Source: a virus. From it: DNA of 40,086 bases. Positions 1 to 40,086 of the stretch are shown here, in pieces. The position numbers and the translations under genes are program-made. Each line of letters begins with the position of its first letter. Positions within the stretch are counted from its first letter, which is position 1. The stretch lies in the UHGV virus genome UHGV-0038373; one strand, 5' to 3'. The notes under the pieces are model-generated. The model was not told the origin of the DNA. It made no database searches and saw nothing but the letters and a program-made list of their open reading frames with translations.

Positions 1-33
1 AAAAAAAACAGACAGATAGAAAGGAAGATTCAA

Positions 34-300
34 ATGCTATTACAAATTGACAACGTAGTAAAAGAATTACCAGAAGGAGAACCATGCAATCTACTGGTAG
101 ATTATGTAGAAGGTATCACACATACAAAACAATTCACAAATGGAATTAAATGTTTCAAAAAAGATGGTACTGAAATAGTAGTAATTCGAAAGAATGCCTT
201 TGAAGTTGAGATTGAAAACCTAGATAATTATGAGGGATTTAAAGTTCACGCAGTATATCTTTTGAATGATGAAGGTAAAACATTACGAAAACTAGCATAG
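34..300 (+). CDS. hypothetical protein (88 aa)
   Basis: ORF in the six-frame track, followed by a rho-independent terminator at 306-336. No recognisable motifs. Confidence 0.45.
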   Translation: MLLQIDNVVKELPEGEPCNLLVDYVEGITHTKQFTNGIKCFKKDGTEIVVIRKNAFEVEIENLDNYEGFKVHAVYLLNDEGKTLRKLA

Positions 301-305
301 AAATA

Positions 306-336
306 AAAAGAGTGGCTAAACACCACTCTTTTTTTA
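306..336 (+). terminator. rho-independent terminator
   Basis: Hairpin AAGAGTGG...CCACTCTT followed by a T7 run. Confidence 0.6.
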
Positions 337-376
337 TATGTTTTGTGTTAAAATAAGGTGTATAGGAGGGTTTAAT

Positions 377-541
377 ATGAAAAATCCAGTAATTTATGTA
401 GTGCTATTTTACGTTTTAGGCGTATTAGCGCTTGTAACAAGCATGTTTTTTGTTAGTATTGTAGCTGGTTTAGTAGCATTAGGACTATCATTATTAGTAC
501 CAGCAGTAGTATTATACCTAGAATTGAAAGAAGGTGAATAG
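377..541 (+). CDS. small two-TM membrane protein (about 54 aa; track ORF 338-541)
   Basis: AGGAGGG RBS 7 nt before the ATG at 377. Highly hydrophobic sequence with two predicted TM helices. Confidence 0.4.
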   Translation: MKNPVIYVVLFYVLGVLALVTSMFFVSIVAGLVALGLSLLVPAVVLYLELKEGE

Positions 542-545
542 TTAA

Positions 546-1724
546 ATGGGCGTATTTATTGCACCACAGACTAAAGCAGAGAAGAATTTTATTGATTATA
601 TTGAAAGCGGAATGGATAACTTAGGATATTTAACAGGTGAACGAGCATTACAAAATTCAGACGTGTTCACAGGTGTAAATATCATTGGTGGTGATATTGG
701 TAAATCACTATTCAGAAAAGTTCCAGACGAATACGCAGACAAAGATTTTTTACAACTAATCAACAAGCGACCACACGAGAAACAAAGTCATTATACATTC
801 ATGTATGCAACAGTTGCACAGCTGATTCTTTATGGTAACTCATACGCAATCATTCACAGAGAAAAAGAGAATGATTATAATTCGCCAATTAAGTCATTAG
901 AGTTTGTAACAGCAGACCAAGTGAACCTTATTCAAGATATGACAACAGGTGAGTGGCGCTATGATGTAATGTTAGATTATGGTAACCACATGTTAAAATG
1001 TGAACCACGTGACATTTTACACTTTAGAATCTCAGTTGTAGATGGTTTCATTGGTCGCAGTCCTTTATTGTCTTTACGTGATGAAATCGGAATGCAAACA
1101 AATGGTAATAAGATTTTATCAAAGTTCTTTGCTAACGGTGTTTTCGGTGGTGGAATCTTAAAACTTAAAAAAGGTTATGTAGACAACGCAACCAAAAAGA
1201 AAATTCGTGAAGATTTTGAAAGAGCTAATGGCGGAAGCACAAATAGTAATGGCGTTATCGTTTTAGATGAAGCAACAGACTTCACAGAATACAAAATGAA
1301 TACTGATATTTTGAAGTTGATTCAATCAAATAAATTCAGTACGCAACAAATTGCAAAAGTTTTAGGTATTCCATTGAACCGTTTTGGCATGGAGTTAGTA
1401 AACTCAACAGATAGCGGACAAAATGACATCTATATTGCTTCAACAATTAGTCAATATGAATCTGCAATCTGTGACGAAATCGCAATTAAAACAGGTAATG
1501 TCTTAGAAATGGACTTTTCAAGTCTAATGAACGATACATTAGATGACAGACGCAAACAATTATTTAGTGGAAAAGCAAGTAAAGAATTACTATCAACTAT
1601 CAAAGAAAACGAAGTTCGTGCATATTATGGGTATGAACCGTTAGAAGATGGCGAAACAACAGTTAAAACAGAGAACACAGAAAAGGAAGTGTACGAGAAT
1701 GAAACAGACGCAACTGGAAATTAG
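546..1724 (+). CDS. portal protein (HK97-family-like)
   Basis: 392 aa, sits directly upstream of the prohead protease and capsid. Sequence pattern typical of HK97-type portals. Order TerL(window end)-portal-protease-MCP. Confidence 0.85.
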   Translation: MGVFIAPQTKAEKNFIDYIESGMDNLGYLTGERALQNSDVFTGVNIIGGDIGKSLFRKVPDEYADKDFLQLINKRPHEKQSHYTFMYATVAQLILYGNSYAIIHREKENDYNSPIKSLEFVTADQVNLIQDMTTGEWRYDVMLDYGNHMLKCEPRDILHFRISVVDGFIGRSPLLSLRDEIGMQTNGNKILSKFFANGVFGGGILKLKKGYVDNATKKKIREDFERANGGSTNSNGVIVLDEATDFTEYKMNTDILKLIQSNKFSTQQIAKVLGIPLNRFGMELVNSTDSGQNDIYIASTISQYESAICDEIAIKTGNVLEMDFSSLMNDTLDDRRKQLFSGKASKELLSTIKENEVRAYYGYEPLEDGETTVKTENTEKEVYENETDATGN

Positions 1725-2253
1725 ACAACTGCATGAGTTTGTGAATGACAACAATGTTGTTGAAGGTTACGCATTAAAATTCAACAAACCATCAAAAGAC
1801 CTAGGTGGTTTTATTGAAACTATTGACGCAAGAGCATTGGACGGCGTTAATATGGAAGATGTAAAATTATTTTTAAATCACGATTCAGGCAACTTACTTG
1901 GAAGAACAAAGAGCGGTACACTTCAATTATCAGTTGATGAAGTTGGTTTGAAATTCCGTTGTGAGTTACCAAATACAACACTTGGAAATGACGTGATGGA
2001 ACTTGTAAAACGTGGTGACCTTAGTCAATGTTCATTTGGCTTTACGGTTGCGGAAGATGAATGGGAACGGAGAGACGGAAAACCAGTTAGAACTATCAAA
2101 AAAATCAATACACTAGCTGAAATTTCACTGGTTTCAATTCCAGCATATGATGACACAGATGTTGCAGTAGCTAAGCGCTCACTTGAAAACATGGAAGTTA
2201 ACGAAATGGAAAAACGCAAACTAGAATTACAACTAAGACTAGCAACCTTGTAA
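1699..2253 (+). CDS. prohead (head maturation) protease, HK97 family
   Basis: Track ORF 1648-2253. The likely start is the ATG at 1699 (AAGGAAG RBS), just overlapping the portal stop. Has the N-terminal 'VVEGYALKFN' type motif of HK97 prohead proteases. Confidence 0.8.
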   Translation: MKQTQLEIRQLHEFVNDNNVVEGYALKFNKPSKDLGGFIETIDARALDGVNMEDVKLFLNHDSGNLLGRTKSGTLQLSVDEVGLKFRCELPNTTLGNDVMELVKRGDLSQCSFGFTVAEDEWERRDGKPVRTIKKINTLAEISLVSIPAYDDTDVAVAKRSLENMEVNEMEKRKLELQLRLATL

Positions 2254-2329
2254 GAGTAACGCCCACAACTCACCTTGTTCATGATATACTATCTTTAGTA
2301 AGAAAATAATATGTAAAGGAGTTTACAGC

Positions 2330-3547
2330 ATGAACAAGGCAGAGTTAGAAGCGCAAGCAAAATCTTTGTTGGCAGAAGGTAAACTTGACGAAGCTAAAAA
2401 AGTTATTGAACAGTTAGAAGCTTTGAAAGATGAAACACCAGCTGAAAACGAAGAACGTGCAGAAGATAAAGCAGAAGCACCTAAAGACGAAGTCAAAAAG
2501 GAAGAAGCCAAAGAAGAACCAAAGGAAGAACCAAAAGACGAAGTTAAAGACGAACCAAAGGAAGAACCAAAAAAAGAAGAACGTTCAATTGAGAACGCAA
2601 AAGGAGAAGATATTGACATGGAGAAAGTAAAAATCAATGGTAAAGAGTTAGCAGAGCCAGTAACAGAACAACGTGCGTTTTTAGACTACGTAACTTCAAA
2701 ATCAACTAGCGTAAAATCATTTAACGAAACACGTGCGGTTGATGACGGACAAGTTAAATCAACAGACGCAGAAGCAATTATCCCAGAAGATATTATCACA
2801 AAAGCACGTAAATTACCAGACACAGTTGTTGACTTACGTAATAAAGTGAACAGTATCAAAGTTAAAACATCTGGCGGTAAATACCCAATCTTGAAATCAA
2901 CTACTGCAAAAATGGTAACAGTTGAAGAGTTGGCAAAAAACCCAGCATTGGCAAAACCTGAATTTGAAGAAGTTCCTTACAACGTATCAACTTACCGTGG
3001 TCAAATTGTTGTATCACAAGAATCATTAGATGATTCAGCGGACGACTTAGCTGGAATTATTGCTGATTCAGTACAACGTCAAGGTTTAAACACAACTAAC
3101 TTTGTTTTAGCTAACTTGTTAAAAACAGCTACAGCAGTACCAGCAACTTCATTAGATGACATCAAAACACAGATTAACACTGGTTTCGACCCAGCATATG
3201 GATTGGAATTAATCGTTACTCAATCATTCTACAATGCAGTTGACATCATGAAAGACGGTGAAGGACGTTACTTATTACAAACTGACATTACAGCACAGTC
3301 TGGTAAATCATTGTTTGGTGTTCCAGTAACAGTGTTAAAAGATGAAATGTTAGGTGACAAAGGCAATAAAGTGGCATTCTTAGGCGACCCAGTAGCATTT
3401 GCAACATTCTTCAATCGTGCTGAAACTACTGCTCGTTGGATTGACCATGAAATTTACGGTCAATATTTAGCAATCTTCATGCGTTTTGATGCTAAAGTAG
3501 TAGACCCAGCGGCTGGAAAATTCATTACATTAACGCCTGCTCCCTAG
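2330..3547 (+). CDS. major capsid protein, HK97 fold, with N-terminal coiled-coil/EEPK-repeat delta (scaffold-like) domain
   Basis: 405 aa. Lys/Glu-rich N-terminal region with repeated EEPK(D/E)E units, then a typical HK97 MCP core. Position after the protease. Ends ...TPAP with a terminal CCC-UAG. Confidence 0.85.
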   Translation: MNKAELEAQAKSLLAEGKLDEAKKVIEQLEALKDETPAENEERAEDKAEAPKDEVKKEEAKEEPKEEPKDEVKDEPKEEPKKEERSIENAKGEDIDMEKVKINGKELAEPVTEQRAFLDYVTSKSTSVKSFNETRAVDDGQVKSTDAEAIIPEDIITKARKLPDTVVDLRNKVNSIKVKTSGGKYPILKSTTAKMVTVEELAKNPALAKPEFEEVPYNVSTYRGQIVVSQESLDDSADDLAGIIADSVQRQGLNTTNFVLANLLKTATAVPATSLDDIKTQINTGFDPAYGLELIVTQSFYNAVDIMKDGEGRYLLQTDITAQSGKSLFGVPVTVLKDEMLGDKGNKVAFLGDPVAFATFFNRAETTARWIDHEIYGQYLAIFMRFDAKVVDPAAGKFITLTPAP

Positions 3548-3604
3548 TACACCACCTGTGGTAGGACAGGTGACACCAGCAGACACAAGTGTAACAATTG
3601 AATT
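3542..3604 (+). repeat. 63-bp perfect direct repeat, copy 1 (CCC-UAG plus stem-loops); candidate recoding/RNA element
   Basis: Identical to 5920-5982. Starts exactly at the penultimate CCC codon of the capsid gene. Contains hairpin CACCUGU-GGUAGG-ACAGGUG and a second small palindrome ACACAAGUGU. Confidence 0.8.
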
Positions 3605-3616
3605 ATCGTAAACACT

Positions 3617-3647
3617 AAGAGGTGGGGCATACGCCTTACCTCTTTTT
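3617..3647 (+). terminator. rho-independent terminator after capsid gene
   Basis: AAGAGGT...ACCTCTT stem followed by a T run. Confidence 0.6.
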
Positions 3648-3672
3648 AAAATATAAAAGGAGAGTGTAAATT

Positions 3673-3873
3673 ATGGCTAAAGTATTTAACGTATACAAGA
3701 AGACAGGTGAAAAGATTGTGACTGAACAACCATCACCAGTAACAATCACAGGTTTAACAGCAGAAACAACATATGCAAAAGGTGATTTTCAAGTAACAGC
3801 TATTGAAGAAGGCAAGCCAGAATCTACAAAAGTAGATGTACCAGCATTCACTACAACTGCAACGGCTGGATAA
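3673..3873 (+). CDS. small Ig-like / FN3-like domain protein (possible capsid or tail decoration)
   Basis: 66 aa with an alternating beta-strand pattern (PSPVTITGLTAETTY...FQVTAIEEGKPES) typical of FN3/Big_2 domains. Own RBS AAAGGAG. Followed by a terminator at 3876-3898. Confidence 0.45.
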   Translation: MAKVFNVYKKTGEKIVTEQPSPVTITGLTAETTYAKGDFQVTAIEEGKPESTKVDVPAFTTTATAG

Positions 3874-3875
3874 TA

Positions 3876-3898
3876 AAAGAGGGCTAAGCCCTCTTTTT
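3876..3898 (+). terminator. rho-independent terminator
   Basis: AAAGAGGGC-TAA-GCCCTCTTT plus a T run. Confidence 0.6.
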
Positions 3899-3916
3899 AA
3901 CTAAGGAGGTATGATA

Positions 3917-4207
3917 ATGTTAACATTAGAAGAGGTGAAAAACAATCTACGTTTAGACTATGATTCAGACGATACTTATATTCAGACGTTGATTGATACA
4001 AGCTCAATGTTTATCTTAGGGGCTATTGAGGTTAAAACAGTTCCAGATGATGTACGCTTTAAAACTTGCCAGTTCATGCTGGTTTCTCTTTGGTATGAAA
4101 ACCGTGTTCCAGCAACCAGCGCACTTCAACAAGATGTACCGTTCACTATTCAGGCATTTATTTGGCAATTGAGGGGGTTATCTGATGATACCAACACAAC
4201 ATCTTAA
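3917..4207 (+). CDS. head-tail connector protein (gp6-like / Phage_connect_1)
   Basis: N-terminal 'LTLEEVKNNLRLDYDSDD' motif typical of gp6-like connectors. The second ATG at 3917 has better RBS spacing than the track start at 3911. Confidence 0.65.
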   Translation: MLTLEEVKNNLRLDYDSDDTYIQTLIDTSSMFILGAIEVKTVPDDVRFKTCQFMLVSLWYENRVPATSALQQDVPFTIQAFIWQLRGLSDDTNTTS

Positions 4208-4514
4208 TCAAAAAATAACTATCCAAGAGAAAACAACAGCTAAAAACGATAAATTTGAATGGGTAACAACGTGGGTTGACAAAGCTACTATATGGTGTAG
4301 TGTAAAACAACAGTATTTTAGAGATTTTAAAGAAACATATGGTACTGCATTAGAGGATACAACTAACTTTGTTGTGCGTTATGAACAGCGTTTCCAATTA
4401 CAAAATGATATGCGTGTTGTATATAAAGGTGTTAACTATGAGATAGTATCTATTTTAGAAGGTAGTTACGACCGTGATTTTACAACATTAGTATGTAAGA
4501 GGGTTAAGAAATGA
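4185..4514 (+). CDS. head closure / head-tail adaptor protein
   Basis: 109 aa, in the conserved position. Overlapping start and stop with neighbours (translational coupling). Confidence 0.55.
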   Translation: MIPTQHLNQKITIQEKTTAKNDKFEWVTTWVDKATIWCSVKQQYFRDFKETYGTALEDTTNFVVRYEQRFQLQNDMRVVYKGVNYEIVSILEGSYDRDFTTLVCKRVKK

Positions 4515-4918
4515 GTAAGCAGAATTATGCTGACTTTTCAGACGCATACAACGCACTTATAAAGATTGGTAAAAATGCAGATAGTATAACAGCAAAAGCA
4601 CTGAACAAAGCTGGTGAAATAGGAGAGCAAGAACTTGCTAAACGCACACCATATTGGAACGGTAAAAAGTACAGCAGAAAAGACCAGATGTACAAGCGTG
4701 AACATATGCAGAAAAATACAGCAATGACAAAAGCAAGCAAAGGTAAACATGAAGTCTTAATTGGGTATAATGACCAAGTTTCGTGGCGTGTTCACTTTAC
4801 AGAGTTGGGAACAATGACACAAAGACCGCAACATTTCATTGAAAAGACTATTAAAGAAGTTCAAGACGAAATAGAAAAGGTAATTATAAAAGCAATGGAG
4901 GAGGCGTTTCTAAAATGA
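4511..4918 (+). CDS. HK97 gp10-like tail-component / neck protein
   Basis: 135 aa in the third head-tail joining position, coupled ATGA overlaps. Confidence 0.5.
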   Translation: MSKQNYADFSDAYNALIKIGKNADSITAKALNKAGEIGEQELAKRTPYWNGKKYSRKDQMYKREHMQKNTAMTKASKGKHEVLIGYNDQVSWRVHFTELGTMTQRPQHFIEKTIKEVQDEIEKVIIKAMEEAFLK

Positions 4919-5280
4919 CATTACCTATTTTACAAGTGGCACAGATACTTAATGAAGCACACCCAGAAGTCAACTGGTTTACTAATGAAGTACCAAACGA
5001 ATTTGTGTCACTTCCTAAGTTGCCAGTAGGTAGAATCACAGAGCTAGACATGGACTATCACGCATATGCAAGTGCAGACCCAAATTATTATACAACCTAT
5101 ATCCAAGTGGATTTGTGGGTTGAAGATTTGACAATGTTGGATAAATACTATCTAGCAATTGATAAGACAATGCGTGCGGATAAGGTGCAATGTTCATTTA
5201 GTACACAGACCTATGAACCAGACCTAGAGGGAGCCAGTCGCATTGTTAAGCGATATGTAATCACTCAAAGAGTTGTCTAA
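4915..5280 (+). CDS. tail completion / tail terminator-like protein
   Basis: 121 aa, last gene before the major tail protein. Confidence 0.45.
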   Translation: MTLPILQVAQILNEAHPEVNWFTNEVPNEFVSLPKLPVGRITELDMDYHAYASADPNYYTTYIQVDLWVEDLTMLDKYYLAIDKTMRADKVQCSFSTQTYEPDLEGASRIVKRYVITQRVV

Positions 5281-5358
5281 GTGACGCCCTAAAACCAGTT
5301 GATTAATGATATAATTATTCTAGTAAGAAAATATAAACACTAAAGGAGAGAAACAATT

Positions 5359-5925
5359 ATGGCAGTAGTAGGTTTTAAAAAAGCTATTATCAGCGTACCT
5401 AAAGCAGAAGGTTCTGGCGTTGATAAATACACAATTGATAAAAGCGGTGGCGGTACTATTGAAGCGTCAATTCAAGGAATTTCAGCAGAACAAACAACCG
5501 TTTATGCGTCAAATGTTCCAATCTGGGTATCAGCAAAAGGGGTTGGAGAGTTAACAGCTTCATTAAACGTATTTGACTTGTATAAAGACAACGTTTATGA
5601 GAAAATTTTAGGCATTGAACGCGGTACAGATGGTATTGCAATTGTTGGCGAAAACACAGAAGCACCTTACGTTTCAGCGGTATTCGTTGCAGACGGTGCA
5701 GACGGTAAAGAAATGTACTTTGGCTTAGTTAAAGGACGTTTCAGCCACCCAGAAATCGCATTGAATACAACAGAATCTGGTGGTACAGAACCAAACACAG
5801 AAACAATTGAAGGTTCATTTGTAACAGATTCACGTGGCTTTGCATACATGAGTGCTGTTTCAAGCGAAACATTAACACTTGATAACTTTGTTGACAAAGT
5901 AAACAACATTAATTCATTACCCTAG
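5359..5925 (+). CDS. major tail protein
   Basis: 188 aa, Gly/Thr-rich, positioned between the head-tail genes and the gpG/gpT chaperones. Ends ...SLP with a terminal CCC-UAG, followed by the same 63-bp element as the capsid gene. Confidence 0.75.
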   Translation: MAVVGFKKAIISVPKAEGSGVDKYTIDKSGGGTIEASIQGISAEQTTVYASNVPIWVSAKGVGELTASLNVFDLYKDNVYEKILGIERGTDGIAIVGENTEAPYVSAVFVADGADGKEMYFGLVKGRFSHPEIALNTTESGGTEPNTETIEGSFVTDSRGFAYMSAVSSETLTLDNFVDKVNNINSLP

Positions 5926-5982
5926 TACACCACCTGTGGTAGGACAGGTGACACCAGCAGACACAAGTGTAACAATTGAATT
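5920..5982 (+). repeat. 63-bp perfect direct repeat, copy 2
   Basis: Identical to 3542-3604. Starts at the penultimate CCC codon of the major tail gene. Confidence 0.8.
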
Positions 5983-5987
5983 GACTT

Positions 5988-6017
5988 AGAAGAGCTGTCA
6001 AGCTCTTCTTTTTTTAT
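5988..6017 (+). terminator. rho-independent terminator after major tail gene
   Basis: GAAGAGC-TGTCAA-GCTCTTC plus a T8 run. Confidence 0.65.
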
Positions 6018-6100
6018 TACACTGGTTTCACCAACACCCACAATCATTGTTTTTAATGCTATAATAACTATAGTAAATAAAATTATTTGGAGGAATAACC

Positions 6101-6433
6101 ATGGCAAAACAAACAAAATCATTCAGTATTAACCTAATTATTGACGGAAAAAACCGCAAAATTACAAAAAAAGGTGTCAAAGTTAAGACAATGCGTAGCA
6201 TTATGAAGTATTACCGTGATATGGAAAATGTACAAAAAGACATGGCTAATGGTGTAGAAGTTGACCAATTAGAATTGTTAGATTCAATGATTGTATTATT
6301 AGTTGAAATCTTTGAACACCCAGAGGTTACATTTGAAGCAATTGAAAACTCAATTGAATCTGATGACTTAGTAGACGTTTTAGAAAACATCTTAGGAACT
6401 ATCATGGGGGTTGATGATTCAAAGGAAGCCTAG
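6101..6433 (+). CDS. tail assembly chaperone (gpG-like)
   Basis: 110 aa, acidic C-terminus, directly before the tape measure. Conserved G/T arrangement. Confidence 0.65.
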   Translation: MAKQTKSFSINLIIDGKNRKITKKGVKVKTMRSIMKYYRDMENVQKDMANGVEVDQLELLDSMIVLLVEIFEHPEVTFEAIENSIESDDLVDVLENILGTIMGVDDSKEA

Positions 6434-6671
6434 AGGACGGTGTAGAAGTTAACTGGGACGAATCTTTAGAATCACTAAATAAATTATATAATTCATACAT
6501 GGAAGGTGGTTGGACCGTTAATGATGTTAGCGAAGCTGACTACCTTCTTTTATTGGAATTATTTAGTGATAATACTAAAGAGAAAAAAGAAGAGAAACAA
6601 GACCCATTAGCATTTTTTGGCACTGTCCTATCACCAACAGACCTAGCAAAAGCAAAAGGAGAGATTGAATA
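6433..6671 (+). CDS. gpT-like extension reached by a -1 programmed frameshift from gpG (G-T fusion)
   Basis: The -1 frame is open from 6411 to the TAA at 6669-6671, which overlaps the TMP ATG (TAATG). The only possible slip window is 6411-6433 (..GAU UCA AAG GAA GCC UAG). A plausible one-tRNA slip at A AAG (6421-6424). Confidence 0.5.
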
Positions 6672-9600
6672 ATGGTAGATAAGGTTATTGGCAATATGAA
6701 GTTTGGTATTGGTGTTGACGGTGTAGACCAGACCATTAATACATTAGACAAATTAAACAAGTCAATTAAACAGCAAGAATCAGCAATGAAAGCCAATTTA
6801 TCAGTGTTTGATAAATCAGGACAAAGTATTGAGAAACTGCAACAAAAAGAAAAAGACTTGGCAACAGCTACTGACTTACAAGGTAAGAAAGTGGAATTAT
6901 TAAGCAAAAAGCGTCAAGACGCTATTGCAAAATATGGTGAAGAATCAAACCAAGTTAAAACACTAACAACACAGCTAAACAATGCTAGTGCCAAATACAA
7001 CGGAATGCAAAAAGATTTGCAAAAAACTACAGCTGATGTTATCAAGTTTGAGAATGGTTTAGACAAACTAGGTCAAGAAATTAAAGATAACGCAAAAGAC
7101 TTCCAAACACAAGCCAATGCAATGGATAAAGCTGGCGACAAAATGGGTGCTTTGGAAACAAAACAAGCTGGTTTAAAACGTCAATCTGACCTAACTAAAC
7201 AGGCTATTGCTGGTCAAGAAAACGCAATCCAACAGTTAACACAAAAGTTTGGTAAAAATTCAACAGAAGTTAGCAAAGCTGAACAAGAGTTACAAGGCTT
7301 TAAAAAGCAATTAAACAATACAGACAGTGAACTAGATTCAGTATCTAAAGGAATGCAAGAACTAGGTAAATCAAGCGGTGAAACTAGCGAAGGTTTAGGA
7401 TTAGCAAGTAAAGGACTACAAGGTTTAGTTGCTGGTGTTGGTATGGCGGTAGCTACCAAAGCAATTGATATGATTAGTGACGCTGTTTCAGAAGTTGTTG
7501 AAAATATTAATGCTGGTATTGAAGCGGTTGACAAATTCAAAGGCGCATTTGATTGGGACGCAGAGAGCGCCCAAGCTGTTTCAAGGTTAGCTAACCAATT
7601 AGTTGCAGAAGGTTATTCAGACGACATCAACGAAGTAGCAGAAGCAATGATACGTGTTCAAAATGTAATGGGTGCTGAGGGCATGGATGACGACATGCTA
7701 CAACGCATGACACGTAATGCAATCGCATTTTCTAAAAATACTGGTGCAGACGTGAACGAAACTATTCGTGGCATTGGTAAAATGATGACCAACTTTGGTA
7801 TTGACGCAGACCATGCTTGGGACTTAATGGCACGTGGCGCACAGATGGGACTTGACCAAACAGACGAACTAGGCGACAACATGGCTGAATACTCACAGAT
7901 TTTTGGTCAAGCTGGTTTCACAGCAGAACAAACATTTGACATGTTACAAAGTGGTTTAGATGGTGGAGCATACAACTTAGACAAAGTCAATGACTTAATC
8001 AAAGAAATGGCTATTTCATTAACAGATGGTCGTTTTGAAGACAACATAGGTATGTTCAGCGGTCAAACACAAGAGTTGTTTAGACAATGGCAACAAGGAG
8101 GAGCAACACAAGCGGATGTTATCCGTTCAATGATTAGCGACTTTGGAGGTATGGAAAACCAATATGAAGCACTAAACAAAGCTGGGACAATCTGGTCCGC
8201 ATTAGGTGAAGATAACTCACTACAAGTTATCAGGTCATTAAACAATACATCAATGGCATATGACAATGTAGAAGGCGCACAAGACGCAATGAACAACGCA
8301 ATGAGCAACACAACTGGAATGGACGCTTTTAAGTCCTCATTGAGGGCTGTTGGGAATGAAATAGGTATATCCTTAAATCCAATGTTTGGTAAGGCGGCAG
8401 ATGCTATTACAAACTTTACAGAAAAAATTCTACCAAAGATAGAACCAGCATTAAAAAAAATGTGGGAGTATGCAGGTCCTATTCTTGAAAAACTGGGTGG
8501 ATATTTAAGCACCAGCTTTGAGGTTGTTGGTGACATTATGGGTACAGTTGTTAAATATGTTAGCGAGGAACTACTACCTACTCTAATGCCTAAGATTCAA
8601 GAACTAGGAGATAAGTTGGGTGGATTATTTGATAAGATAAGCAAGTTCTGGGATGAACATGGCGAGACCATACTATCTGGTCTTAGTTTCTGGCTAGAGA
8701 AACTAACTCCATTATTTGGTTTAGCGCTGGAGGTTGTAATTGGTTTTGTGGATGCCGCTATCGGTTTAGTGGATGGTTTTTTCAAGATTATTGAAGGATT
8801 GACTGATGTTTTTGAAGGTATATTCAACGGAGATTGGGGTAGAATATGGGAAGGTATTAAAAAAATATTCTGGGGGGCTATTCAAGTTATTTGGAATTGG
8901 ATAAACCTATCATTCTTTGGTAAAATATTAAGCGGTGCAGCTGGTTTTGGAACCATATTTAAAAAAGGTATGTCTACAATGTGGGCTGCAGTCAAAGGAT
9001 TCTTTTCAAAAGGTATAACTGGCATAATTGATGACGTGTGGCGGTGGTTCAGTAGGGTTACAGGCATTGGTGGTAACTTAAAAAGTGGACTTACAGGTAC
9101 TATGAAAACCCTATGGGGTGATATAAAAGGGGTATTCAGCCGTGGTATTGACACCATTGTACGTTGGTTTACTAGTTTGCCAGAACGTTTAGGCAGTGCA
9201 ATTAGTAGGGGCGCAGGTCATGTTACTGGTGCATTTAAAGGTATTTTCAATAAGGTATTGAGTGCAATTGGCGGTCCAGTAAATGGTATCATTGGTGGTG
9301 CTAACTGGGTGTTAGAAAAGTTTGGCGCACCTCAAATTTCAAAATGGGACGTACCACAATATGCAAACGGTACTGACGGACACATAGGCGGACCTATGGT
9401 TGTAAATGACGGCGGTGGTGCTGAAATGGTAATTGCACCAAACGGTCAAGCAATGATTCCAAAAGGTAGAAACGTTATGATGAATGCACCAGCTGGCACA
9501 CAAGTACTAAATGCCAAAGAAACATCAATGGTATTAGGACAAAAAGGGCGCATTCCATTTTATAAAAAAGGAACTGGTTTCATGGACGGTGTTCGCAACA

Positions 9601-10559
9601 TGTGGGACAATACTAAGTCATTTGTTGGTAATGGTATTAACAAGGTAAAACAAACCATTGGCGATATTATGGACTGGGTAGGTAATCCATTAGACTTGGC
9701 ACGAAATGCAATTATGGGTGCAATGGACTTAGGAGGTCTAACACACGTAGCATTAGACATGGCAAAAGGTTTAGGAACAAAAGCCACAACTGCATTTGCT
9801 GAAAAAGTGAAAGCTTTATTCAAAAAGAAAGAAGAGGAAGAACGTGTTAGTGGTCCTGTAGATGGTAACTGGCGCGCATTGGTCATCAAAGCTTCCAAAG
9901 AAATGGGTGCAAATGCTAGTGAAAGTGAAATCAATGGTATCTTAGCACAGATTCAACGTGAATCAGGCGGTAATGAAAAGATTGTTCAAAGTTCAGCAGT
10001 ATGGGACGTCAACACTGCAAGCGGAAACCCAGCACGGGGTTTACTTCAATATATCCCACAAACGTTTGACGCTTATAAGGTAAAAGGACATGGTAACATT
10101 TATTCAGGTTATGACCAATTACTAGCATTCTTCAACAATACTAACTGGCGTCAAGACTTACCTTATGGCAAATCTGGTTGGGGTCCATCTGGTGGACGCA
10201 TTAGAGGTTATTATAATGGTGGTATTGCAAAAGGTCCACAAATTGCAAAACTTGCTGAAAATGGCTATCCAGAATTTATCATTCCAACTGAACCAGCTAA
10301 ACGAGGAAGAGCAATGACATTGCTTAACCAAGCTAAACAAGCATTAGGAGTGAAGGAAGAACGCAACACACCTAAGCAAGGAACATCAACAGACTTAGCA
10401 ACAGTCATTGCTTTAATGCAACAACAGAACGAATTGTTACAAGCTATCTTAGCCAAAAATACAGATGTGTTATTGGACGGTAAGAAGCTTAACAAGGAAC
10501 TTAACAACCTAAATAATACACAGCAACGGAACAACAGACGTAATTTAGGTTACATTTAA
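6672..10559 (+). CDS. tape measure protein with C-terminal lytic transglycosylase (SLT-like) domain
   Basis: 1295 aa. Coiled-coil N-terminal half, Gly-rich central repeats with TM-like segments, and a C-terminal region with the SLT signature (...AQIQRESGGNEKIVQSSAVWDVNTASGNPARGLLQYIPQTF...). Confidence 0.85.
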   Translation: MVDKVIGNMKFGIGVDGVDQTINTLDKLNKSIKQQESAMKANLSVFDKSGQSIEKLQQKEKDLATATDLQGKKVELLSKKRQDAIAKYGEESNQVKTLTTQLNNASAKYNGMQKDLQKTTADVIKFENGLDKLGQEIKDNAKDFQTQANAMDKAGDKMGALETKQAGLKRQSDLTKQAIAGQENAIQQLTQKFGKNSTEVSKAEQELQGFKKQLNNTDSELDSVSKGMQELGKSSGETSEGLGLASKGLQGLVAGVGMAVATKAIDMISDAVSEVVENINAGIEAVDKFKGAFDWDAESAQAVSRLANQLVAEGYSDDINEVAEAMIRVQNVMGAEGMDDDMLQRMTRNAIAFSKNTGADVNETIRGIGKMMTNFGIDADHAWDLMARGAQMGLDQTDELGDNMAEYSQIFGQAGFTAEQTFDMLQSGLDGGAYNLDKVNDLIKEMAISLTDGRFEDNIGMFSGQTQELFRQWQQGGATQADVIRSMISDFGGMENQYEALNKAGTIWSALGEDNSLQVIRSLNNTSMAYDNVEGAQDAMNNAMSNTTGMDAFKSSLRAVGNEIGISLNPMFGKAADAITNFTEKILPKIEPALKKMWEYAGPILEKLGGYLSTSFEVVGDIMGTVVKYVSEELLPTLMPKIQELGDKLGGLFDKISKFWDEHGETILSGLSFWLEKLTPLFGLALEVVIGFVDAAIGLVDGFFKIIEGLTDVFEGIFNGDWGRIWEGIKKIFWGAIQVIWNWINLSFFGKILSGAAGFGTIFKKGMSTMWAAVKGFFSKGITGIIDDVWRWFSRVTGIGGNLKSGLTGTMKTLWGDIKGVFSRGIDTIVRWFTSLPERLGSAISRGAGHVTGAFKGIFNKVLSAIGGPVNGIIGGANWVLEKFGAPQISKWDVPQYANGTDGHIGGPMVVNDGGGAEMVIAPNGQAMIPKGRNVMMNAPAGTQVLNAKETSMVLGQKGRIPFYKKGTGFMDGVRNMWDNTKSFVGNGINKVKQTIGDIMDWVGNPLDLARNAIMGAMDLGGLTHVALDMAKGLGTKATTAFAEKVKALFKKKEEEERVSGPVDGNWRALVIKASKEMGANASESEINGILAQIQRESGGNEKIVQSSAVWDVNTASGNPARGLLQYIPQTFDAYKVKGHGNIYSGYDQLLAFFNNTNWRQDLPYGKSGWGPSGGRIRGYYNGGIAKGPQIAKLAENGYPEFIIPTEPAKRGRAMTLLNQAKQALGVKEERNTPKQGTSTDLATVIALMQQQNELLQAILAKNTDVLLDGKKLNKELNNLNNTQQRNNRRNLGYI

Positions 10560-10567
10560 AACATTAA

Positions 10568-10605
10568 GGCAACCCCTTTACAAGGGTTGCCTTTTGTGTT
10601 ATAAT
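10568..10605 (+). promoter_or_regulatory. terminator hairpin fused to an extended -10 promoter (TTTTGTGTTATAAT)
   Basis: GGCAACCCC-TTTACAA-GGGTTGCC stem. Its T run merges into TGTGTTATAAT. Confidence 0.55.
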
Positions 10606-10637
10606 ACTAGTATAGTAAATTATAAAGGAGAATGAAA

Positions 10638-12719
10638 ATGGCACAAAACTATGATTTTTTGAGAAGTTTTACATTTGACGGTAAAGAAACAAGTCACCTA
10701 TTTCAGATAGCAAAAGTAAATGTACCCTTTCTGTCAAAAGACAATGATTTTTACACAGTTGGAAATACTGATGGTAAACATTTTAGAAATACTAGATTAG
10801 GTGAATATGCAATATCAATCGACGGTTTCATCATATCAGACAACAGTGGTATGACTGTATCAGAAACTAAAGATGAATTAGTTAAAATTATCAATTCAGA
10901 TGAACCAAAACGACTTATATTGGACCAAATGCCAGATAGATATTTTAACGCAATATTTACAGGCACAGAAGAGTATGACGCTACAGACACAAAGTACACA
11001 CCTTTTACATTAACCTTTGATGTTCCAGATGCACTTGCGCACCAAGTAGAAGCTTCAAATTTTAATAATGTAACAACTAAAAATAGTAATATGGTATTAG
11101 ATTCAAATTTTGAACGCAAAGACCAATATTATAAACCGTGGGCGCAACTTTCACCAGAACAGCTCTTTGGTCAAAATGTATTAAGTTGTGACTTCACCGC
11201 TGGTATTCCAGCCTACTATACAGACAACAGTACACCACACCAAGCATGGTTTTTCTATGACGCATACAATAGACGTATGAACCTAGATTTAGAGGTAGGT
11301 CAGACAGTTGGGTTTCAAGCTAAAGTGCGTATTAACGTAGTAGATAATGAAGTAAGACCAGATAAAACAGCAGAGCTAATTTTAATGGAATGGGCAGACA
11401 ATCCAATTAGAAAAACATATACGCATGTTATACAAATACCTAACGAAGTAAAAGATTGGACATTGTACTTCAAAACAATAACTATCAAAAGTCCAGAAAC
11501 AACTGGATTGTCAATGAACTTTGGTTTGTATGGTGACCATGTGAGCGGTGATATATGCGAACCAATGTTTGCACTTGATACTAAGGCACCAATGACTTAT
11601 CAACCATCATTAATTGAATTAAGAAAAGAATTGAAAGTTGTAAACAACGGAACATATAAAGCATACCCACGCTTTTCATTCAAGATGAATGGTGATAATG
11701 GCATGGTTGGGTTGGTAAACAAAAACGGTGATATTTTACAATTTGGAAACCCAGAAGAGGTTGACTATACAGAACAGACAAGAACAGAAACAGTGCAATG
11801 GTTAGATTTTTGGGGTCCAAACCTACCAGAAAACATGGTACAGAACAGTGGTTTCATTAGTATATACCCTAATTATCTAAACAACCCAGATACACCAAAC
11901 CTAGTTGATGGTACACTAAACATGACAAAAGATGTTGATTCCGTAGTACCAGACTTTACTGGTGAAAAAACAGATGTTTGGCATGGACCAACGGCAGTTG
12001 TACCAATAACTGCACCATCTACAAATGATAGAACATCAGCTTTTGTTGCTAATATACGTTTCATTTTTACAAACTATAAAGACAACCCACCAATGGCACA
12101 TTTAGAATTTATGATTGGTGACACAGCTGGAAACCCAGTAATCAATACATTATTTAGAGATTCATTATACAGTACCAACCATACCATTATGGAATGTTGG
12201 TATATGGGTGAAAAGGTACACGAGTACACATTAAACAAGAAGAAGTTTGGTAATACTAAGCTGGAAATAAACATTGAACGTACTGAAACATATATAAAAT
12301 GGCGCTTAGCAAGTATCAAAGGAATAAATAAATATGATAATGTTGTGGTAGGTGACAACTACATTTTCACATACAATGTTTCTGACAAGTCTAATTTAGA
12401 CAAGTTTGGTTTCTGGTTTAAACAGTATAGTAACTTTAGAGCAAACCAAGTAATGGTTACAGATGCTAAACTACGGTGGCTAAACGTTAAGCACATAAAA
12501 GATGTACGCAACTATTACAAAGATGGTGACTTAGTAGAATTAGACACTTACTCACGTAATGTATACATCAATGGTGCTATCAACAATGAACTGAATGTTG
12601 TTGGTAATCAGTGGGAAGCATTTAGACTTGATGTAGGAGAACATGAAATACTACCTTTCTATTCATCATGGGCGCTACAACCAGAAGTGAATTGCATTTT
12701 AGAACAAACATACCTATAA
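10638..12719 (+). CDS. distal tail protein (Dit), long form with inserted probable carbohydrate-binding domains
   Basis: About 693 aa, immediately after the TMP. N-terminal Dit-like region, with large insertions of the kind seen in 'evolved Dit' proteins. Start at the second ATG, which has better RBS spacing. Confidence 0.65.
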   Translation: MAQNYDFLRSFTFDGKETSHLFQIAKVNVPFLSKDNDFYTVGNTDGKHFRNTRLGEYAISIDGFIISDNSGMTVSETKDELVKIINSDEPKRLILDQMPDRYFNAIFTGTEEYDATDTKYTPFTLTFDVPDALAHQVEASNFNNVTTKNSNMVLDSNFERKDQYYKPWAQLSPEQLFGQNVLSCDFTAGIPAYYTDNSTPHQAWFFYDAYNRRMNLDLEVGQTVGFQAKVRINVVDNEVRPDKTAELILMEWADNPIRKTYTHVIQIPNEVKDWTLYFKTITIKSPETTGLSMNFGLYGDHVSGDICEPMFALDTKAPMTYQPSLIELRKELKVVNNGTYKAYPRFSFKMNGDNGMVGLVNKNGDILQFGNPEEVDYTEQTRTETVQWLDFWGPNLPENMVQNSGFISIYPNYLNNPDTPNLVDGTLNMTKDVDSVVPDFTGEKTDVWHGPTAVVPITAPSTNDRTSAFVANIRFIFTNYKDNPPMAHLEFMIGDTAGNPVINTLFRDSLYSTNHTIMECWYMGEKVHEYTLNKKKFGNTKLEINIERTETYIKWRLASIKGINKYDNVVVGDNYIFTYNVSDKSNLDKFGFWFKQYSNFRANQVMVTDAKLRWLNVKHIKDVRNYYKDGDLVELDTYSRNVYINGAINNELNVVGNQWEAFRLDVGEHEILPFYSSWALQPEVNCILEQTYL

Positions 12720-12722
12720 CAT

Positions 12723-12760
12723 ACAAAGGGGTTTACACCCCTTTGTTTTTGTGTTATAAT
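12723..12760 (+). promoter_or_regulatory. terminator hairpin fused to an extended -10 promoter (TTTTTGTGTTATAAT)
   Basis: CAAAGGGGT-TTAC-ACCCCTTTG stem, T run, then TGTGTTATAAT. Confidence 0.55.
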
Positions 12761-12789
12761 GAGTATATAAATATTTAGGAGGTAATAGT

Positions 12790-14847
12790 ATGGACTTTTA
12801 CATTACAGATAGGACATTTAAGTTACTAGATATTGTATCAACTAGTGGTGGTACTCAATTCAAAGTAACATCAACAGAGGATACAATAAGTTTAGCAACT
12901 GCAAGTAGACGTATGAGCCTAGATGTATCATTTACACCAGAAACAAGCGCACTTGCTAAAGATGTGTTCAAAGTTGGTAACTATGTTTTGTATAAAGACT
13001 TAAATGGTAAGCACGAATGGATGACAATTTTAGAATCAACACACAATCCATTGACACAAACACGTAGTATGGAATTGGAAGATGCTTCACTGGACCTTTT
13101 AAACCAACATGTTGGTAAACATAAGGAAACAAAAGCATTCCCTATTAAATACTATATTGAAATATTTACATTAAGTAGTGGTTTCAAAGTTGGTATAAAT
13201 GAAATATCTGGACTAACTAGAGCGTTGGAATGGGATTCAGGAGCAACAGCATTGGAACGTATCCAATCAGTAGCAACCCAATTTGATAATGCAGAACTTG
13301 ATTTTAGATTCACATTTAAAGGTAATGAATTAACAGGTAGATATATTGATATTAAGAAGAAGCGTGGTACAGATGAAGTACACACACTTTATGTTAATAA
13401 AGATATTAACTCAATAACCACTAAAGAAGATATTTACCAACTGGTTAATGCAATAAAACCAATTGGTGGGATTCCAGAAGGCAAAGAAGAACCCGTTGAC
13501 TTAGTTGGTTATAACTGGGTAGACCCTAATGGTCGTTTTTACTTAGATAAGGCAACTGGGTATATTTACGACAAAGAGAATGTTAAGCACTGGTCAAGAA
13601 CGCACAACGAATCAAACTATTTTCAACAACAATTAGAGTTTGAAACAACAGCACAAAACAAGTTGCGTGACTATGCAGTTAAACATCTAAAAGATTATGG
13701 AAAACCACTGGTTGCATATGAAGTTGACATTGCCAATATACCTTACAATTTACAAGTTGGTGACTATATTAAGTTAGTAGATGAAAACGAAAAGTTATAT
13801 CTAAAATCACGTGTTCAAGAATTGAAGTATGATTATACAACAGACAGTGTTGAAGCACAACTAAGTGATTTCGTTGTTTTAGAATCAGGTATTAATGATG
13901 ATTTAAGAAAGTTAGCTGACCAAATAAATAATAAAGTTAGAAGTATACCGCGTGTATTTGTACAAGAAGAACCGCCAGTAAACCCAAAACAAGGTGATAT
14001 GTGGTGGGTTGTTGATGGAACAGTACCGCAACCAACCATAGCAAGACTAGGTGACTATGAAATACGTGAAGTAAAAGAGAACCCAAAAATCGCTTCGTAT
14101 AAAGTTTGGGACGATTTAAAAACAGAATGGGTTGAACAAACAATTGACCAAGCTGTGCTAAACATTGAAACATTAAACGCTATCACAATGAACGGTTCTA
14201 CAATCAATGGTTCTGAATTTTTGAATACATTTAAAGCAACAGTAGCTGGTGAACAATTAGAAGGCGTATCAACAGTTGCTGGCGGTGAAATGGAAATTGA
14301 ATACAAGAACTTAACAACAAATAGAACAGGTTCAACAAGGTTGTTTTCACAAGGCTTTGACGGAAGAGTGCTAAACACTGATGGGTCAATTAATCAATAT
14401 GTAAGTTTAACACCAGCTGGTCTATCATTACAAGATTCATCTGGTCACAGCGGTTTCTTAACTGCTGAATTAGTAATGCAATTTGCAAACACTGGACGTA
14501 AACTATACAATGGTCCATCATGGGTTGGTGAAAATGATGTTATAAAACCATCTCTTACTATGAGTGAGGTTGCAGTAGGTTGGCTTTTTCTTTGGCAACC
14601 GTATGATACCACAAATGGAAACCCCCTAACATGGGACTATACTTATTTTCTAGTTCCAAAGGCACATGCTAATTATAATAATGGTAAAGGTATTGTTATG
14701 AGACTACAAGGTGCCTCCACTGGTGGCGGTGCAGATGATATTATATTTAAATATGTCTATGTTAGTAATAGTGAAATAAAAGGTAGAATACAAAACAGAC
14801 AGGGTAACGGCGCTAAATGGGTACTAACAGCAGTGTTTTCAGTATAG
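12790..14847 (+). CDS. tail-associated protein (Tal) / baseplate protein, with probable C-terminal receptor-binding region
   Basis: 685 aa. 'MDFYITDRTFKLLDIVST' N-terminus typical of siphovirus Tal/gp21-like proteins. Sits after Dit. Confidence 0.65.
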   Translation: MDFYITDRTFKLLDIVSTSGGTQFKVTSTEDTISLATASRRMSLDVSFTPETSALAKDVFKVGNYVLYKDLNGKHEWMTILESTHNPLTQTRSMELEDASLDLLNQHVGKHKETKAFPIKYYIEIFTLSSGFKVGINEISGLTRALEWDSGATALERIQSVATQFDNAELDFRFTFKGNELTGRYIDIKKKRGTDEVHTLYVNKDINSITTKEDIYQLVNAIKPIGGIPEGKEEPVDLVGYNWVDPNGRFYLDKATGYIYDKENVKHWSRTHNESNYFQQQLEFETTAQNKLRDYAVKHLKDYGKPLVAYEVDIANIPYNLQVGDYIKLVDENEKLYLKSRVQELKYDYTTDSVEAQLSDFVVLESGINDDLRKLADQINNKVRSIPRVFVQEEPPVNPKQGDMWWVVDGTVPQPTIARLGDYEIREVKENPKIASYKVWDDLKTEWVEQTIDQAVLNIETLNAITMNGSTINGSEFLNTFKATVAGEQLEGVSTVAGGEMEIEYKNLTTNRTGSTRLFSQGFDGRVLNTDGSINQYVSLTPAGLSLQDSSGHSGFLTAELVMQFANTGRKLYNGPSWVGENDVIKPSLTMSEVAVGWLFLWQPYDTTNGNPLTWDYTYFLVPKAHANYNNGKGIVMRLQGASTGGGADDIIFKYVYVSNSEIKGRIQNRQGNGAKWVLTAVFSV

Positions 14848-15149
14848 AAAGGGTGATATTATTGAAAATTTGGATTAATGACAGAGTTGGTTTCTTAACA
14901 GGTTATTCAACAGAACCAAACGAAGGACAAATTTCCGTTGACATTGATATTAGAACGGCAAACTCTATGCAAGGTGGGTTGATTGACTTTCATAATTATT
15001 ACTATGATGGAAAAGAATTGACCAGAAATACAAATAATACTTTCCAAAAGTTTTTAGATGAAGAAGCAAATAAACCACCAGAACCAACTAAAGAAGAAAT
15101 GGCTGAAAGACTAGCAAAATTAGAAGCATTACTTTCTGATTTACTATAG
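14817..15149 (+). CDS. hypothetical protein with C-terminal coiled coil; start uncertain
   Basis: ORF overlapping the Tal stop. A true start may lie downstream, near 14853-14865. Followed by a terminator at 15153-15183. Confidence 0.4.
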   Translation: MGTNSSVFSIERVILLKIWINDRVGFLTGYSTEPNEGQISVDIDIRTANSMQGGLIDFHNYYYDGKELTRNTNNTFQKFLDEEANKPPEPTKEEMAERLAKLEALLSDLL

Positions 15150-15152
15150 TTA

Positions 15153-15183
15153 AAAACACCTCTTTTCAGAGGTGTTTTTATTT
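15153..15183 (+). terminator. rho-independent terminator
   Basis: AAAACACCTCT-TTTC-AGAGGTGTTTT plus a T run. Confidence 0.65.
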
Positions 15184-15185
15184 GG

Positions 15186-15246
15186 ATTTTAATGTACAAA
15201 CACCTTACTTTCAATCTGAAAAGCGATTAGAATCGTCCTGTGAAGC
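15186..15246 (+). repeat. imperfect direct repeat A1, about 85% identical to 16956-17016; flanks the lysis cassette
   Basis: TAATGTACAAACACCTTACTTTCAATCTGAAAAGCGATTAGAATCGTCCTGTGAAGCA compared with TAATGTATAATCACCTTACTTTTCATCTGAAACGCGCTTATAATGCTCCTATGAAACA. Contains a promoter-like TTACTT-N17-TAGAAT / TATAAT. Confidence 0.6.
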
Positions 15247-15326
15247 ACACTATTTCCCTTATTTAAATGCTATACTATAATAGTAGCTGAAAGGCGGTGA
15301 TTATAATAAGATAGGGAGATGTAGGC

Positions 15327-15572
15327 ATGGAAGATAAGGACTTTATGGAAATAAAAGTGCAACTAGCTAGAATTGAATCAAACTTGGAAGGTATTCCAGA
15401 TTTGAAAAATGAATTAAAGGCAAACAATAATTTATTGAGTGAAACCCATCACCGTTCAATTCAAAATGAGAAAGACATTGCTAGTATAAATGACCGTTTA
15501 ACTTGGCTAACACGCACAGTATCAGGGGCAATCATTGTTGCTGTTATTGGTGCTATTATAACTATATTATAA
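15327..15572 (+). CDS. XhlA-like lysis-associated membrane protein (coiled coil plus C-terminal TM)
   Basis: 81 aa, N-terminal coiled coil, single C-terminal TM (VSGAIIVAVIGAIITIL). Immediately upstream of the holin and endolysin. Confidence 0.5.
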   Translation: MEDKDFMEIKVQLARIESNLEGIPDLKNELKANNNLLSETHHRSIQNEKDIASINDRLTWLTRTVSGAIIVAVIGAIITIL

Positions 15573-15586
15573 GGAGAGTGTTAAAT

Positions 15587-15820
15587 ATGGATTGGAAAAC
15601 ACGTATTAAAAACAAAGCGTTCTGGATTGCTTTAATTCCAGCAGTAATTGTTCTGATTCAAGTTGTGGGAAACATTTTTGGATTAGACTTATCAAACCTA
15701 ACTGGTTTGAGTCAACAACTAATTGACGTGGTTAATGCTGTATTCGTTGTGTTAAGTATTTTAGGGGTAGTTATAGACCCAACCACAAAAGGTATTAAAG
15801 ACAATAAGGAGGACAAATAA
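15587..15820 (+). CDS. holin (phage_holin_1 / LC3-like); track ORF 15503-15820
   Basis: ATG at 15587 with an AAGGAGAG RBS. 'MDWKTRIKNKAFWIALI' N-terminus, two TM segments and a charged C-terminus, typical of LC3/r1t-type holins. Confidence 0.65.
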   Translation: MDWKTRIKNKAFWIALIPAVIVLIQVVGNIFGLDLSNLTGLSQQLIDVVNAVFVVLSILGVVIDPTTKGIKDNKEDK

Positions 15821-15822
15821 GT

Positions 15823-16920
15823 ATGAAATTAAAAGGTATTTTATTTGGTGCATTAGCAACCATTGGTTTGTTTGCTGGAATGCAAACAGCTAACGCATAT
15901 GAAGTTAATAATGAGTTCAATTTAAGCCCTTGGGAAGGTTCAGGACAGGTTGCAGTACCTAATAAGATTATCTTACATGAAACTGCTAACGAACGTGCCA
16001 CAGGACGAAATGAAGCAACGTACATGAAAAATAACTGGTTTAATGCACATACAACAGCTATCATTGGTGACGGTGGTATTGTTTACAAAATTGCACCAGA
16101 AGGTAACGTTTCATGGGGTGCTGGTAATGCAAACCCATATGCACCTATTCAAATTGAGTTGCAACATACACATGATAAAGAGCTGTTCAAAAAGAACTAT
16201 AAAGCATACATTGATTATACAAGGGACATGGGTAAAAAGTTTGGTATTCCTATGACACTTGACCAAGGAACTTCTGTTTGGGAAAAAGGTGTTATCTCTC
16301 ATAAATGGGTATCAGATTATGTTTGGGGTGACCACACAGACCCATATGGTTACTTAGCAGAAATGGGAATCAGTAAAGCGCAACTTGCTAAAGACTTAGC
16401 CAATGGGGTATCTGGTGAATCAGTAAAACCAACACCAAGCAAACCAAAGACATTCAAAAAAGGTCAAAATGTTTACATTTATAATGGTCACAACTCACAC
16501 AATGGACCAGTGGTACCATTCGTAGCTGGTGCAAGTCTTTGGACCCAAGTTGGTACAATTACAGAAGTGAAACAAGGTGCAGTCAATCCGTATAAGATTG
16601 AAAACAGTGGTAAATTTGTAACATATGCTAACGCTGGCGACTTAGAGGACCTTAACACTAAGTTCCCACCAAAACCAAGTAAACCAGTTAATCAGTTTAC
16701 AATTGGTGTTGATGCTATTATTTTACGTAGTGGACGACCAAGCGTATATGCGCCAGTATATGGAACATGGAAACAAGGTGCAGTATTCAAGTATGATGAA
16801 ATCACAGTTGGTGATGGTTATGTGTGGATTGGTGGAACAGACACTAATGGTACACGTATTTACTTACCAATTGGACCAAATGACGGAGACCCCAACAACA
16901 CGTGGGGTACATTAGTATAA
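15823..16920 (+). CDS. endolysin: N-acetylmuramoyl-L-alanine amidase (Amidase_2/PGRP-like) with an N-terminal Sec signal peptide and C-terminal SH3b-like binding domains
   Basis: N-terminus MKLKGILFGALATIGLFAGMQTANA|YE is a signal peptide with an AxA site. Catalytic region ILHETAN...NAHTTAIIGDGGIVYKI...NANPYAPIQIELQH. C-terminal GYVWIGGTDTNGTRIYLPIG SH3_5-like motif. Confidence 0.8.
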   Translation: MKLKGILFGALATIGLFAGMQTANAYEVNNEFNLSPWEGSGQVAVPNKIILHETANERATGRNEATYMKNNWFNAHTTAIIGDGGIVYKIAPEGNVSWGAGNANPYAPIQIELQHTHDKELFKKNYKAYIDYTRDMGKKFGIPMTLDQGTSVWEKGVISHKWVSDYVWGDHTDPYGYLAEMGISKAQLAKDLANGVSGESVKPTPSKPKTFKKGQNVYIYNGHNSHNGPVVPFVAGASLWTQVGTITEVKQGAVNPYKIENSGKFVTYANAGDLEDLNTKFPPKPSKPVNQFTIGVDAIILRSGRPSVYAPVYGTWKQGAVFKYDEITVGDGYVWIGGTDTNGTRIYLPIGPNDGDPNNTWGTLV

Positions 16921-16924
16921 AACA

Positions 16925-16952
16925 AAAAGACACCCTATATAGGGTGTCTTTA
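16925..16952 (+). terminator. rho-independent terminator after endolysin
   Basis: AAAGACACCCTATATAGGGTGTCTTT plus a T run. Confidence 0.65.
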
Positions 16953-16955
16953 TTT

Positions 16956-17016
16956 GCTTTTTAATGTATAATCACCTTACTTTTCATCTGAAACGCGCTT
17001 ATAATGCTCCTATGAA
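16956..17016 (+). repeat. imperfect direct repeat A2 (pairs with 15186-15246)
   Basis: See repeat A1. Lies in the convergent region between the endolysin (+) and the NrdH-like gene (-). Confidence 0.6.
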
Positions 17017-17237
17017 ACAATGGTTTCCAAGATATTTGGTGCATATCCGCCTGCAACAAGCAATTCATTACCTTTAAACACAACAGGTAATGAACGTAAT
17101 CCACAAAGCATTAAATATTCTAAATGCTCTGGTTCTTCGTCAATGTTGCGTTCTTGATAGTTAACACCCAACTCCTGTAGTTTACGTTTGGTCATTTTGC
17201 ATGGGAAACAATTATTTTTAGTATATACTGTAATCAT
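17010..17237 (-). CDS. NrdH/glutaredoxin-like redoxin
   Basis: 75 aa, N-terminal 'VYTKNNCFPCKMTKRKL' CxxC thioredoxin-fold motif, size and layout of NrdH-type redoxins. Confidence 0.55.
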   Translation of the reverse strand: MITVYTKNNCFPCKMTKRKLQELGVNYQERNIDEEPEHLEYLMLCGLRSLPVVFKGNELLVAGGYAPNILETIVS

Positions 17238-17299
17238 TTAAATTCCTCCTATTTATTGATAGGTAAATTATAACACCTTACCTATCAATTGTCAACACT

Positions 17300-19591
17300 T
17301 TAGTCAATATAATTTTTAACTTCAACTGGTTTGAACCCTTGTAATTCTCGTTCATGATGTGCTTGTTCAATACGTTCTTTCCAATTTTCACCGAACCATA
17401 GTTCAAGTGTATCTTCTACTTGGTCAATATAGTATTGTTTGTCAACTTCATCAATTGTAATACCTTCGCCAATCGCTTCATTACTGATTGTGTAGTATTC
17501 TGGTGCGTTTGCCAGTCCTTTTGTATATGAAATGTTATCCTTAAATTCATCTGCTTCAATATCTAATAATTGACCTTCTTTGACCTTAAACAATTCTACT
17601 GCATTAGTTTTGTCTTTTACTGCGAATACACGGTTAACCTTTTGTGCGTTGAACTCATTACCTTCACTATCACGTGCAACCGTTCTATCAAAGGTCCAGC
17701 CTGTTTTAGTAATAATTTGAAACTGTCTTAGTTCATTACATTCATTGATAAACTCTTTATAATCTTTACCAGCTACCAGATAATTAATGAACGCATTTGA
17801 TACAATCGCTTTTGATACTTTCATACCACCTGTTAAGCCAATAGCACCTTTTACTTTTACTTTTCCATTTGGTTGTACTGCAATATAATTATTTACATCT
17901 TTTTGCCAAATTTCACGGAACATGTCTTTATCTAGTGTAAGTCCAATCTTGTTAGCAAATTCATCTAATGCTTCATCAATACCTTTATCATCTGCTTCAC
18001 TGTTTGGAATATATGCGTGTGCGTCCGTATTTGATTGAATAAACTGTGCTTTACCTTTAATCAATTCATACATGTTTGTCATAATCAATTGACCAGTGGC
18101 ACAAACTAAGAATTGGTTTCTTGGGTCATATAAACCATTAAACTGCGCACCAGTGGCACCAAACTTAGTATTCAATGGTAACTTGATACCGTTAATCATT
18201 ACATATGTTGGTACCTCTACACCTTTAATGTTTGCCACTTCTTCACCTGAATACTTGGCGTCCATACGTTGTTTTAGTAAATCACCGTAGCGGTGAATCT
18301 TATCCTTTGGAATATTTCTTGATAGTAAATTAAATTGTTCCATTGTGTTTGGATATAGTGAACCCCAGTCACGCATTGGGAACATTCCAATGTGAATGTA
18401 ACTAGCTTTAGCACCATGTACACCACCACTACCAAAAATCATTGTATAACCATCTTCATCTGTGTACTCTAATGACACATTCAATTTACCATCTTCATTT
18501 AATTCAAACTCATGGTTCAAGTATGCTTCTGCAATCTCTTTTGTATTAATATTTAATCGTTTATCTAATTCTAATGGGTCTGTCAAGTCTGGTCTAACTT
18601 CTTGTTTAGTTGCACCAAGTAACTTAGCTGTTAAGTTAGCATTTGTTTGTAATAGGTCTGTCTTATCCATGTCAAACATTAGAGCAATTGTTGCTTTAGC
18701 CAATAACATACCAATGTTTTGTTCAAAACGTTTTTCAGTTGCTAACACATCATTTTTACAGTATGCAATATTTTTCTCTTTCTCTTCATCTGTCAATGGT
18801 CTATCCATGTCAAAATCCACTTCTGTTTCTTTAATGTTGATACCTAAGAATGCTGAATGCTCTTTTAAGCTAAAGCCTTTGTTATCTTGGTATAGGTCCA
18901 TGCCAAACAATGGTGTTTTATGACTATCAAACATCTTGTACACTAGACCTCTATTATCTGATTCAATAATTGTCTTAGACATCTGATAAGCGTTTTTGTC
19001 TTGTAAATATCCACGCATTACATTGTTGTCATATGACGCATTATTATAGCCAATAAACATTGAATCACGGTATTCAAGATAAAACTTGCGTAATTCGTCA
19101 AGGTTATTATTAATGATAAACCATTCTTTGGTAAAGTAATCACGAAATACAAATAAGCTATCATGTTTAAAAATCTCAATATCAAATAATAAAATGGTTT
19201 GCTTTGTCAATGGTTCACTAGGTTTAAATGGTGTTCCATTACCTTTTGAAATACTTCTAATAGGTTTGACTGTAGCAAAACCATTGCTAAATTTCAAGTC
19301 AATTAATAAACGGTCACCAACTTCAACATTTTTCCATTTATCCCAGTCATATTTGCGAAACTTCATGATGTAGCTTGTAACGTCCCTACCATCTTCTAAT
19401 GATCGCATTTTAACTACCTTCATTTCTTTTCCTTTTGCTGATAACTTTTTGGTAGATTCAAAGACAACCACATCATGTTGACCAGCTCTCATTGGGTCAA
19501 GACTTCGTGAATTACCTTTTAAATTGCTGAATACCTCCAATAATTTTTCAGCTAGTTCTGGTGCCTTTTTAAATTCTGCAATGTTCTTCAT
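17300..19591 (-). CDS. family B DNA polymerase (3'-5' exonuclease plus polymerase domains) with an approximately 130-aa N-terminal extension of unknown function
   Basis: Exo I 'LLFDIEIF', Exo II 'YNNASYDNNVMRGYL', Exo III 'YCKNDVLAT'. Pol motif A 'DWGSLYPNTM', motif B 'KLPLNTKFGATG', motif C region 'IQSNTDAHAY'. Confidence 0.75.
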   Translation of the reverse strand: MKNIAEFKKAPELAEKLLEVFSNLKGNSRSLDPMRAGQHDVVVFESTKKLSAKGKEMKVVKMRSLEDGRDVTSYIMKFRKYDWDKWKNVEVGDRLLIDLKFSNGFATVKPIRSISKGNGTPFKPSEPLTKQTILLFDIEIFKHDSLFVFRDYFTKEWFIINNNLDELRKFYLEYRDSMFIGYNNASYDNNVMRGYLQDKNAYQMSKTIIESDNRGLVYKMFDSHKTPLFGMDLYQDNKGFSLKEHSAFLGINIKETEVDFDMDRPLTDEEKEKNIAYCKNDVLATEKRFEQNIGMLLAKATIALMFDMDKTDLLQTNANLTAKLLGATKQEVRPDLTDPLELDKRLNINTKEIAEAYLNHEFELNEDGKLNVSLEYTDEDGYTMIFGSGGVHGAKASYIHIGMFPMRDWGSLYPNTMEQFNLLSRNIPKDKIHRYGDLLKQRMDAKYSGEEVANIKGVEVPTYVMINGIKLPLNTKFGATGAQFNGLYDPRNQFLVCATGQLIMTNMYELIKGKAQFIQSNTDAHAYIPNSEADDKGIDEALDEFANKIGLTLDKDMFREIWQKDVNNYIAVQPNGKVKVKGAIGLTGGMKVSKAIVSNAFINYLVAGKDYKEFINECNELRQFQIITKTGWTFDRTVARDSEGNEFNAQKVNRVFAVKDKTNAVELFKVKEGQLLDIEADEFKDNISYTKGLANAPEYYTISNEAIGEGITIDEVDKQYYIDQVEDTLELWFGENWKERIEQAHHERELQGFKPVEVKNYID

Positions 19592-19623
19592 ATATTTAAT
19601 TCCTCCAATTTGTTTATACTACT

Positions 19624-19652
19624 ATCTTACTTTATTAATGTGATTCTGTCAA
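19624..19652 (-). promoter_or_regulatory. sigma-70-like promoter for the polB gene (TTGACA-N17-TAAGAT)
   Basis: Read on the minus strand. Followed by a GGAGG RBS and the ATG at 19591. Confidence 0.5.
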
Positions 19653-19851
19653 GTGTTTTTGTTGCTAATTTCAACTCACGTTGTAAGAAACCTTCTGTTG
19701 CTCCGTTTGCGAATCTACAGATAAGTTCTACACCATCAATAGGCTTAAATGCTTTAGCTAAGATATATGCTTTATCACCTTTGCTACCAATACCATTGTG
19801 GTTATCGTTTTTAAGTTCTACATAATTACCTACATTAAATGTGTTTTTCAT
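19627..19851 (-). CDS. hypothetical protein (74 aa)
   Basis: ORF with RBS. No recognisable motifs. Coordinates overlap the polB promoter, so this call is uncertain. Confidence 0.35.
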   Translation of the reverse strand: MKNTFNVGNYVELKNDNHNGIGSKGDKAYILAKAFKPIDGVELICRFANGATEGFLQRELKLATKTLDRITLIK

Positions 19852-19921
19852 TGTTACTACCTCCTATATGTATATAATAACAAAACCCCTAACATAAGTC
19901 AAGGGTTTTGTTTGTTTATTT

Positions 19922-20629
19922 TTAGAATGGTAAATCATCAGCTGTAATGTCAATTGAGTGATAAACTTCTTCAACTGGTTTTTGTTCTGGTTGGTCCTCT
20001 GGGTCAAGAGGTAATGCTTCTAACCAACCAACGTTGCTTGTTGGGTCTAATTGATTTTTATTAACTGTAACATCAACAACCATTCCAACCGCTTTTTCTG
20101 CTGTTTCCCATTCCACACCTACATCTTCAAATAGTTCGTTGAATCGCGCTTTTGCTTTTCCAAGTTTAGCCATGTTAGGAATGAACATTTCTTTTTTAGC
20201 AACCCATACCCCTGTGTTGAAGTTGAATGCGTAGTGCTTACCTTTATGTTCAATAACTACTGAACGTCCTTTAGGTGAATCTTGAATTGCAACAATAGGT
20301 GCTTTCTTAATACGTTTTAAGCTAACCAGTGGTTTCTCAATTTTGATAAATCCAGAACCTTCTGTAAAGTATGCTTTACCTGTTTGTTCATCAACGTATA
20401 ACTCAATAGTGTTATCTTCTTCAAATGAGCCACCAGCAACTTCTAGTGCTTCATTATATTTTTTCATAGCTTCTTCTGAATCTTCCCATTCTTCTGTGTC
20501 TTTGTTATATTGTTGTTTGTACGCTACTGCGTCATACATTGCTGAATAATCTTCTTTCGCAACTTGTAATTTAGTTGAAATTTCTGAATCCTCTACACTC
20601 ACGATAACTAATTTTTGTAATTCTGACAT
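19922..20629 (-). CDS. putative ssDNA-binding / recombination-associated protein with an SSB-like acidic C-terminal tail (..ADDLPF)
   Basis: 235 aa, acidic, ending ITADDLPF. This resembles the partner-recruiting C-terminal tip (DDIPF) of bacterial and phage SSBs. The body is not a canonical OB-fold SSB. Confidence 0.4.
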   Translation of the reverse strand: MSELQKLVIVSVEDSEISTKLQVAKEDYSAMYDAVAYKQQYNKDTEEWEDSEEAMKKYNEALEVAGGSFEEDNTIELYVDEQTGKAYFTEGSGFIKIEKPLVSLKRIKKAPIVAIQDSPKGRSVVIEHKGKHYAFNFNTGVWVAKKEMFIPNMAKLGKAKARFNELFEDVGVEWETAEKAVGMVVDVTVNKNQLDPTSNVGWLEALPLDPEDQPEQKPVEEVYHSIDITADDLPF

Positions 20630-20705
20630 AATAAAATTCCTCCAATAATTTGTTTTTATTTTTACTACTTAAATAGTATAACATACTTTCCCTAACTTGT
20701 GTACC

Positions 20706-20951
20706 TTATTTTCCAAATAAAATATATTTCTTTTTACAATTTATAAATACATTTACTAGTTCCAATCCACCATCTTCATATACGCTACCTCTAATAATGG
20801 TTTCATCATCATTTGAAACCATGTTGAACACATAAAATCCATACCATATATCGTCAATCCATAATTGTTGACTAATAGAGTTTACACCAATTACTAACTT
20901 TACATCACGCTTACCATTTAAGTCATGTAACTTCCAATCAAATAAACCCAT
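20706..20951 (-). CDS. hypothetical protein (81 aa)
   Basis: ORF only. Confidence 0.3.
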   Translation of the reverse strand: MGLFDWKLHDLNGKRDVKLVIGVNSISQQLWIDDIWYGFYVFNMVSNDDETIIRGSVYEDGGLELVNVFINCKKKYILFGK

Positions 20952-21770
20952 TTAAATTTCCTCCCATTCAATACCTAATTGTTTTAGTTTGGCTAAGTCT
21001 GATGTCTTAACCTTAATGTTAGTATAACTCACTTCAACTGGTTTGTCAACAACTTTATCTTCATTTCCTGTTAAAATTACAATATCAGGAACTTTTGTTT
21101 CTCTTACTCGTTGTTGTTCCTTTTCAAGTCGTTCACGTTCTGACTTCATTTCTTTAAATTCTTCAATAGCTTCACTCATATTGAAACCATTTCTTGAATA
21201 TGCAATAAGTATTGCCATGCGGTCATCTTTATCTGTTACCTGTTCTTTCAGGTCTGAATAGTCTTGTTTAAACAGTTCAAAATACATTACAACCGCCTGT
21301 GTGATTGTCTTTTGTGACGTTGCTTTGTTAGTTACTAAACTTCTATTTTTGGCAATGAACTTATCAAAAGATAGCCATTGTGGCGCATTATATGAAGCTT
21401 GGTACTTATTGAAAAGTTGCTCAATTTGTAATGTACGTTCTTTTTGTTCTTGCTCGTTGAACGTTTTAATTTGTACATTGACATGTTCTATACCTTCCTT
21501 TAGTACGTCCTTTAAAGTCTGAATCTTTTCGTTTAGTTCGTCATAAGGTGTCATAATTTCATTTTTAACTAGTTTACGTTGTGTGTCTAGCTCTCTAATT
21601 CGTTTATTGATTGTAGCTACTAGTTTTTTATTCTCTTTGATTGTTTCTTCTGTAACTTCTTGCTCTTTCATTTTATCAGCCAACTTCTGTGCGTCACTTA
21701 GTATTTTTTCATAGTCTGCAAATTCGATTGACTGAACACCATTGGTTTTAATTGCAATTTCAAATTCCAT
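20952..21770 (-). CDS. coiled-coil protein (272 aa), possibly DUF1351-like replication-module protein
   Basis: Long Lys/Glu-rich heptad-like regions. Position next to the SSB-tail protein, as in other Firmicutes phage replication modules. Confidence 0.35.
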   Translation of the reverse strand: MEFEIAIKTNGVQSIEFADYEKILSDAQKLADKMKEQEVTEETIKENKKLVATINKRIRELDTQRKLVKNEIMTPYDELNEKIQTLKDVLKEGIEHVNVQIKTFNEQEQKERTLQIEQLFNKYQASYNAPQWLSFDKFIAKNRSLVTNKATSQKTITQAVVMYFELFKQDYSDLKEQVTDKDDRMAILIAYSRNGFNMSEAIEEFKEMKSERERLEKEQQRVRETKVPDIVILTGNEDKVVDKPVEVSYTNIKVKTSDLAKLKQLGIEWEEI

Positions 21771-21960
21771 TGCGTTCGTCCTCCGCTTTCAATCGTAGCC
21801 ACTTAGCTTTGAAAATCTCGTTAAATGTGAACCCCGTTTTAATTAGGTCCGTTCGTTCTTCAAGTGTTGCTATTAAGTTGTTAGTTGTGAACCCATAATC
21901 TAACATTAATAACACCTTATAATTAGTTTCGTAATTTACTTTTGATTTTTCTGTTTCCAT
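21760..21960 (-). CDS. hypothetical protein (66 aa)
   Basis: ORF overlapping its neighbours (coupled). Confidence 0.3.
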   Translation of the reverse strand: METEKSKVNYETNYKVLLMLDYGFTTNNLIATLEERTDLIKTGFTFNEIFKAKWLRLKAEDERNGI

Positions 21961-22712
21961 TCTTCTACGTCCTCCATTGTAATTTTATTTTCATCTTTTT
22001 TAGTACGTTTGATTAGTCCTTCAAAAGTTGAATATGTTTCGCTTTGGTGTAATGGTACCACAATTGAACTTGGTTTGCAATACTTTTCTGTAAATTCTGT
22101 ATGTTCAGTTGATGATAAGTGACGATATGAACCGTTACTGAAAATATCAAAACCTGTGTGTGCTTTTGTTGATTCATAAAATTCAATTACTAAAGGATTG
22201 TAATTAGATTCTAACAGAAAGTAGTCTACTTGTAAAGCGTTTTTATCTAAATACTCCTGATAATCTATTGTAGTGCTTAAATCAGTTGCATATAATAATA
22301 CCTCTTGTGTTTCTGTATCTTCAATAATGAAGCCGTGACAGTCAACTAATTCTTCACCAGCGCCATGATAGTTCTGAATAGTTGTAAATTTCATTGTACC
22401 AATTTGAAACTGAAAGTTGTCACTAAAAACAACATCAGCTGGAATTTTTGCTTTTTCAAACATTAAGTTACTTACTTCTTCATTAGCTAAAATTTTAATG
22501 TTTGGAAAGTTTTCACGAATCTTCTTATAAACAGCTGGCTTAAAATGGTCACCATGTCTGTGCGTTACAATTAAGAAATGAACATCATATAAGAATGGTT
22601 CAATGTATTTATATGGTTTACCAAAGTCTACTAAGATACCTAAATTGTTATTAAAGATTGATACTGCGTTTCCTTTACTTCCTGTGTAGTGTACGTTCCA
22701 TGTGAATGACAT
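21936..22712 (-). CDS. metallo-beta-lactamase-fold hydrolase
   Basis: HxHxDH motif 'VTHRHGDHF' near the N-terminus. Length 258 aa. Confidence 0.7.
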   Translation of the reverse strand: MSFTWNVHYTGSKGNAVSIFNNNLGILVDFGKPYKYIEPFLYDVHFLIVTHRHGDHFKPAVYKKIRENFPNIKILANEEVSNLMFEKAKIPADVVFSDNFQFQIGTMKFTTIQNYHGAGEELVDCHGFIIEDTETQEVLLYATDLSTTIDYQEYLDKNALQVDYFLLESNYNPLVIEFYESTKAHTGFDIFSNGSYRHLSSTEHTEFTEKYCKPSSIVVPLHQSETYSTFEGLIKRTKKDENKITMEDVEEWKQKNQK

Positions 22713-22722
22713 TTGCTACCTC

Positions 22723-23202
22723 CTAATATTGAGATGGTGTATTGCGTTCAGACCATGAGTTGCCTTCTAATTCCCATAACTCTTTACCAAGTCGTTTAGC
22801 AGTATCCCACTCATCTTTATCAATACATTTGTTAATTTCAATAATTAATTTATGACGTTTATCCTCTACTTTTTTGCGCAGTGGACGTGCAACACGTTGT
22901 TTGCCTTCTTGTGGGTTAATAGCCCACCCAAGGTTGTTGCAGTGTGTGTTGTTAACATCACCATCTTTGTAATACAGGTAGCCTAGATTATCTTTATTTA
23001 GTACAAATGATTCAGCTACTAAGTTAGCAATAAAAAACTTACGTGTCTTGTTGTGTGAGCCTTCTAAGACCACATATGGTTTACCGTTATCCTCATATAA
23101 GTTCCAGACCGTTAAACCAGTGTCACGGTCTATTACATATCCCATGTTTGAAACTGCGTATCTATCATACGGTTCAAACAATGGTTCAAATTTTTCAATC
23201 AT
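22723..23202 (-). CDS. HNH homing endonuclease (NUMOD4 plus HNH_3)
   Basis: NUMOD4-like 'YAVSNMGYVID' N-terminal motif. HNH_3-like 'FIANLVAESF...THCNNLGW' region. Confidence 0.75.
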   Translation of the reverse strand: MIEKFEPLFEPYDRYAVSNMGYVIDRDTGLTVWNLYEDNGKPYVVLEGSHNKTRKFFIANLVAESFVLNKDNLGYLYYKDGDVNNTHCNNLGWAINPQEGKQRVARPLRKKVEDKRHKLIIEINKCIDKDEWDTAKRLGKELWELEGNSWSERNTPSQY

Positions 23203-23432
23203 TTAAGTTCCTCCATTAGTTTTTCTAGTTGCTCAATAGTTAAAACAATATCATTTTCTGGAATAGTAGTATCCATGCTAACCACTATATCACCATCTGG
23301 ATATTTTGTTGCTTCTAAATAGTCATCATCTTCTAAATTGCATTTTAACCTTATAGTTTTATATTTTCCAATTGGTCTATGAAATACTTCTACAGTTTCC
23401 ATATTACAACCCTCTTTCTTCAATATCTTCAA
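23199..23432 (-). CDS. hypothetical protein (77 aa)
   Basis: ORF, coupled overlap with neighbours. Confidence 0.3.
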   Translation of the reverse strand: MKILKKEGCNMETVEVFHRPIGKYKTIRLKCNLEDDDYLEATKYPDGDIVVSMDTTIPENDIVLTIEQLEKLMEELK

Positions 23433-23925
23433 TCAGCCAACTTAGGTAAGTTTTTGCTTTTTTAAGGTCCTCAAGACCGTTTTTGTGTTTATAACGTAAT
23501 GGATATTTTAGAATATTTCCTTCTAGGAAACCACGGTATTCTTCTTTTGTCATGTTAGCTTTCATTATTTGAATTGGTTGAATACCGTTAACTGTGTAAT
23601 GAATTTGATTGTCAATCAAATCTGATTCAAAATAAACTTCTACATCAGGTTCAACACCATCACATTTTGAATCATCTGACTGGTTTAAGTATTCATCATA
23701 TGTCATACTTTCTTCTTGTTCAGGTGCAACACCATCACATTTTGAATCTTCAAAATTAACTTCTAATTCAGGAATAACAAAATTGTTTTTAAAAGCACTC
23801 TCTGTAGTATATGTGTGTGTTCCGTCATGATATTTGACTTTCCACATACCACCTTGAACTTTATGTGCTACACCTTTTAAACCGTTGTCTTTGCGTTTTA
23901 CTACCATTCCATCTTGTAATTTCAT
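23404..23925 (-). CDS. DUF3310-like phage protein with an internal duplicated DSKCDGV(A/E)P motif
   Basis: C-terminal 'NILKYPLRYKHKNGLEDLKKAKTYLSWLIEDIE' resembles the DUF3310 signature. Tandem DSKCDGVAPEQEE / DSKCDGVEPDVE repeats. Confidence 0.4.
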   Translation of the reverse strand: MKLQDGMVVKRKDNGLKGVAHKVQGGMWKVKYHDGTHTYTTESAFKNNFVIPELEVNFEDSKCDGVAPEQEESMTYDEYLNQSDDSKCDGVEPDVEVYFESDLIDNQIHYTVNGIQPIQIMKANMTKEEYRGFLEGNILKYPLRYKHKNGLEDLKKAKTYLSWLIEDIEERGL

Positions 23926-23955
23926 AATTAATTCCTCCTAATGTTTTATAATTAT

Positions 23956-23984
23956 TATTGTATCATATTGACGTTTATTTGTCA
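23956..23984 (-). promoter_or_regulatory. sigma-70-like promoter (TTGACA-N17-TACAAT) for the 23404-23925 operon
   Basis: Read on the minus strand. Confidence 0.5.
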
Positions 23985-24057
23985 ACACAAAACTTTTATT
24001 TTATGATATAATATATTTATAGCAAAGGTGATTCCTCCCACCTTCAACTATCTTAGG

Positions 24058-24083
24058 TCAACTCGTATGAGTTGGCTTTTTTT
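24058..24083 (+). terminator. plus-strand-oriented terminator-like hairpin inside the minus-strand module
   Basis: CAACTCGTATGAGTTGG followed by a T7 run on the plus strand. Confidence 0.4.
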
Positions 24084-24085
24084 GT

Positions 24086-24301
24086 TTACCACTTTAATAC
24101 TTCACCAATATATTTAAACACTTCACTTGCTTTTTCAATATTTTCAAAACTTACAAAACCGGATTCAATATGTTGTATCATTACTGAATATTTATAATCT
24201 GTACTATACATATCATTAAATCCATTTGGGTTAAATTTTACATCAACAAGCCAACCGTTTGGAAATTCTTTTCTAAACATATGAGAGCTATTCATTGTCA
24301 T
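24086..24301 (-). CDS. hypothetical protein (track ORF 24086-24340; probable internal start)
   Basis: AAGGAAG RBS before the MTMNSSH start. Confidence 0.3.
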   Translation of the reverse strand: MTMNSSHMFRKEFPNGWLVDVKFNPNGFNDMYSTDYKYSVMIQHIESGFVSFENIEKASEVFKYIGEVLKW

Positions 24302-25022
24302 CACCAATTCTTCCTTTAGCAATATTATAATAAGTTTCATCTAATTCAATACCAATGAAATTTCTATTTGTGTTTTTACATGCAATACCTGTTGAACCAC
24401 TACCCATTGTAAAATCAAGTATAGTATCCCCTTCATTAGTATAACTCTTTACCAACCATTCTAGTAAATCAACTGGTTTCTGTGTTGGGTGTACTCTTGA
24501 CTTACCTTCAGGATAGTTATATTGTCTAACTGTCTTTGGATACCTAACACCTTTGTTTGCATGTGGTGTCATGTAGCCACTACCTGTTATCTTGGTATTA
24601 CTGATGTTTCCATCACGTTTGTATGGTGTACCTTCATCCATTTGAGGATTATAGGTTGCCTGTTTCTTATAAAACACTGATATATTCTCATGGTTTGTTA
24701 TTGGTTTTCGTTTAGCACACATAAAATCAACACCTTTTTGTTTTTCCCAAATAATCTCATATCTAAATTCATCAATATTACTCATATTTAAAAAGCTAGA
24801 AAATGGTTGTTTACCAAACAATAGTGTAGGGGTATTATCATTTCTCTTTAACTTATTTATTCTATCCCACACCTCATTAAATGGAATAATATTATCCCAT
24901 TTGAAATCCTTCTTGTTTAAAATACCATATGGTGGGTCTGTAATAATACAATCAACCTTTATACCTTCGCTGATTAATTTATCCATAATTTCTAATGCGT
25001 CACCGTTATATAATTTATTCAT
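24288..25022 (-). CDS. DNA methyltransferase, beta class (N6-adenine or N4-cytosine), orphan
   Basis: N-terminal 'MNKLYNGDALEIM' and motif IV 'DPPY' precede motif I 'LDFTMGSGSTGIAC'. No adjacent restriction endonuclease. Probable start at the internal ATG (track ORF 24288-25064). Confidence 0.8.
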   Translation of the reverse strand: MNKLYNGDALEIMDKLISEGIKVDCIITDPPYGILNKKDFKWDNIIPFNEVWDRINKLKRNDNTPTLLFGKQPFSSFLNMSNIDEFRYEIIWEKQKGVDFMCAKRKPITNHENISVFYKKQATYNPQMDEGTPYKRDGNISNTKITGSGYMTPHANKGVRYPKTVRQYNYPEGKSRVHPTQKPVDLLEWLVKSYTNEGDTILDFTMGSGSTGIACKNTNRNFIGIELDETYYNIAKGRIGDDNE

Positions 25023-25758
25023 CTTTTGCCATTCTCCGTTCTTCTCGTTTTTTAACTGAATCATAGGTGCGTTTTAACTCTGTTCCGTCAAGAGGTGGGT
25101 TGCACCCAATTTGGTTTACATATTGTGACCATACCCACACTTCTTCATGTTCTAAGCCTGTAGCAAACAACTTACCAATCATTTGCGTTATCCAGTTGTT
25201 TCGTCCTCCTTCATCACTTCCAGCGATAATATCACCTAATAGGTTTGCAGTCCATTTGCGTTCACGTTTTTTGTTTTGCTTTTGAATTGTTTTATCTGTG
25301 AAAATATCAAACCATTTTGGAGGTAGGTCTGCAATTTGTGAATTGTCAATCACTTCATATTTTACACCTTCAATTGTTGAACCCCACCCAACAACATAGC
25401 GTCCATGTGTTTGGAAGTCAACACCTTCAAGTTCCTTATGGTTTTGAATGAATTGAACATCATTATATTTTTCAGGTAGCTTGTAATACATGTGAAGTCC
25501 ACCACTTGGTGTCATAACTGTTTTAGTGTCTGGTAACTCAATATCATACTTTTCGCAAAACTCTTTAAGGTTATCAGCACCACTAACACCATTATGTGTG
25601 TCAATATCAATCACTGCAATACCTGAAATTTTACCAGTTAGGATACCATAGTTACCGCCCTCTGCAACCCATTTTTTTACTTCTGCTTTATCTTCACCAT
25701 TGAAAGCATTTGCTTTATATGGTGCTTTTCCGTTTTTTCTAAGTCTTAATAGTTCCAT
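25015..25758 (-). CDS. primase-polymerase (Prim-Pol N-terminal domain) plus PriCT_1 primase C-terminal domain
   Basis: 'GIAVIDIDTH' and 'GGLHMYY' motifs of bifunctional Prim-Pol. C-terminal 'GGRNNWITQMIGKLFATG...EEVWVW' PriCT_1-like region. Confidence 0.75.
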   Translation of the reverse strand: MELLRLRKNGKAPYKANAFNGEDKAEVKKWVAEGGNYGILTGKISGIAVIDIDTHNGVSGADNLKEFCEKYDIELPDTKTVMTPSGGLHMYYKLPEKYNDVQFIQNHKELEGVDFQTHGRYVVGWGSTIEGVKYEVIDNSQIADLPPKWFDIFTDKTIQKQNKKRERKWTANLLGDIIAGSDEGGRNNWITQMIGKLFATGLEHEEVWVWSQYVNQIGCNPPLDGTELKRTYDSVKKREERRMAKDE

Positions 25759-25782
25759 TGTTTATCCTCCCTTATTTTATGT

Positions 25783-25815
25783 ACCTACTATATCACATGA
25801 TATAGTAGTTGTCAA
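25783..25815 (-). promoter_or_regulatory. promoter with palindromic operator, copy 1 (TTGACA-N17-TATAGT inside ACCTACTATA-N8-TATAGTAG)
   Basis: Minus-strand TTGACAactactatatcatgtgaTATAGT. The inverted repeat overlaps the spacer and -10. Drives the Prim-Pol operon. Confidence 0.6.
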
Positions 25816-25988
25816 CTATTTAATTGTATAAAATACTAATTTATCTAATTTTAATGTGAATGTTTCTGAATCACCAAACTTAATTTCTAAAAAACGTTGT
25901 GTGATATATACGCCTGTAACATTAGTAAATAAGATATTTCTATTATCTTCGCCAGCCATAAAATTTACTGTTACTTCATTTAATTTTT

Positions 25989-27284
25989 TCATTTTAAAAT
26001 ATCCTCCATCATTTCATTAGTAAAGTCTTTTCCATTTGTTACTGTTTCAAAAATCTTTTTCTCTGTTGGTGTTTCAGGCAAAATATGGTAGTACATAGGT
26101 GTCTTAGTTTGACCATAACGGTCTGTGCGTGCCTTGGATTGTTCATAATTGATTGATTCTAAAGGCATTGAATTGTAAATTGTCACATTCGCAATAACAA
26201 AGTCATTAATACCTGTAGAGGCTGATTTGTAGTGTGCTAGCACAACTCCGTTGTCTTTACCTTTAAATGCCTTTAAGTCTTTGCTAGCACCGTTATATTG
26301 GCTATATGGGCGTTTTAACTTGTCTAATACTTGTTTCAACATTTCAACTTCTACATTGTAATTATAAAATATAACTATTCGTTCATCATTGTGTGTTTCA
26401 ATAATCTGGTTCAGTCGTTCAAATGGTTCTTTACTTACCTGTTTATTGATTCCTAACAAGAAACCATGTGACACACAACGCATTGCATTAAATAGTTTAC
26501 TACTATTATCTAATTCAATAACTTCACCGTTATCAGCTTTGTACATGCGGTTCTTTTTCAATTTAGCGTACATTGCTGGCTTCTTAGTCTTTAATACATA
26601 ATCTTCTGGGAAGTAGTCTTTATCACGCTTAAAACGAACAGCAACACTATTTATCATATCATTTAATAAATGCTCGTTCTGATACCCAACAATTTGCATG
26701 AATCTCATTGAACCCATTTGGCGCATTTGCTTAATAACAAATAGTTCTTCAAACTCTTTTTTAGGCTTGCGGAATACATTAAGCATATATAGTTGTGGAT
26801 AATAATTTTCAAGTTTTCCATTACTAACTGGTGTTGCTGTTAATAGTCTAACATACTTGGTTTTCTTTGTCAACTTCATTACAAACTTGGTAACATTAGA
26901 ACTTGTTACACCAACTTTGTGCGCTTCATCAATAATTATAAATGTGTCTTTATCAACCCACTTCAATAATTCAGTGATACGCCAAACACTTTCAAAACTG
27001 ATTGCCACTTTATCTGATTCAGCTAATAACACTTTGTTTTTCTTTGTTCCTTTATTTAGTGGTGTAATAGCAATATCCATCAATGCACCATCTTCTCCAA
27101 AGTCTGCAACCTTAGGTGCTAAACAGATAACTAATAACTTACTGCACCCAGATTGCAGGTAGGCACCTAATGCAGTGAATGTCTTACCTGTTCCAGCATC
27201 TGATAAATCGTAAGGGTGTGTATTCCATTTCTTAATACCTTCAACTTGTGTTGGTAATAATTCAATTTTTCCAATCTTAGTCAT
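25989..27284 (-). CDS. DEAH-box / SNF2-like superfamily-2 helicase
   Basis: Walker A 'DAGTGKT', DEAH box 'IIIDEAHKV', C-terminal helicase domain. Likely start MTKIGK at 27284 with a GGAGG RBS (track ORF extends to 27374). Confidence 0.75.
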   Translation of the reverse strand: MTKIGKIELLPTQVEGIKKWNTHPYDLSDAGTGKTFTALGAYLQSGCSKLLVICLAPKVADFGEDGALMDIAITPLNKGTKKNKVLLAESDKVAISFESVWRITELLKWVDKDTFIIIDEAHKVGVTSSNVTKFVMKLTKKTKYVRLLTATPVSNGKLENYYPQLYMLNVFRKPKKEFEELFVIKQMRQMGSMRFMQIVGYQNEHLLNDMINSVAVRFKRDKDYFPEDYVLKTKKPAMYAKLKKNRMYKADNGEVIELDNSSKLFNAMRCVSHGFLLGINKQVSKEPFERLNQIIETHNDERIVIFYNYNVEVEMLKQVLDKLKRPYSQYNGASKDLKAFKGKDNGVVLAHYKSASTGINDFVIANVTIYNSMPLESINYEQSKARTDRYGQTKTPMYYHILPETPTEKKIFETVTNGKDFTNEMMEDILK

Positions 27285-27666
27285 ACCACACCTCCAACTT
27301 GTCATCTGCAATATCTGGTAAATCTGGTTGTTCATAATTGAAATAAATATCATCTGCACCATAGTACACTGCACTTTCCATGTTATCCAAATAAAGTAAT
27401 AGGTCCTCTAAATCGTCAAGCGTATCTCTTAATAGTAAACCATATCCACCAGCACATCTAACCTCTTGTAAATATCTAATCTGTAATGGGTCTGGTTGGT
27501 AGTTACCTGTTTTAAGCTCTAAAGCGATATAATAGCCACTATAACACGCTTCAACATCTGCACGACCAACACGGTCATATATGCTTGCAGTATTGACGTT
27601 TACTAATGCACCTTTAGCTTTCAAATAGTCTACTACTTCTCTACTAAATTTAGATTCCTTTCCCAT
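27277..27666 (-). CDS. VRR-NUC domain nuclease
   Basis: 129 aa. 'GRADVEACYSGYYIALELKTGNYQPDPLQIRYLQEV' matches the PD-(D/E)xK VRR-NUC core. Confidence 0.65.
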   Translation of the reverse strand: MGKESKFSREVVDYLKAKGALVNVNTASIYDRVGRADVEACYSGYYIALELKTGNYQPDPLQIRYLQEVRCAGGYGLLLRDTLDDLEDLLLYLDNMESAVYYGADDIYFNYEQPDLPDIADDKLEVWYD

Positions 27667-27883
27667 AGTTTGAACCCCCTTTTTTATTACCTTGTAACAT
27701 ATTTGTTATAAGTTCAATACCTTCTTCTACGTCAATTCCTTGTTGGCTGAATAGTCCTAACATTGCTAACGTACCATATGTTAAATATTTTTCCATCTCT
27801 TCCTGTGTAATACCTTTAGTTCTGAAATCATTTTCCATTTCACTCAAAATATTATCAATTGCAATAATCCGTTCTGTTTTCAT
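27650..27883 (-). CDS. hypothetical protein (77 aa)
   Basis: ORF. Confidence 0.3.
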   Translation of the reverse strand: MKTERIIAIDNILSEMENDFRTKGITQEEMEKYLTYGTLAMLGLFSQQGIDVEEGIELITNMLQGNKKGGSNYGKGI

Positions 27884-27885
27884 TT

Positions 27886-28095
27886 TTATTCTTCCTCTCC
27901 AATTACTAATTCAATTGCGCCCCACGATTCATTGTAACTGATATTCAATACTTTTGTCAACTCACTATACTTATTAAATAATCGTGCTACTGACTTGTCG
28001 CTTGTTGTGTCAATTACTAATGCAGTCATACCATTTGATTCTTTCACTACTAAAAAATGACTGTCAACCACTTCATACGCTTGTAATAAATTCAT
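27886..28095 (-). CDS. hypothetical protein (probable start at MNLLQAYE; track ORF to 28122)
   Basis: AAGGAGGA RBS upstream of the internal ATG. Confidence 0.3.
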   Translation of the reverse strand: MNLLQAYEVVDSHFLVVKESNGMTALVIDTTSDKSVARLFNKYSELTKVLNISYNESWGAIELVIGEEE

Positions 28096-28096
28096 G

Positions 28097-28267
28097 TTAT
28101 TTGTCCTCCTTATCGTCGTCACTGAACATTAAAATTAAAAATACTAGTGAAAATGTTGAACCTAATGTTGGACCAACTGAATCCGTTGAACCTGTAAATA
28201 CTATTGTAAAAATCGCCACTAACGCACCTACTAAAATTGCTACTAAAATATTCATATTTTTACTCAT
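28097..28267 (-). CDS. small two-TM membrane protein (56 aa, below the track cutoff)
   Basis: GGAGGA RBS. Sequence MSKNMNILVAILVGALVAIFTIVFTGSTDSVGPTLGSTFSLVFLILMFSDDDKEDK. Confidence 0.35.
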   Translation of the reverse strand: MSKNMNILVAILVGALVAIFTIVFTGSTDSVGPTLGSTFSLVFLILMFSDDDKEDK

Positions 28268-28268
28268 T

Positions 28269-28541
28269 TTATTTATCCTCCAATTTGTTAATTCGTTTTT
28301 CTAATTCGTTAATTAATTGTTCATTATCTAATGATTGAGTGATACTTGATACTTCAATTCCTGATACTACTTTGTACTCCAAGATAATATCTTGTTGACG
28401 TTCGTTCAATTCTTTGTATAAGTGTAATTCTTGTTTAGCTTCATTCAATTTCTGCTTGTTTAAGTTGTTTGCCAACATTGCTGTACTTCCTGAAAAACTC
28501 AATCCTACTGCCAATCCAATGATTAATCCTTTATGTTTCAT
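28269..28541 (-). CDS. small secreted coiled-coil protein with a Sec signal peptide
   Basis: 'MKHKGLIIGLAVGLSFSGSTAMLA' signal peptide, then a coiled coil. Confidence 0.4.
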   Translation of the reverse strand: MKHKGLIIGLAVGLSFSGSTAMLANNLNKQKLNEAKQELHLYKELNERQQDIILEYKVVSGIEVSSITQSLDNEQLINELEKRINKLEDK

Positions 28542-28589
28542 TTATTTATTCCTCCTAATTGATTATATACTTAGTATAAATGATTGTCT

Positions 28590-29033
28590 TTATTTTGTCA
28601 AGTGTTTTGGTAAATTAATTTTTAAATTTTTGTCATATCGCCTTGGGTCAAGTGTCTTGTGAACGTCATCTACTTTGTTTAGATAGCTTGTAATTACTTT
28701 ACCACTTAATAGTGACACCACAATACACTGTACTTCTTTGTTTTTTGAATAGTGTGAACGTAGTAAAATGCGCTTGTCTGCGCCTGTTTCGTTGTACTCT
28801 ACAATTGTACTATTTAACATGGTTTTCATTGTCATTTCATATGAAAATTTAGTTTCACCATTTCTTATTTTATCTTGTAAGTGAAAACCAATCTTGATGC
28901 CACGTTTTAGCCATAAATCTTTTACACGTTCTCTAGCGTTATATACTTGTTCAACTTCCTTGTGTGTAAAGTGTGAAGCGTGTTTCTTTACTTGTCCTTG
29001 CGTTTTCTTTACTGTTCCAATTTGAAAGTCCAT
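28590..29033 (-). CDS. hypothetical protein (147 aa), monocistronic with its own promoter
   Basis: Basic protein. Promoter TTGACA-N17-TATACT upstream (29040-29083). Confidence 0.35.
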   Translation of the reverse strand: MDFQIGTVKKTQGQVKKHASHFTHKEVEQVYNARERVKDLWLKRGIKIGFHLQDKIRNGETKFSYEMTMKTMLNSTIVEYNETGADKRILLRSHYSKNKEVQCIVVSLLSGKVITSYLNKVDDVHKTLDPRRYDKNLKINLPKHLTK

Positions 29034-29069
29034 TTCATATCCTCCCTTTAACTTATGTACTAAGTATAT

Positions 29070-29110
29070 CAGTTGGGGTTGAACTTGTCAACCCCAACTG
29101 ATTTTTATTT
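29070..29110 (+). terminator. plus-strand-oriented hairpin plus T run that overlaps a minus-strand promoter
   Basis: CAGTTGGGGTTGA-ACTTG-TCAACCCCAACTG then ATTTTTATTTT. On the minus strand the same sequence supplies TTGACA-N17-TATACT. Confidence 0.45.
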
Positions 29111-29293
29111 TAAATTTTCTAATACTGTTTCAGTTAGTAAAATCACATCTAACATTTTTTCTAGTCTATCGTTTAGTTCATGTCCTAGTTCTTTGTTTCC
29201 GTTGTCGTATGCTTCAATCATTTGCGCTTTTAACTCGTCATATCTTTTATTTAGTCTTTCTAATTTAGCTTCATATCTTTGTTTTGTTGTCAT
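29105..29293 (-). CDS. hypothetical coiled-coil protein (62 aa)
   Basis: ORF with AAAGGAGG RBS and its own promoter TTGACT-N17-TATACT. Confidence 0.3.
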   Translation of the reverse strand: MTTKQRYEAKLERLNKRYDELKAQMIEAYDNGNKELGHELNDRLEKMLDVILLTETVLENLK

Positions 29294-29337
29294 GTTTGTT
29301 TCCTCCTTTTAACTTATGAACTAAGTATATCATGCTA

Positions 29338-29378
29338 AAAAAAGAAAGTCAACTGTTTTAGTCAACTTTCTTTAATGT
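29338..29378 (-). terminator. minus-strand terminator with an embedded -35 box (terminator-promoter unit, copy 1)
   Basis: Minus-strand AAAGAAAGT-loop(contains TTGACT)-ACTTTCTTT followed by a T run. Its paralogue is at 31000-31042. Confidence 0.5.
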
Positions 29379-29379
29379 T

Positions 29380-30960
29380 TTAGAAAATATTATCTGTTTC
29401 AGTAAAGTTGTTAGCCCATTTGATATTGGTTAGCACATACTGTGGTTTTCCGTTAACTCGTTTTTTAACTCTGTTTAATACAATATTCTGCGATTTACGT
29501 TGTAGTTCTGGCACAAACTTGCGAGCTGAAACGGTCATTAGTCCTTCATTAACTAACATATCGTTATATGCTTCTAATAATTCGTTTGTTTGGATAAATG
29601 AGTTTTCATCTTCCACGAACTCAATTTCGTTCATGTCAATAAAGTTTGCCATTGTGTCATTTCCTTGGATAAAGGCATCACGCAATTTATTTGCATTATC
29701 ACTGGTCCAGAAGTGTCCTTTGGTTTCTCCATTTAGTCCAAATAGTACATTTCTATATTGTTGTAAACAGTAGCTGATAAACTCTGATTTTTCTTCATAT
29801 GTGAAATTCTTTGAACGTTCCAGCCACATTGAATCTGTTGGGTTATCTCTTCCCATAGTCTTGTTAAATGGTAATGTGATAATACGGCGCAAAAAACCAT
29901 GTGAGGTGTCTGAAAACGTAGGCATGTTATTAGTTGTGAAAATCATTAGTGCGTAGTTCGTAAATGTGAACTTGTTAATACCTTTGTACTCTGCACTCAT
30001 AACGTCATTACCTGATAATGTTTTCAGTGTACCTGTTTGTTTAATATGCTGTGCTGGCATATCTGTTTCAATATTCACCATTTTACCAAATAATTGAGAG
30101 CTTGCGAATTTGTCATTATTACCTGACAAGCTAGCTAGTGTTGCATGACTTGTATTTGATTTTCCTACTAGTTCCTCAATAAATGCCATAACGTGAGATT
30201 TACCGTTACTACCTTCACCAGTTGCGAATACCATTGCTTGTGGGTCTTGGTTGCGGTATAAAATACGTCCAATCAATTGGAAAAGTGTTTTTGCGTCCTC
30301 TTCTAAAATATACTCAATCCATTCAGCAACGATATTGTGCTTAGGGTTCTCAATATAATCATATTCAATTCTTGTTGTTTGGTAGTCCTCTTTCACAGTT
30401 GGCTTTAATGTGTCCTCTTTAAAGCGATATGTGCCATTTTTAAAGGCTATTTTGTTTGGGTCCATTTTGTCATTAAATGGTAAGTTAGCACCAGAAGCAA
30501 GCGCATTTTTTGCCATTCTTTGGACTGCATTTCTAAATTGGTTAGCAACCTTTGCATTTTCTGCATAATGTGGTGTGTAGACCATCATAAATTCATTGTA
30601 AAGCTTTTGCCATAAACGAGCTTCTAAATTGTCCTCTGATACCTCATAAATTTTTGTGTCATGGTTGTAAACCACTGGTAAACCAATTGTGGAGCTGGCA
30701 TGAACAGGTAATACCTTAGCCATGTGAACTGCCAAGGCTTCTGCGTTTAAGCCGTCATAACTTGGTTCTGGTCGTTGTGGTTCTGCATTCTTAGCCGCAT
30801 CTCCATTTTTGAAGTCAACTTCCCACTCCTTGTGGTCCTTTTCGTAGTCTGATAATGCTTTCATATATTGCTTGCTAGGTGTCAAAGTCTTTTCAAGCGT
30901 GCTGATAAAACTTAATTCAACTGGTTGGTCATATTCAACTTTTTGTAATTCATTTACCAT
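29380..30960 (-). CDS. D5/P4-type primase-helicase (D5_N-like region, SF3 helicase with Walker A GEGSNGKS, P4-type C-terminal DNA-binding domain)
   Basis: 'FATGEGSNGKSHV' P-loop. C-terminal '...SARKFVPELQRKSQNIVLNRVKKRVNGKPQYVLTNIKW'. Confidence 0.75.
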   Translation of the reverse strand: MVNELQKVEYDQPVELSFISTLEKTLTPSKQYMKALSDYEKDHKEWEVDFKNGDAAKNAEPQRPEPSYDGLNAEALAVHMAKVLPVHASSTIGLPVVYNHDTKIYEVSEDNLEARLWQKLYNEFMMVYTPHYAENAKVANQFRNAVQRMAKNALASGANLPFNDKMDPNKIAFKNGTYRFKEDTLKPTVKEDYQTTRIEYDYIENPKHNIVAEWIEYILEEDAKTLFQLIGRILYRNQDPQAMVFATGEGSNGKSHVMAFIEELVGKSNTSHATLASLSGNNDKFASSQLFGKMVNIETDMPAQHIKQTGTLKTLSGNDVMSAEYKGINKFTFTNYALMIFTTNNMPTFSDTSHGFLRRIITLPFNKTMGRDNPTDSMWLERSKNFTYEEKSEFISYCLQQYRNVLFGLNGETKGHFWTSDNANKLRDAFIQGNDTMANFIDMNEIEFVEDENSFIQTNELLEAYNDMLVNEGLMTVSARKFVPELQRKSQNIVLNRVKKRVNGKPQYVLTNIKWANNFTETDNIF

Positions 30961-30999
30961 TGTTATTCCTCCTAATATCTTATGACATTACTATACCCT

Positions 31000-31042
31000 C
31001 TAAAAAAGAGAAAGTCAACTGTTTTATTTAACTTTCTCCCTT
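31000..31042 (-). terminator. minus-strand terminator with an embedded -35 box (terminator-promoter unit, copy 2)
   Basis: GAGAAAGT-loop-ACTTTCTC plus a T run. TTGACT-N17-TATAGT promoter for the primase-helicase gene. Confidence 0.5.
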
Positions 31043-31060
31043 ATCATAGCATATTTAATT

Positions 31061-31252
31061 TTAAAAATGTTTGTCGTATTGGTATATGCCAATCCATGCT
31101 AGTATAGTTATTACTTCTGTAATTGCGATACATACCCATGCAATAACTTTTAGATTAAGTAATAAAATAATTACTACAAGACCACTTGCGCCAACTGCTA
31201 ACATACTTATTACAATAAATACTGCTATTTCAAGTGCTTCTAATTTACTCAC
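31061..31252 (-). CDS. small membrane protein (63 aa)
   Basis: Two hydrophobic helices. Confidence 0.35.
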   Translation of the reverse strand: MSKLEALEIAVFIVISMLAVGASGLVVIILLLNLKVIAWVCIAITEVITILAWIGIYQYDKHF

Positions 31253-31473
31253 TTTGCTTCCTCCTCAAGTGTAATGTCTAAATCATAAATTATTCCTGTG
31301 TAATCTTCATTAATCAGTTGTAAATGAAATGACCTAACTTTAGAATCAAAGTATTCTTTTAACTCTTTGTTGTCCGTGTGTACATCTGCTGTTTTTACAA
31401 TGTCAACACCTTTGAATATATAACAGGTATCAATATCATTTTCAATTGAATATAATAAATCTTCTACTGTCAT
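31249..31473 (-). CDS. small acidic protein (74 aa)
   Basis: Coupled ORF, strongly acidic. Confidence 0.35.
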   Translation of the reverse strand: MTVEDLLYSIENDIDTCYIFKGVDIVKTADVHTDNKELKEYFDSKVRSFHLQLINEDYTGIIYDLDITLEEEAK

Positions 31474-31688
31474 TTTGTTTCCTCCTCAAATTGTTGTTTC
31501 TGCGCTTTGGTTGCTTTTGTGTCACACATGGTGGGTTGCTTGTGTATCCATGTTTTAGAAACCATGTGTATTTCATTATCTAATAATGTGATAAAATAAC
31601 CACGTGTGTCTATCTGGTCAATTCTGTAAATATTTAAGTCATCTGTGGAAGCCCATATTGAGCCAATCACCTTTACTGAATCACTCAA
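31470..31688 (-). CDS. small protein (72 aa)
   Basis: Coupled ORF. Confidence 0.35.
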   Translation of the reverse strand: MSDSVKVIGSIWASTDDLNIYRIDQIDTRGYFITLLDNEIHMVSKTWIHKQPTMCDTKATKAQKQQFEEETK

Positions 31689-31909
31689 TCTGCATCCTCC
31701 AATACATATAAGATTGAATCAAGTGGTATGGTGATAAATGTGTCTTGCATTTCACCATCAATTTCAATTGCTTCTGGTTTTTCTAATTTTAATAATTTTT
31801 CATCATTTTCAACTGCTTTTTCATACATTACTAAAATTGGTTCTTCTGTATATAATGTGAAAAGTTCATTATTTGTTAGACAAATATAATAGTTTGTTTT
31901 GGTTGTCAT
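31685..31909 (-). CDS. small acidic protein (74 aa)
   Basis: Coupled ORF, acidic. Confidence 0.35.
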   Translation of the reverse strand: MTTKTNYYICLTNNELFTLYTEEPILVMYEKAVENDEKLLKLEKPEAIEIDGEMQDTFITIPLDSILYVLEDAD

Positions 31910-31930
31910 TCTTATTCCTCCTAATCTTCA

Positions 31931-32007
31931 ATATACTTGATAATGTTGTAAGTTCCCCAGATTCCAATTGTTACAAATACTAAACCAAATACTGACATGT
32001 TGTTTTC
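31931..32007 (-). CDS. 25-aa hydrophobic peptide (MSVFGLVFVTIGIWGTYNIIKYIED)
   Basis: Strong TAAGGAGGAA RBS 6 nt upstream. Sits immediately downstream of the palindromic promoter, at the position held by the 68-aa membrane protein in the paralogous cassette. Confidence 0.35.
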
Positions 32008-32026
32008 CTCCTTAGTTATCTTATAC

Positions 32027-32060
32027 ACCTACTATACCATCAGATATAGTAGGTGTCAAG
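32027..32060 (-). promoter_or_regulatory. promoter with palindromic operator, copy 2 (TTGACA-N17-TATAGT; ACCTACTATA-N8-TATAGTAGGT)
   Basis: Minus-strand TTGACAcctactatatctgatggTATAGTaggt. Perfect 10-bp inverted repeat. Confidence 0.65.
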
Positions 32061-32064
32061 TGTT

Positions 32065-32472
32065 TTATAAATAATTTTGTTTTTTTAAAAATTCAAGTGA
32101 TTTTTTAGCTTCTTTTAATTTCATTCGTTTTTCACGCAATGAGTCTTCTTGTTCTTTGATACGCATTCTTTTGTTATGCAAGTTTGTTTGTTCGTTTGCT
32201 AACTGTTTAATTTTATAGTCAATCGCTTCTAAAGTGTCTACTTTGATATTTGCTTTCAATTCAGTTAGTTCTTCTTTTTCTACTAATTCATATTGCGTTT
32301 CTGAAATGAAATAACTTGGGTGTTCTTCGTTCAAATAAATACGGCAGTCATCACTTAAAACATCATCATACGATACAATTTTATAGGTTTTACCAATTTC
32401 TAAACCGTTTCTTTCGTCCATTCCATTGAATCCAGCATATTTTGTAATTTTAGCATATTTATATTTTTTCAT
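32065..32472 (-). CDS. early protein, paralogue A (N-terminal approximately 70-aa 'GKTYKIV...YIYLN' domain plus coiled coil)
   Basis: About 50% identical to 34074-34460 over the N-terminal domain (MKKYKYAKITKY...GLEIGKTYKIV...YFISE.QYELVEKEE). Confidence 0.45.
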   Translation of the reverse strand: MKKYKYAKITKYAGFNGMDERNGLEIGKTYKIVSYDDVLSDDCRIYLNEEHPSYFISETQYELVEKEELTELKANIKVDTLEAIDYKIKQLANEQTNLHNKRMRIKEQEDSLREKRMKLKEAKKSLEFLKKQNYL

Positions 32473-32701
32473 TTCTTTTTCCTCCTTAGTTATATTCCAT
32501 ATTATATAGTCTTTCTTTCATTTTGTCAAGTAATTCATATATGAATTGTTCTTCATTTGGTGGGAATAGTGTTTCAGTTGCAAAGCCACCATAAGTACAT
32601 CTTACTGCTACATAACCATGTATTGGCTCATAACGCATAATGAAATGATAATCCTTGCCGTTGAAACGTGTTCCTTTTTTCAGTCCATGTGTGTATCATT
32701 A

Positions 32702-32920
32702 TTACTTCAACTCTCTATTTTTATAATGGCGTTTCATGCTTTGTACTTCTGTAATACGTCCGCTGATACGTTGAATGCGTTGTGTAATGTTTGCCACAAT
32801 ACTTTGGTCTACTTGTGCCTTACATAGTTCTGCTGATAGTCTTTCGCAAGCTTCCTTTTGTTCATAAATTAATTCTGATTCTCTTTCGTTTAATAATTCA
32901 ATCATGTTTGTTTCCTCCAA
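32702..32920 (-). CDS. hypothetical coiled-coil protein (72 aa)
   Basis: ORF with a promoter plus TGGTTTA inverted repeat upstream. Confidence 0.35.
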   Translation of the reverse strand: MEETNMIELLNERESELIYEQKEACERLSAELCKAQVDQSIVANITQRIQRISGRITEVQSMKRHYKNRELK

Positions 32921-32937
32921 TATATTTTTATTTGTTG

Positions 32938-32990
32938 TGGTTTACATTTATTATACTAAACCATGTTTGGTAATTTGTCAATACTTTTGT
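32938..32990 (-). promoter_or_regulatory. promoter region with inverted repeat TGGTTTAC-N10-(C)TAAACCA, copy 1
   Basis: Paralogous to 35380-35424. The -35 TTGACA is at 32984-32979 (minus strand) and the inverted repeat flanks the -10. Confidence 0.5.
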
Positions 32991-33213
32991 TTAAAAAGTA
33001 TTGAAGAATTTCAATATATAGTGAACCAGTTGGTGTTGTTGAAATAATCATTACCTCACGTTCAAGGTGTGGTTCAATTTTTTTCATATTCTTTGGTATA
33101 TTCTAGTTCTTTTGATTCTGTTAAAATGCAAATCTCTTTATCTGTGCCATGTTGTACTAATACCACCGTTTTATCATATTCAACTAACATTAGTAATTGT
33201 CCTAGTGTAAGGA

Positions 33214-33606
33214 TTATTCTTCCTCCTTAAATAATTCATTATATAATTCTTGAATTCCTTCACGTTTTACTTTTAACATTGCAATCTGTGCTGATATTAT
33301 ATTACTTGGCTTTCCTATCAAATTTCCTGATAAGCGATTAATATCCTTATTATATTGAACAAGTGTTCGCTGGAATACACCTCTAATCGTAGTTCGTTCA
33401 TCAATATTAACCAGCTTAAATTTTGAATCCCAAAATTCATTTAGGGTTTTTTCTAAGTTAAATAGGTTTGGTGCATACTCTGGTACCTCACCATCATTGT
33501 CTATAATACCATAGCCAAGCGCATTTTTAATAATGTCATACTCTTTGCCTTCTGTGAAAAATGGTTCTTGTGGGTCTGCTTTTGTGCATTTCATTGTGTA
33601 TTTCAT
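33214..33606 (-). CDS. early protein carrying the shared 'GKEY.I...YGIIDNDG' domain (130 aa)
   Basis: 'TEGKEYDIIKNALGYGIIDNDGEVPEY' matches the domain seen in 32065, 34074 and 34461. Confidence 0.4.
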   Translation of the reverse strand: MKYTMKCTKADPQEPFFTEGKEYDIIKNALGYGIIDNDGEVPEYAPNLFNLEKTLNEFWDSKFKLVNIDERTTIRGVFQRTLVQYNKDINRLSGNLIGKPSNIISAQIAMLKVKREGIQELYNELFKEEE

Positions 33607-33792
33607 TTATGCTTCCTCCCATTCTTGTACTTCATATCGTTGTTCATAATTAATGAAGAAGTCTGATGGGTTTCTGAAATATACATCTTGTGCTAATGCT
33701 TTTTCCATTGTCTTTCTCCATGTATTACCTGCTGCAACGTTTGTCAATGTTTCTTTGTCAACTACTACATATATTGTCATTTCATTTCCTCC

Positions 33793-33999
33793 TTATAGAA
33801 TATCGTCAAATACTATAGCATAGCAAAGATAAATCATTATTACAACAATTAGAATCATAGAATAGATACCATAAATAATGTATAATATAGAAACAAAAAT
33901 TACAGCTATCTTAAAAATCATTAGTGGTAAGCATAGGATAGTTAATACACTAAAAATTAACCATACTACTATCATAATACGTATAATTTTATCAATCAT
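33793..33999 (-). CDS. very hydrophobic small membrane protein (68 aa)
   Basis: Two or three TM helices. Immediately downstream of palindromic promoter copy 3. Confidence 0.35.
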   Translation of the reverse strand: MIDKIIRIMIVVWLIFSVLTILCLPLMIFKIAVIFVSILYIIYGIYSMILIVVIMIYLCYAIVFDDIL

Positions 34000-34024
34000 T
34001 TTAATTCCTCCAATTTGTTTGTTG

Positions 34025-34059
34025 TTATCTTATGTACCTACTATACCATCAGATATAGT
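34025..34059 (-). promoter_or_regulatory. promoter with palindromic operator, copy 3 (TTGACA-N17-TATAGT; ACCTACTATA-N8-TATAGTAGGT)
   Basis: 45 bp identical to the 32027-32070 element. Confidence 0.65.
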
Positions 34060-34073
34060 AGGTGTCAAGTGTT

Positions 34074-34460
34074 TTATTCAAATTCTTTGATACTTTCAAT
34101 AAGGTTGTTAAGTTTGCGTGCCTTTTTGCTTAAGTTAATTGCCTGTTGCTCCAAGCGGTCACGCTTTTTGAATAAGTGTTCTGCTTCCGTTGTTAGTGAG
34201 TCAATTTTAGCTTGTACACTAGACTTCAAGTCTATAGTTGTTTTAAAAGTTGGTGTTTCTTCTTTTTCAACTAATTCATATTGTCTTTCTGAAATGAAAT
34301 AGTATGGATATTCATCATTTAAATAAATATAGCAATTATCAGTTAAAGGACTCTTATATTCTACAATTTTATATGTTTTACCAATTTCTAAACCAAGTCT
34401 TTTGTCAATGTTATGTGGTCCTAAATATTTTGTAATTTTAGCATATTTATATTTTTTCAT
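34074..34460 (-). CDS. early protein, paralogue B of 32065-32472
   Basis: See paralogue A. Confidence 0.45.
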   Translation of the reverse strand: MKKYKYAKITKYLGPHNIDKRLGLEIGKTYKIVEYKSPLTDNCYIYLNDEYPYYFISERQYELVEKEETPTFKTTIDLKSSVQAKIDSLTTEAEHLFKKRDRLEQQAINLSKKARKLNNLIESIKEFE

Positions 34461-34937
34461 TTATTTTTCCTCCTCTACAATTTCAAATGTTACTTGTGCT
34501 TTTTTATTATTTAAACCATTTAGGATAGTACTATAAGTGTCACGTTTATCACCGTCATTATCATAAATATAATATGGTCCAAGTTTATCAACATCTAACT
34601 TACTTACTGATTTTATAACTTTATACTCTTTCCCTGTGGTCCACCATGAAACGTTAAGCTCATCATTGCAAAGTAATCTCATTCCTTCGTATAAATCTTC
34701 TTCTGTGTATTCCATTTCTTTTTCCTCCTTAATTAGTAGTTTAATATGTTTGTTGTCTATAATATACATCCCAATGACTTCATTGTCAAGATATTTGACT
34801 AATGTTTTATAGACTGGTTCATATTGAATATATGCTCCACGTGATTCCATTTCAAAACTTAGTGGTGTCGTTGTTGCGAAAACCAGTGTGATTTTTAGGT
34901 CATTGCTGATAATGTTAATCATATCTCTTAATTTCAT
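34461..34937 (-). CDS. early protein with the C-terminal shared 'GKEYKVIK...YYIYDNDGD' domain (158 aa)
   Basis: C-terminal region aligns with the N-terminal domain of the paralogue pair. Confidence 0.4.
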   Translation of the reverse strand: MKLRDMINIISNDLKITLVFATTTPLSFEMESRGAYIQYEPVYKTLVKYLDNEVIGMYIIDNKHIKLLIKEEKEMEYTEEDLYEGMRLLCNDELNVSWWTTGKEYKVIKSVSKLDVDKLGPYYIYDNDGDKRDTYSTILNGLNNKKAQVTFEIVEEEK

Positions 34938-35359
34938 ATTGTTTCCTCCTTAATTAATTTTATATTCATTATTACTGATTCAGGTTTTCCATTTACACGT
35001 GCTTTAGTTTTTACTACGTGGTTTCCGTTTGACTTACATATAGAAACCAGTGTTGGTATAAACTTTCTACTTGATAATCTCATGTTACTATATTCATTGA
35101 AACTTGTCAATAGATTATACGTTATTTCTTTTGCGCCTGTTTCAAATGTAATACACTGATTTAGCCAACATACTATGTTGTACATAATGTTTTCATCTTC
35201 TGACGGCTGTTTCTTTATAATTGGTATGTTGCTTGCTTTCTCAATGTCACGCACATTCAATGTGTAAGCTTTTGTTTTGTCCGTTGCGTCAAGTGAATCA
35301 ATGTAGACTTGTAATGCGTCAAGTGTATAAAATATTTTTGTTTCGTTTTTGTTTTGCAT
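34934..35359 (-). CDS. standalone homologue of the C-terminal (P4-alpha-like, putative origin-binding) domain of the primase-helicase
   Basis: 'SSRKFIPTL...KARVNGKPESVIMNIKL' aligns with 'SARKFVPEL...KKRVNGKPQYVLTNIKW' of the 29380-30960 protein. First gene of the leftward operon, next to the iteron region. Confidence 0.5.
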   Translation of the reverse strand: MQNKNETKIFYTLDALQVYIDSLDATDKTKAYTLNVRDIEKASNIPIIKKQPSEDENIMYNIVCWLNQCITFETGAKEITYNLLTSFNEYSNMRLSSRKFIPTLVSICKSNGNHVVKTKARVNGKPESVIMNIKLIKEETI

Positions 35360-35379
35360 ATTATTTCCTCCTTATGCTG

Positions 35380-35424
35380 TGGTTTACATTTACTATAGTA
35401 AACCATGTTGATTAATTTGTCAAT
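35380..35424 (-). promoter_or_regulatory. promoter region with perfect inverted repeat TGGTTTAC-N10-GTAAACCA, copy 2
   Basis: Inverted repeat at 35380-35387 and 35398-35405. TTGACA at 35423-35418 (minus strand). Confidence 0.5.
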
Positions 35425-35515
35425 AGATTTGATTAAAAACTTTTATACTATTTTGTATCAAATTTCCTATTTGGAAATTATGGTCATTAAAACTCCCTAA
35501 ACTATGCAAAATTAT

Positions 35516-35830
35516 CATAGGTGTTCTTCATTGAAGAACAGTATTGAACCTTAGATCCACAAGGGATTGAACCAAGTGTTCTTCATTGGAGGTCTTTTTA
35601 CTACTCACATACCAGAATTATATTTTATATTATATATTTTTCTACAGATAGAGTAGAATATATGAAGAACATGAAGAACACTTATAATAAAATAAGCTAA
35701 GAATGTTGGTTTATCAACGTTTATAGGTGTTCTTCATTGGAACATTTGGTTATTTTCAATGAAGAACATGAAGAACATGAATAACATGAAGAACACCTAT
35801 AATAAAATAAGCCAAGAATATTGGTTTCAA
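35516..35830. repeat. iteron cluster: about 10 copies of ATGAAGAACA / TGTTCTTCAT in both orientations, an internal 45-bp direct repeat, and an AT-rich tract; putative origin and/or divergent control region
   Basis: Palindrome TGTTCTTCATTGAAGAACA at 35523-35541. Tandem ATGAAGAACATGAAGAACAC at 35662-35681 and 35760-35797. Two copies of GAAGAACACyTATAATAAAATAAGCyAAGAATrTTGGTTT at 35672-35712 and 35788-35829. AT-rich 35615-35650. No ORF of 60 aa or more on either strand across 35416-35910. Confidence 0.65.
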
Positions 35831-35856
35831 TGATTAATCTATTCCCTAAACTACAA

Positions 35857-35872
35857 ATAAGTATGCTATAAT
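35857..35872 (+). promoter_or_regulatory. extended -10 promoter (TGCTATAAT) for the rightward operon
   Basis: gtaTGcTATAATat, about 35 nt before the RBS of 35911. Confidence 0.45.
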
Positions 35873-35910
35873 ATAGAAGTAAAGTAAAAACATATTAGGA
35901 GGAATTAATT

Positions 35911-36111
35911 ATGAATAAAGAAGTAGGAAACATCATTGCAATTGTATTAGCAAGTATCTTGGCACTTGGTTTGTTAGCACTGAACATCTATATCCTATGG
36001 GTAATTGTAGGCGTATTGTTTGCAACAGGTCACACTGTAATCGCATGGCTAGTTATTGTTAACATTGTATTCACTGTACTATTCAAAGCAACTAAACGAG
36101 GTGATAAGTAA
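35911..36111 (+). CDS. small two-TM membrane protein (66 aa)
   Basis: AGGAGG RBS, hydrophobic. Confidence 0.4.
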   Translation: MNKEVGNIIAIVLASILALGLLALNIYILWVIVGVLFATGHTVIAWLVIVNIVFTVLFKATKRGDK

Positions 36112-36365
36112 TGGAACATGAACTATATAATAAGACAGATAAGCAGTTACTAAAGAGTAACAAGGTAGACCTAGTGGCATACATTAGAACACTGGAGTGT
36201 ACTATTAACGAGTGGGAGGTATCTAATAAAGAAGCTGGTCCAGTCATTGATACAGAGTGCAACGCAATGCAATGCACAGAATGCACAGACCAAACAGTAC
36301 CACAGTACTTGACATCATATACCTTTAGTGATACAGTAACTAAGAAAGACATGTACTCATTCTAA
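36111..36365 (+). CDS. hypothetical Cys-rich protein (84 aa)
   Basis: Coupled ATGA overlap. CNAMQCTECTDQ motif. Confidence 0.35.
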   Translation: MEHELYNKTDKQLLKSNKVDLVAYIRTLECTINEWEVSNKEAGPVIDTECNAMQCTECTDQTVPQYLTSYTFSDTVTKKDMYSF

Positions 36366-36760
36366 TGTACAAGAAGTGCAAGGTTGCTTTGTGTAGAGAA
36401 TATGTAAAGCAACCAGAGGTCTACTGTGCTAAGCACAAAGGTAATACTGCCACACAATACAACAAGTATGTGCGGACCAATCCACAGAACAAAAGGTATG
36501 CAGAGTTCTACCAGTCAAGTGAATGGAAAAGGTTAAGACAATACAAGTTAAGTATCAATCCAATGTGTGAAGTATGTGAACGCAATGACCACACCAAGAC
36601 GCTTGCCACTATCGTCCACCACATGGAGGAAATACGTACACCAATTGGTTGGGAAAAACGTTTAGATATTAATAATTTAGAATCAATTTGCCAATCCTGT
36701 CACAACAAAGAGGACCACGCTCATTCCTTTAAAAATGCAGGTAGGGGTAACAAGAAATAA
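36365..36760 (+). CDS. HNH endonuclease, terminase-associated type
   Basis: 'CEVCERN...HHMEEIR...ICQSCHNKEDH' HNH/zinc-finger motif. Located directly upstream of the putative cos region and TerS, as in HNH-dependent cos packaging systems. Confidence 0.7.
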   Translation: MYKKCKVALCREYVKQPEVYCAKHKGNTATQYNKYVRTNPQNKRYAEFYQSSEWKRLRQYKLSINPMCEVCERNDHTKTLATIVHHMEEIRTPIGWEKRLDINNLESICQSCHNKEDHAHSFKNAGRGNKK

Positions 36761-36763
36761 TTT

Positions 36764-36835
36764 CAAGGGGGATAGCGCCAAAAGGGTGGGGAGGGTAGCT
36801 GAAAATTTTAACACCCCCCGTCAAAATTTTGGTGG
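36764..36835. other. putative cos region: locally G+C-rich (GGGGGATAGCGCC...GGTGGGGAGGG...CACCCCCCG) stretch with AAAATTTT palindromes, followed by TCAAAAC(A/T)G-type repeats up to about 37030
   Basis: Strong compositional anomaly in an approximately 35% GC genome. Lies between the HNH endonuclease and TerS. Repeats GTTTCAAAACAG / GATTCAAAACTG / CTGGTTTCT(2x) lie downstream. Confidence 0.4.
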
Positions 36836-37033
36836 CTACAATCGGAGATTCCTTCTCTTCACACAAAATTCTAAAAACGAAGTTTCAAAACAGCCTTTTT
36901 CCCTCGTAAAAAACGATTCAAAACTGGTTTCTTTCCAATAATATCAAACGTTTCACGCATTGTTTCATAATCTCACTAATACGAATTTCTTCCCTCATAA
37001 ACAGCACAAAAGCTGGTTTCTCAAACAACAGTT

Positions 37034-37046
37034 TTTGTGCTATAAT
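37034..37046 (+). promoter_or_regulatory. extended -10 promoter TTTGTGCTATAAT
   Basis: Same TGTG(C/T)TATAAT box as at 10595, 12749, 38090 and 38268. Confidence 0.5.
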
Positions 37047-37099
37047 ACTATCGGGGACTTTTCTCTTAAAATAAAATGTAACGTAAAGGAGGTTGACGA

Positions 37100-37273
37100 A
37101 TGCCAGCACCAAAACCTATTATGGTAAAAGATTTGCGAACACAGCAAACAAGAGCTTTTAAATCGCAAACAGAAGCAGATAAATTTTACGGTAAAAAATC
37201 AGGTTACTTCAAAGACATTAAAACTAAACTAGGTGGCAAGAATCGCCATTATGAAATTATTGAGGTGGTATAA
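37100..37273 (+). CDS. small basic protein (57 aa, below the track cutoff)
   Basis: AAGGAGG RBS 7 nt upstream. Stop overlaps the ATG of the next gene. Confidence 0.35.
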   Translation: MPAPKPIMVKDLRTQQTRAFKSQTEADKFYGKKSGYFKDIKTKLGGKNRHYEIIEVV

Positions 37274-37608
37274 TGAGTGAACAGTGGTCAAAAATAAATG
37301 GATATGATGGATACTTAATTTCATCATATGGTAATGTAGCATACAATGACGGAACAACTAAAAAGCCACTAAAGCCATACGCAAAGGATAATGGATATTT
37401 GAATGTAGACCTATATAAGAACGGTCAAAGAACAGGTAAACGAGTTCACATCTTAGTTGCGGAAGCATTTGTAAACGGCAAACAAGATGGATACACAGTA
37501 GACCACAAAGACCGCAACAGACATAACAACAAAGCAAGTAACCTAGAATGGAAATCAGTATCAGACCAAAACAGAAATAGGAAGAGTTGGGCAAAAGGTG
37601 GTGAATAA
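37273..37608 (+). CDS. HNH homing endonuclease (NUMOD4 plus HNH_3)
   Basis: 'INGYDGYLISSYGNV' NUMOD4 motif. 'VDHKDRNRHNNKASNLEW' HNH motif. Inserted between the cos region and TerS. Confidence 0.75.
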   Translation: MSEQWSKINGYDGYLISSYGNVAYNDGTTKKPLKPYAKDNGYLNVDLYKNGQRTGKRVHILVAEAFVNGKQDGYTVDHKDRNRHNNKASNLEWKSVSDQNRNRKSWAKGGE

Positions 37609-37610
37609 AA

Positions 37611-38084
37611 ATGGGTAGACCTAGAAAATTATTAAATGCCCAAGTTGGCAACCTTACACAAGAGCAACAATACCAACGGAAAAAGGAAGAAGAAAAGCTA
37701 ATGAACTTTGAGAAGTTAGACTTTTCATATTATCCAGCTGGATTGTTGCAACAAGCATATCATGAGTGGGAACGTATCTCACACTTTATTGGTGACCTAC
37801 CAATTTCGGAACTTGACCAACAAGCAATGGTTAGGTATTGTAATTATAGTTACCTATATTCAGAAATGGCTGAACAAGTTGCATATGAAGGACCTTTGAC
37901 AGAAGATGGAAAGCTAAACCCTAAAGTAACGGCTATGAACTCTTATTCTAAGGAACTAAAAAGCGCAACAAATGACTTAGGTTTAACTATCAATTCAAGA
38001 TTGAAACTGGTAGCACCAAAAGAAGTTGAAGATGAATCAAAAGACCCACTAGGTCAATTGCTTAAAATGCGCGCACAAGGTTAA
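37611..38084 (+). CDS. terminase small subunit (P27-family-like)
   Basis: 157 aa. C-terminal '...ELKSATNDLGLTINSRLKL' motif typical of P27-family TerS. Directly upstream of TerL. Confidence 0.7.
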   Translation: MGRPRKLLNAQVGNLTQEQQYQRKKEEEKLMNFEKLDFSYYPAGLLQQAYHEWERISHFIGDLPISELDQQAMVRYCNYSYLYSEMAEQVAYEGPLTEDGKLNPKVTAMNSYSKELKSATNDLGLTINSRLKLVAPKEVEDESKDPLGQLLKMRAQG

Positions 38085-38089
38085 CATTT

Positions 38090-38100
38090 TGTGTTATAAT
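38090..38100 (+). promoter_or_regulatory. extended -10 box TGTGTTATAAT just after the TerS stop
   Basis: Sequence match to the other late promoters. Confidence 0.4.
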
Positions 38101-38177
38101 GTATTTACAAGAACACGTAACGTGGCAAAACCCCTTCCAGATTATTTGTAGATTAGAATAATATTGGGCAGTATTAT

Positions 38178-38280
38178 TCAGGCGCAAGTTTGGCAGAGCT
38201 TGCGGACATGTTGACTTAGGTAAGTTTGTTATCCCCTTTGGATAAACTCATGACCTAAGTCTTTTTATTTGTGCTATAAT
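38178..38280 (+). promoter_or_regulatory. structured TerS-TerL intergenic region: hairpins (CGCAAG..CTTGCG; GACTTAGGT..ACCTAAGTC plus T run) fused to the extended -10 promoter TTTGTGCTATAAT
   Basis: The 216-bp spacer between terS and terL contains a terminator-like stem-loop at 38212-38266, followed by TGTGCTATAAT at 38268-38280. Confidence 0.45.
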
Positions 38281-38300
38281 AGAAATAAGGAGGTATACAT

Positions 38301-40028
38301 ATGAATAATATAGATTTTGTAGCTGATTATATCAATTATATAAAAGATAATCAAATACCAATAGGTAATAAAATCAAGCAAGCAATTAGACGACATGAAA
38401 AGGACCTAGAAAAATCAAAAGACCCAGATTATCCATACTATTACGACCCAAAAGAAACCTATGAACCAGTGGCATTTATTGAAATGTTACCAGACCCAAA
38501 AAGTAAAAAGACAAATAAACTAGCTAAGTTCCAGAAGTTTATTGTAGCATTAATCTATGGTTGGCGCAAAAAGAGTAATAAAATGCGCAGATTCAGAAAA
38601 GTATATATCAGTTTAGCACGTAAAAACGGTAAATCAATTCTGGTTGCTGGTATTTCATTATATGAGTTTATATTAGGACAATATCCAAAAGCTTCAAGAC
38701 AGATTGTAGCTGGCGCAAATACTAAAGAACAAGCTGGAATTGTATTCCGTATGTTAAAATCACAGCTTAAAGCATTGAGAAATTCAAGTGATAGTGTGCG
38801 TAAAATTACTAAGGTAAACAAATATGACATTGAACATTTAGAAGATGAATCAACTGTTAAACCTTTAGCAAGTGACGCAGATAGTTTAGACGGACTAGAC
38901 GTACTTTGCGGTGTATTAGATGAATACGGAGAAGCAAAAAGCACAGCATTAATCGAAGTATTAGAAAGTTCACAGTCACAACAACCACAAGGTTTAATTT
39001 TGATTATTAGTACAACAACTAAAAATCTTAATGGACCAATGCACAGCATAGAATATCCATTTATAACTAAGCTATTAAATGAAGAGGTTGAAGCAGACGC
39101 ATACCTTGCTTTATGTTGGGAAATGGATTCAATTGCAGAAGTTGACGACCAAGCCAATTGGATAAAATCAAACCCACTGTTTGAGAATACACAATTGTAT
39201 GAAACAATGTACGAACATAAGGTTAATTCATTGGCAGAGTATAAGGCTAAGGGTGACATGAGTGGTTGGCTAACTAAAGAAATGAATTTCTGGGTACAAG
39301 CTTCACAAGATAGTTTCATGGATAAAGAAAGCTGGGACGCAATCAAAGCAACAAAAGAATATGATATTAGAAAACGTCCTGTATTTATTGGAATGGACTT
39401 ATCACGAACAAAAGATATAACAGCGGTTAGCTGGATTATACCAATTGCAGAAGAAGAGAAGTTACTTGTAAATACACATGGTTTCATTTCATCAATTGGA
39501 GGTATTGAAAAGAAAATTCAAGAGGACAAAATACCATATCGCCAATATGAAAATGAAGGTATTGTTTCAATTAGTAAGTTAGAATCAGGATTGATTGACC
39601 ACGCGGACATGTGCGACTGGATAGTTGATTTTGTTGAAACATATGATTTGGACCTACAAGGTATTTTCTATGATGGTCACCAAGCGTCACAATCAGTCTT
39701 GAGATTAGCGGAAGTTTTCGGCGAACGGTATCTAATTGAAGTACCCCAACGTATACAGTATTTAAACGCTCCTACTAAGTATCTAAGAGACGCAATATAC
39801 AAAGGTGATATAATACATCAAAACAACCCACTACTCAATACAGCGATATATAATGCGTATATGAAAGAGTTTGCGGACAACATAGCAATTGAAAAGAAAA
39901 TGAATCGCAACAAGATTGATTCATTGGACGCTTTAATAAATGCAATGAGTGAAGCAATGTATTATGACTTTGGATATTCAAGTTTTGAAAACATGTTAGA
40001 GCAAGGTACATTTGGCTTTGGTGTTTAA
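38301..40028 (+). CDS. terminase large subunit (Terminase_1-type ATPase plus nuclease)
   Basis: 575 aa. Walker A-like 'SLARKNGKS'. Typical TerL length and position. The portal follows at the start of the window (circular permutation). Confidence 0.85.
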   Translation: MNNIDFVADYINYIKDNQIPIGNKIKQAIRRHEKDLEKSKDPDYPYYYDPKETYEPVAFIEMLPDPKSKKTNKLAKFQKFIVALIYGWRKKSNKMRRFRKVYISLARKNGKSILVAGISLYEFILGQYPKASRQIVAGANTKEQAGIVFRMLKSQLKALRNSSDSVRKITKVNKYDIEHLEDESTVKPLASDADSLDGLDVLCGVLDEYGEAKSTALIEVLESSQSQQPQGLILIISTTTKNLNGPMHSIEYPFITKLLNEEVEADAYLALCWEMDSIAEVDDQANWIKSNPLFENTQLYETMYEHKVNSLAEYKAKGDMSGWLTKEMNFWVQASQDSFMDKESWDAIKATKEYDIRKRPVFIGMDLSRTKDITAVSWIIPIAEEEKLLVNTHGFISSIGGIEKKIQEDKIPYRQYENEGIVSISKLESGLIDHADMCDWIVDFVETYDLDLQGIFYDGHQASQSVLRLAEVFGERYLIEVPQRIQYLNAPTKYLRDAIYKGDIIHQNNPLLNTAIYNAYMKEFADNIAIEKKMNRNKIDSLDALINAMSEAMYYDFGYSSFENMLEQGTFGFGV

Positions 40029-40086
40029 TTAGCACCCACAACGTAAGGGAAATATGGTATACTATAGAAGTAGTAGAGATACTAAC

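What the first reader, a model, noticed from the sequence alone, without database searches (positions are those of the whole stretch)
3538..3612. Identical 63-bp element starting exactly at the terminal CCC-UAG of both the capsid and major tail genes: candidate +1 programmed frameshift giving both proteins the same 21-aa C-terminal tag
Seen directly: 3542-3604 and 5920-5982 are 63/63 identical. The sequence immediately upstream differs (..gct|CCC versus ..tta|CCC). The identity therefore begins precisely at the penultimate Pro codon CCC, followed by the UAG stop. Six nt downstream is a stable hairpin CACCUGU-GGUAGG-ACAGGUG and a second small palindrome. A +1 slip of P-site tRNA-Pro from CCC to CCU would read AGU ACA CCA CCU GUG GUA GGA CAG GUG ACA CCA GCA GAC ACA AGU GUA ACA AUU GAA UU(A/G) .. 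stop. Both proteins would gain STPPVVGQVTPADTSVTIEL(S/T). Established knowledge: Listeria phages PSA and A118 use +1 or -1 programmed frameshifts at the 3' ends of both cps and tsh, with CCC-UGA in PSA, to make C-terminally extended capsid and tail proteins. A rare codon in the P site, a slow stop codon and a downstream structure is the classic +1 recipe. What is unusual here is that the extension is short, identical on both proteins, and proline-rich like an Ig-domain linker. Alternative: a conserved 3' mRNA stability or processing element shared by the two most highly expressed late genes.
Basis: partly seen in the sequence, partly recalled or inferred. Interest (0 to 1): 0.85.

Follow-up and report, generated by a model that had tools for sequence, protein, structure and literature searches.

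The report
Frameshift tag docks a split FN3
This Enterococcus phage most likely uses a +1 ribosomal slip at the end of its capsid and tail-tube genes to add the same 21-residue peptide, which appears to be the missing first two strands of a small FN3-fold protein encoded next to the capsid gene, so one accessory protein could clip onto both head and tail.

Summary
Window 3542-3604 and 5920-5982 are 63/63 identical, and each copy starts at the CCC-TAG that ends the capsid gene (2330-3547) or the tail-tube gene (5359-5925).

Comparison of 40 such sites in 20 Enterococcus phage genomes supports translation of the +1 frame:
- It is always open, while the other two frames always contain stops.
- Synonymous to non-synonymous codon differences are 1417:1155 in the +1 frame and about 103:2340 in the others.
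- CCC is the rarest Pro codon, and CCCTAG occurs only at these two sites.

The +1 frameshift reading is therefore supported, though by comparison only and not by proteomics.

The new point is what the tag is. It aligns with strands A-B of an FN3 domain. The 66-aa ORF at 3673-3873 aligns with strands C-G, and the two together align as one domain lacking only the BC loop. The best structural match of the 66-aa protein is Tuc2009 BppA. In that crystal structure a 25-residue C-terminal hairpin of BppU completes the same half-domain in trans.

The same tag-plus-half-domain layout recurs in Staphylococcus Triavirus and phage K, phiEf11, a Latilactobacillus phage and Bxb1. There the tag is attached by +1 frameshift, by -1 frameshift, or in frame.

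Verdict: a new variant of two known kinds. Physical docking is inferred, not shown.

The parts
2330..3547 (+). Major capsid protein gene (zero frame), ending CCC TAG
   Evidence: ORF list. Pfam PF05065 E 3e-24. PHROG 10 major head protein.
3542..3547 (+). Capsid shift site CCC UAG: a rare Pro codon followed by a stop, with P-site slip from CCC to CCU
   Evidence: CCC is 7 of 328 Pro codons. CCCTAG occurs only at 3542 and 5920. 34 of 40 sites in relatives are CCC TAG, and 38 of 40 keep a zero-frame CCC in the overlap between the two frames.
3543..3611 (+). +1-frame tag ORF on the capsid gene: P-STPPVVGQVTPADTSVTIELS, stop TAA 3609-3611
   Evidence: Translation. Coding-type substitution pattern. 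Aligns to FN3 HMM positions 3-21, scoring above all 200 shuffles.
3553..3572 (+). 7-bp hairpin 5 nt after the UAG, a possible frameshift stimulator
   Evidence: In the minimum-energy fold. The stem's synonymous sites never vary in 30 unique sequences, and variation is confined to the loop and a U-A to U-G closing pair. Energy is not significant against shuffles.
3617..3650 (+). Terminator-like hairpin plus T-run after the capsid tag
3657..3873 (+). RBS AAGGAG (3657-3662) and 66-aa ORF (3673-3873): the FN3 strands C-G half-domain, the proposed partner of the tag
5359..5925 (+). Major tail (tube) protein gene, ending CCC TAG
   Evidence: ORF list. Pfam PF04630. PHROG 88.
5920..5925 (+). Tail-tube shift site CCC UAG
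5921..5989 (+). +1-frame tag ORF on the tail-tube gene: P-STPPVVGQVTPADTSVTIELT, stop TAG 5987-5989
   Evidence: Translation..
5931..5950 (+). Second copy of the 7-bp hairpin
5988..6017 (+). Terminator-like hairpin plus T-run after the tail tag

Best explanation
Step 1 (inferred from comparison). A fraction of ribosomes finishing the capsid or tail-tube mRNA pause with tRNA-Pro on the rare CCC codon and the UAG stop in the A site. They slip +1 to CCU and translate 21 more codons, STPPVVGQVTPADTSVTIEL(S/T). A 7-bp hairpin 5 nt downstream may help. This gives a sub-stoichiometric set of capsid and tube subunits carrying the same C-terminal peptide.

Step 2 (inferred from homology to a solved structure). 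The peptide is the A-B beta-hairpin of an FN3 domain. The rest of that domain, strands C-G, is the separate 66-aa protein encoded at 3673-3873. The hairpin completes the half-domain in trans, as the BppU C-terminal hairpin completes BppA domain 2 in Tuc2009. One small gene thereby decorates both head and tail with FN3 domains, and occupancy is set by frameshift efficiency.

Step 3 (speculative). The reconstituted FN3 domains serve as weak surface-adhesion or stabilising decorations. In relatives, larger partner proteins carry additional Big_2 domains to the same docking tags.
For: Translation of the +1 frame:
- Among 30 unique sequences from 37 main-type sites (40 sites were collected in 20 genomes), the +1 frame is always open and the other two frames always contain stops.
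- Synonymous:non-synonymous codon differences are 1417:1155 in the +1 frame, against 103:2363 and 103:2316 in the others.
- 12 of 25 variable columns are +1-frame third positions. Examples include Ser AGT to TCA and Leu TTG to CTG.
- Both copies keep the same ORF length even where their last codons differ.
- No start codon lies in the short +1 ORFs.

Shift site:
- CCC is 7 of 328 Pro codons, and 2 of those 7 are at these sites. CCCTAG occurs nowhere else in the window.
- The window encodes no tRNA.
- In SPP1, CCCUAA is an established +1 site that adds an FN3 domain to the tail tube protein at about 1 in 4 subunits.
- All 118 homologs of the tail-tube protein are 122-192 aa; none carries the tag in frame.

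Split FN3:
- I built an HMM from 198 contiguous FN3 units, chosen only by homology to the 66-aa protein, each with 32 upstream residues added blind.
- It aligns 15 of 16 tags from six phage lineages to positions 2-22. Each tag is matched or beaten by only 0-9 of its 200 shuffles.
- The 66-aa protein aligns to positions 32-93. Tag and 66-aa protein joined align as one domain, positions 3-93, with a single 8-residue gap in the BC loop.
- 47 of the 150 best representatives of the family begin exactly at strand C.
- No contiguous tag-plus-partner protein was found in a database of 5.8e9 sequences.

Structure:
- In the Tuc2009 crystal structure, a 25-residue C-terminal hairpin of BppU 'completes one of the beta-sheets' of BppA domain 2, giving a titin-like composite domain (PMC4742702).
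- The BppU C-terminus aligns to HMM positions 3-23 and BppA 230-281 to positions 34-88, the same split point.
- In the AF2 model of the artificial fusion, strands appear together at tag residues 15-19 and at the E-strand segment, which is not called a strand in the model of the 66-aa protein alone.

Recurrence of a tag plus a strand-C-start protein:
- Staphylococcus Triavirus: both capsid and tail genes end UUA CCC AGC UAA, with a +1 tag.
- phiEf11: capsid tag by -1 frameshift, tail tag in frame. Two capsid bands were reported in virions.
- A Latilactobacillus phage: capsid tag by -1, tail tag by +1 at CCC UAA.
- Phage K gp150, gp151 and gp152.
- Bxb1 gp29 and gp30, which are reported to interact.

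Published mass spectrometry: intact-virion MALDI finds the Triavirus partner protein and the three phage K proteins as separate polypeptides at their ORF masses. The 7.0-kDa Efquatrovirus homolog has 94% MS coverage.

Concerted evolution: the two tag copies within a genome are more alike (mean 5.4 differences in 63 nt) than cross-genome pairs (mean 9.0), permutation p < 1e-4.
Against: - No peptide spanning either junction has been reported. The published Efquatrovirus and Triavirus mass spectrometry searched or assigned only annotated ORFs, and only the unextended tail protein mass was listed.
- The phiEf11 authors saw no extension peptide.
- Two natural sites lack CCC: L007 tail has GCC TAG, and EFap02 tail has TCC GAA TAA. 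Six sites are not CCC-stop. Four of those six are CCC AGY followed by a stop one to five codons later, where the slip would occur without a stop in the A site.
- The window hairpin is not more stable than shuffled sequence and shows no compensatory changes.
- The AF2 fusion model is single-sequence and artificially linked, with pLDDT 76.9 and residues 1-10 unreliable. I could not inspect strand pairing, and Foldseek E-values are weak.
- Trans docking in this phage rests on homology to Tuc2009, not on any direct observation.
- The vB_EfaS-271 sample also contained non-structural proteins, so virion association of the 66-aa protein is not proven there.
Confidence: 0.65

Rival explanations
1. The +1 frameshift happens and both proteins receive the tag, but the tag acts alone, for example as a short flexible surface peptide, an assembly or chaperone-recognition signal, or a head-tail matching signal. 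The neighbouring 66-aa FN3-like protein would then be an unrelated decoration or tail protein.
For: The evidence for translation of the +1 frame does not depend on the partner. PSA shows that frameshift extensions can be of quite different kinds: a 48-aa SAP/HeH-like extension on cps and a 24-aa acidic tail on tsh, neither with FN3 similarity.
Against: - Tags from six lineages align to FN3 strands A-B, and every one of those lineages also encodes a protein that starts at strand C.
- The split point matches that of the BppU/BppA complex, where trans completion is seen in a crystal.
- A half FN3 lacking strands A and B would expose its core.
- In phiEf11, phage K, Bxb1 and the Triavirus tail gene, the tag is followed at once by the partner gene.
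Confidence: 0.15
2. The shared 63 nt is untranslated. It would be a 3' RNA element for stability, processing or termination, or a recombination/gene-conversion scar shared by two highly expressed late genes. Its FN3-like reading frame would be a decaying remnant of a formerly fused domain.
For: - The two copies are identical at the nucleotide level in this phage, and copies evolve in concert within genomes.
- The 5' half is highly conserved at synonymous sites and contains a hairpin.
- Terminators follow both copies.
- No shifted protein has been observed.
Against: - Substitutions across 30 unique sequences follow the +1 codon structure, with 14-fold more synonymous codon differences than in the other frames, and no stop ever arises.
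- ORF length is kept where the nucleotide sequence diverges.
- The peptide, not the nucleotide sequence, is what is conserved out to Staphylococcus, Latilactobacillus and phiEf11, where it is attached by different recoding routes or in frame.
- No Rfam family matches, and the fold energy is not unusual.
Confidence: 0.1
3. The extension is made by a different recoding event: UAG readthrough in the zero frame, a -1 shift, or independent initiation of a mini-ORF.
For: UAG is a comparatively leaky stop, and -1 sites are used for the same tag in phiEf11 and the Latilactobacillus phage.
Against: - In the window, the zero frame after UAG and the -1 frame both run into stops. In all 30 unique relatives both frames contain stops.
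- In LY0322 the zero frame stops after 12 codons.
- The +1 mini-ORFs contain no ATG and have no RBS.
- There is no slippery heptamer upstream of the stop.
Confidence: 0.03

Closest known systems
SPP1 tail tube proteins gp17.1 and gp17.1* (+1 frameshift at CCCUAA)
   Same: A rare CCC Pro codon directly before the stop of the tail-tube gene, a slip to the overlapping CCU, and a sub-stoichiometric C-terminally extended tube protein (about 3:1) displaying FN3 (PMC6316719).
   Different: SPP1 adds a complete 87-aa FN3 domain in cis, on the tail only. Here only 21 aa (strands A-B) are added, on both capsid and tail, and the rest of the domain is a separate gene product.
Listeria phage PSA (and A118) and Lactobacillus phage A2: frameshifted long forms of both Cps and Tsh
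   Same: Recoding at the 3' ends of both the capsid and the tail genes. PSA tsh ends CCC UGA. Cited in PMC5221750.
   Different: The PSA extensions are unrelated to each other and to FN3: a 48-aa SAP/HeH-like extension on cps and a 24-aa acidic extension on tsh. Here the two extensions are the same peptide and match a half-domain.
Tuc2009 baseplate BppU C-terminal hairpin with BppA domain 2 (PDB 5E7T)
   Different: In Tuc2009 the hairpin is encoded in frame on a baseplate protein, and the half-domain lies at the C-terminus of a 286-aa carbohydrate-binding protein. Here the hairpin is delivered by frameshift to capsid and tail tube, and the half-domain is a free-standing 66-aa protein.
Ig-like domains on phage structural proteins added by frameshift (Fraser et al. 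2006; cited, reference 29)
   Same: Accessory Ig/FN3-type decoration of capsid and tail proteins, with recoding used to set stoichiometry.
   Different: That class describes whole domains fused in cis. Here the domain is split between two polypeptides.
Engineered split FN3/CnaB systems (fragment-complemented monobodies, SpyTag/SpyCatcher) - from my own knowledge
   Same: A short strand or hairpin peptide docks onto an incomplete beta-sandwich to reconstitute the fold.
   Different: Those are engineered, and SpyTag becomes covalently linked. The system here would be natural and presumably non-covalent. No isopeptide chemistry was looked for.

Membership tests
Programmed +1 frameshift at a CCC-stop 'shifty stop' (SPP1 17.1*, PSA tsh type) | A rare zero-frame CCC codon immediately 5' of the stop, overlapping a CCU codon in the +1 frame | tested here: met
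   CCC TAG at 3542-3547 and 5920-5925. CCC is 7 of 328 Pro codons, and CCCTAG is unique to these two sites. 34 of 40 sites in relatives are CCC TAG.
Programmed +1 frameshift at a CCC-stop 'shifty stop' (SPP1 17.1*, PSA tsh type) | A +1 ORF that is conserved and under protein-level selection | tested here: met
   Open in 30 of 30 unique sequences. Synonymous:non-synonymous 1417:1155, against about 103:2340 in the other frames.
Programmed +1 frameshift at a CCC-stop 'shifty stop' (SPP1 17.1*, PSA tsh type) | Two protein products sharing an N-terminus and differing by the extension, present in virions | not testable with these tools
   No junction peptides are reported for Efquatrovirus. Two capsid bands were seen in phiEf11 virions, but without extension peptides.
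Programmed +1 frameshift at a CCC-stop 'shifty stop' (SPP1 17.1*, PSA tsh type) | A downstream stimulatory RNA structure | tested here: inconclusive
   A 7-bp hairpin lies 5 nt after the UAG in both copies. Its stem synonymous sites are invariant, but there is no covariation, and z is about 0 to -0.7 against shuffles.
Split FN3 composite domain (Tuc2009 BppU C-terminal hairpin / BppA domain 2 type) | A C-terminal extension of about 20-25 residues corresponding to FN3 strands A-B | tested here: met
   The window tags align to HMM positions 3-21 and 3-22, matched or beaten by 0 and 1 of 200 shuffles. The BppU C-terminus aligns to positions 3-23.
Split FN3 composite domain (Tuc2009 BppU C-terminal hairpin / BppA domain 2 type) | A partner polypeptide carrying FN3 strands C-G only | tested here: met
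Split FN3 composite domain (Tuc2009 BppU C-terminal hairpin / BppA domain 2 type) | Physical completion of the sandwich in trans | not testable with these tools
   Only a monomer prediction of an artificial fusion was possible (pLDDT 76.9; strand at tag residues 15-19). No complex prediction and no coordinates were available.
Whole Ig-like/FN3 domain added in cis by frameshift (Fraser 2006 class) | The extension encodes a complete Ig-like or FN3 domain | tested here: not met
   The extension is 21 aa and ends at a conserved stop in all relatives. No contiguous tag-plus-domain protein was found.
Curated cis-regulatory RNA family | A match to an Rfam covariance model | tested here: not met
   No relevant hit at E <= 1 in 3300-6200.

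The most novel reading that the evidence does not exclude
Phages of Gram-positive hosts, mycobacteriophages included, may share a natural non-covalent tag-and-receiver system built from a split FN3 domain. A roughly 20-residue A-B hairpin would be placed on capsid, tail-tube, baseplate or spike proteins, in frame or by +1 or -1 frameshifting that sets occupancy. It would recruit free proteins that begin at strand C and may carry further domains (Big_2, a carboxypeptidase, or another tag), allowing chains such as phage K gp150-gp151-gp152. In the window's phage, one 66-aa protein would serve both head and tail.
Probability: 0.5. Interest if true: 0.85.

Novelty: new variant of a known kind. Interest (0 to 1): 0.75.

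Why it matters
- It would explain why a large group of Enterococcus phages, many of them therapy candidates, keep a tiny 'major tail protein'-annotated ORF after the capsid gene and an unannotated conserved stretch after two genes.
- It would add two recoding events per genome that annotation pipelines currently miss.
- It would link two separately known phenomena, frameshift-extended structural proteins and the BppU/BppA composite domain, into one modular attachment principle. That principle seems to recur in Staphylococcus, Lactobacillaceae and Mycobacterium phages.
- Practically, a 21-residue docking tag with a 66-residue partner already displayed on head and tail would be a ready-made handle for decorating phage particles without touching essential genes.

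Tried and rejected
- Pfam scans of the 66-aa protein gave nothing. A fusion gave only a weak fn3 hit, E 0.086.
- Word-indexed homolog searches stayed within close Enterococcus relatives and found no contiguous tag-plus-partner protein and no in-frame tail-tube-plus-tag protein.
A direct fusion was accepted only as a single sequence, so confidence is limited.
- The IMG/VR scan with the capsid protein gave only 9 close loci.
- The Rfam search found nothing relevant.
- A promoter-like match inside the element (GTGACA-17-AACAAT) was discounted because it is weak (9 of 12) and is followed at once by a terminator.
- Literature searches for Efquatrovirus frameshifting or a split FN3 or Ig domain in phages found nothing specific. 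The Bxb1 structure paper is not held, so I could not check whether a gp29/gp30 composite domain is already described there.
- The cryo-EM papers on phages NF5 and 812 were not relevant.
- PSA was checked as a possible further member. Its extensions are not FN3-like.
- I considered ribosomal hopping from the tag stop to the 66-aa ORF and rejected it. The frames differ, there is no matching take-off and landing codon pair in frame, the ORF has its own RBS, and the tail-gene copy has no downstream partner ORF.
Full report
**Observation.** Window 3542-3604 and 5920-5982 are a perfect 63-nt direct repeat. About 3e-27 such repeats are expected by chance. The first copy begins at the penultimate CCC of ORF 2330-3547, which matches Pfam Phage_capsid. 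The second begins at the penultimate CCC of ORF 5359-5925, which matches Phage_TTP_1. Both genes end CCC TAG, and the bases just upstream differ. The +1 frame reads P-STPPVVGQVTPADTSVTIELS* at the capsid and ...IELT* at the tail. The surrounding genes are a standard siphovirus late module: portal, protease, capsid, connectors, tube, chaperone and tape measure.

**Source.** The window is an Enterococcus phage. It is 95-97% identical over this region to G01, MSF2 and TwoStep, and 75-80% identical to named Efquatrovirus species. None of the deposited annotations I inspected marks a frameshift.

**Is the +1 frame translated?**
- I collected both sites from 20 genomes, giving 40 sites.
- The +1 ORF is only 24-28 codons between stops and has no ATG, so it cannot be initiated independently.
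- Among 30 unique main-type sequences the +1 frame is always open, while both other frames always contain stops.
- 12 of 25 variable columns are +1-frame third positions.
- Synonymous versus non-synonymous codon differences are 1417:1155 in the +1 frame, against 103:2363 and 103:2316 in the other two.
- Individual changes are telling: Ser AGT to TCA, Leu TTG to CTG, and Asp/Glu, Val/Ala and Thr/Ser swaps.
- Where the two copies diverge at their ends (TTA TCG TAA against TTG ACT TAG), length and residue type are kept.
- This is the signature of a translated peptide, not of an RNA element.

**Shift site.**
- CCC is the rarest Pro codon in the window: 7 of 328 Pro codons in 40 ORFs. Two of the seven are these penultimate codons.
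- CCCTAG occurs nowhere else on either strand, and the window encodes no tRNA.
- 34 of 40 sites are CCC TAG.
- Four further sites keep CCC but follow it with AGY and a stop one to five codons later: IME_EF3 capsid and tail, EFap02 capsid, and one metagenomic tail gene. The tag is still in the +1 frame there.
- Two sites lack CCC: GCC TAG in L007 and TCC GAA TAA in EFap02.
- SPP1 is the direct precedent. Its CCCUAA site shifts from rare CCC to frequent CCU, making a tube protein extended by an 87-aa FN3 domain at about 1 in 4 subunits (PMC6316719).
- PSA tsh ends CCC TGA with an annotated slippage product.
- All 118 database homologs of the tube protein are 122-192 aa, so the tag is never fused in frame in this family. 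This fits a regulated minority product.

**RNA structure.**
- The hairpin CACCUGU-GGUAGG-ACAGGUG (3553-3572 and 5931-5950) starts 5 nt after the UAG and appears in all minimum-energy folds.
- Its four synonymous stem positions never vary. Variation sits in the loop and in a U-A to U-G closing pair, whereas third positions further 3' vary freely.
- That is suggestive of a stimulator. There is no compensatory change, however, and the energy is ordinary against shuffles.
- Strong hairpins do follow the IME_EF3 capsid site and the -1 sites of phiEf11 and the Latilactobacillus phage (z -3.5 to -4.9).
- Separate terminator hairpins follow each tag, and no Rfam family matches.

**What the tag is.** Sixty-one nt after the capsid tag, behind a terminator and an AAGGAG RBS, lies a 66-aa ORF at 3673-3873. 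Databases label this ORF 'major tail protein' (PHROG 341, E 3e-19). Its weak Pfam fn3 match covers only profile positions 32-81.

A profile of the 66-aa family finds 655 representatives among 1.8e9 proteins. 47 of the best 150 begin exactly at the family's first position. In multi-domain relatives the same segment is preceded by sequences such as PPTVESVTPTDTTASIEM plus a loop.

To test this, I built an HMM from 198 contiguous units. They were selected only through the C-terminal part, and 32 upstream residues were added blind.
- 15 of 16 tags from six lineages align to positions 2-22, which are strands A-B. Each tag is matched or beaten by only 0-9 of its 200 shuffles.
- The 66-aa protein aligns to positions 32-93.
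- Tag and 66-aa protein joined align as a single domain, positions 3-93 (55.8 bits), with one 8-residue gap in the BC loop.
- No natural contiguous version was found among close relatives.

**Structure.**
- The AF2 model of the 66-aa protein is confident (pLDDT 89.7).
- The Tuc2009 paper states that a 25-residue C-terminal extension of BppU forms a beta-hairpin that 'completes one of the beta-sheets' of BppA domain 2 (residues 230-286). It adds that the composite resembles a titin domain (PMC4742702).
- In my HMM the BppU C-terminus (KPPTNLIVSDVTSTSAKISWENGG*) occupies positions 3-23, and BppA 230-281 occupies positions 34-88. That is the same split point as in the window.
- An AF2 model of the artificial tag-plus-66-aa fusion is moderate (pLDDT 76.9). 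It shows a strand at tag residues 15-19 together with a strand at VTITGL. The VTITGL segment is not called a strand in the model of the 66-aa protein alone, as expected if strand B pairs with strand E. I could not inspect coordinates.

**Recurrence elsewhere.**
- *Staphylococcus Triavirus phiSa2wa_st121mssa.* Capsid and tube genes both end UUA CCC AGC UAA. Their +1 tags are PAKPQKVNVTAKAKSAVISAE* and PANPQNVEVAVNSKSATVSAE*. The next gene after the tube gene starts MTKTLKVYKG (strand C) and continues into a Big_2 domain.
- *Intact-virion MALDI of Triavirus phages 3A, 42E and 47.* It detects this protein at its ORF mass of 15.86 kDa, so it is a separate virion polypeptide (PMC5923470).
- *phiEf11.* The tube protein ends in frame with ...PSVESVTPTFDGASTELS*, followed 15 nt later by MVDTFKIYKG.... 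The capsid gene has A AAA AAA TAG. A -1 shift there gives KIEAPKVESVIPTTDGASIVLS*. This is the 21-aa extension the phiEf11 authors proposed to explain two capsid bands in virions (PMC5221750).
- *Latilactobacillus phage TMW 1.591 P1.* The capsid tag is reached by -1 at A AAA UAA, the tube tag by +1 at CCC UAA, and a 73-aa partner gene follows the capsid gene.
- *Phage K.* gp150 ends with a tag. gp151 is a half-FN3, then Big_2, then a tag. gp152 is a 75-aa half-FN3. All three are seen in virions as separate polypeptides of 23,069, 17,718 and 7,818 Da.
- *Bxb1.* Tail spike gp29 ends ...TPPNVSALHVDVSATSTSITITPSGAVDDA*, and the next protein, wing base gp30, starts at strand C. A later paper reports that cryo-EM shows gp30 bound to the tail spike (PMC12646305).
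- The same peptide module is thus attached by +1 frameshift, by -1 frameshift or in frame. In every lineage examined it is accompanied by a protein lacking exactly those strands.

**Model, and what is shown.**
- *Shown:* the repeat, the gene ends, the codon statistics, the selection pattern, the HMM registers, the structural similarity and the recurrence.
- *Taken from the literature:* the SPP1 mechanism, the Tuc2009 trans completion, and the virion presence of partner proteins in Staphylococcus phages.
- *Inferred:* ribosomes actually shift here; the tagged subunits are assembled; the 66-aa protein docks on them.
- The two tag copies within a genome are more alike than cross-genome pairs (5.4 against 9.0 differences, p < 1e-4). 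This fits gene conversion, co-adaptation to a single partner, or both.
- The 66-aa gene lies behind the capsid terminator with no promoter-like element of its own. Lower expression than the capsid protein is therefore plausible, but this is inference.

**Rivals.**
- *A tag that acts alone* remains possible (0.15).
- *An untranslated RNA element or recombination scar* is disfavoured by the frame-specific substitution pattern and by cross-genus conservation of the peptide rather than the nucleotides (0.1).
- *Readthrough, a -1 shift or independent initiation* are excluded by stops in the other frames and the lack of start signals (0.03).

**Novelty.** Frameshift-extended capsid and tail proteins are known, as is one crystallographic case of a hairpin-completed FN3 half-domain. 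What I could not find described is the combination. That combination is a frameshift delivering only the docking hairpin, the same hairpin on head and tail, and a free 66-aa remainder, together with its apparent spread across several phage groups. The Bxb1 structure paper was not available and may describe the gp29/gp30 case. I rate the finding a new variant of a known kind.

Noticed in passing
window 2248-2308, 5273-5333, 6023-6083: Three copies (62-70% identical) of a roughly 61-nt element lie just upstream of the capsid, tail-tube and tail-chaperone genes. Each contains TGATATACT, TGATATAAT or TGCTATAAT, which look like extended -10 late promoters. With the terminators after the tags, capsid and tube genes would each be their own transcription unit (family D4).
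   Followed up: no
window 25771-35453: Several families of repeated intergenic elements (families D1-D3 and D6). They include a 54-nt family with an internal palindrome (CCTACTATA...TATAGTAGG) at 25771, 29308, 30974, 32015 and 34024. There is also a 241-nt duplication, 32246-32486 and 34234-34474, at 78% identity. These are probably early promoter/operator regions.
   Followed up: no
window 35662-35827: Short tandem and dispersed ATGAAGAAC-type repeats (families D7 and D11).
   Followed up: no
L019 (EFap02) 1795-2012 and 4032-4046: The homolog of the 66-aa ORF is interrupted by one extra A in an A-run (MAKVFNIYKKRWF*), and the tail gene ends TCC GAA TAA without CCC. This is either a natural loss of the system or a homopolymer sequencing error. 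The capsid tag and the tail tag are of two different types, so the genome is mosaic.
   Followed up: partly
L007 7590-7600: One metagenomic relative has GCC TAG instead of CCC TAG at the tail-tube site while keeping an intact tag ORF. It is a natural test case for the CCC requirement.
   Followed up: no
L022 (phage K) 2792-4201: Three consecutive genes read like one protein (N-domain, FN3, Big_2, FN3) cut at the BC loop of each FN3: gp150 ends in a tag; gp151 is a half-FN3, Big_2 and a tag; gp152 is a half-FN3. MALDI sees all three as separate virion proteins.
   Followed up: partly
L021 (phiEf11) 4483-4503: The TAA stop of the tagged tail protein and the ATG of the partner gene are 15 nt apart and in the same frame. 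Readthrough would therefore give a contiguous FN3. The published SDS-PAGE size of the tail protein (28-30 kDa) exceeds the predicted 21.5 kDa.
   Followed up: no
L026 (PSA) 5148-5290; L025 (Tuc2009) 12184-12384: The PSA capsid frameshift extension encodes a SAP/HeH-like motif (VVELKEELDKRGI...). Tuc2009 has a separate HeH/LEM-domain gene right after its capsid gene. This is another case of the same small module being either fused by recoding or free-standing.
   Followed up: no
H5 (phage TwoStep), query 2330-6100: A close relative carries a homing endonuclease gene inserted within this structural region. The match is split into 3 pieces.
   Followed up: no
window 6101-6672: The tail assembly chaperone gene (6101-6433, PF23857) is followed by a 57-aa ORF (6499-6672) abutting the tape measure gene. 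I did not examine whether the usual chaperone -1 frameshift is present.
   Followed up: no

Follow-up and report, generated by a model that had tools for sequence, protein, structure and literature searches.

The window, by which we mean the whole 40,086-nt stretch of DNA analysed (UHGV virus genome UHGV-0038373), was assigned by megablast to the genus Efquatrovirus, siphophages of Enterococcus faecalis; ~150 related records were found, and the identity to AUEF3 is 88% over most of 20 kb. It is a strictly lytic phage. The plus strand carries structural, lysis and packaging genes, and the minus strand, from ~35360 down to 17010, the early and replication genes, including those for a DNA polymerase, helicase, primase, primase-polymerase and methylase and many small ORFans. 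All three copies of the element considered here, a promoter overlaid on a palindrome, lie inside this minus-strand early arm, and each is flanked by genes of the same strand:

25785–25815, minus: palindrome promoter, copy 1 (type C), upstream of the primase-polymerase gene
32029–32059, minus: palindrome promoter, copy 2, with a type A core and leader L1
34038–34068, minus: palindrome promoter, copy 3, with a core identical to copy 2 and a type L2 leader (ACATAAGATAACAACAAACAAATTGGAGG); an A/B chimera
25015–25758, minus: primase-polymerase gene (Prim-Pol + PriCT_1), the first gene downstream of copy 1
31921–31998, minus: 25-aa ORF (MSVFGLVFVTIGIWGTYNIIKYIED) with an AAGGAGG ribosome-binding site, the first gene downstream of copy 2
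33793–33999, minus: ORF for a very hydrophobic 68-aa product, the first gene downstream of copy 3
32065–32472, minus: 135-aa gene, a phrog_3523 member, with its stop 5 nt before the −35 of copy 2
34074–34460, minus: 128-aa paralogue, with its stop 5 nt before the −35 of copy 3

The initial annotation had read TTGACA-N17-TATAGT at three places on the minus strand, and exact matches are indeed found at all three (25815–25787, 32059–32031 and 34068–34040), although the third copy, which had been given as 34025–34059, actually occupies 34036–34068, ~10 bp away. Its view of these sites as near-consensus sigma-A promoters of the early arm also holds: each agrees with the sigma-70/sigma-A consensus at 11 of 12 positions and has a 17-bp spacer, and an extended −10 (TGG, TGG and TGA at the three sites) stands directly upstream of the −10. 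With one mismatch tolerated, the motif occurs at 11 sites against 0.57 expected, ten of them on the minus (early) strand. The palindrome is rarer, being present in only three of the ~14 strong promoters that the early arm holds in 18 kb. The pattern CTACTATA-N(4–12)-TATAGTAG is found three times in the window (25785–25808, 32029–32052 and 34038–34061) and not once in 100 shuffles, and the spacing is in every case CTACTATA-N8-TATAGTAG, in a fixed register with the consensus promoter. An A-rich stretch comes first and the −35 second; after a single variable base follow the left arm, the 8-nt centre and the right arm. The left arm occupies the spacer, and the first six bases of the right arm are the −10. 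The element begins 5–8 nt after the upstream stop codon, and the right arm is followed on its 3′ side by a conserved RYATAAGATAA start region and then a strong ribosome-binding site. The centre ends in TGN, mostly RTGN, which we take to be the extended −10 or −16 motif typical of Gram-positive promoters; across 43 distinct sequences, its G (column 37) is invariant and its T (column 36) at least 90% conserved.

Copy 2 illustrates the arrangement. Its −35, TTGACA, lies at 32059–32054, the left arm CTACTATA at 32052–32045, the centre TCTGATGG, ending in the TGG of the extended −10, at 32044–32037, and the right arm TATAGTAG at 32036–32029, with TATAGT at 32036–32031; the palindrome extends to CTTGACAC/GTGT-A-TAAG. 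As RNA, this copy folds into a 14+4 bp stem (−23.2 kcal/mol, z = −5.7), and as DNA it folds with z = −4.4. The same sequence, 100% identical, carries a GenBank 'promoter (phiSITE)' feature in phage LM99, the promoter annotations of relatives at the element being phiSITE predictions only. For copy 3, the RNA fold has −17.4 kcal/mol and z = −5.1, and for copy 1, which reads TTGACA-A-CTACTATA-TCATGTGA-TATAGTAG-GT, z is −2.85. The perfect 10-bp arms described earlier (ACCTACTATA/TATAGTAGGT) are present in copies 2 and 3 but not in copy 1, whose arms AACTACTATA...TATAGTAGGT have a mismatch at the ninth pair; here the centre TCATGTGA lengthens the palindrome inward to 11 bp and leaves 2 nt in the middle. 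Copies 2 and 3 are identical over 42 bp (32027–32068 and 34036–34077) rather than the 45 bp first reported, and the identical run is followed by two mismatches and then ten identities.

The element is confined to Efquatrovirus. The initial annotation had proposed a search for further copies in relatives, and a 59-nt query found them solely in Enterococcus phages, at 176 places in 100 records. We collected 50 copies, with 43 distinct sequences and one to four copies per genome, from 25 early regions; the −35 and all 16 arm positions are invariant in the 43 sequences, and the 16 arm bases are unchanged in 68 copies overall. Since the initial copy searches required the arms, they were repeated with flank anchors only and the arms left free, and arm substitutions were absent both from 14 Efquatrovirus copies in IMG/VR and from 18 copies on 10 metagenome contigs; when two mismatches to the arms were allowed, just one extra site, an unrelated one, came in. 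The 8-nt centre, on the other hand, has 14 variants in the 25 early regions and, with two added by the flank-anchored searches, at least 16 in total, and the flanks fall into three types (A, B and C) with three leaders. No compensatory or wobble change was seen in the 8 stem pairs across the 68 copies, nor did any of these have, in place of TATAGT, the equally functional TATACT or TATAAT together with a matching left arm. Elsewhere, promoters of these phages mostly have TATACT (99) and also TATATT, TACAAT and others, so sigma-A itself does not require TATAGT. As the arms are invariant and show no compensatory changes, the constraint must act on the bases themselves and not on their pairing alone, and the contrast of invariant arms and a variable centre points to sequence-specific recognition. 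The promoter set is real, as is its palindrome; both are ancient in the genus and are shaped by base-specific selection. A covariation test of the hairpin was uninformative, as 12 of the 18 stem pairs are constant and real covariation is absent. The centre-closing pair, which occurs as U.G, U-A, G.U and C-G, is paired in 40 of the 43 sequences and is U.G or G.U in 22 of them.

The palindrome is not the only structure at the early promoters of this phage. When 61-nt windows were folded around the 14 strong early promoters, six were found to lie in significant hairpins, three of these being unrelated in sequence to the palindrome, and a seventh was marginal:

29063–29102, minus: early promoter (29063–29091) in a different hairpin (ATCAGTTGGGGTTGA-CAAGT-TCAACCCCAACTGAT), z = −7.5
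17267–17295, minus: consensus promoter with its −10 in the loop of a 13-bp hairpin, z = −3.5
23957–23985, minus: promoter with a hairpin over its −35, z = −3.2
35395–35423, minus: the left-most early promoter, with a GGTTTAC-N10-GTAAACC palindrome around its −10, z = −1.8 (marginal)

The last of these has a paralogous copy at 32953–32981 (repeat family D5). In the hairpin at 29063, the stem GGGGTTGA/TCAACCCC appears among relatives in T-A, T.G and C-G states and never as C/A, a pattern that reads as a signature of selection for pairing, with the wobble state favouring the sense strand; the loop of the same hairpin is flipped in one relative.

The copies also bear traces of exchange. Around the element, the homology clusters, 7 upstream and 15 downstream, are combined in 22 ways, and six of the 50 copies, copy 3 with its type A core and L2 leader among them, are chimeric, combining the upstream half of one type with the leader of another. 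One copy is broken inside the loop (L126:7884, phage Ec-ZZ2). In comparisons with 25 relatives, copy 1 is a breakpoint hot spot, where 28 alignment ends, from 19 genomes, fall compared with a mean of 2.6 per equivalent interval, and copy 3 has 13 homology ends against the same 2.6. In a control, however, several element-free gene boundaries were equally hot; the idea of the palindrome as the sole mosaic junction was rejected for this reason, and it is to be seen as one recombination site among several. The promoter core demonstrably acts as a recombination linker, whatever the mechanism. Such a core is a natural and tolerated junction for the swapping of early genes, which is of use in phage engineering and helps to explain the mosaicism of the group.

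This bears on the proposal that copies 2 and 3 belong to a duplicated gene–promoter–peptide cassette. The upstream genes are paralogous, as had been claimed, their products (32065–32472 and 34074–34460) being 55% identical over 119 aa (E = 1e-40), and the gene at 34074–34460 belongs to repeat family D1 with 78% DNA identity over 241 nt; the phrog_3523 family that adjoins the type A copies has four members in the window and is confined to these phages. The gene and the promoter are thus paralogous, but a by-eye comparison of the 25-aa and 68-aa downstream products found no evident similarity, and copy 3 is a chimera. Furthermore, the upstream paralogues have diverged to 55% identity while the promoter core has stayed identical. 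The pattern reflects recombination at a core that has been conserved, and a simple duplication of recent date does not describe it; more aptly, the paralogous genes are old and are followed by a conserved promoter core, where cassettes are swapped.

The most economical mechanism would be a sequence-specific, probably dimeric protein that binds over the spacer and the −10 and shuts these promoters, and we lean towards it tentatively, granting it somewhat less than an even chance. [quoted passage not shown] The first eight spacer bases after the −35, together with the −10 plus two bases, make up the invariant palindrome CTACTATA-N8-TATAGTAG, which a dimeric protein, most likely an early protein of the phage, would read sequence-specifically. 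Sitting over the spacer and the −10, this protein would block RNA polymerase, and one to four early promoters would be switched off or otherwise coordinated once the early proteins accumulate. Since the same 30–45 bp are present at several loci and in all relatives, the core doubles as a homology patch for the exchange of early-gene cassettes.

The dyad lies over the spacer and the −10, the classic position of a steric repressor. A need for pairing alone would be expected to allow compensatory or G.U changes, and such changes are seen in the 29063 hairpin and never in these arms. Against an operator, the 8-bp arms are 16 bp apart from centre to centre, which is ~1.5 helical turns and awkward for a dimer binding to one face of the helix; the U.G and G.U pairs that close the centre fit pairing in the sense-strand RNA better than symmetry of the DNA; and a general hairpin logic of early promoters may need no operator at all. 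Classical operators of the lambda, LexA and TetR types share with the element dyad symmetry, overlap with the core promoter and the presence of identical sites at several promoters that form a regulon; they differ in that the arm spacing here is atypical, and this phage is strictly lytic and without a recognisable regulator. Closer in some respects is protein p4 of phi29, again a virulent phage of a Gram-positive host, whose dimer binds at early promoters to inverted arms of 8 bp, 15 bp apart (PMC1904284). Its sites at A2b and A2c (PMC1904284, PMC3100819) likewise have two 8-bp inverted arms and between them a spacer, which p4 does not contact; they overlap early promoters, which p4 binding represses, and the palindromes here overlap predicted early promoters. 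The arms of p4 are, however, 15 bp apart and based on A-tracts, p4 together with p6 also activates a late promoter, and no p4-like protein is detectable here.

The suggestion of an operator for a dimeric regulator gains from the palindrome being non-random and very strongly sequence-constrained in ~100 related phages, just as an operator would be, but no regulator is detectable, and sites in host genomes are only at chance level. For ~55 proteins of the window, searches against Pfam and/or PHROGs found no member of a transcription-regulator family and no helix-turn-helix, ribbon-helix-helix or other regulator domain, and PDB sequence searches with three candidate proteins were empty. A scan of 185,579 species genomes gave 15 matches to CCTACTATA-N8-TATAGTAGG, where our rough estimate of the chance expectation is ~9 (596 Gb / 4^18); with matches at chance level and none in Enterococcus, a host regulator with chromosomal operators was rejected. 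The product of the first early gene (141 aa) was also discarded: it is not conserved, having only 6 clusters and being present at 3 of 25 loci, and cannot read an invariant site. Structure models were no more telling. The product of 32065–32472, the phrog_3523 paralogue next to the element, is predicted by AlphaFold to form an SH3-like beta-barrel and then a 60-residue helix (coiled coil), and its best PDB matches in Foldseek are weak (E = 0.04); the 147-aa protein, the only strongly basic core early protein, has a confident model (pTM 0.82) and no fold match. As modelled, neither the paralogue nor the 147-aa protein resembles a known DNA-binding regulator, and the binder, if any, would be among the ~20 conserved small proteins with an unassigned fold. 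We found no paper describing this palindrome in the literature. Efquatroviruses rank with the Enterococcus phages that are isolated most frequently for therapeutic use, and a conserved site of 24–28 bp on a subset of early promoters would serve as bait for the first regulator of the genus; the palindrome promoters would define a set of co-regulated genes and offer a practical entry point to Efquatrovirus gene regulation.

The main rival of the operator is a role at the level of RNA, of the type known from the promoter-early stem-loop (PeSL) cassettes of T4-type myoviruses (Arbiol, Comeau & Krisch 2010, PMC2839356; Comeau et al. 2014, PMC4122927), which we consider doubtful, if well worth weighing. 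The Efquatrovirus architecture agrees with the published description of PeSLs in nearly every point: a strong early promoter for the host sigma factor, A/T-rich in its upstream region, a stem-loop that covers the −35 and −10 or lies between them, a unit that runs from stop codon to ribosome-binding site, and many copies in ORFan-rich variable early regions, with chimeras and crossovers inside the element, including the loop. The present phage is, however, not T4-like but a Gram-positive siphophage of another lineage and host, making the element an analogue and not a homologue; its stem is AT-rich and sequence-invariant where that of PeSL is a variable GGGG...CCCC; and there is no U-tract on the sense strand. 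In such a composite, read-through transcripts would fold the repeat into a hairpin of 10–18 bp before the next cistron, and the hairpin could weaken read-through or insulate against it, offer RNase III a cleavage site or shield the ends of mRNAs, while transcripts from the element's own promoter would lack it; conservation would follow from one arm being the −10 and the other having to pair with it. The significant folds of the three copies (z = −5.7, −5.1 and −2.9) are consistent with this, as are the three further early promoters with unrelated significant hairpins over the −35 or −10 and the fourth, marginal one. The T-A, T.G and C-G states of the 29063 stem, with C/A never seen, fit pairing in the sense strand, and the centre-closing pair of the palindrome is in most sequences (40 of 43) a pair. 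On the other hand, the sense strand has no U-tract after the hairpins, giving no sequence support for the terminator function of PeSLs and arguing against an intrinsic terminator there, and pairing alone fails to explain the invariance of 8 stem pairs in 68 copies without any compensation. Stems of types B and C are furthermore just 10–12 bp, short for RNase III. Conserved hairpins processed by RNase III lie between the early genes of T7 and SP82 and act on early polycistronic transcripts; they resemble the element as intercistronic hairpins of conserved sequence in the early region of a lytic phage and differ in not being built into promoters and in having longer stems than those of Efquatrovirus. 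If the hairpin logic proved general, the PeSL idea would reach beyond T4-like phages, with their Gram-negative hosts, to small siphophages that infect Gram-positive bacteria.

Simpler still, the element might be a promoter and nothing else, a strong cassette spread by recombination and homogenised by gene conversion, with a palindrome that has no reader of its own. The GenBank records of relatives label the sites merely as predicted promoters, the core is a recombination junction, so that homogenisation between copies is plausible, and the search for a binder was negative. We nonetheless consider this rather unlikely: with at least 16 variants of the centre and three types of flanks around fixed arms, each conversion tract would need to leave out the middle, and the left arm is in a part of sigma-A promoters, the spacer, that normally varies freely.

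A further possibility is an element of DNA structure, whereby extrusion of a cruciform or hairpin in supercoiled or transiently single-stranded phage DNA would sequester the −10, creating a topology-sensitive promoter, or offer a site to a structure-specific recombination or replication protein. Such structures are favoured by the centres, four variant pairs of which are exact reverse complements of each other at the same type of locus (TCTGATGG/CCATCAGA, TCATGTGA/TCACATGA, CCATGTGA/TCACATGG and TCCTATGA/TCATAGGA); with column composition preserved in the null, at least four such pairs have a probability of ~1e-4. The four pairs imply that the centre has been inverted repeatedly between the arms, and the flips, seen also in the loop of the 29063 hairpin, imply repeated events of pairing within a strand or of exchange between arms in DNA. 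One copy is broken exactly in the loop, the type A arms (14+4 bp around a 4-nt loop) fold as DNA with z = −4.4 and −4.9 on the two strands, and the phage itself encodes, at 27277–27666, an endonuclease-family protein (phrog_93 'endonuclease') that in our own interpretation may be a PD-(D/E)xK-type resolvase-like nuclease. Loop flips are, however, an expected mutational by-product of any inverted repeat, through template switching at quasi-palindromes, and do not show a function. The 8–10 AT-rich bp of type B and C arms are marginal for cruciform extrusion in vivo, and a purely structural role would leave the base-by-base invariance unexplained; we therefore hold a structural role to be quite improbable. 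The promoters of the virion RNA polymerase of phage N4 (PMC4496689) similarly have an inverted repeat at the promoter core able to leave the duplex. Their hairpins are read by a phage RNA polymerase that is absent from this 40-kb siphophage, and the promoter here is a consensus sigma-A promoter in its duplex form. The same ability is reportedly a property of the engineered cruciform promoters of Horwitz and Loeb from 1988.

A dedicated phage factor that reads the palindrome as a hairpin or cruciform and targets the exchange of cassettes, the silencing of the promoter being a second effect of the same binding, has in our view only a very slight chance; if true, it would mean an integron-like, site-directed shuffling of genes built into the early promoters of Gram-positive siphophages. 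Slighter again is the case for an antisense terminator, in which the 18-bp stem of type A on the plus strand and the following UGUUUUAU would stop transcripts running against the early genes: although a plus-strand scan flags 32025–32056 and 34034–34065, and canonical plus-strand terminators were flagged at 29068–29102 and 24055–24078 inside minus-strand operons, the T-run is no more than the A-rich upstream element of the promoter read on the complementary strand, types B and C have no T-run, and terminator-like sites are not above the shuffle expectation (9 against 7.2). The structural, promoter-only and antisense-terminator readings together hold most of the probability that the operator and the RNA-level role leave. 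An intrinsic terminator on the sense strand was rejected, as the hairpin is followed by GUAUAAGAUAAC or ACAUAAGAUAAC, without a U-tract, and only the plus strand of type A scores; an antisense promoter formed by the mirrored −10 was likewise dismissed, with a TGn on the opposite strand in only ~40% of copies and no good −35. An operator remains our preferred reading, and the element belongs to known kinds of system and is not a new kind.

Two minor observations concern other structures in the window. No Rfam match reached the gathering score anywhere in the window, and neither a known RNA family nor a tRNA-like element was found. The shorter palindrome that had been noted at about 15270 is present, TACTAT-A-ATAGTA lying at 15273–15285 around TATAAT, but as its arms abut and are not 8 nt apart, it is a different element from the early palindrome; it is conserved in phage LM99.

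The hairpin inside one promoter of the window seems to be under selection separate from that on the promoter itself, and a promoter palindrome of a second kind folds only weakly.

29063-29102: hairpin inside a promoter, GGGGTTGA-CAAGT-TCAACCCC, compared with relatives (loci L123-L145)
32933-33011 and 35375-35453: 79-nt promoter repeat, 81% identity, with GGTTTAC-N10-GTAAACC around the -10
24055-24078, plus strand: canonical terminator-like hairpin with T-run, within the minus-strand early operon

Across the window and these relatives, the stem of the first hairpin is found in the states T-A, T.G and C-G, and C/A is absent; in one relative the loop is inverted, so that the -35 is lost while the hairpin is kept. 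It is the lack of the C/A state, together with an inversion sparing the hairpin and not the -35, that suggests the independent selection. The GGTTTAC-N10-GTAAACC palindrome is likewise kept in relatives, yet it is a poor hairpin former, and for this reason it may represent a second type of operator. The plus-strand hairpin, similar to the one at 29068-29102, raises the question of antisense transcription over the early arm.

Promoter elements were noted in other phages too, one of them broken.

L163-L165 and L168 (IMG/VR contigs, 18-121 kb, of unrelated phages): AAAAGGGCTTGACAATAAGCCCTTTTT
L126:7860-7915 (phage Ec-ZZ2): truncated type-A element, one of the three flank types of the palindrome-bearing early promoter, cut off past the left arm, 3 nt into the loop

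The former is a terminator-type hairpin enclosing the -35 and followed by TATACT and the start region TGTATAAGATAA, the same as in the palindrome-bearing promoters; it is a further PeSL-type (promoter-early stem-loop) composite from outside the T4-like group. The Ec-ZZ2 remnant runs directly into unrelated sequence, and a full copy lies 730 bp downstream. Among Staphylococcus phages, 37 records match part of window 20000-40086 by megablast.

Further repeats and duplications are present in the window.

35522-35795: ATGAAGAACA array, 10 copies in 274 bp (7 plus, 3 minus)
34461-34937, 34074-34460, 33214-33606 and 32065-32472: four phrog_3523 paralogues within 3 kb
15152-15247 and 16924-17019: 96-nt direct repeat on either side of the lysis cassette, 76% identity

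The array, situated between the divergent early and late genes, has its copies partly in tandem and partly paired as TGTTCTTCA-T-TGAAGAACA palindromes; the ten copies look like replication-origin iterons or an array of regulator sites, and the whole window holds 18 matches to ATGAAGAACA against 5.9 expected. The phrog_3523 family is specific to phages, with two-domain versions of about 200 aa frequent in relatives, and its predicted fold is an SH3-like barrel followed by a long coiled-coil helix. A terminator hairpin opens both copies of the lysis-cassette repeat; its stem sequence is not the same in the two, but the pairing is kept, and the ~60 nt that follow are conserved between them; the related phage LM99 also carries the 96-nt duplication.

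Follow-up and report, generated by a model that had tools for sequence, protein, structure and literature searches.

Co-variation of iterons with a predicted winged-helix tail of the SF3 helicase points to a probable SaPI-like replication origin in Efquatrovirus-like phages

Introduction

P4 alpha unites a primase, an SF3 helicase and a C-terminal origin-binding winged helix, and acts at ori and crr. The Rep proteins of SaPIs are self-loading SF3 helicases whose C-terminal winged helix recognises iterons, and SaPI origins have an AT-rich centre flanked by 6-12 iterons, which point in opposite directions on the two sides (PMC9371898). For Abitsa (PX867096.1), of the genus Efquatrovirus, a SaPI5-like origin has been proposed in silico (PMC13517437, Viruses 2026); according to the passages of that paper available to us, it was predicted by inspection and comprises seven 10-bp iterons around an AT-rich region near a genome end.

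We analysed a 40,086-nt stretch of viral DNA (UHGV-0038373), hereafter the window, in which a first-pass annotation had read a repeat-rich intergenic region as a putative replication origin or genetic switch. Judged from sequence comparisons, the origin reading gained support, as the layout of the repeats is conserved among relatives and the repeat class co-varies with a helicase tail predicted to be a winged helix. We consider it probable that positions 35522-35795 are the replication origin of the phage, of the SaPI/P4 type, at which a self-loading SF3 helicase would act on the iterons. This reading is solid but ordinary, such an origin having already been predicted for the genus in 2026.

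Results

Gene context of the divergent gap

The window holds, in circularly permuted form, the ~40-kb genome of an Efquatrovirus-like Enterococcus faecalis siphophage, and its closest records are vB-EfaP-1017, Haystack, KEF1 and EfaCPT1. A rightward arm (plus strand, from 35911 through the window end to ~17000) carries an HNH gene (36365-36760), a second HNH gene (37273-37608), TerS (37611-38084) and TerL (38301-40028), with the structural and lysis genes beyond them. The leftward arm (minus strand, 35359 down to 17300) holds the replication and early genes, a Dam methylase included. Among them are an SF3 helicase with D5_N and DUF5906 domains (29380-30960; Pfam PF08706 and PF19263, PHROG 864), an SNF2 helicase (25989-27374), a PrimPol/PriCT_1 primase recognised by Pfam (25015-25758), presumed to be the origin partner, and a phage DNA polymerase (17300-19591; PHROG 1252, E 3e-171), presumed to be the elongation partner. 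The 'D5-like primase-helicase' of the first-pass annotation calls for a correction: the D5_N/SF3 ATPase is there, but Pfam finds D5_N and the SF3 ATPase only, with no primase domain, and the PrimPol is encoded separately.

As had been noted, the repeats lie in the divergent intergenic region that separates the replication operon, read leftward, from the packaging/structural operon, read rightward, and the gene map confirms this position. The gap is indeed free of substantial ORFs, none in its interior exceeding 32 aa. The cumulative GC skew has its minimum at the gap, a signal that agrees with an origin there but is confounded with the direction of transcription. On the leftward side, three consecutive ORFs (158, 128 and 130 aa; 33214-34937) match separate parts of PHROG 3523 (profile length 315), which suggests a duplicated or fragmented early gene family.

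Iterons cluster at a single site

At no more than one mismatch, ATGAAGAACA occurs 18 times in the window, as compared with a mean of 5.9 in shuffled sequences (0 of 100 shuffles reached 18). Ten of these copies, eight exact and two with one mismatch, fall inside 35522-35795 (275 bp), where the background rate predicts 0.06 copies per 300 bp (Poisson P ~2e-19). An unbiased k-mer scan of the whole genome likewise ranked TGAAGAACA first, with 9 copies in 400 bp against 4 for the runner-up cluster. The same scan found no second iteron cluster in the window, and there was none after the helicase gene. The annotated count of about ten copies in both orientations therefore holds, and so do the perfect palindrome and the tandem copies described below. 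The reading of the repeat as a 10-mer holds only in part: the repeats are real, but their conserved core is the 7-nt RAGAACA, phased in tandem at 9 bp.

Three iterons lie to the left and seven to the right of an AT-rich centre (35605-35661), the inner copies being oppositely oriented. The left outer pair forms the palindrome TGTTCTTCA-T-TGAAGAACA (35522-35540; minus-strand copy at 35522-35531, plus-strand copy with one mismatch at 35531-35540) and is present in class A/B relatives. The left inner iteron (35577-35586, minus strand) faces the AT-rich centre and has a counterpart in the corresponding position of classes B and C. Right of the centre come two tandem units with a 9-bp period (35662-35680, plus strand) and an inverted iteron (35728-35737, minus strand), which makes with 35671-35687 a 17-nt inverted repeat flanking a 22-bp palindrome element. 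They are followed by an outer array of four tandem iterons, also with a 9-bp period (35759-35795, plus strand), the third of which is ATGAATAACA; in relatives, this array has 3-5 units of mixed RAGAACA variants.

A direct repeat, annotated as 45 bp, is present but 51 nt long. Its second copy (35777-35827, plus strand), which includes a second TATAAT box, is 92% identical to 35662-35712. This second copy looks like a recent duplication, because none of the seven aligned relatives of class A/B has it (Haystack, vB-EfaP-1017, EfaCPT1, L002, SZ1, L009 and L008), including two of the three closest to the window (Haystack and vB-EfaP-1017).

An exact scan of bacterial genomes for ATGAAGAACATGAAGAACA returned only unrelated chance or coding matches, none in Enterococcus, and a plasmid collection gave no match. 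Nothing in 35200-36100 reached the gathering score in an Rfam scan; the only sub-threshold matches were to plant miRNA hairpins, and are attributable to the inverted iterons.

AT-rich centre, palindromes and promoters

The AT-rich centre (35605-35661) contains the conserved block CTACAGATAGAGTAGAATAT and is a candidate DNA-unwinding element. The AT-rich tract reported earlier is a pure A/T run of 26 nt (35616-35641) between the left and right iteron sets, and only two 60-bp windows of the genome are less stable than the one at 35609. AT-richness at the centre is weaker in SZ1 and L009, both viable relatives.

Two elements other than iterons accompany the centre. The first, TTGAACCTTAGATCCACAAGGGATTGAACC, is a CCTT-N8-AAGG inverted repeat (35544-35573) conserved in class A/B, found inverted in L005 (class C) and IME-EF4, and missing in LY0322 and Nonaheksakonda. 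The second is a 22-bp palindrome of consensus AAACGTTGAT-AT-ATCAACGTTT, represented in the window by the degenerate copy AATGTTGGTT-TATCAACGTTTA (35702-35723). One or two copies of this palindrome occur in every relative examined, whatever the iteron class (seen in L030, L029 and L031, L028, L032, L036 and L018, including the distant group with 63% TerS identity), and the copy in LY0322 is nearly perfect. Its partner may come from the host or be a phage protein that is itself conserved. We also considered TTATCAACG as a DnaA box; it has two mismatches to the consensus and is better read as half of the 22-bp palindrome. No convincing DnaA box was found in the gap.

Promoters flank the iterons on both sides. 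A promoter scan identified PL, the sigma-70-type promoter of the replication/early operon (TTGACA-17-TACTAT, 10/12 matches; 35395-35423, minus strand), whose TTGTCAA block is kept in all relatives. PR, the promoter of the packaging/structural operon (35843-35872, plus strand), consists of the extended -10 TGCTATAAT (35864-35872) with a conserved TCCCTAAAC box upstream, and is nearly invariant across all iteron classes. The iterons overlap neither core promoter: 98 bp separate them from the -35 of PL, and 48 bp from the -35 position of PR.

Extended -10 sites of the form TGnTATAAT number 14 in the genome, as compared with 4.4 expected, and eight of them lie directly upstream of rightward genes (5307, 6057, 10597, 12752, 35864, 37038, 38092 and 38272, plus strand). 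This suggests that transcription of the structural arm starts at many promoters that do not depend on a -35. The TerS-TerL gap (38085-38300) contains a long hairpin, GACTTAGGT ... ACCTAAGTC (38213-38261), a T run and then the extended -10 TGCTATAAT (38272-38280), and looks like a terminator with a re-initiation promoter ahead of TerL; ACCTAAGTC repeats are found again in the relatives L001, L004, L006 and L010.

The TATAAT boxes fused to iterons, which had been highlighted in the first-pass annotation, do not bear up as meaningful promoters. They have neither a TG extension nor a -35, the first is kept only within class A/B, and the second occurs in none of seven relatives compared.

Haystack, vB-EfaP-1017 and EfaCPT1 share with the window an insert at 35436-35520 that no other aligned relative of class A/B has. 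The insert contains the palindrome AAATTTCC-TATT-TGGAAATT (35461-35480) and, at 35494, another PR-like TCCCTAAACTA box, directed into the origin.

Repeat classes at one homologous site

Comparison loci were gathered via TerS, via helicase homologues and from GenBank phage records; for the helicase we used the full-length query, a search with the tail only having returned three fragments. All compared loci share the same gap with PL and PR conserved, and the repeat inside it varies, with at least six repeat types at one homologous site, GTGACAAAA among them. RAGAACA variants occur in the window, L002, L003, L008, L009, SZ1, SHEF5, IME-EF4 and TexasRanger, and GYGTTACA (class C) in L005, EFRM31, LY0322 and vB_EfaS-271. 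Further types are GTGTTACA in L037, GTGTAACA with GTGGAACA in Nonaheksakonda and L035, GTGGTCA with GTGGACA in L038, TGGAACA in L036, and (T)AGTGACAAAA in a more distant group (L013, L018, L019 and L022).

The layout persists through these replacements. Classes A, B and C share the order and orientation '< .. < [AT] >> .. < .. >>>'; the inner iterons face apart, spaced 87-88 bp in both the window and L005, and the tandem array is on the right. Overall, over 100 phage genomes keep the layout, whatever their repeat class, and the DNA of the gap is better conserved than the flanking genes. With positions maintained and sequence replaced, the iterons behave like binding sites for a co-evolving protein. 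The class C core is not inverted relative to the window: the iteron map gives the same orientation pattern, and only the two non-iteron elements swap sides.

Several relatives depart from the common pattern. IME-EF4 and TexasRanger have, besides RAGAACA iterons and a window-type tail, seven interleaved GTGTAGACA repeats, a second family that the helicase tail leaves unexplained. The interleaved seven-copy repeat AAAAAGTGTAGACA lies within 950-1590 of the IME-EF4 locus (L028) and 6470-7101 of the TexasRanger locus (L032). A first leftward gene of 181 aa (L028:1582-2127), without Pfam hit, is shared by these two and by no other of 15 loci, and its product may be a second DNA-binding factor at the origin. 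The vB_EfaS-271 record (MT520979.1; its ends are L039 and L040) is cut within the origin at the inverted repeat …ACACTTGTA | TACAAGTGT… and misses the AT-rich centre, probably an assembly artefact caused by the symmetry of the origin. In L036 (6283-6765; ENA ERZ27276729 contig, a relative at 59% identity), the gene adjoining the repeats is that of the SF3 helicase, on the upstream side, and the two have between them none of the ~4.5 kb of small early ORFs seen in the window.

The repeat class follows the helicase tail

Between the RAGAACA and GYGTTACA classes, the helicases share 97-99% identity over residues 1-436, as compared with 56-59% over their last ~85-90 residues. All four multi-member C-terminal clusters have one repeat type each. 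In total, there are seven C-terminal clusters for six or seven repeat types, a mapping that is not strictly one to one, because the L037 tail is only 49% identical to that of class C and its repeat (GTGTTACA) is nevertheless similar.

Tails in the phage collection were of window type in 77 records and of class C in 26, with Nonaheksakonda in addition. All 24 records with a class C origin core carry a class C tail, and the 76 with a window-type core all fall outside the class C tail set; these records share ancestry, so that the independent swap events behind the counts are few. Of the two other records with a class C tail, one is partial (10 kb). The second, vB_EfaS-271, is the one further complete genome in the set, and it has class C repeats and no RAGAACA.

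Linkage alone does not explain the co-variation, because TerS, at a distance of just 2 kb, does not follow the repeat class: TerS identity to the window is 97% in L005 and 71% in L011, both of class C, and 78-79% in L008 and L009, of class B. There was no class pattern in the rightward proteins of 66 and 84 aa, in the small early ORFs or in those flanking the helicase. Small ORFs labelled 'transcriptional regulator' in relatives are 82-96% conserved through all iteron classes, and Pfam detected no DNA-binding domain in the small early ORFs or those adjacent to the helicase. The last ~85 residues of the helicase are thus the likely specificity determinant.

The first-pass annotation had also proposed the product of the first leftward gene (34934-35359, 141 aa) as an iteron binder. 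This candidate was discarded, as L002 and L003 have the same iterons but no homologue of it. It has no Pfam hit, and its lone PHROG label, 'tape measure', is misleading. Haystack and EfaCPT1 have a first leftward gene of like size in its place.

A predicted winged helix in the helicase tail

The core of the SF3 helicase matches PriRep5 of SaPI5 (PDB 7OLA; phmmer E 7e-15). The full-length AF2 model was poor in the ATPase part (mean pLDDT 63), so we used only a model of the last 157 residues, which reached a pLDDT of ~90 over its residues 70-140 and has the topology H-b-b-H-H-b-b. The top Foldseek matches against the PDB were all winged-helix DNA binders, namely RFX (1DP7, probability 1.0), PadR, Orc1/Cdc6 and P4 (1KA8), at weak E-values, none below 1e-3; the match to the P4 origin-binding domain 1KA8 was itself weak (probability 0.72, TM 0.35-0.50). 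On this modelling, the tail is predicted to be a winged helix, placing a putative iteron-specificity domain at residues ~437-526 (nt 29383-29652, minus strand).

Discussion

A probable replication origin and its rivals

The iteron gap is most likely an origin because relatives with another repeat also have another helicase tail. The enrichment of the repeats, the layout kept while their sequence changes, the adjacency of helicase and repeats in L036 and the independent proposal for Abitsa also speak for it. By analogy with described systems, we infer iteron binding, melting and origin activity as follows. The SF3 helicase (29380-30960) would read the RAGAACA iterons through its C-terminal winged helix, assemble on either side of the AT-rich centre (35605-35661), melt it and load itself. 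The PrimPol (25015-25758) would then prime, and the phage DNA polymerase (17300-19591) would elongate in both directions; the resulting concatemers would be cut later at cos, ~1 kb rightward of the origin. We count against the origin reading that 4.4 kb separate the repeats from the helicase gene and that SZ1 and L009 have no strongly AT-rich centre. The similar repeat beside a distinct tail in L037, the second repeat family of IME-EF4 and TexasRanger, the few independent swap events, the weak Foldseek E-values and the confounded GC skew weigh on the same side.

The locus might also do two things at once, being an origin at which the iteron-bound helicase modulates PL and PR or local transcripts, either as transcriptional activation or as autoregulation of the initiator. 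The origin is embedded between promoters, a conserved TTATAAT adjoins the inner iterons in class A/B, and the lineage of the window has the additional PR-like box at 35494 pointing into the origin. However, the -10-like boxes are weak and unconserved outside class A/B, and no Rfam family matched; we consider such a dual function unlikely.

Alternatively, the repeats could be transcription-factor sites that switch PL and PR between early and late expression, with no origin involved. They do lie between divergent promoters, four of them abut -10-like boxes, and the Rep proteins of plasmids are known to control their own expression through iterons. Nevertheless, the repeats stay clear of both core promoters, at the distances given above, and no other promoter of the genome has a cluster of them. 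No Cro-like, repressor-like or other HTH protein was hit in the neighbouring ORFs, the ORFs labelled as transcriptional regulators do not co-vary with the repeats, and the protein that does is the replicative helicase. The TATAAT boxes fused to iterons, lacking TG extension, -35 and conservation, do not help this reading either. Efquatrovirus is moreover reported to have no lysogeny genes, in the available passages of PMC13517437, and for a strictly lytic genus without a repressor-like gene beside the repeats the genetic switch proposed in the first-pass annotation finds no support. Taken together, pure transcription-factor sites appear quite improbable.

Recognition of the repeats by terminase, as cosB- or pac-like packaging sites, would suit the HNH, TerS and TerL genes within ~1-2 kb, but is very hard to sustain: TerS does not co-vary with repeat class, the IME-EF4 and SHEF5 records start at positions that align with ~36800-36900 of the window, ~1 kb rightward of the repeats, and the non-coding 36760-37100 has no iteron motif. 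The cos of IME-EF4 was mapped experimentally (PMC4445525) and adjoins the HNH gene in the LY0322 record. The IME-EF4 cos sequence itself (TCATCACCG plus flank) was not found in the window, whose own cos is likely, from these alignments, to lie around 36760-37100. That non-coding segment, between the HNH gene and the next genes, contains the G-rich boxes GGGGAGGGTAGC and CACCCCCCGTC.

Finally, non-functional repeats born of slippage or duplication are scarcely credible: the 35777-35827 part of the array does look recently duplicated, but a layout that over 100 phage genomes keep, whatever their repeat class, and intergenic DNA better conserved than its flanking genes speak against it.

Implications of the proposed replication origin

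The position proposed for the replication origin is well supported computationally and testable. Enterococcus phages of this group serve in therapy, and knowing the position aids engineering, the design of origin-based vectors and the reading of coverage profiles. The multi-class co-variation, in turn, offers a clean natural experiment on how self-loading SF3 helicases read origins.

A bolder proposal, which we put forward tentatively and consider rather doubtful, is that iterons and helicase tail are interchangeable modules of replicon specificity, repeatedly swapped as an unlinked pair 4-6 kb apart, and that the origin is also a regulatory hub with a second DNA-binding factor. The hub is suggested by the location of the origin within the divergent early and late promoters and by the second repeat family of the IME-EF4-type lineages, which travels with the 181-aa first gene. 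If true, at least six mutually exclusive origin specificities would exist among phages that share hosts; the modules could act like incompatibility groups, or could guard against hijacking of replication in co-infection or by satellites.

Comparison with known systems

Like P4 alpha, the window has an SF3 helicase with a C-terminal winged helix, here predicted, and iterons in both orientations. P4 iterons are of an octamer type, and the P4 origin is distant from the initiator gene, as in this phage. P4 alpha differs in having a primase domain of its own and in needing a second iteron cluster, crr; the k-mer scan of the window found no such second cluster.

Theta-plasmid origins (pPS10, R6K and RK2; PMC4980987) resemble the locus in placing repeated initiator sites beside an AT-rich unwinding element and in using an initiator that binds through winged-helix domains, which in our case are predicted; the specificity classes also recall incompatibility groups. 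However, plasmid Reps are not helicases and recruit the host DnaA, DnaB and DnaC, whereas the phage initiator would be the helicase itself.

Abitsa is congeneric with the phage of the window and, as far as the description in the available passages goes, shares with it the helicase family and the form of the origin; its predicted origin is almost certainly the homologous locus. The cos of IME-EF4, which homology places ~1 kb to the right of the repeats, fits the description in the same passages, and these contain no mention of co-variation between iterons and helicase tail or of specificity classes (PMC13517437).

The closest mechanistic parallel is with the SaPI Rep and PriRep proteins (PDB 7OLA/7OM0). 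As in these, the initiator would be an SF3 helicase, with an ATPase core matching 7OLA and a variable C-terminal winged helix, predicted in the phage, that sets iteron specificity; short iterons flank an AT-rich centre, at least two per side and in opposite orientations, and the primase is separate or fused. Sequence similarity is limited to the ATPase core. In contrast with the SaPI origin, which lies immediately downstream of rep, that of the phage is 4.4 kb upstream of the helicase gene, between early and late promoters. Its iterons are longer, with a 7-nt core in 9-bp phasing as opposed to penta- and hexanucleotides, it has the conserved 22-bp palindrome and CCTT-N8-AAGG element in addition, and its bearer is a lytic phage rather than a satellite. 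Without opening a new category, the locus would thus extend the SaPI/P4 model to a lytic siphophage.
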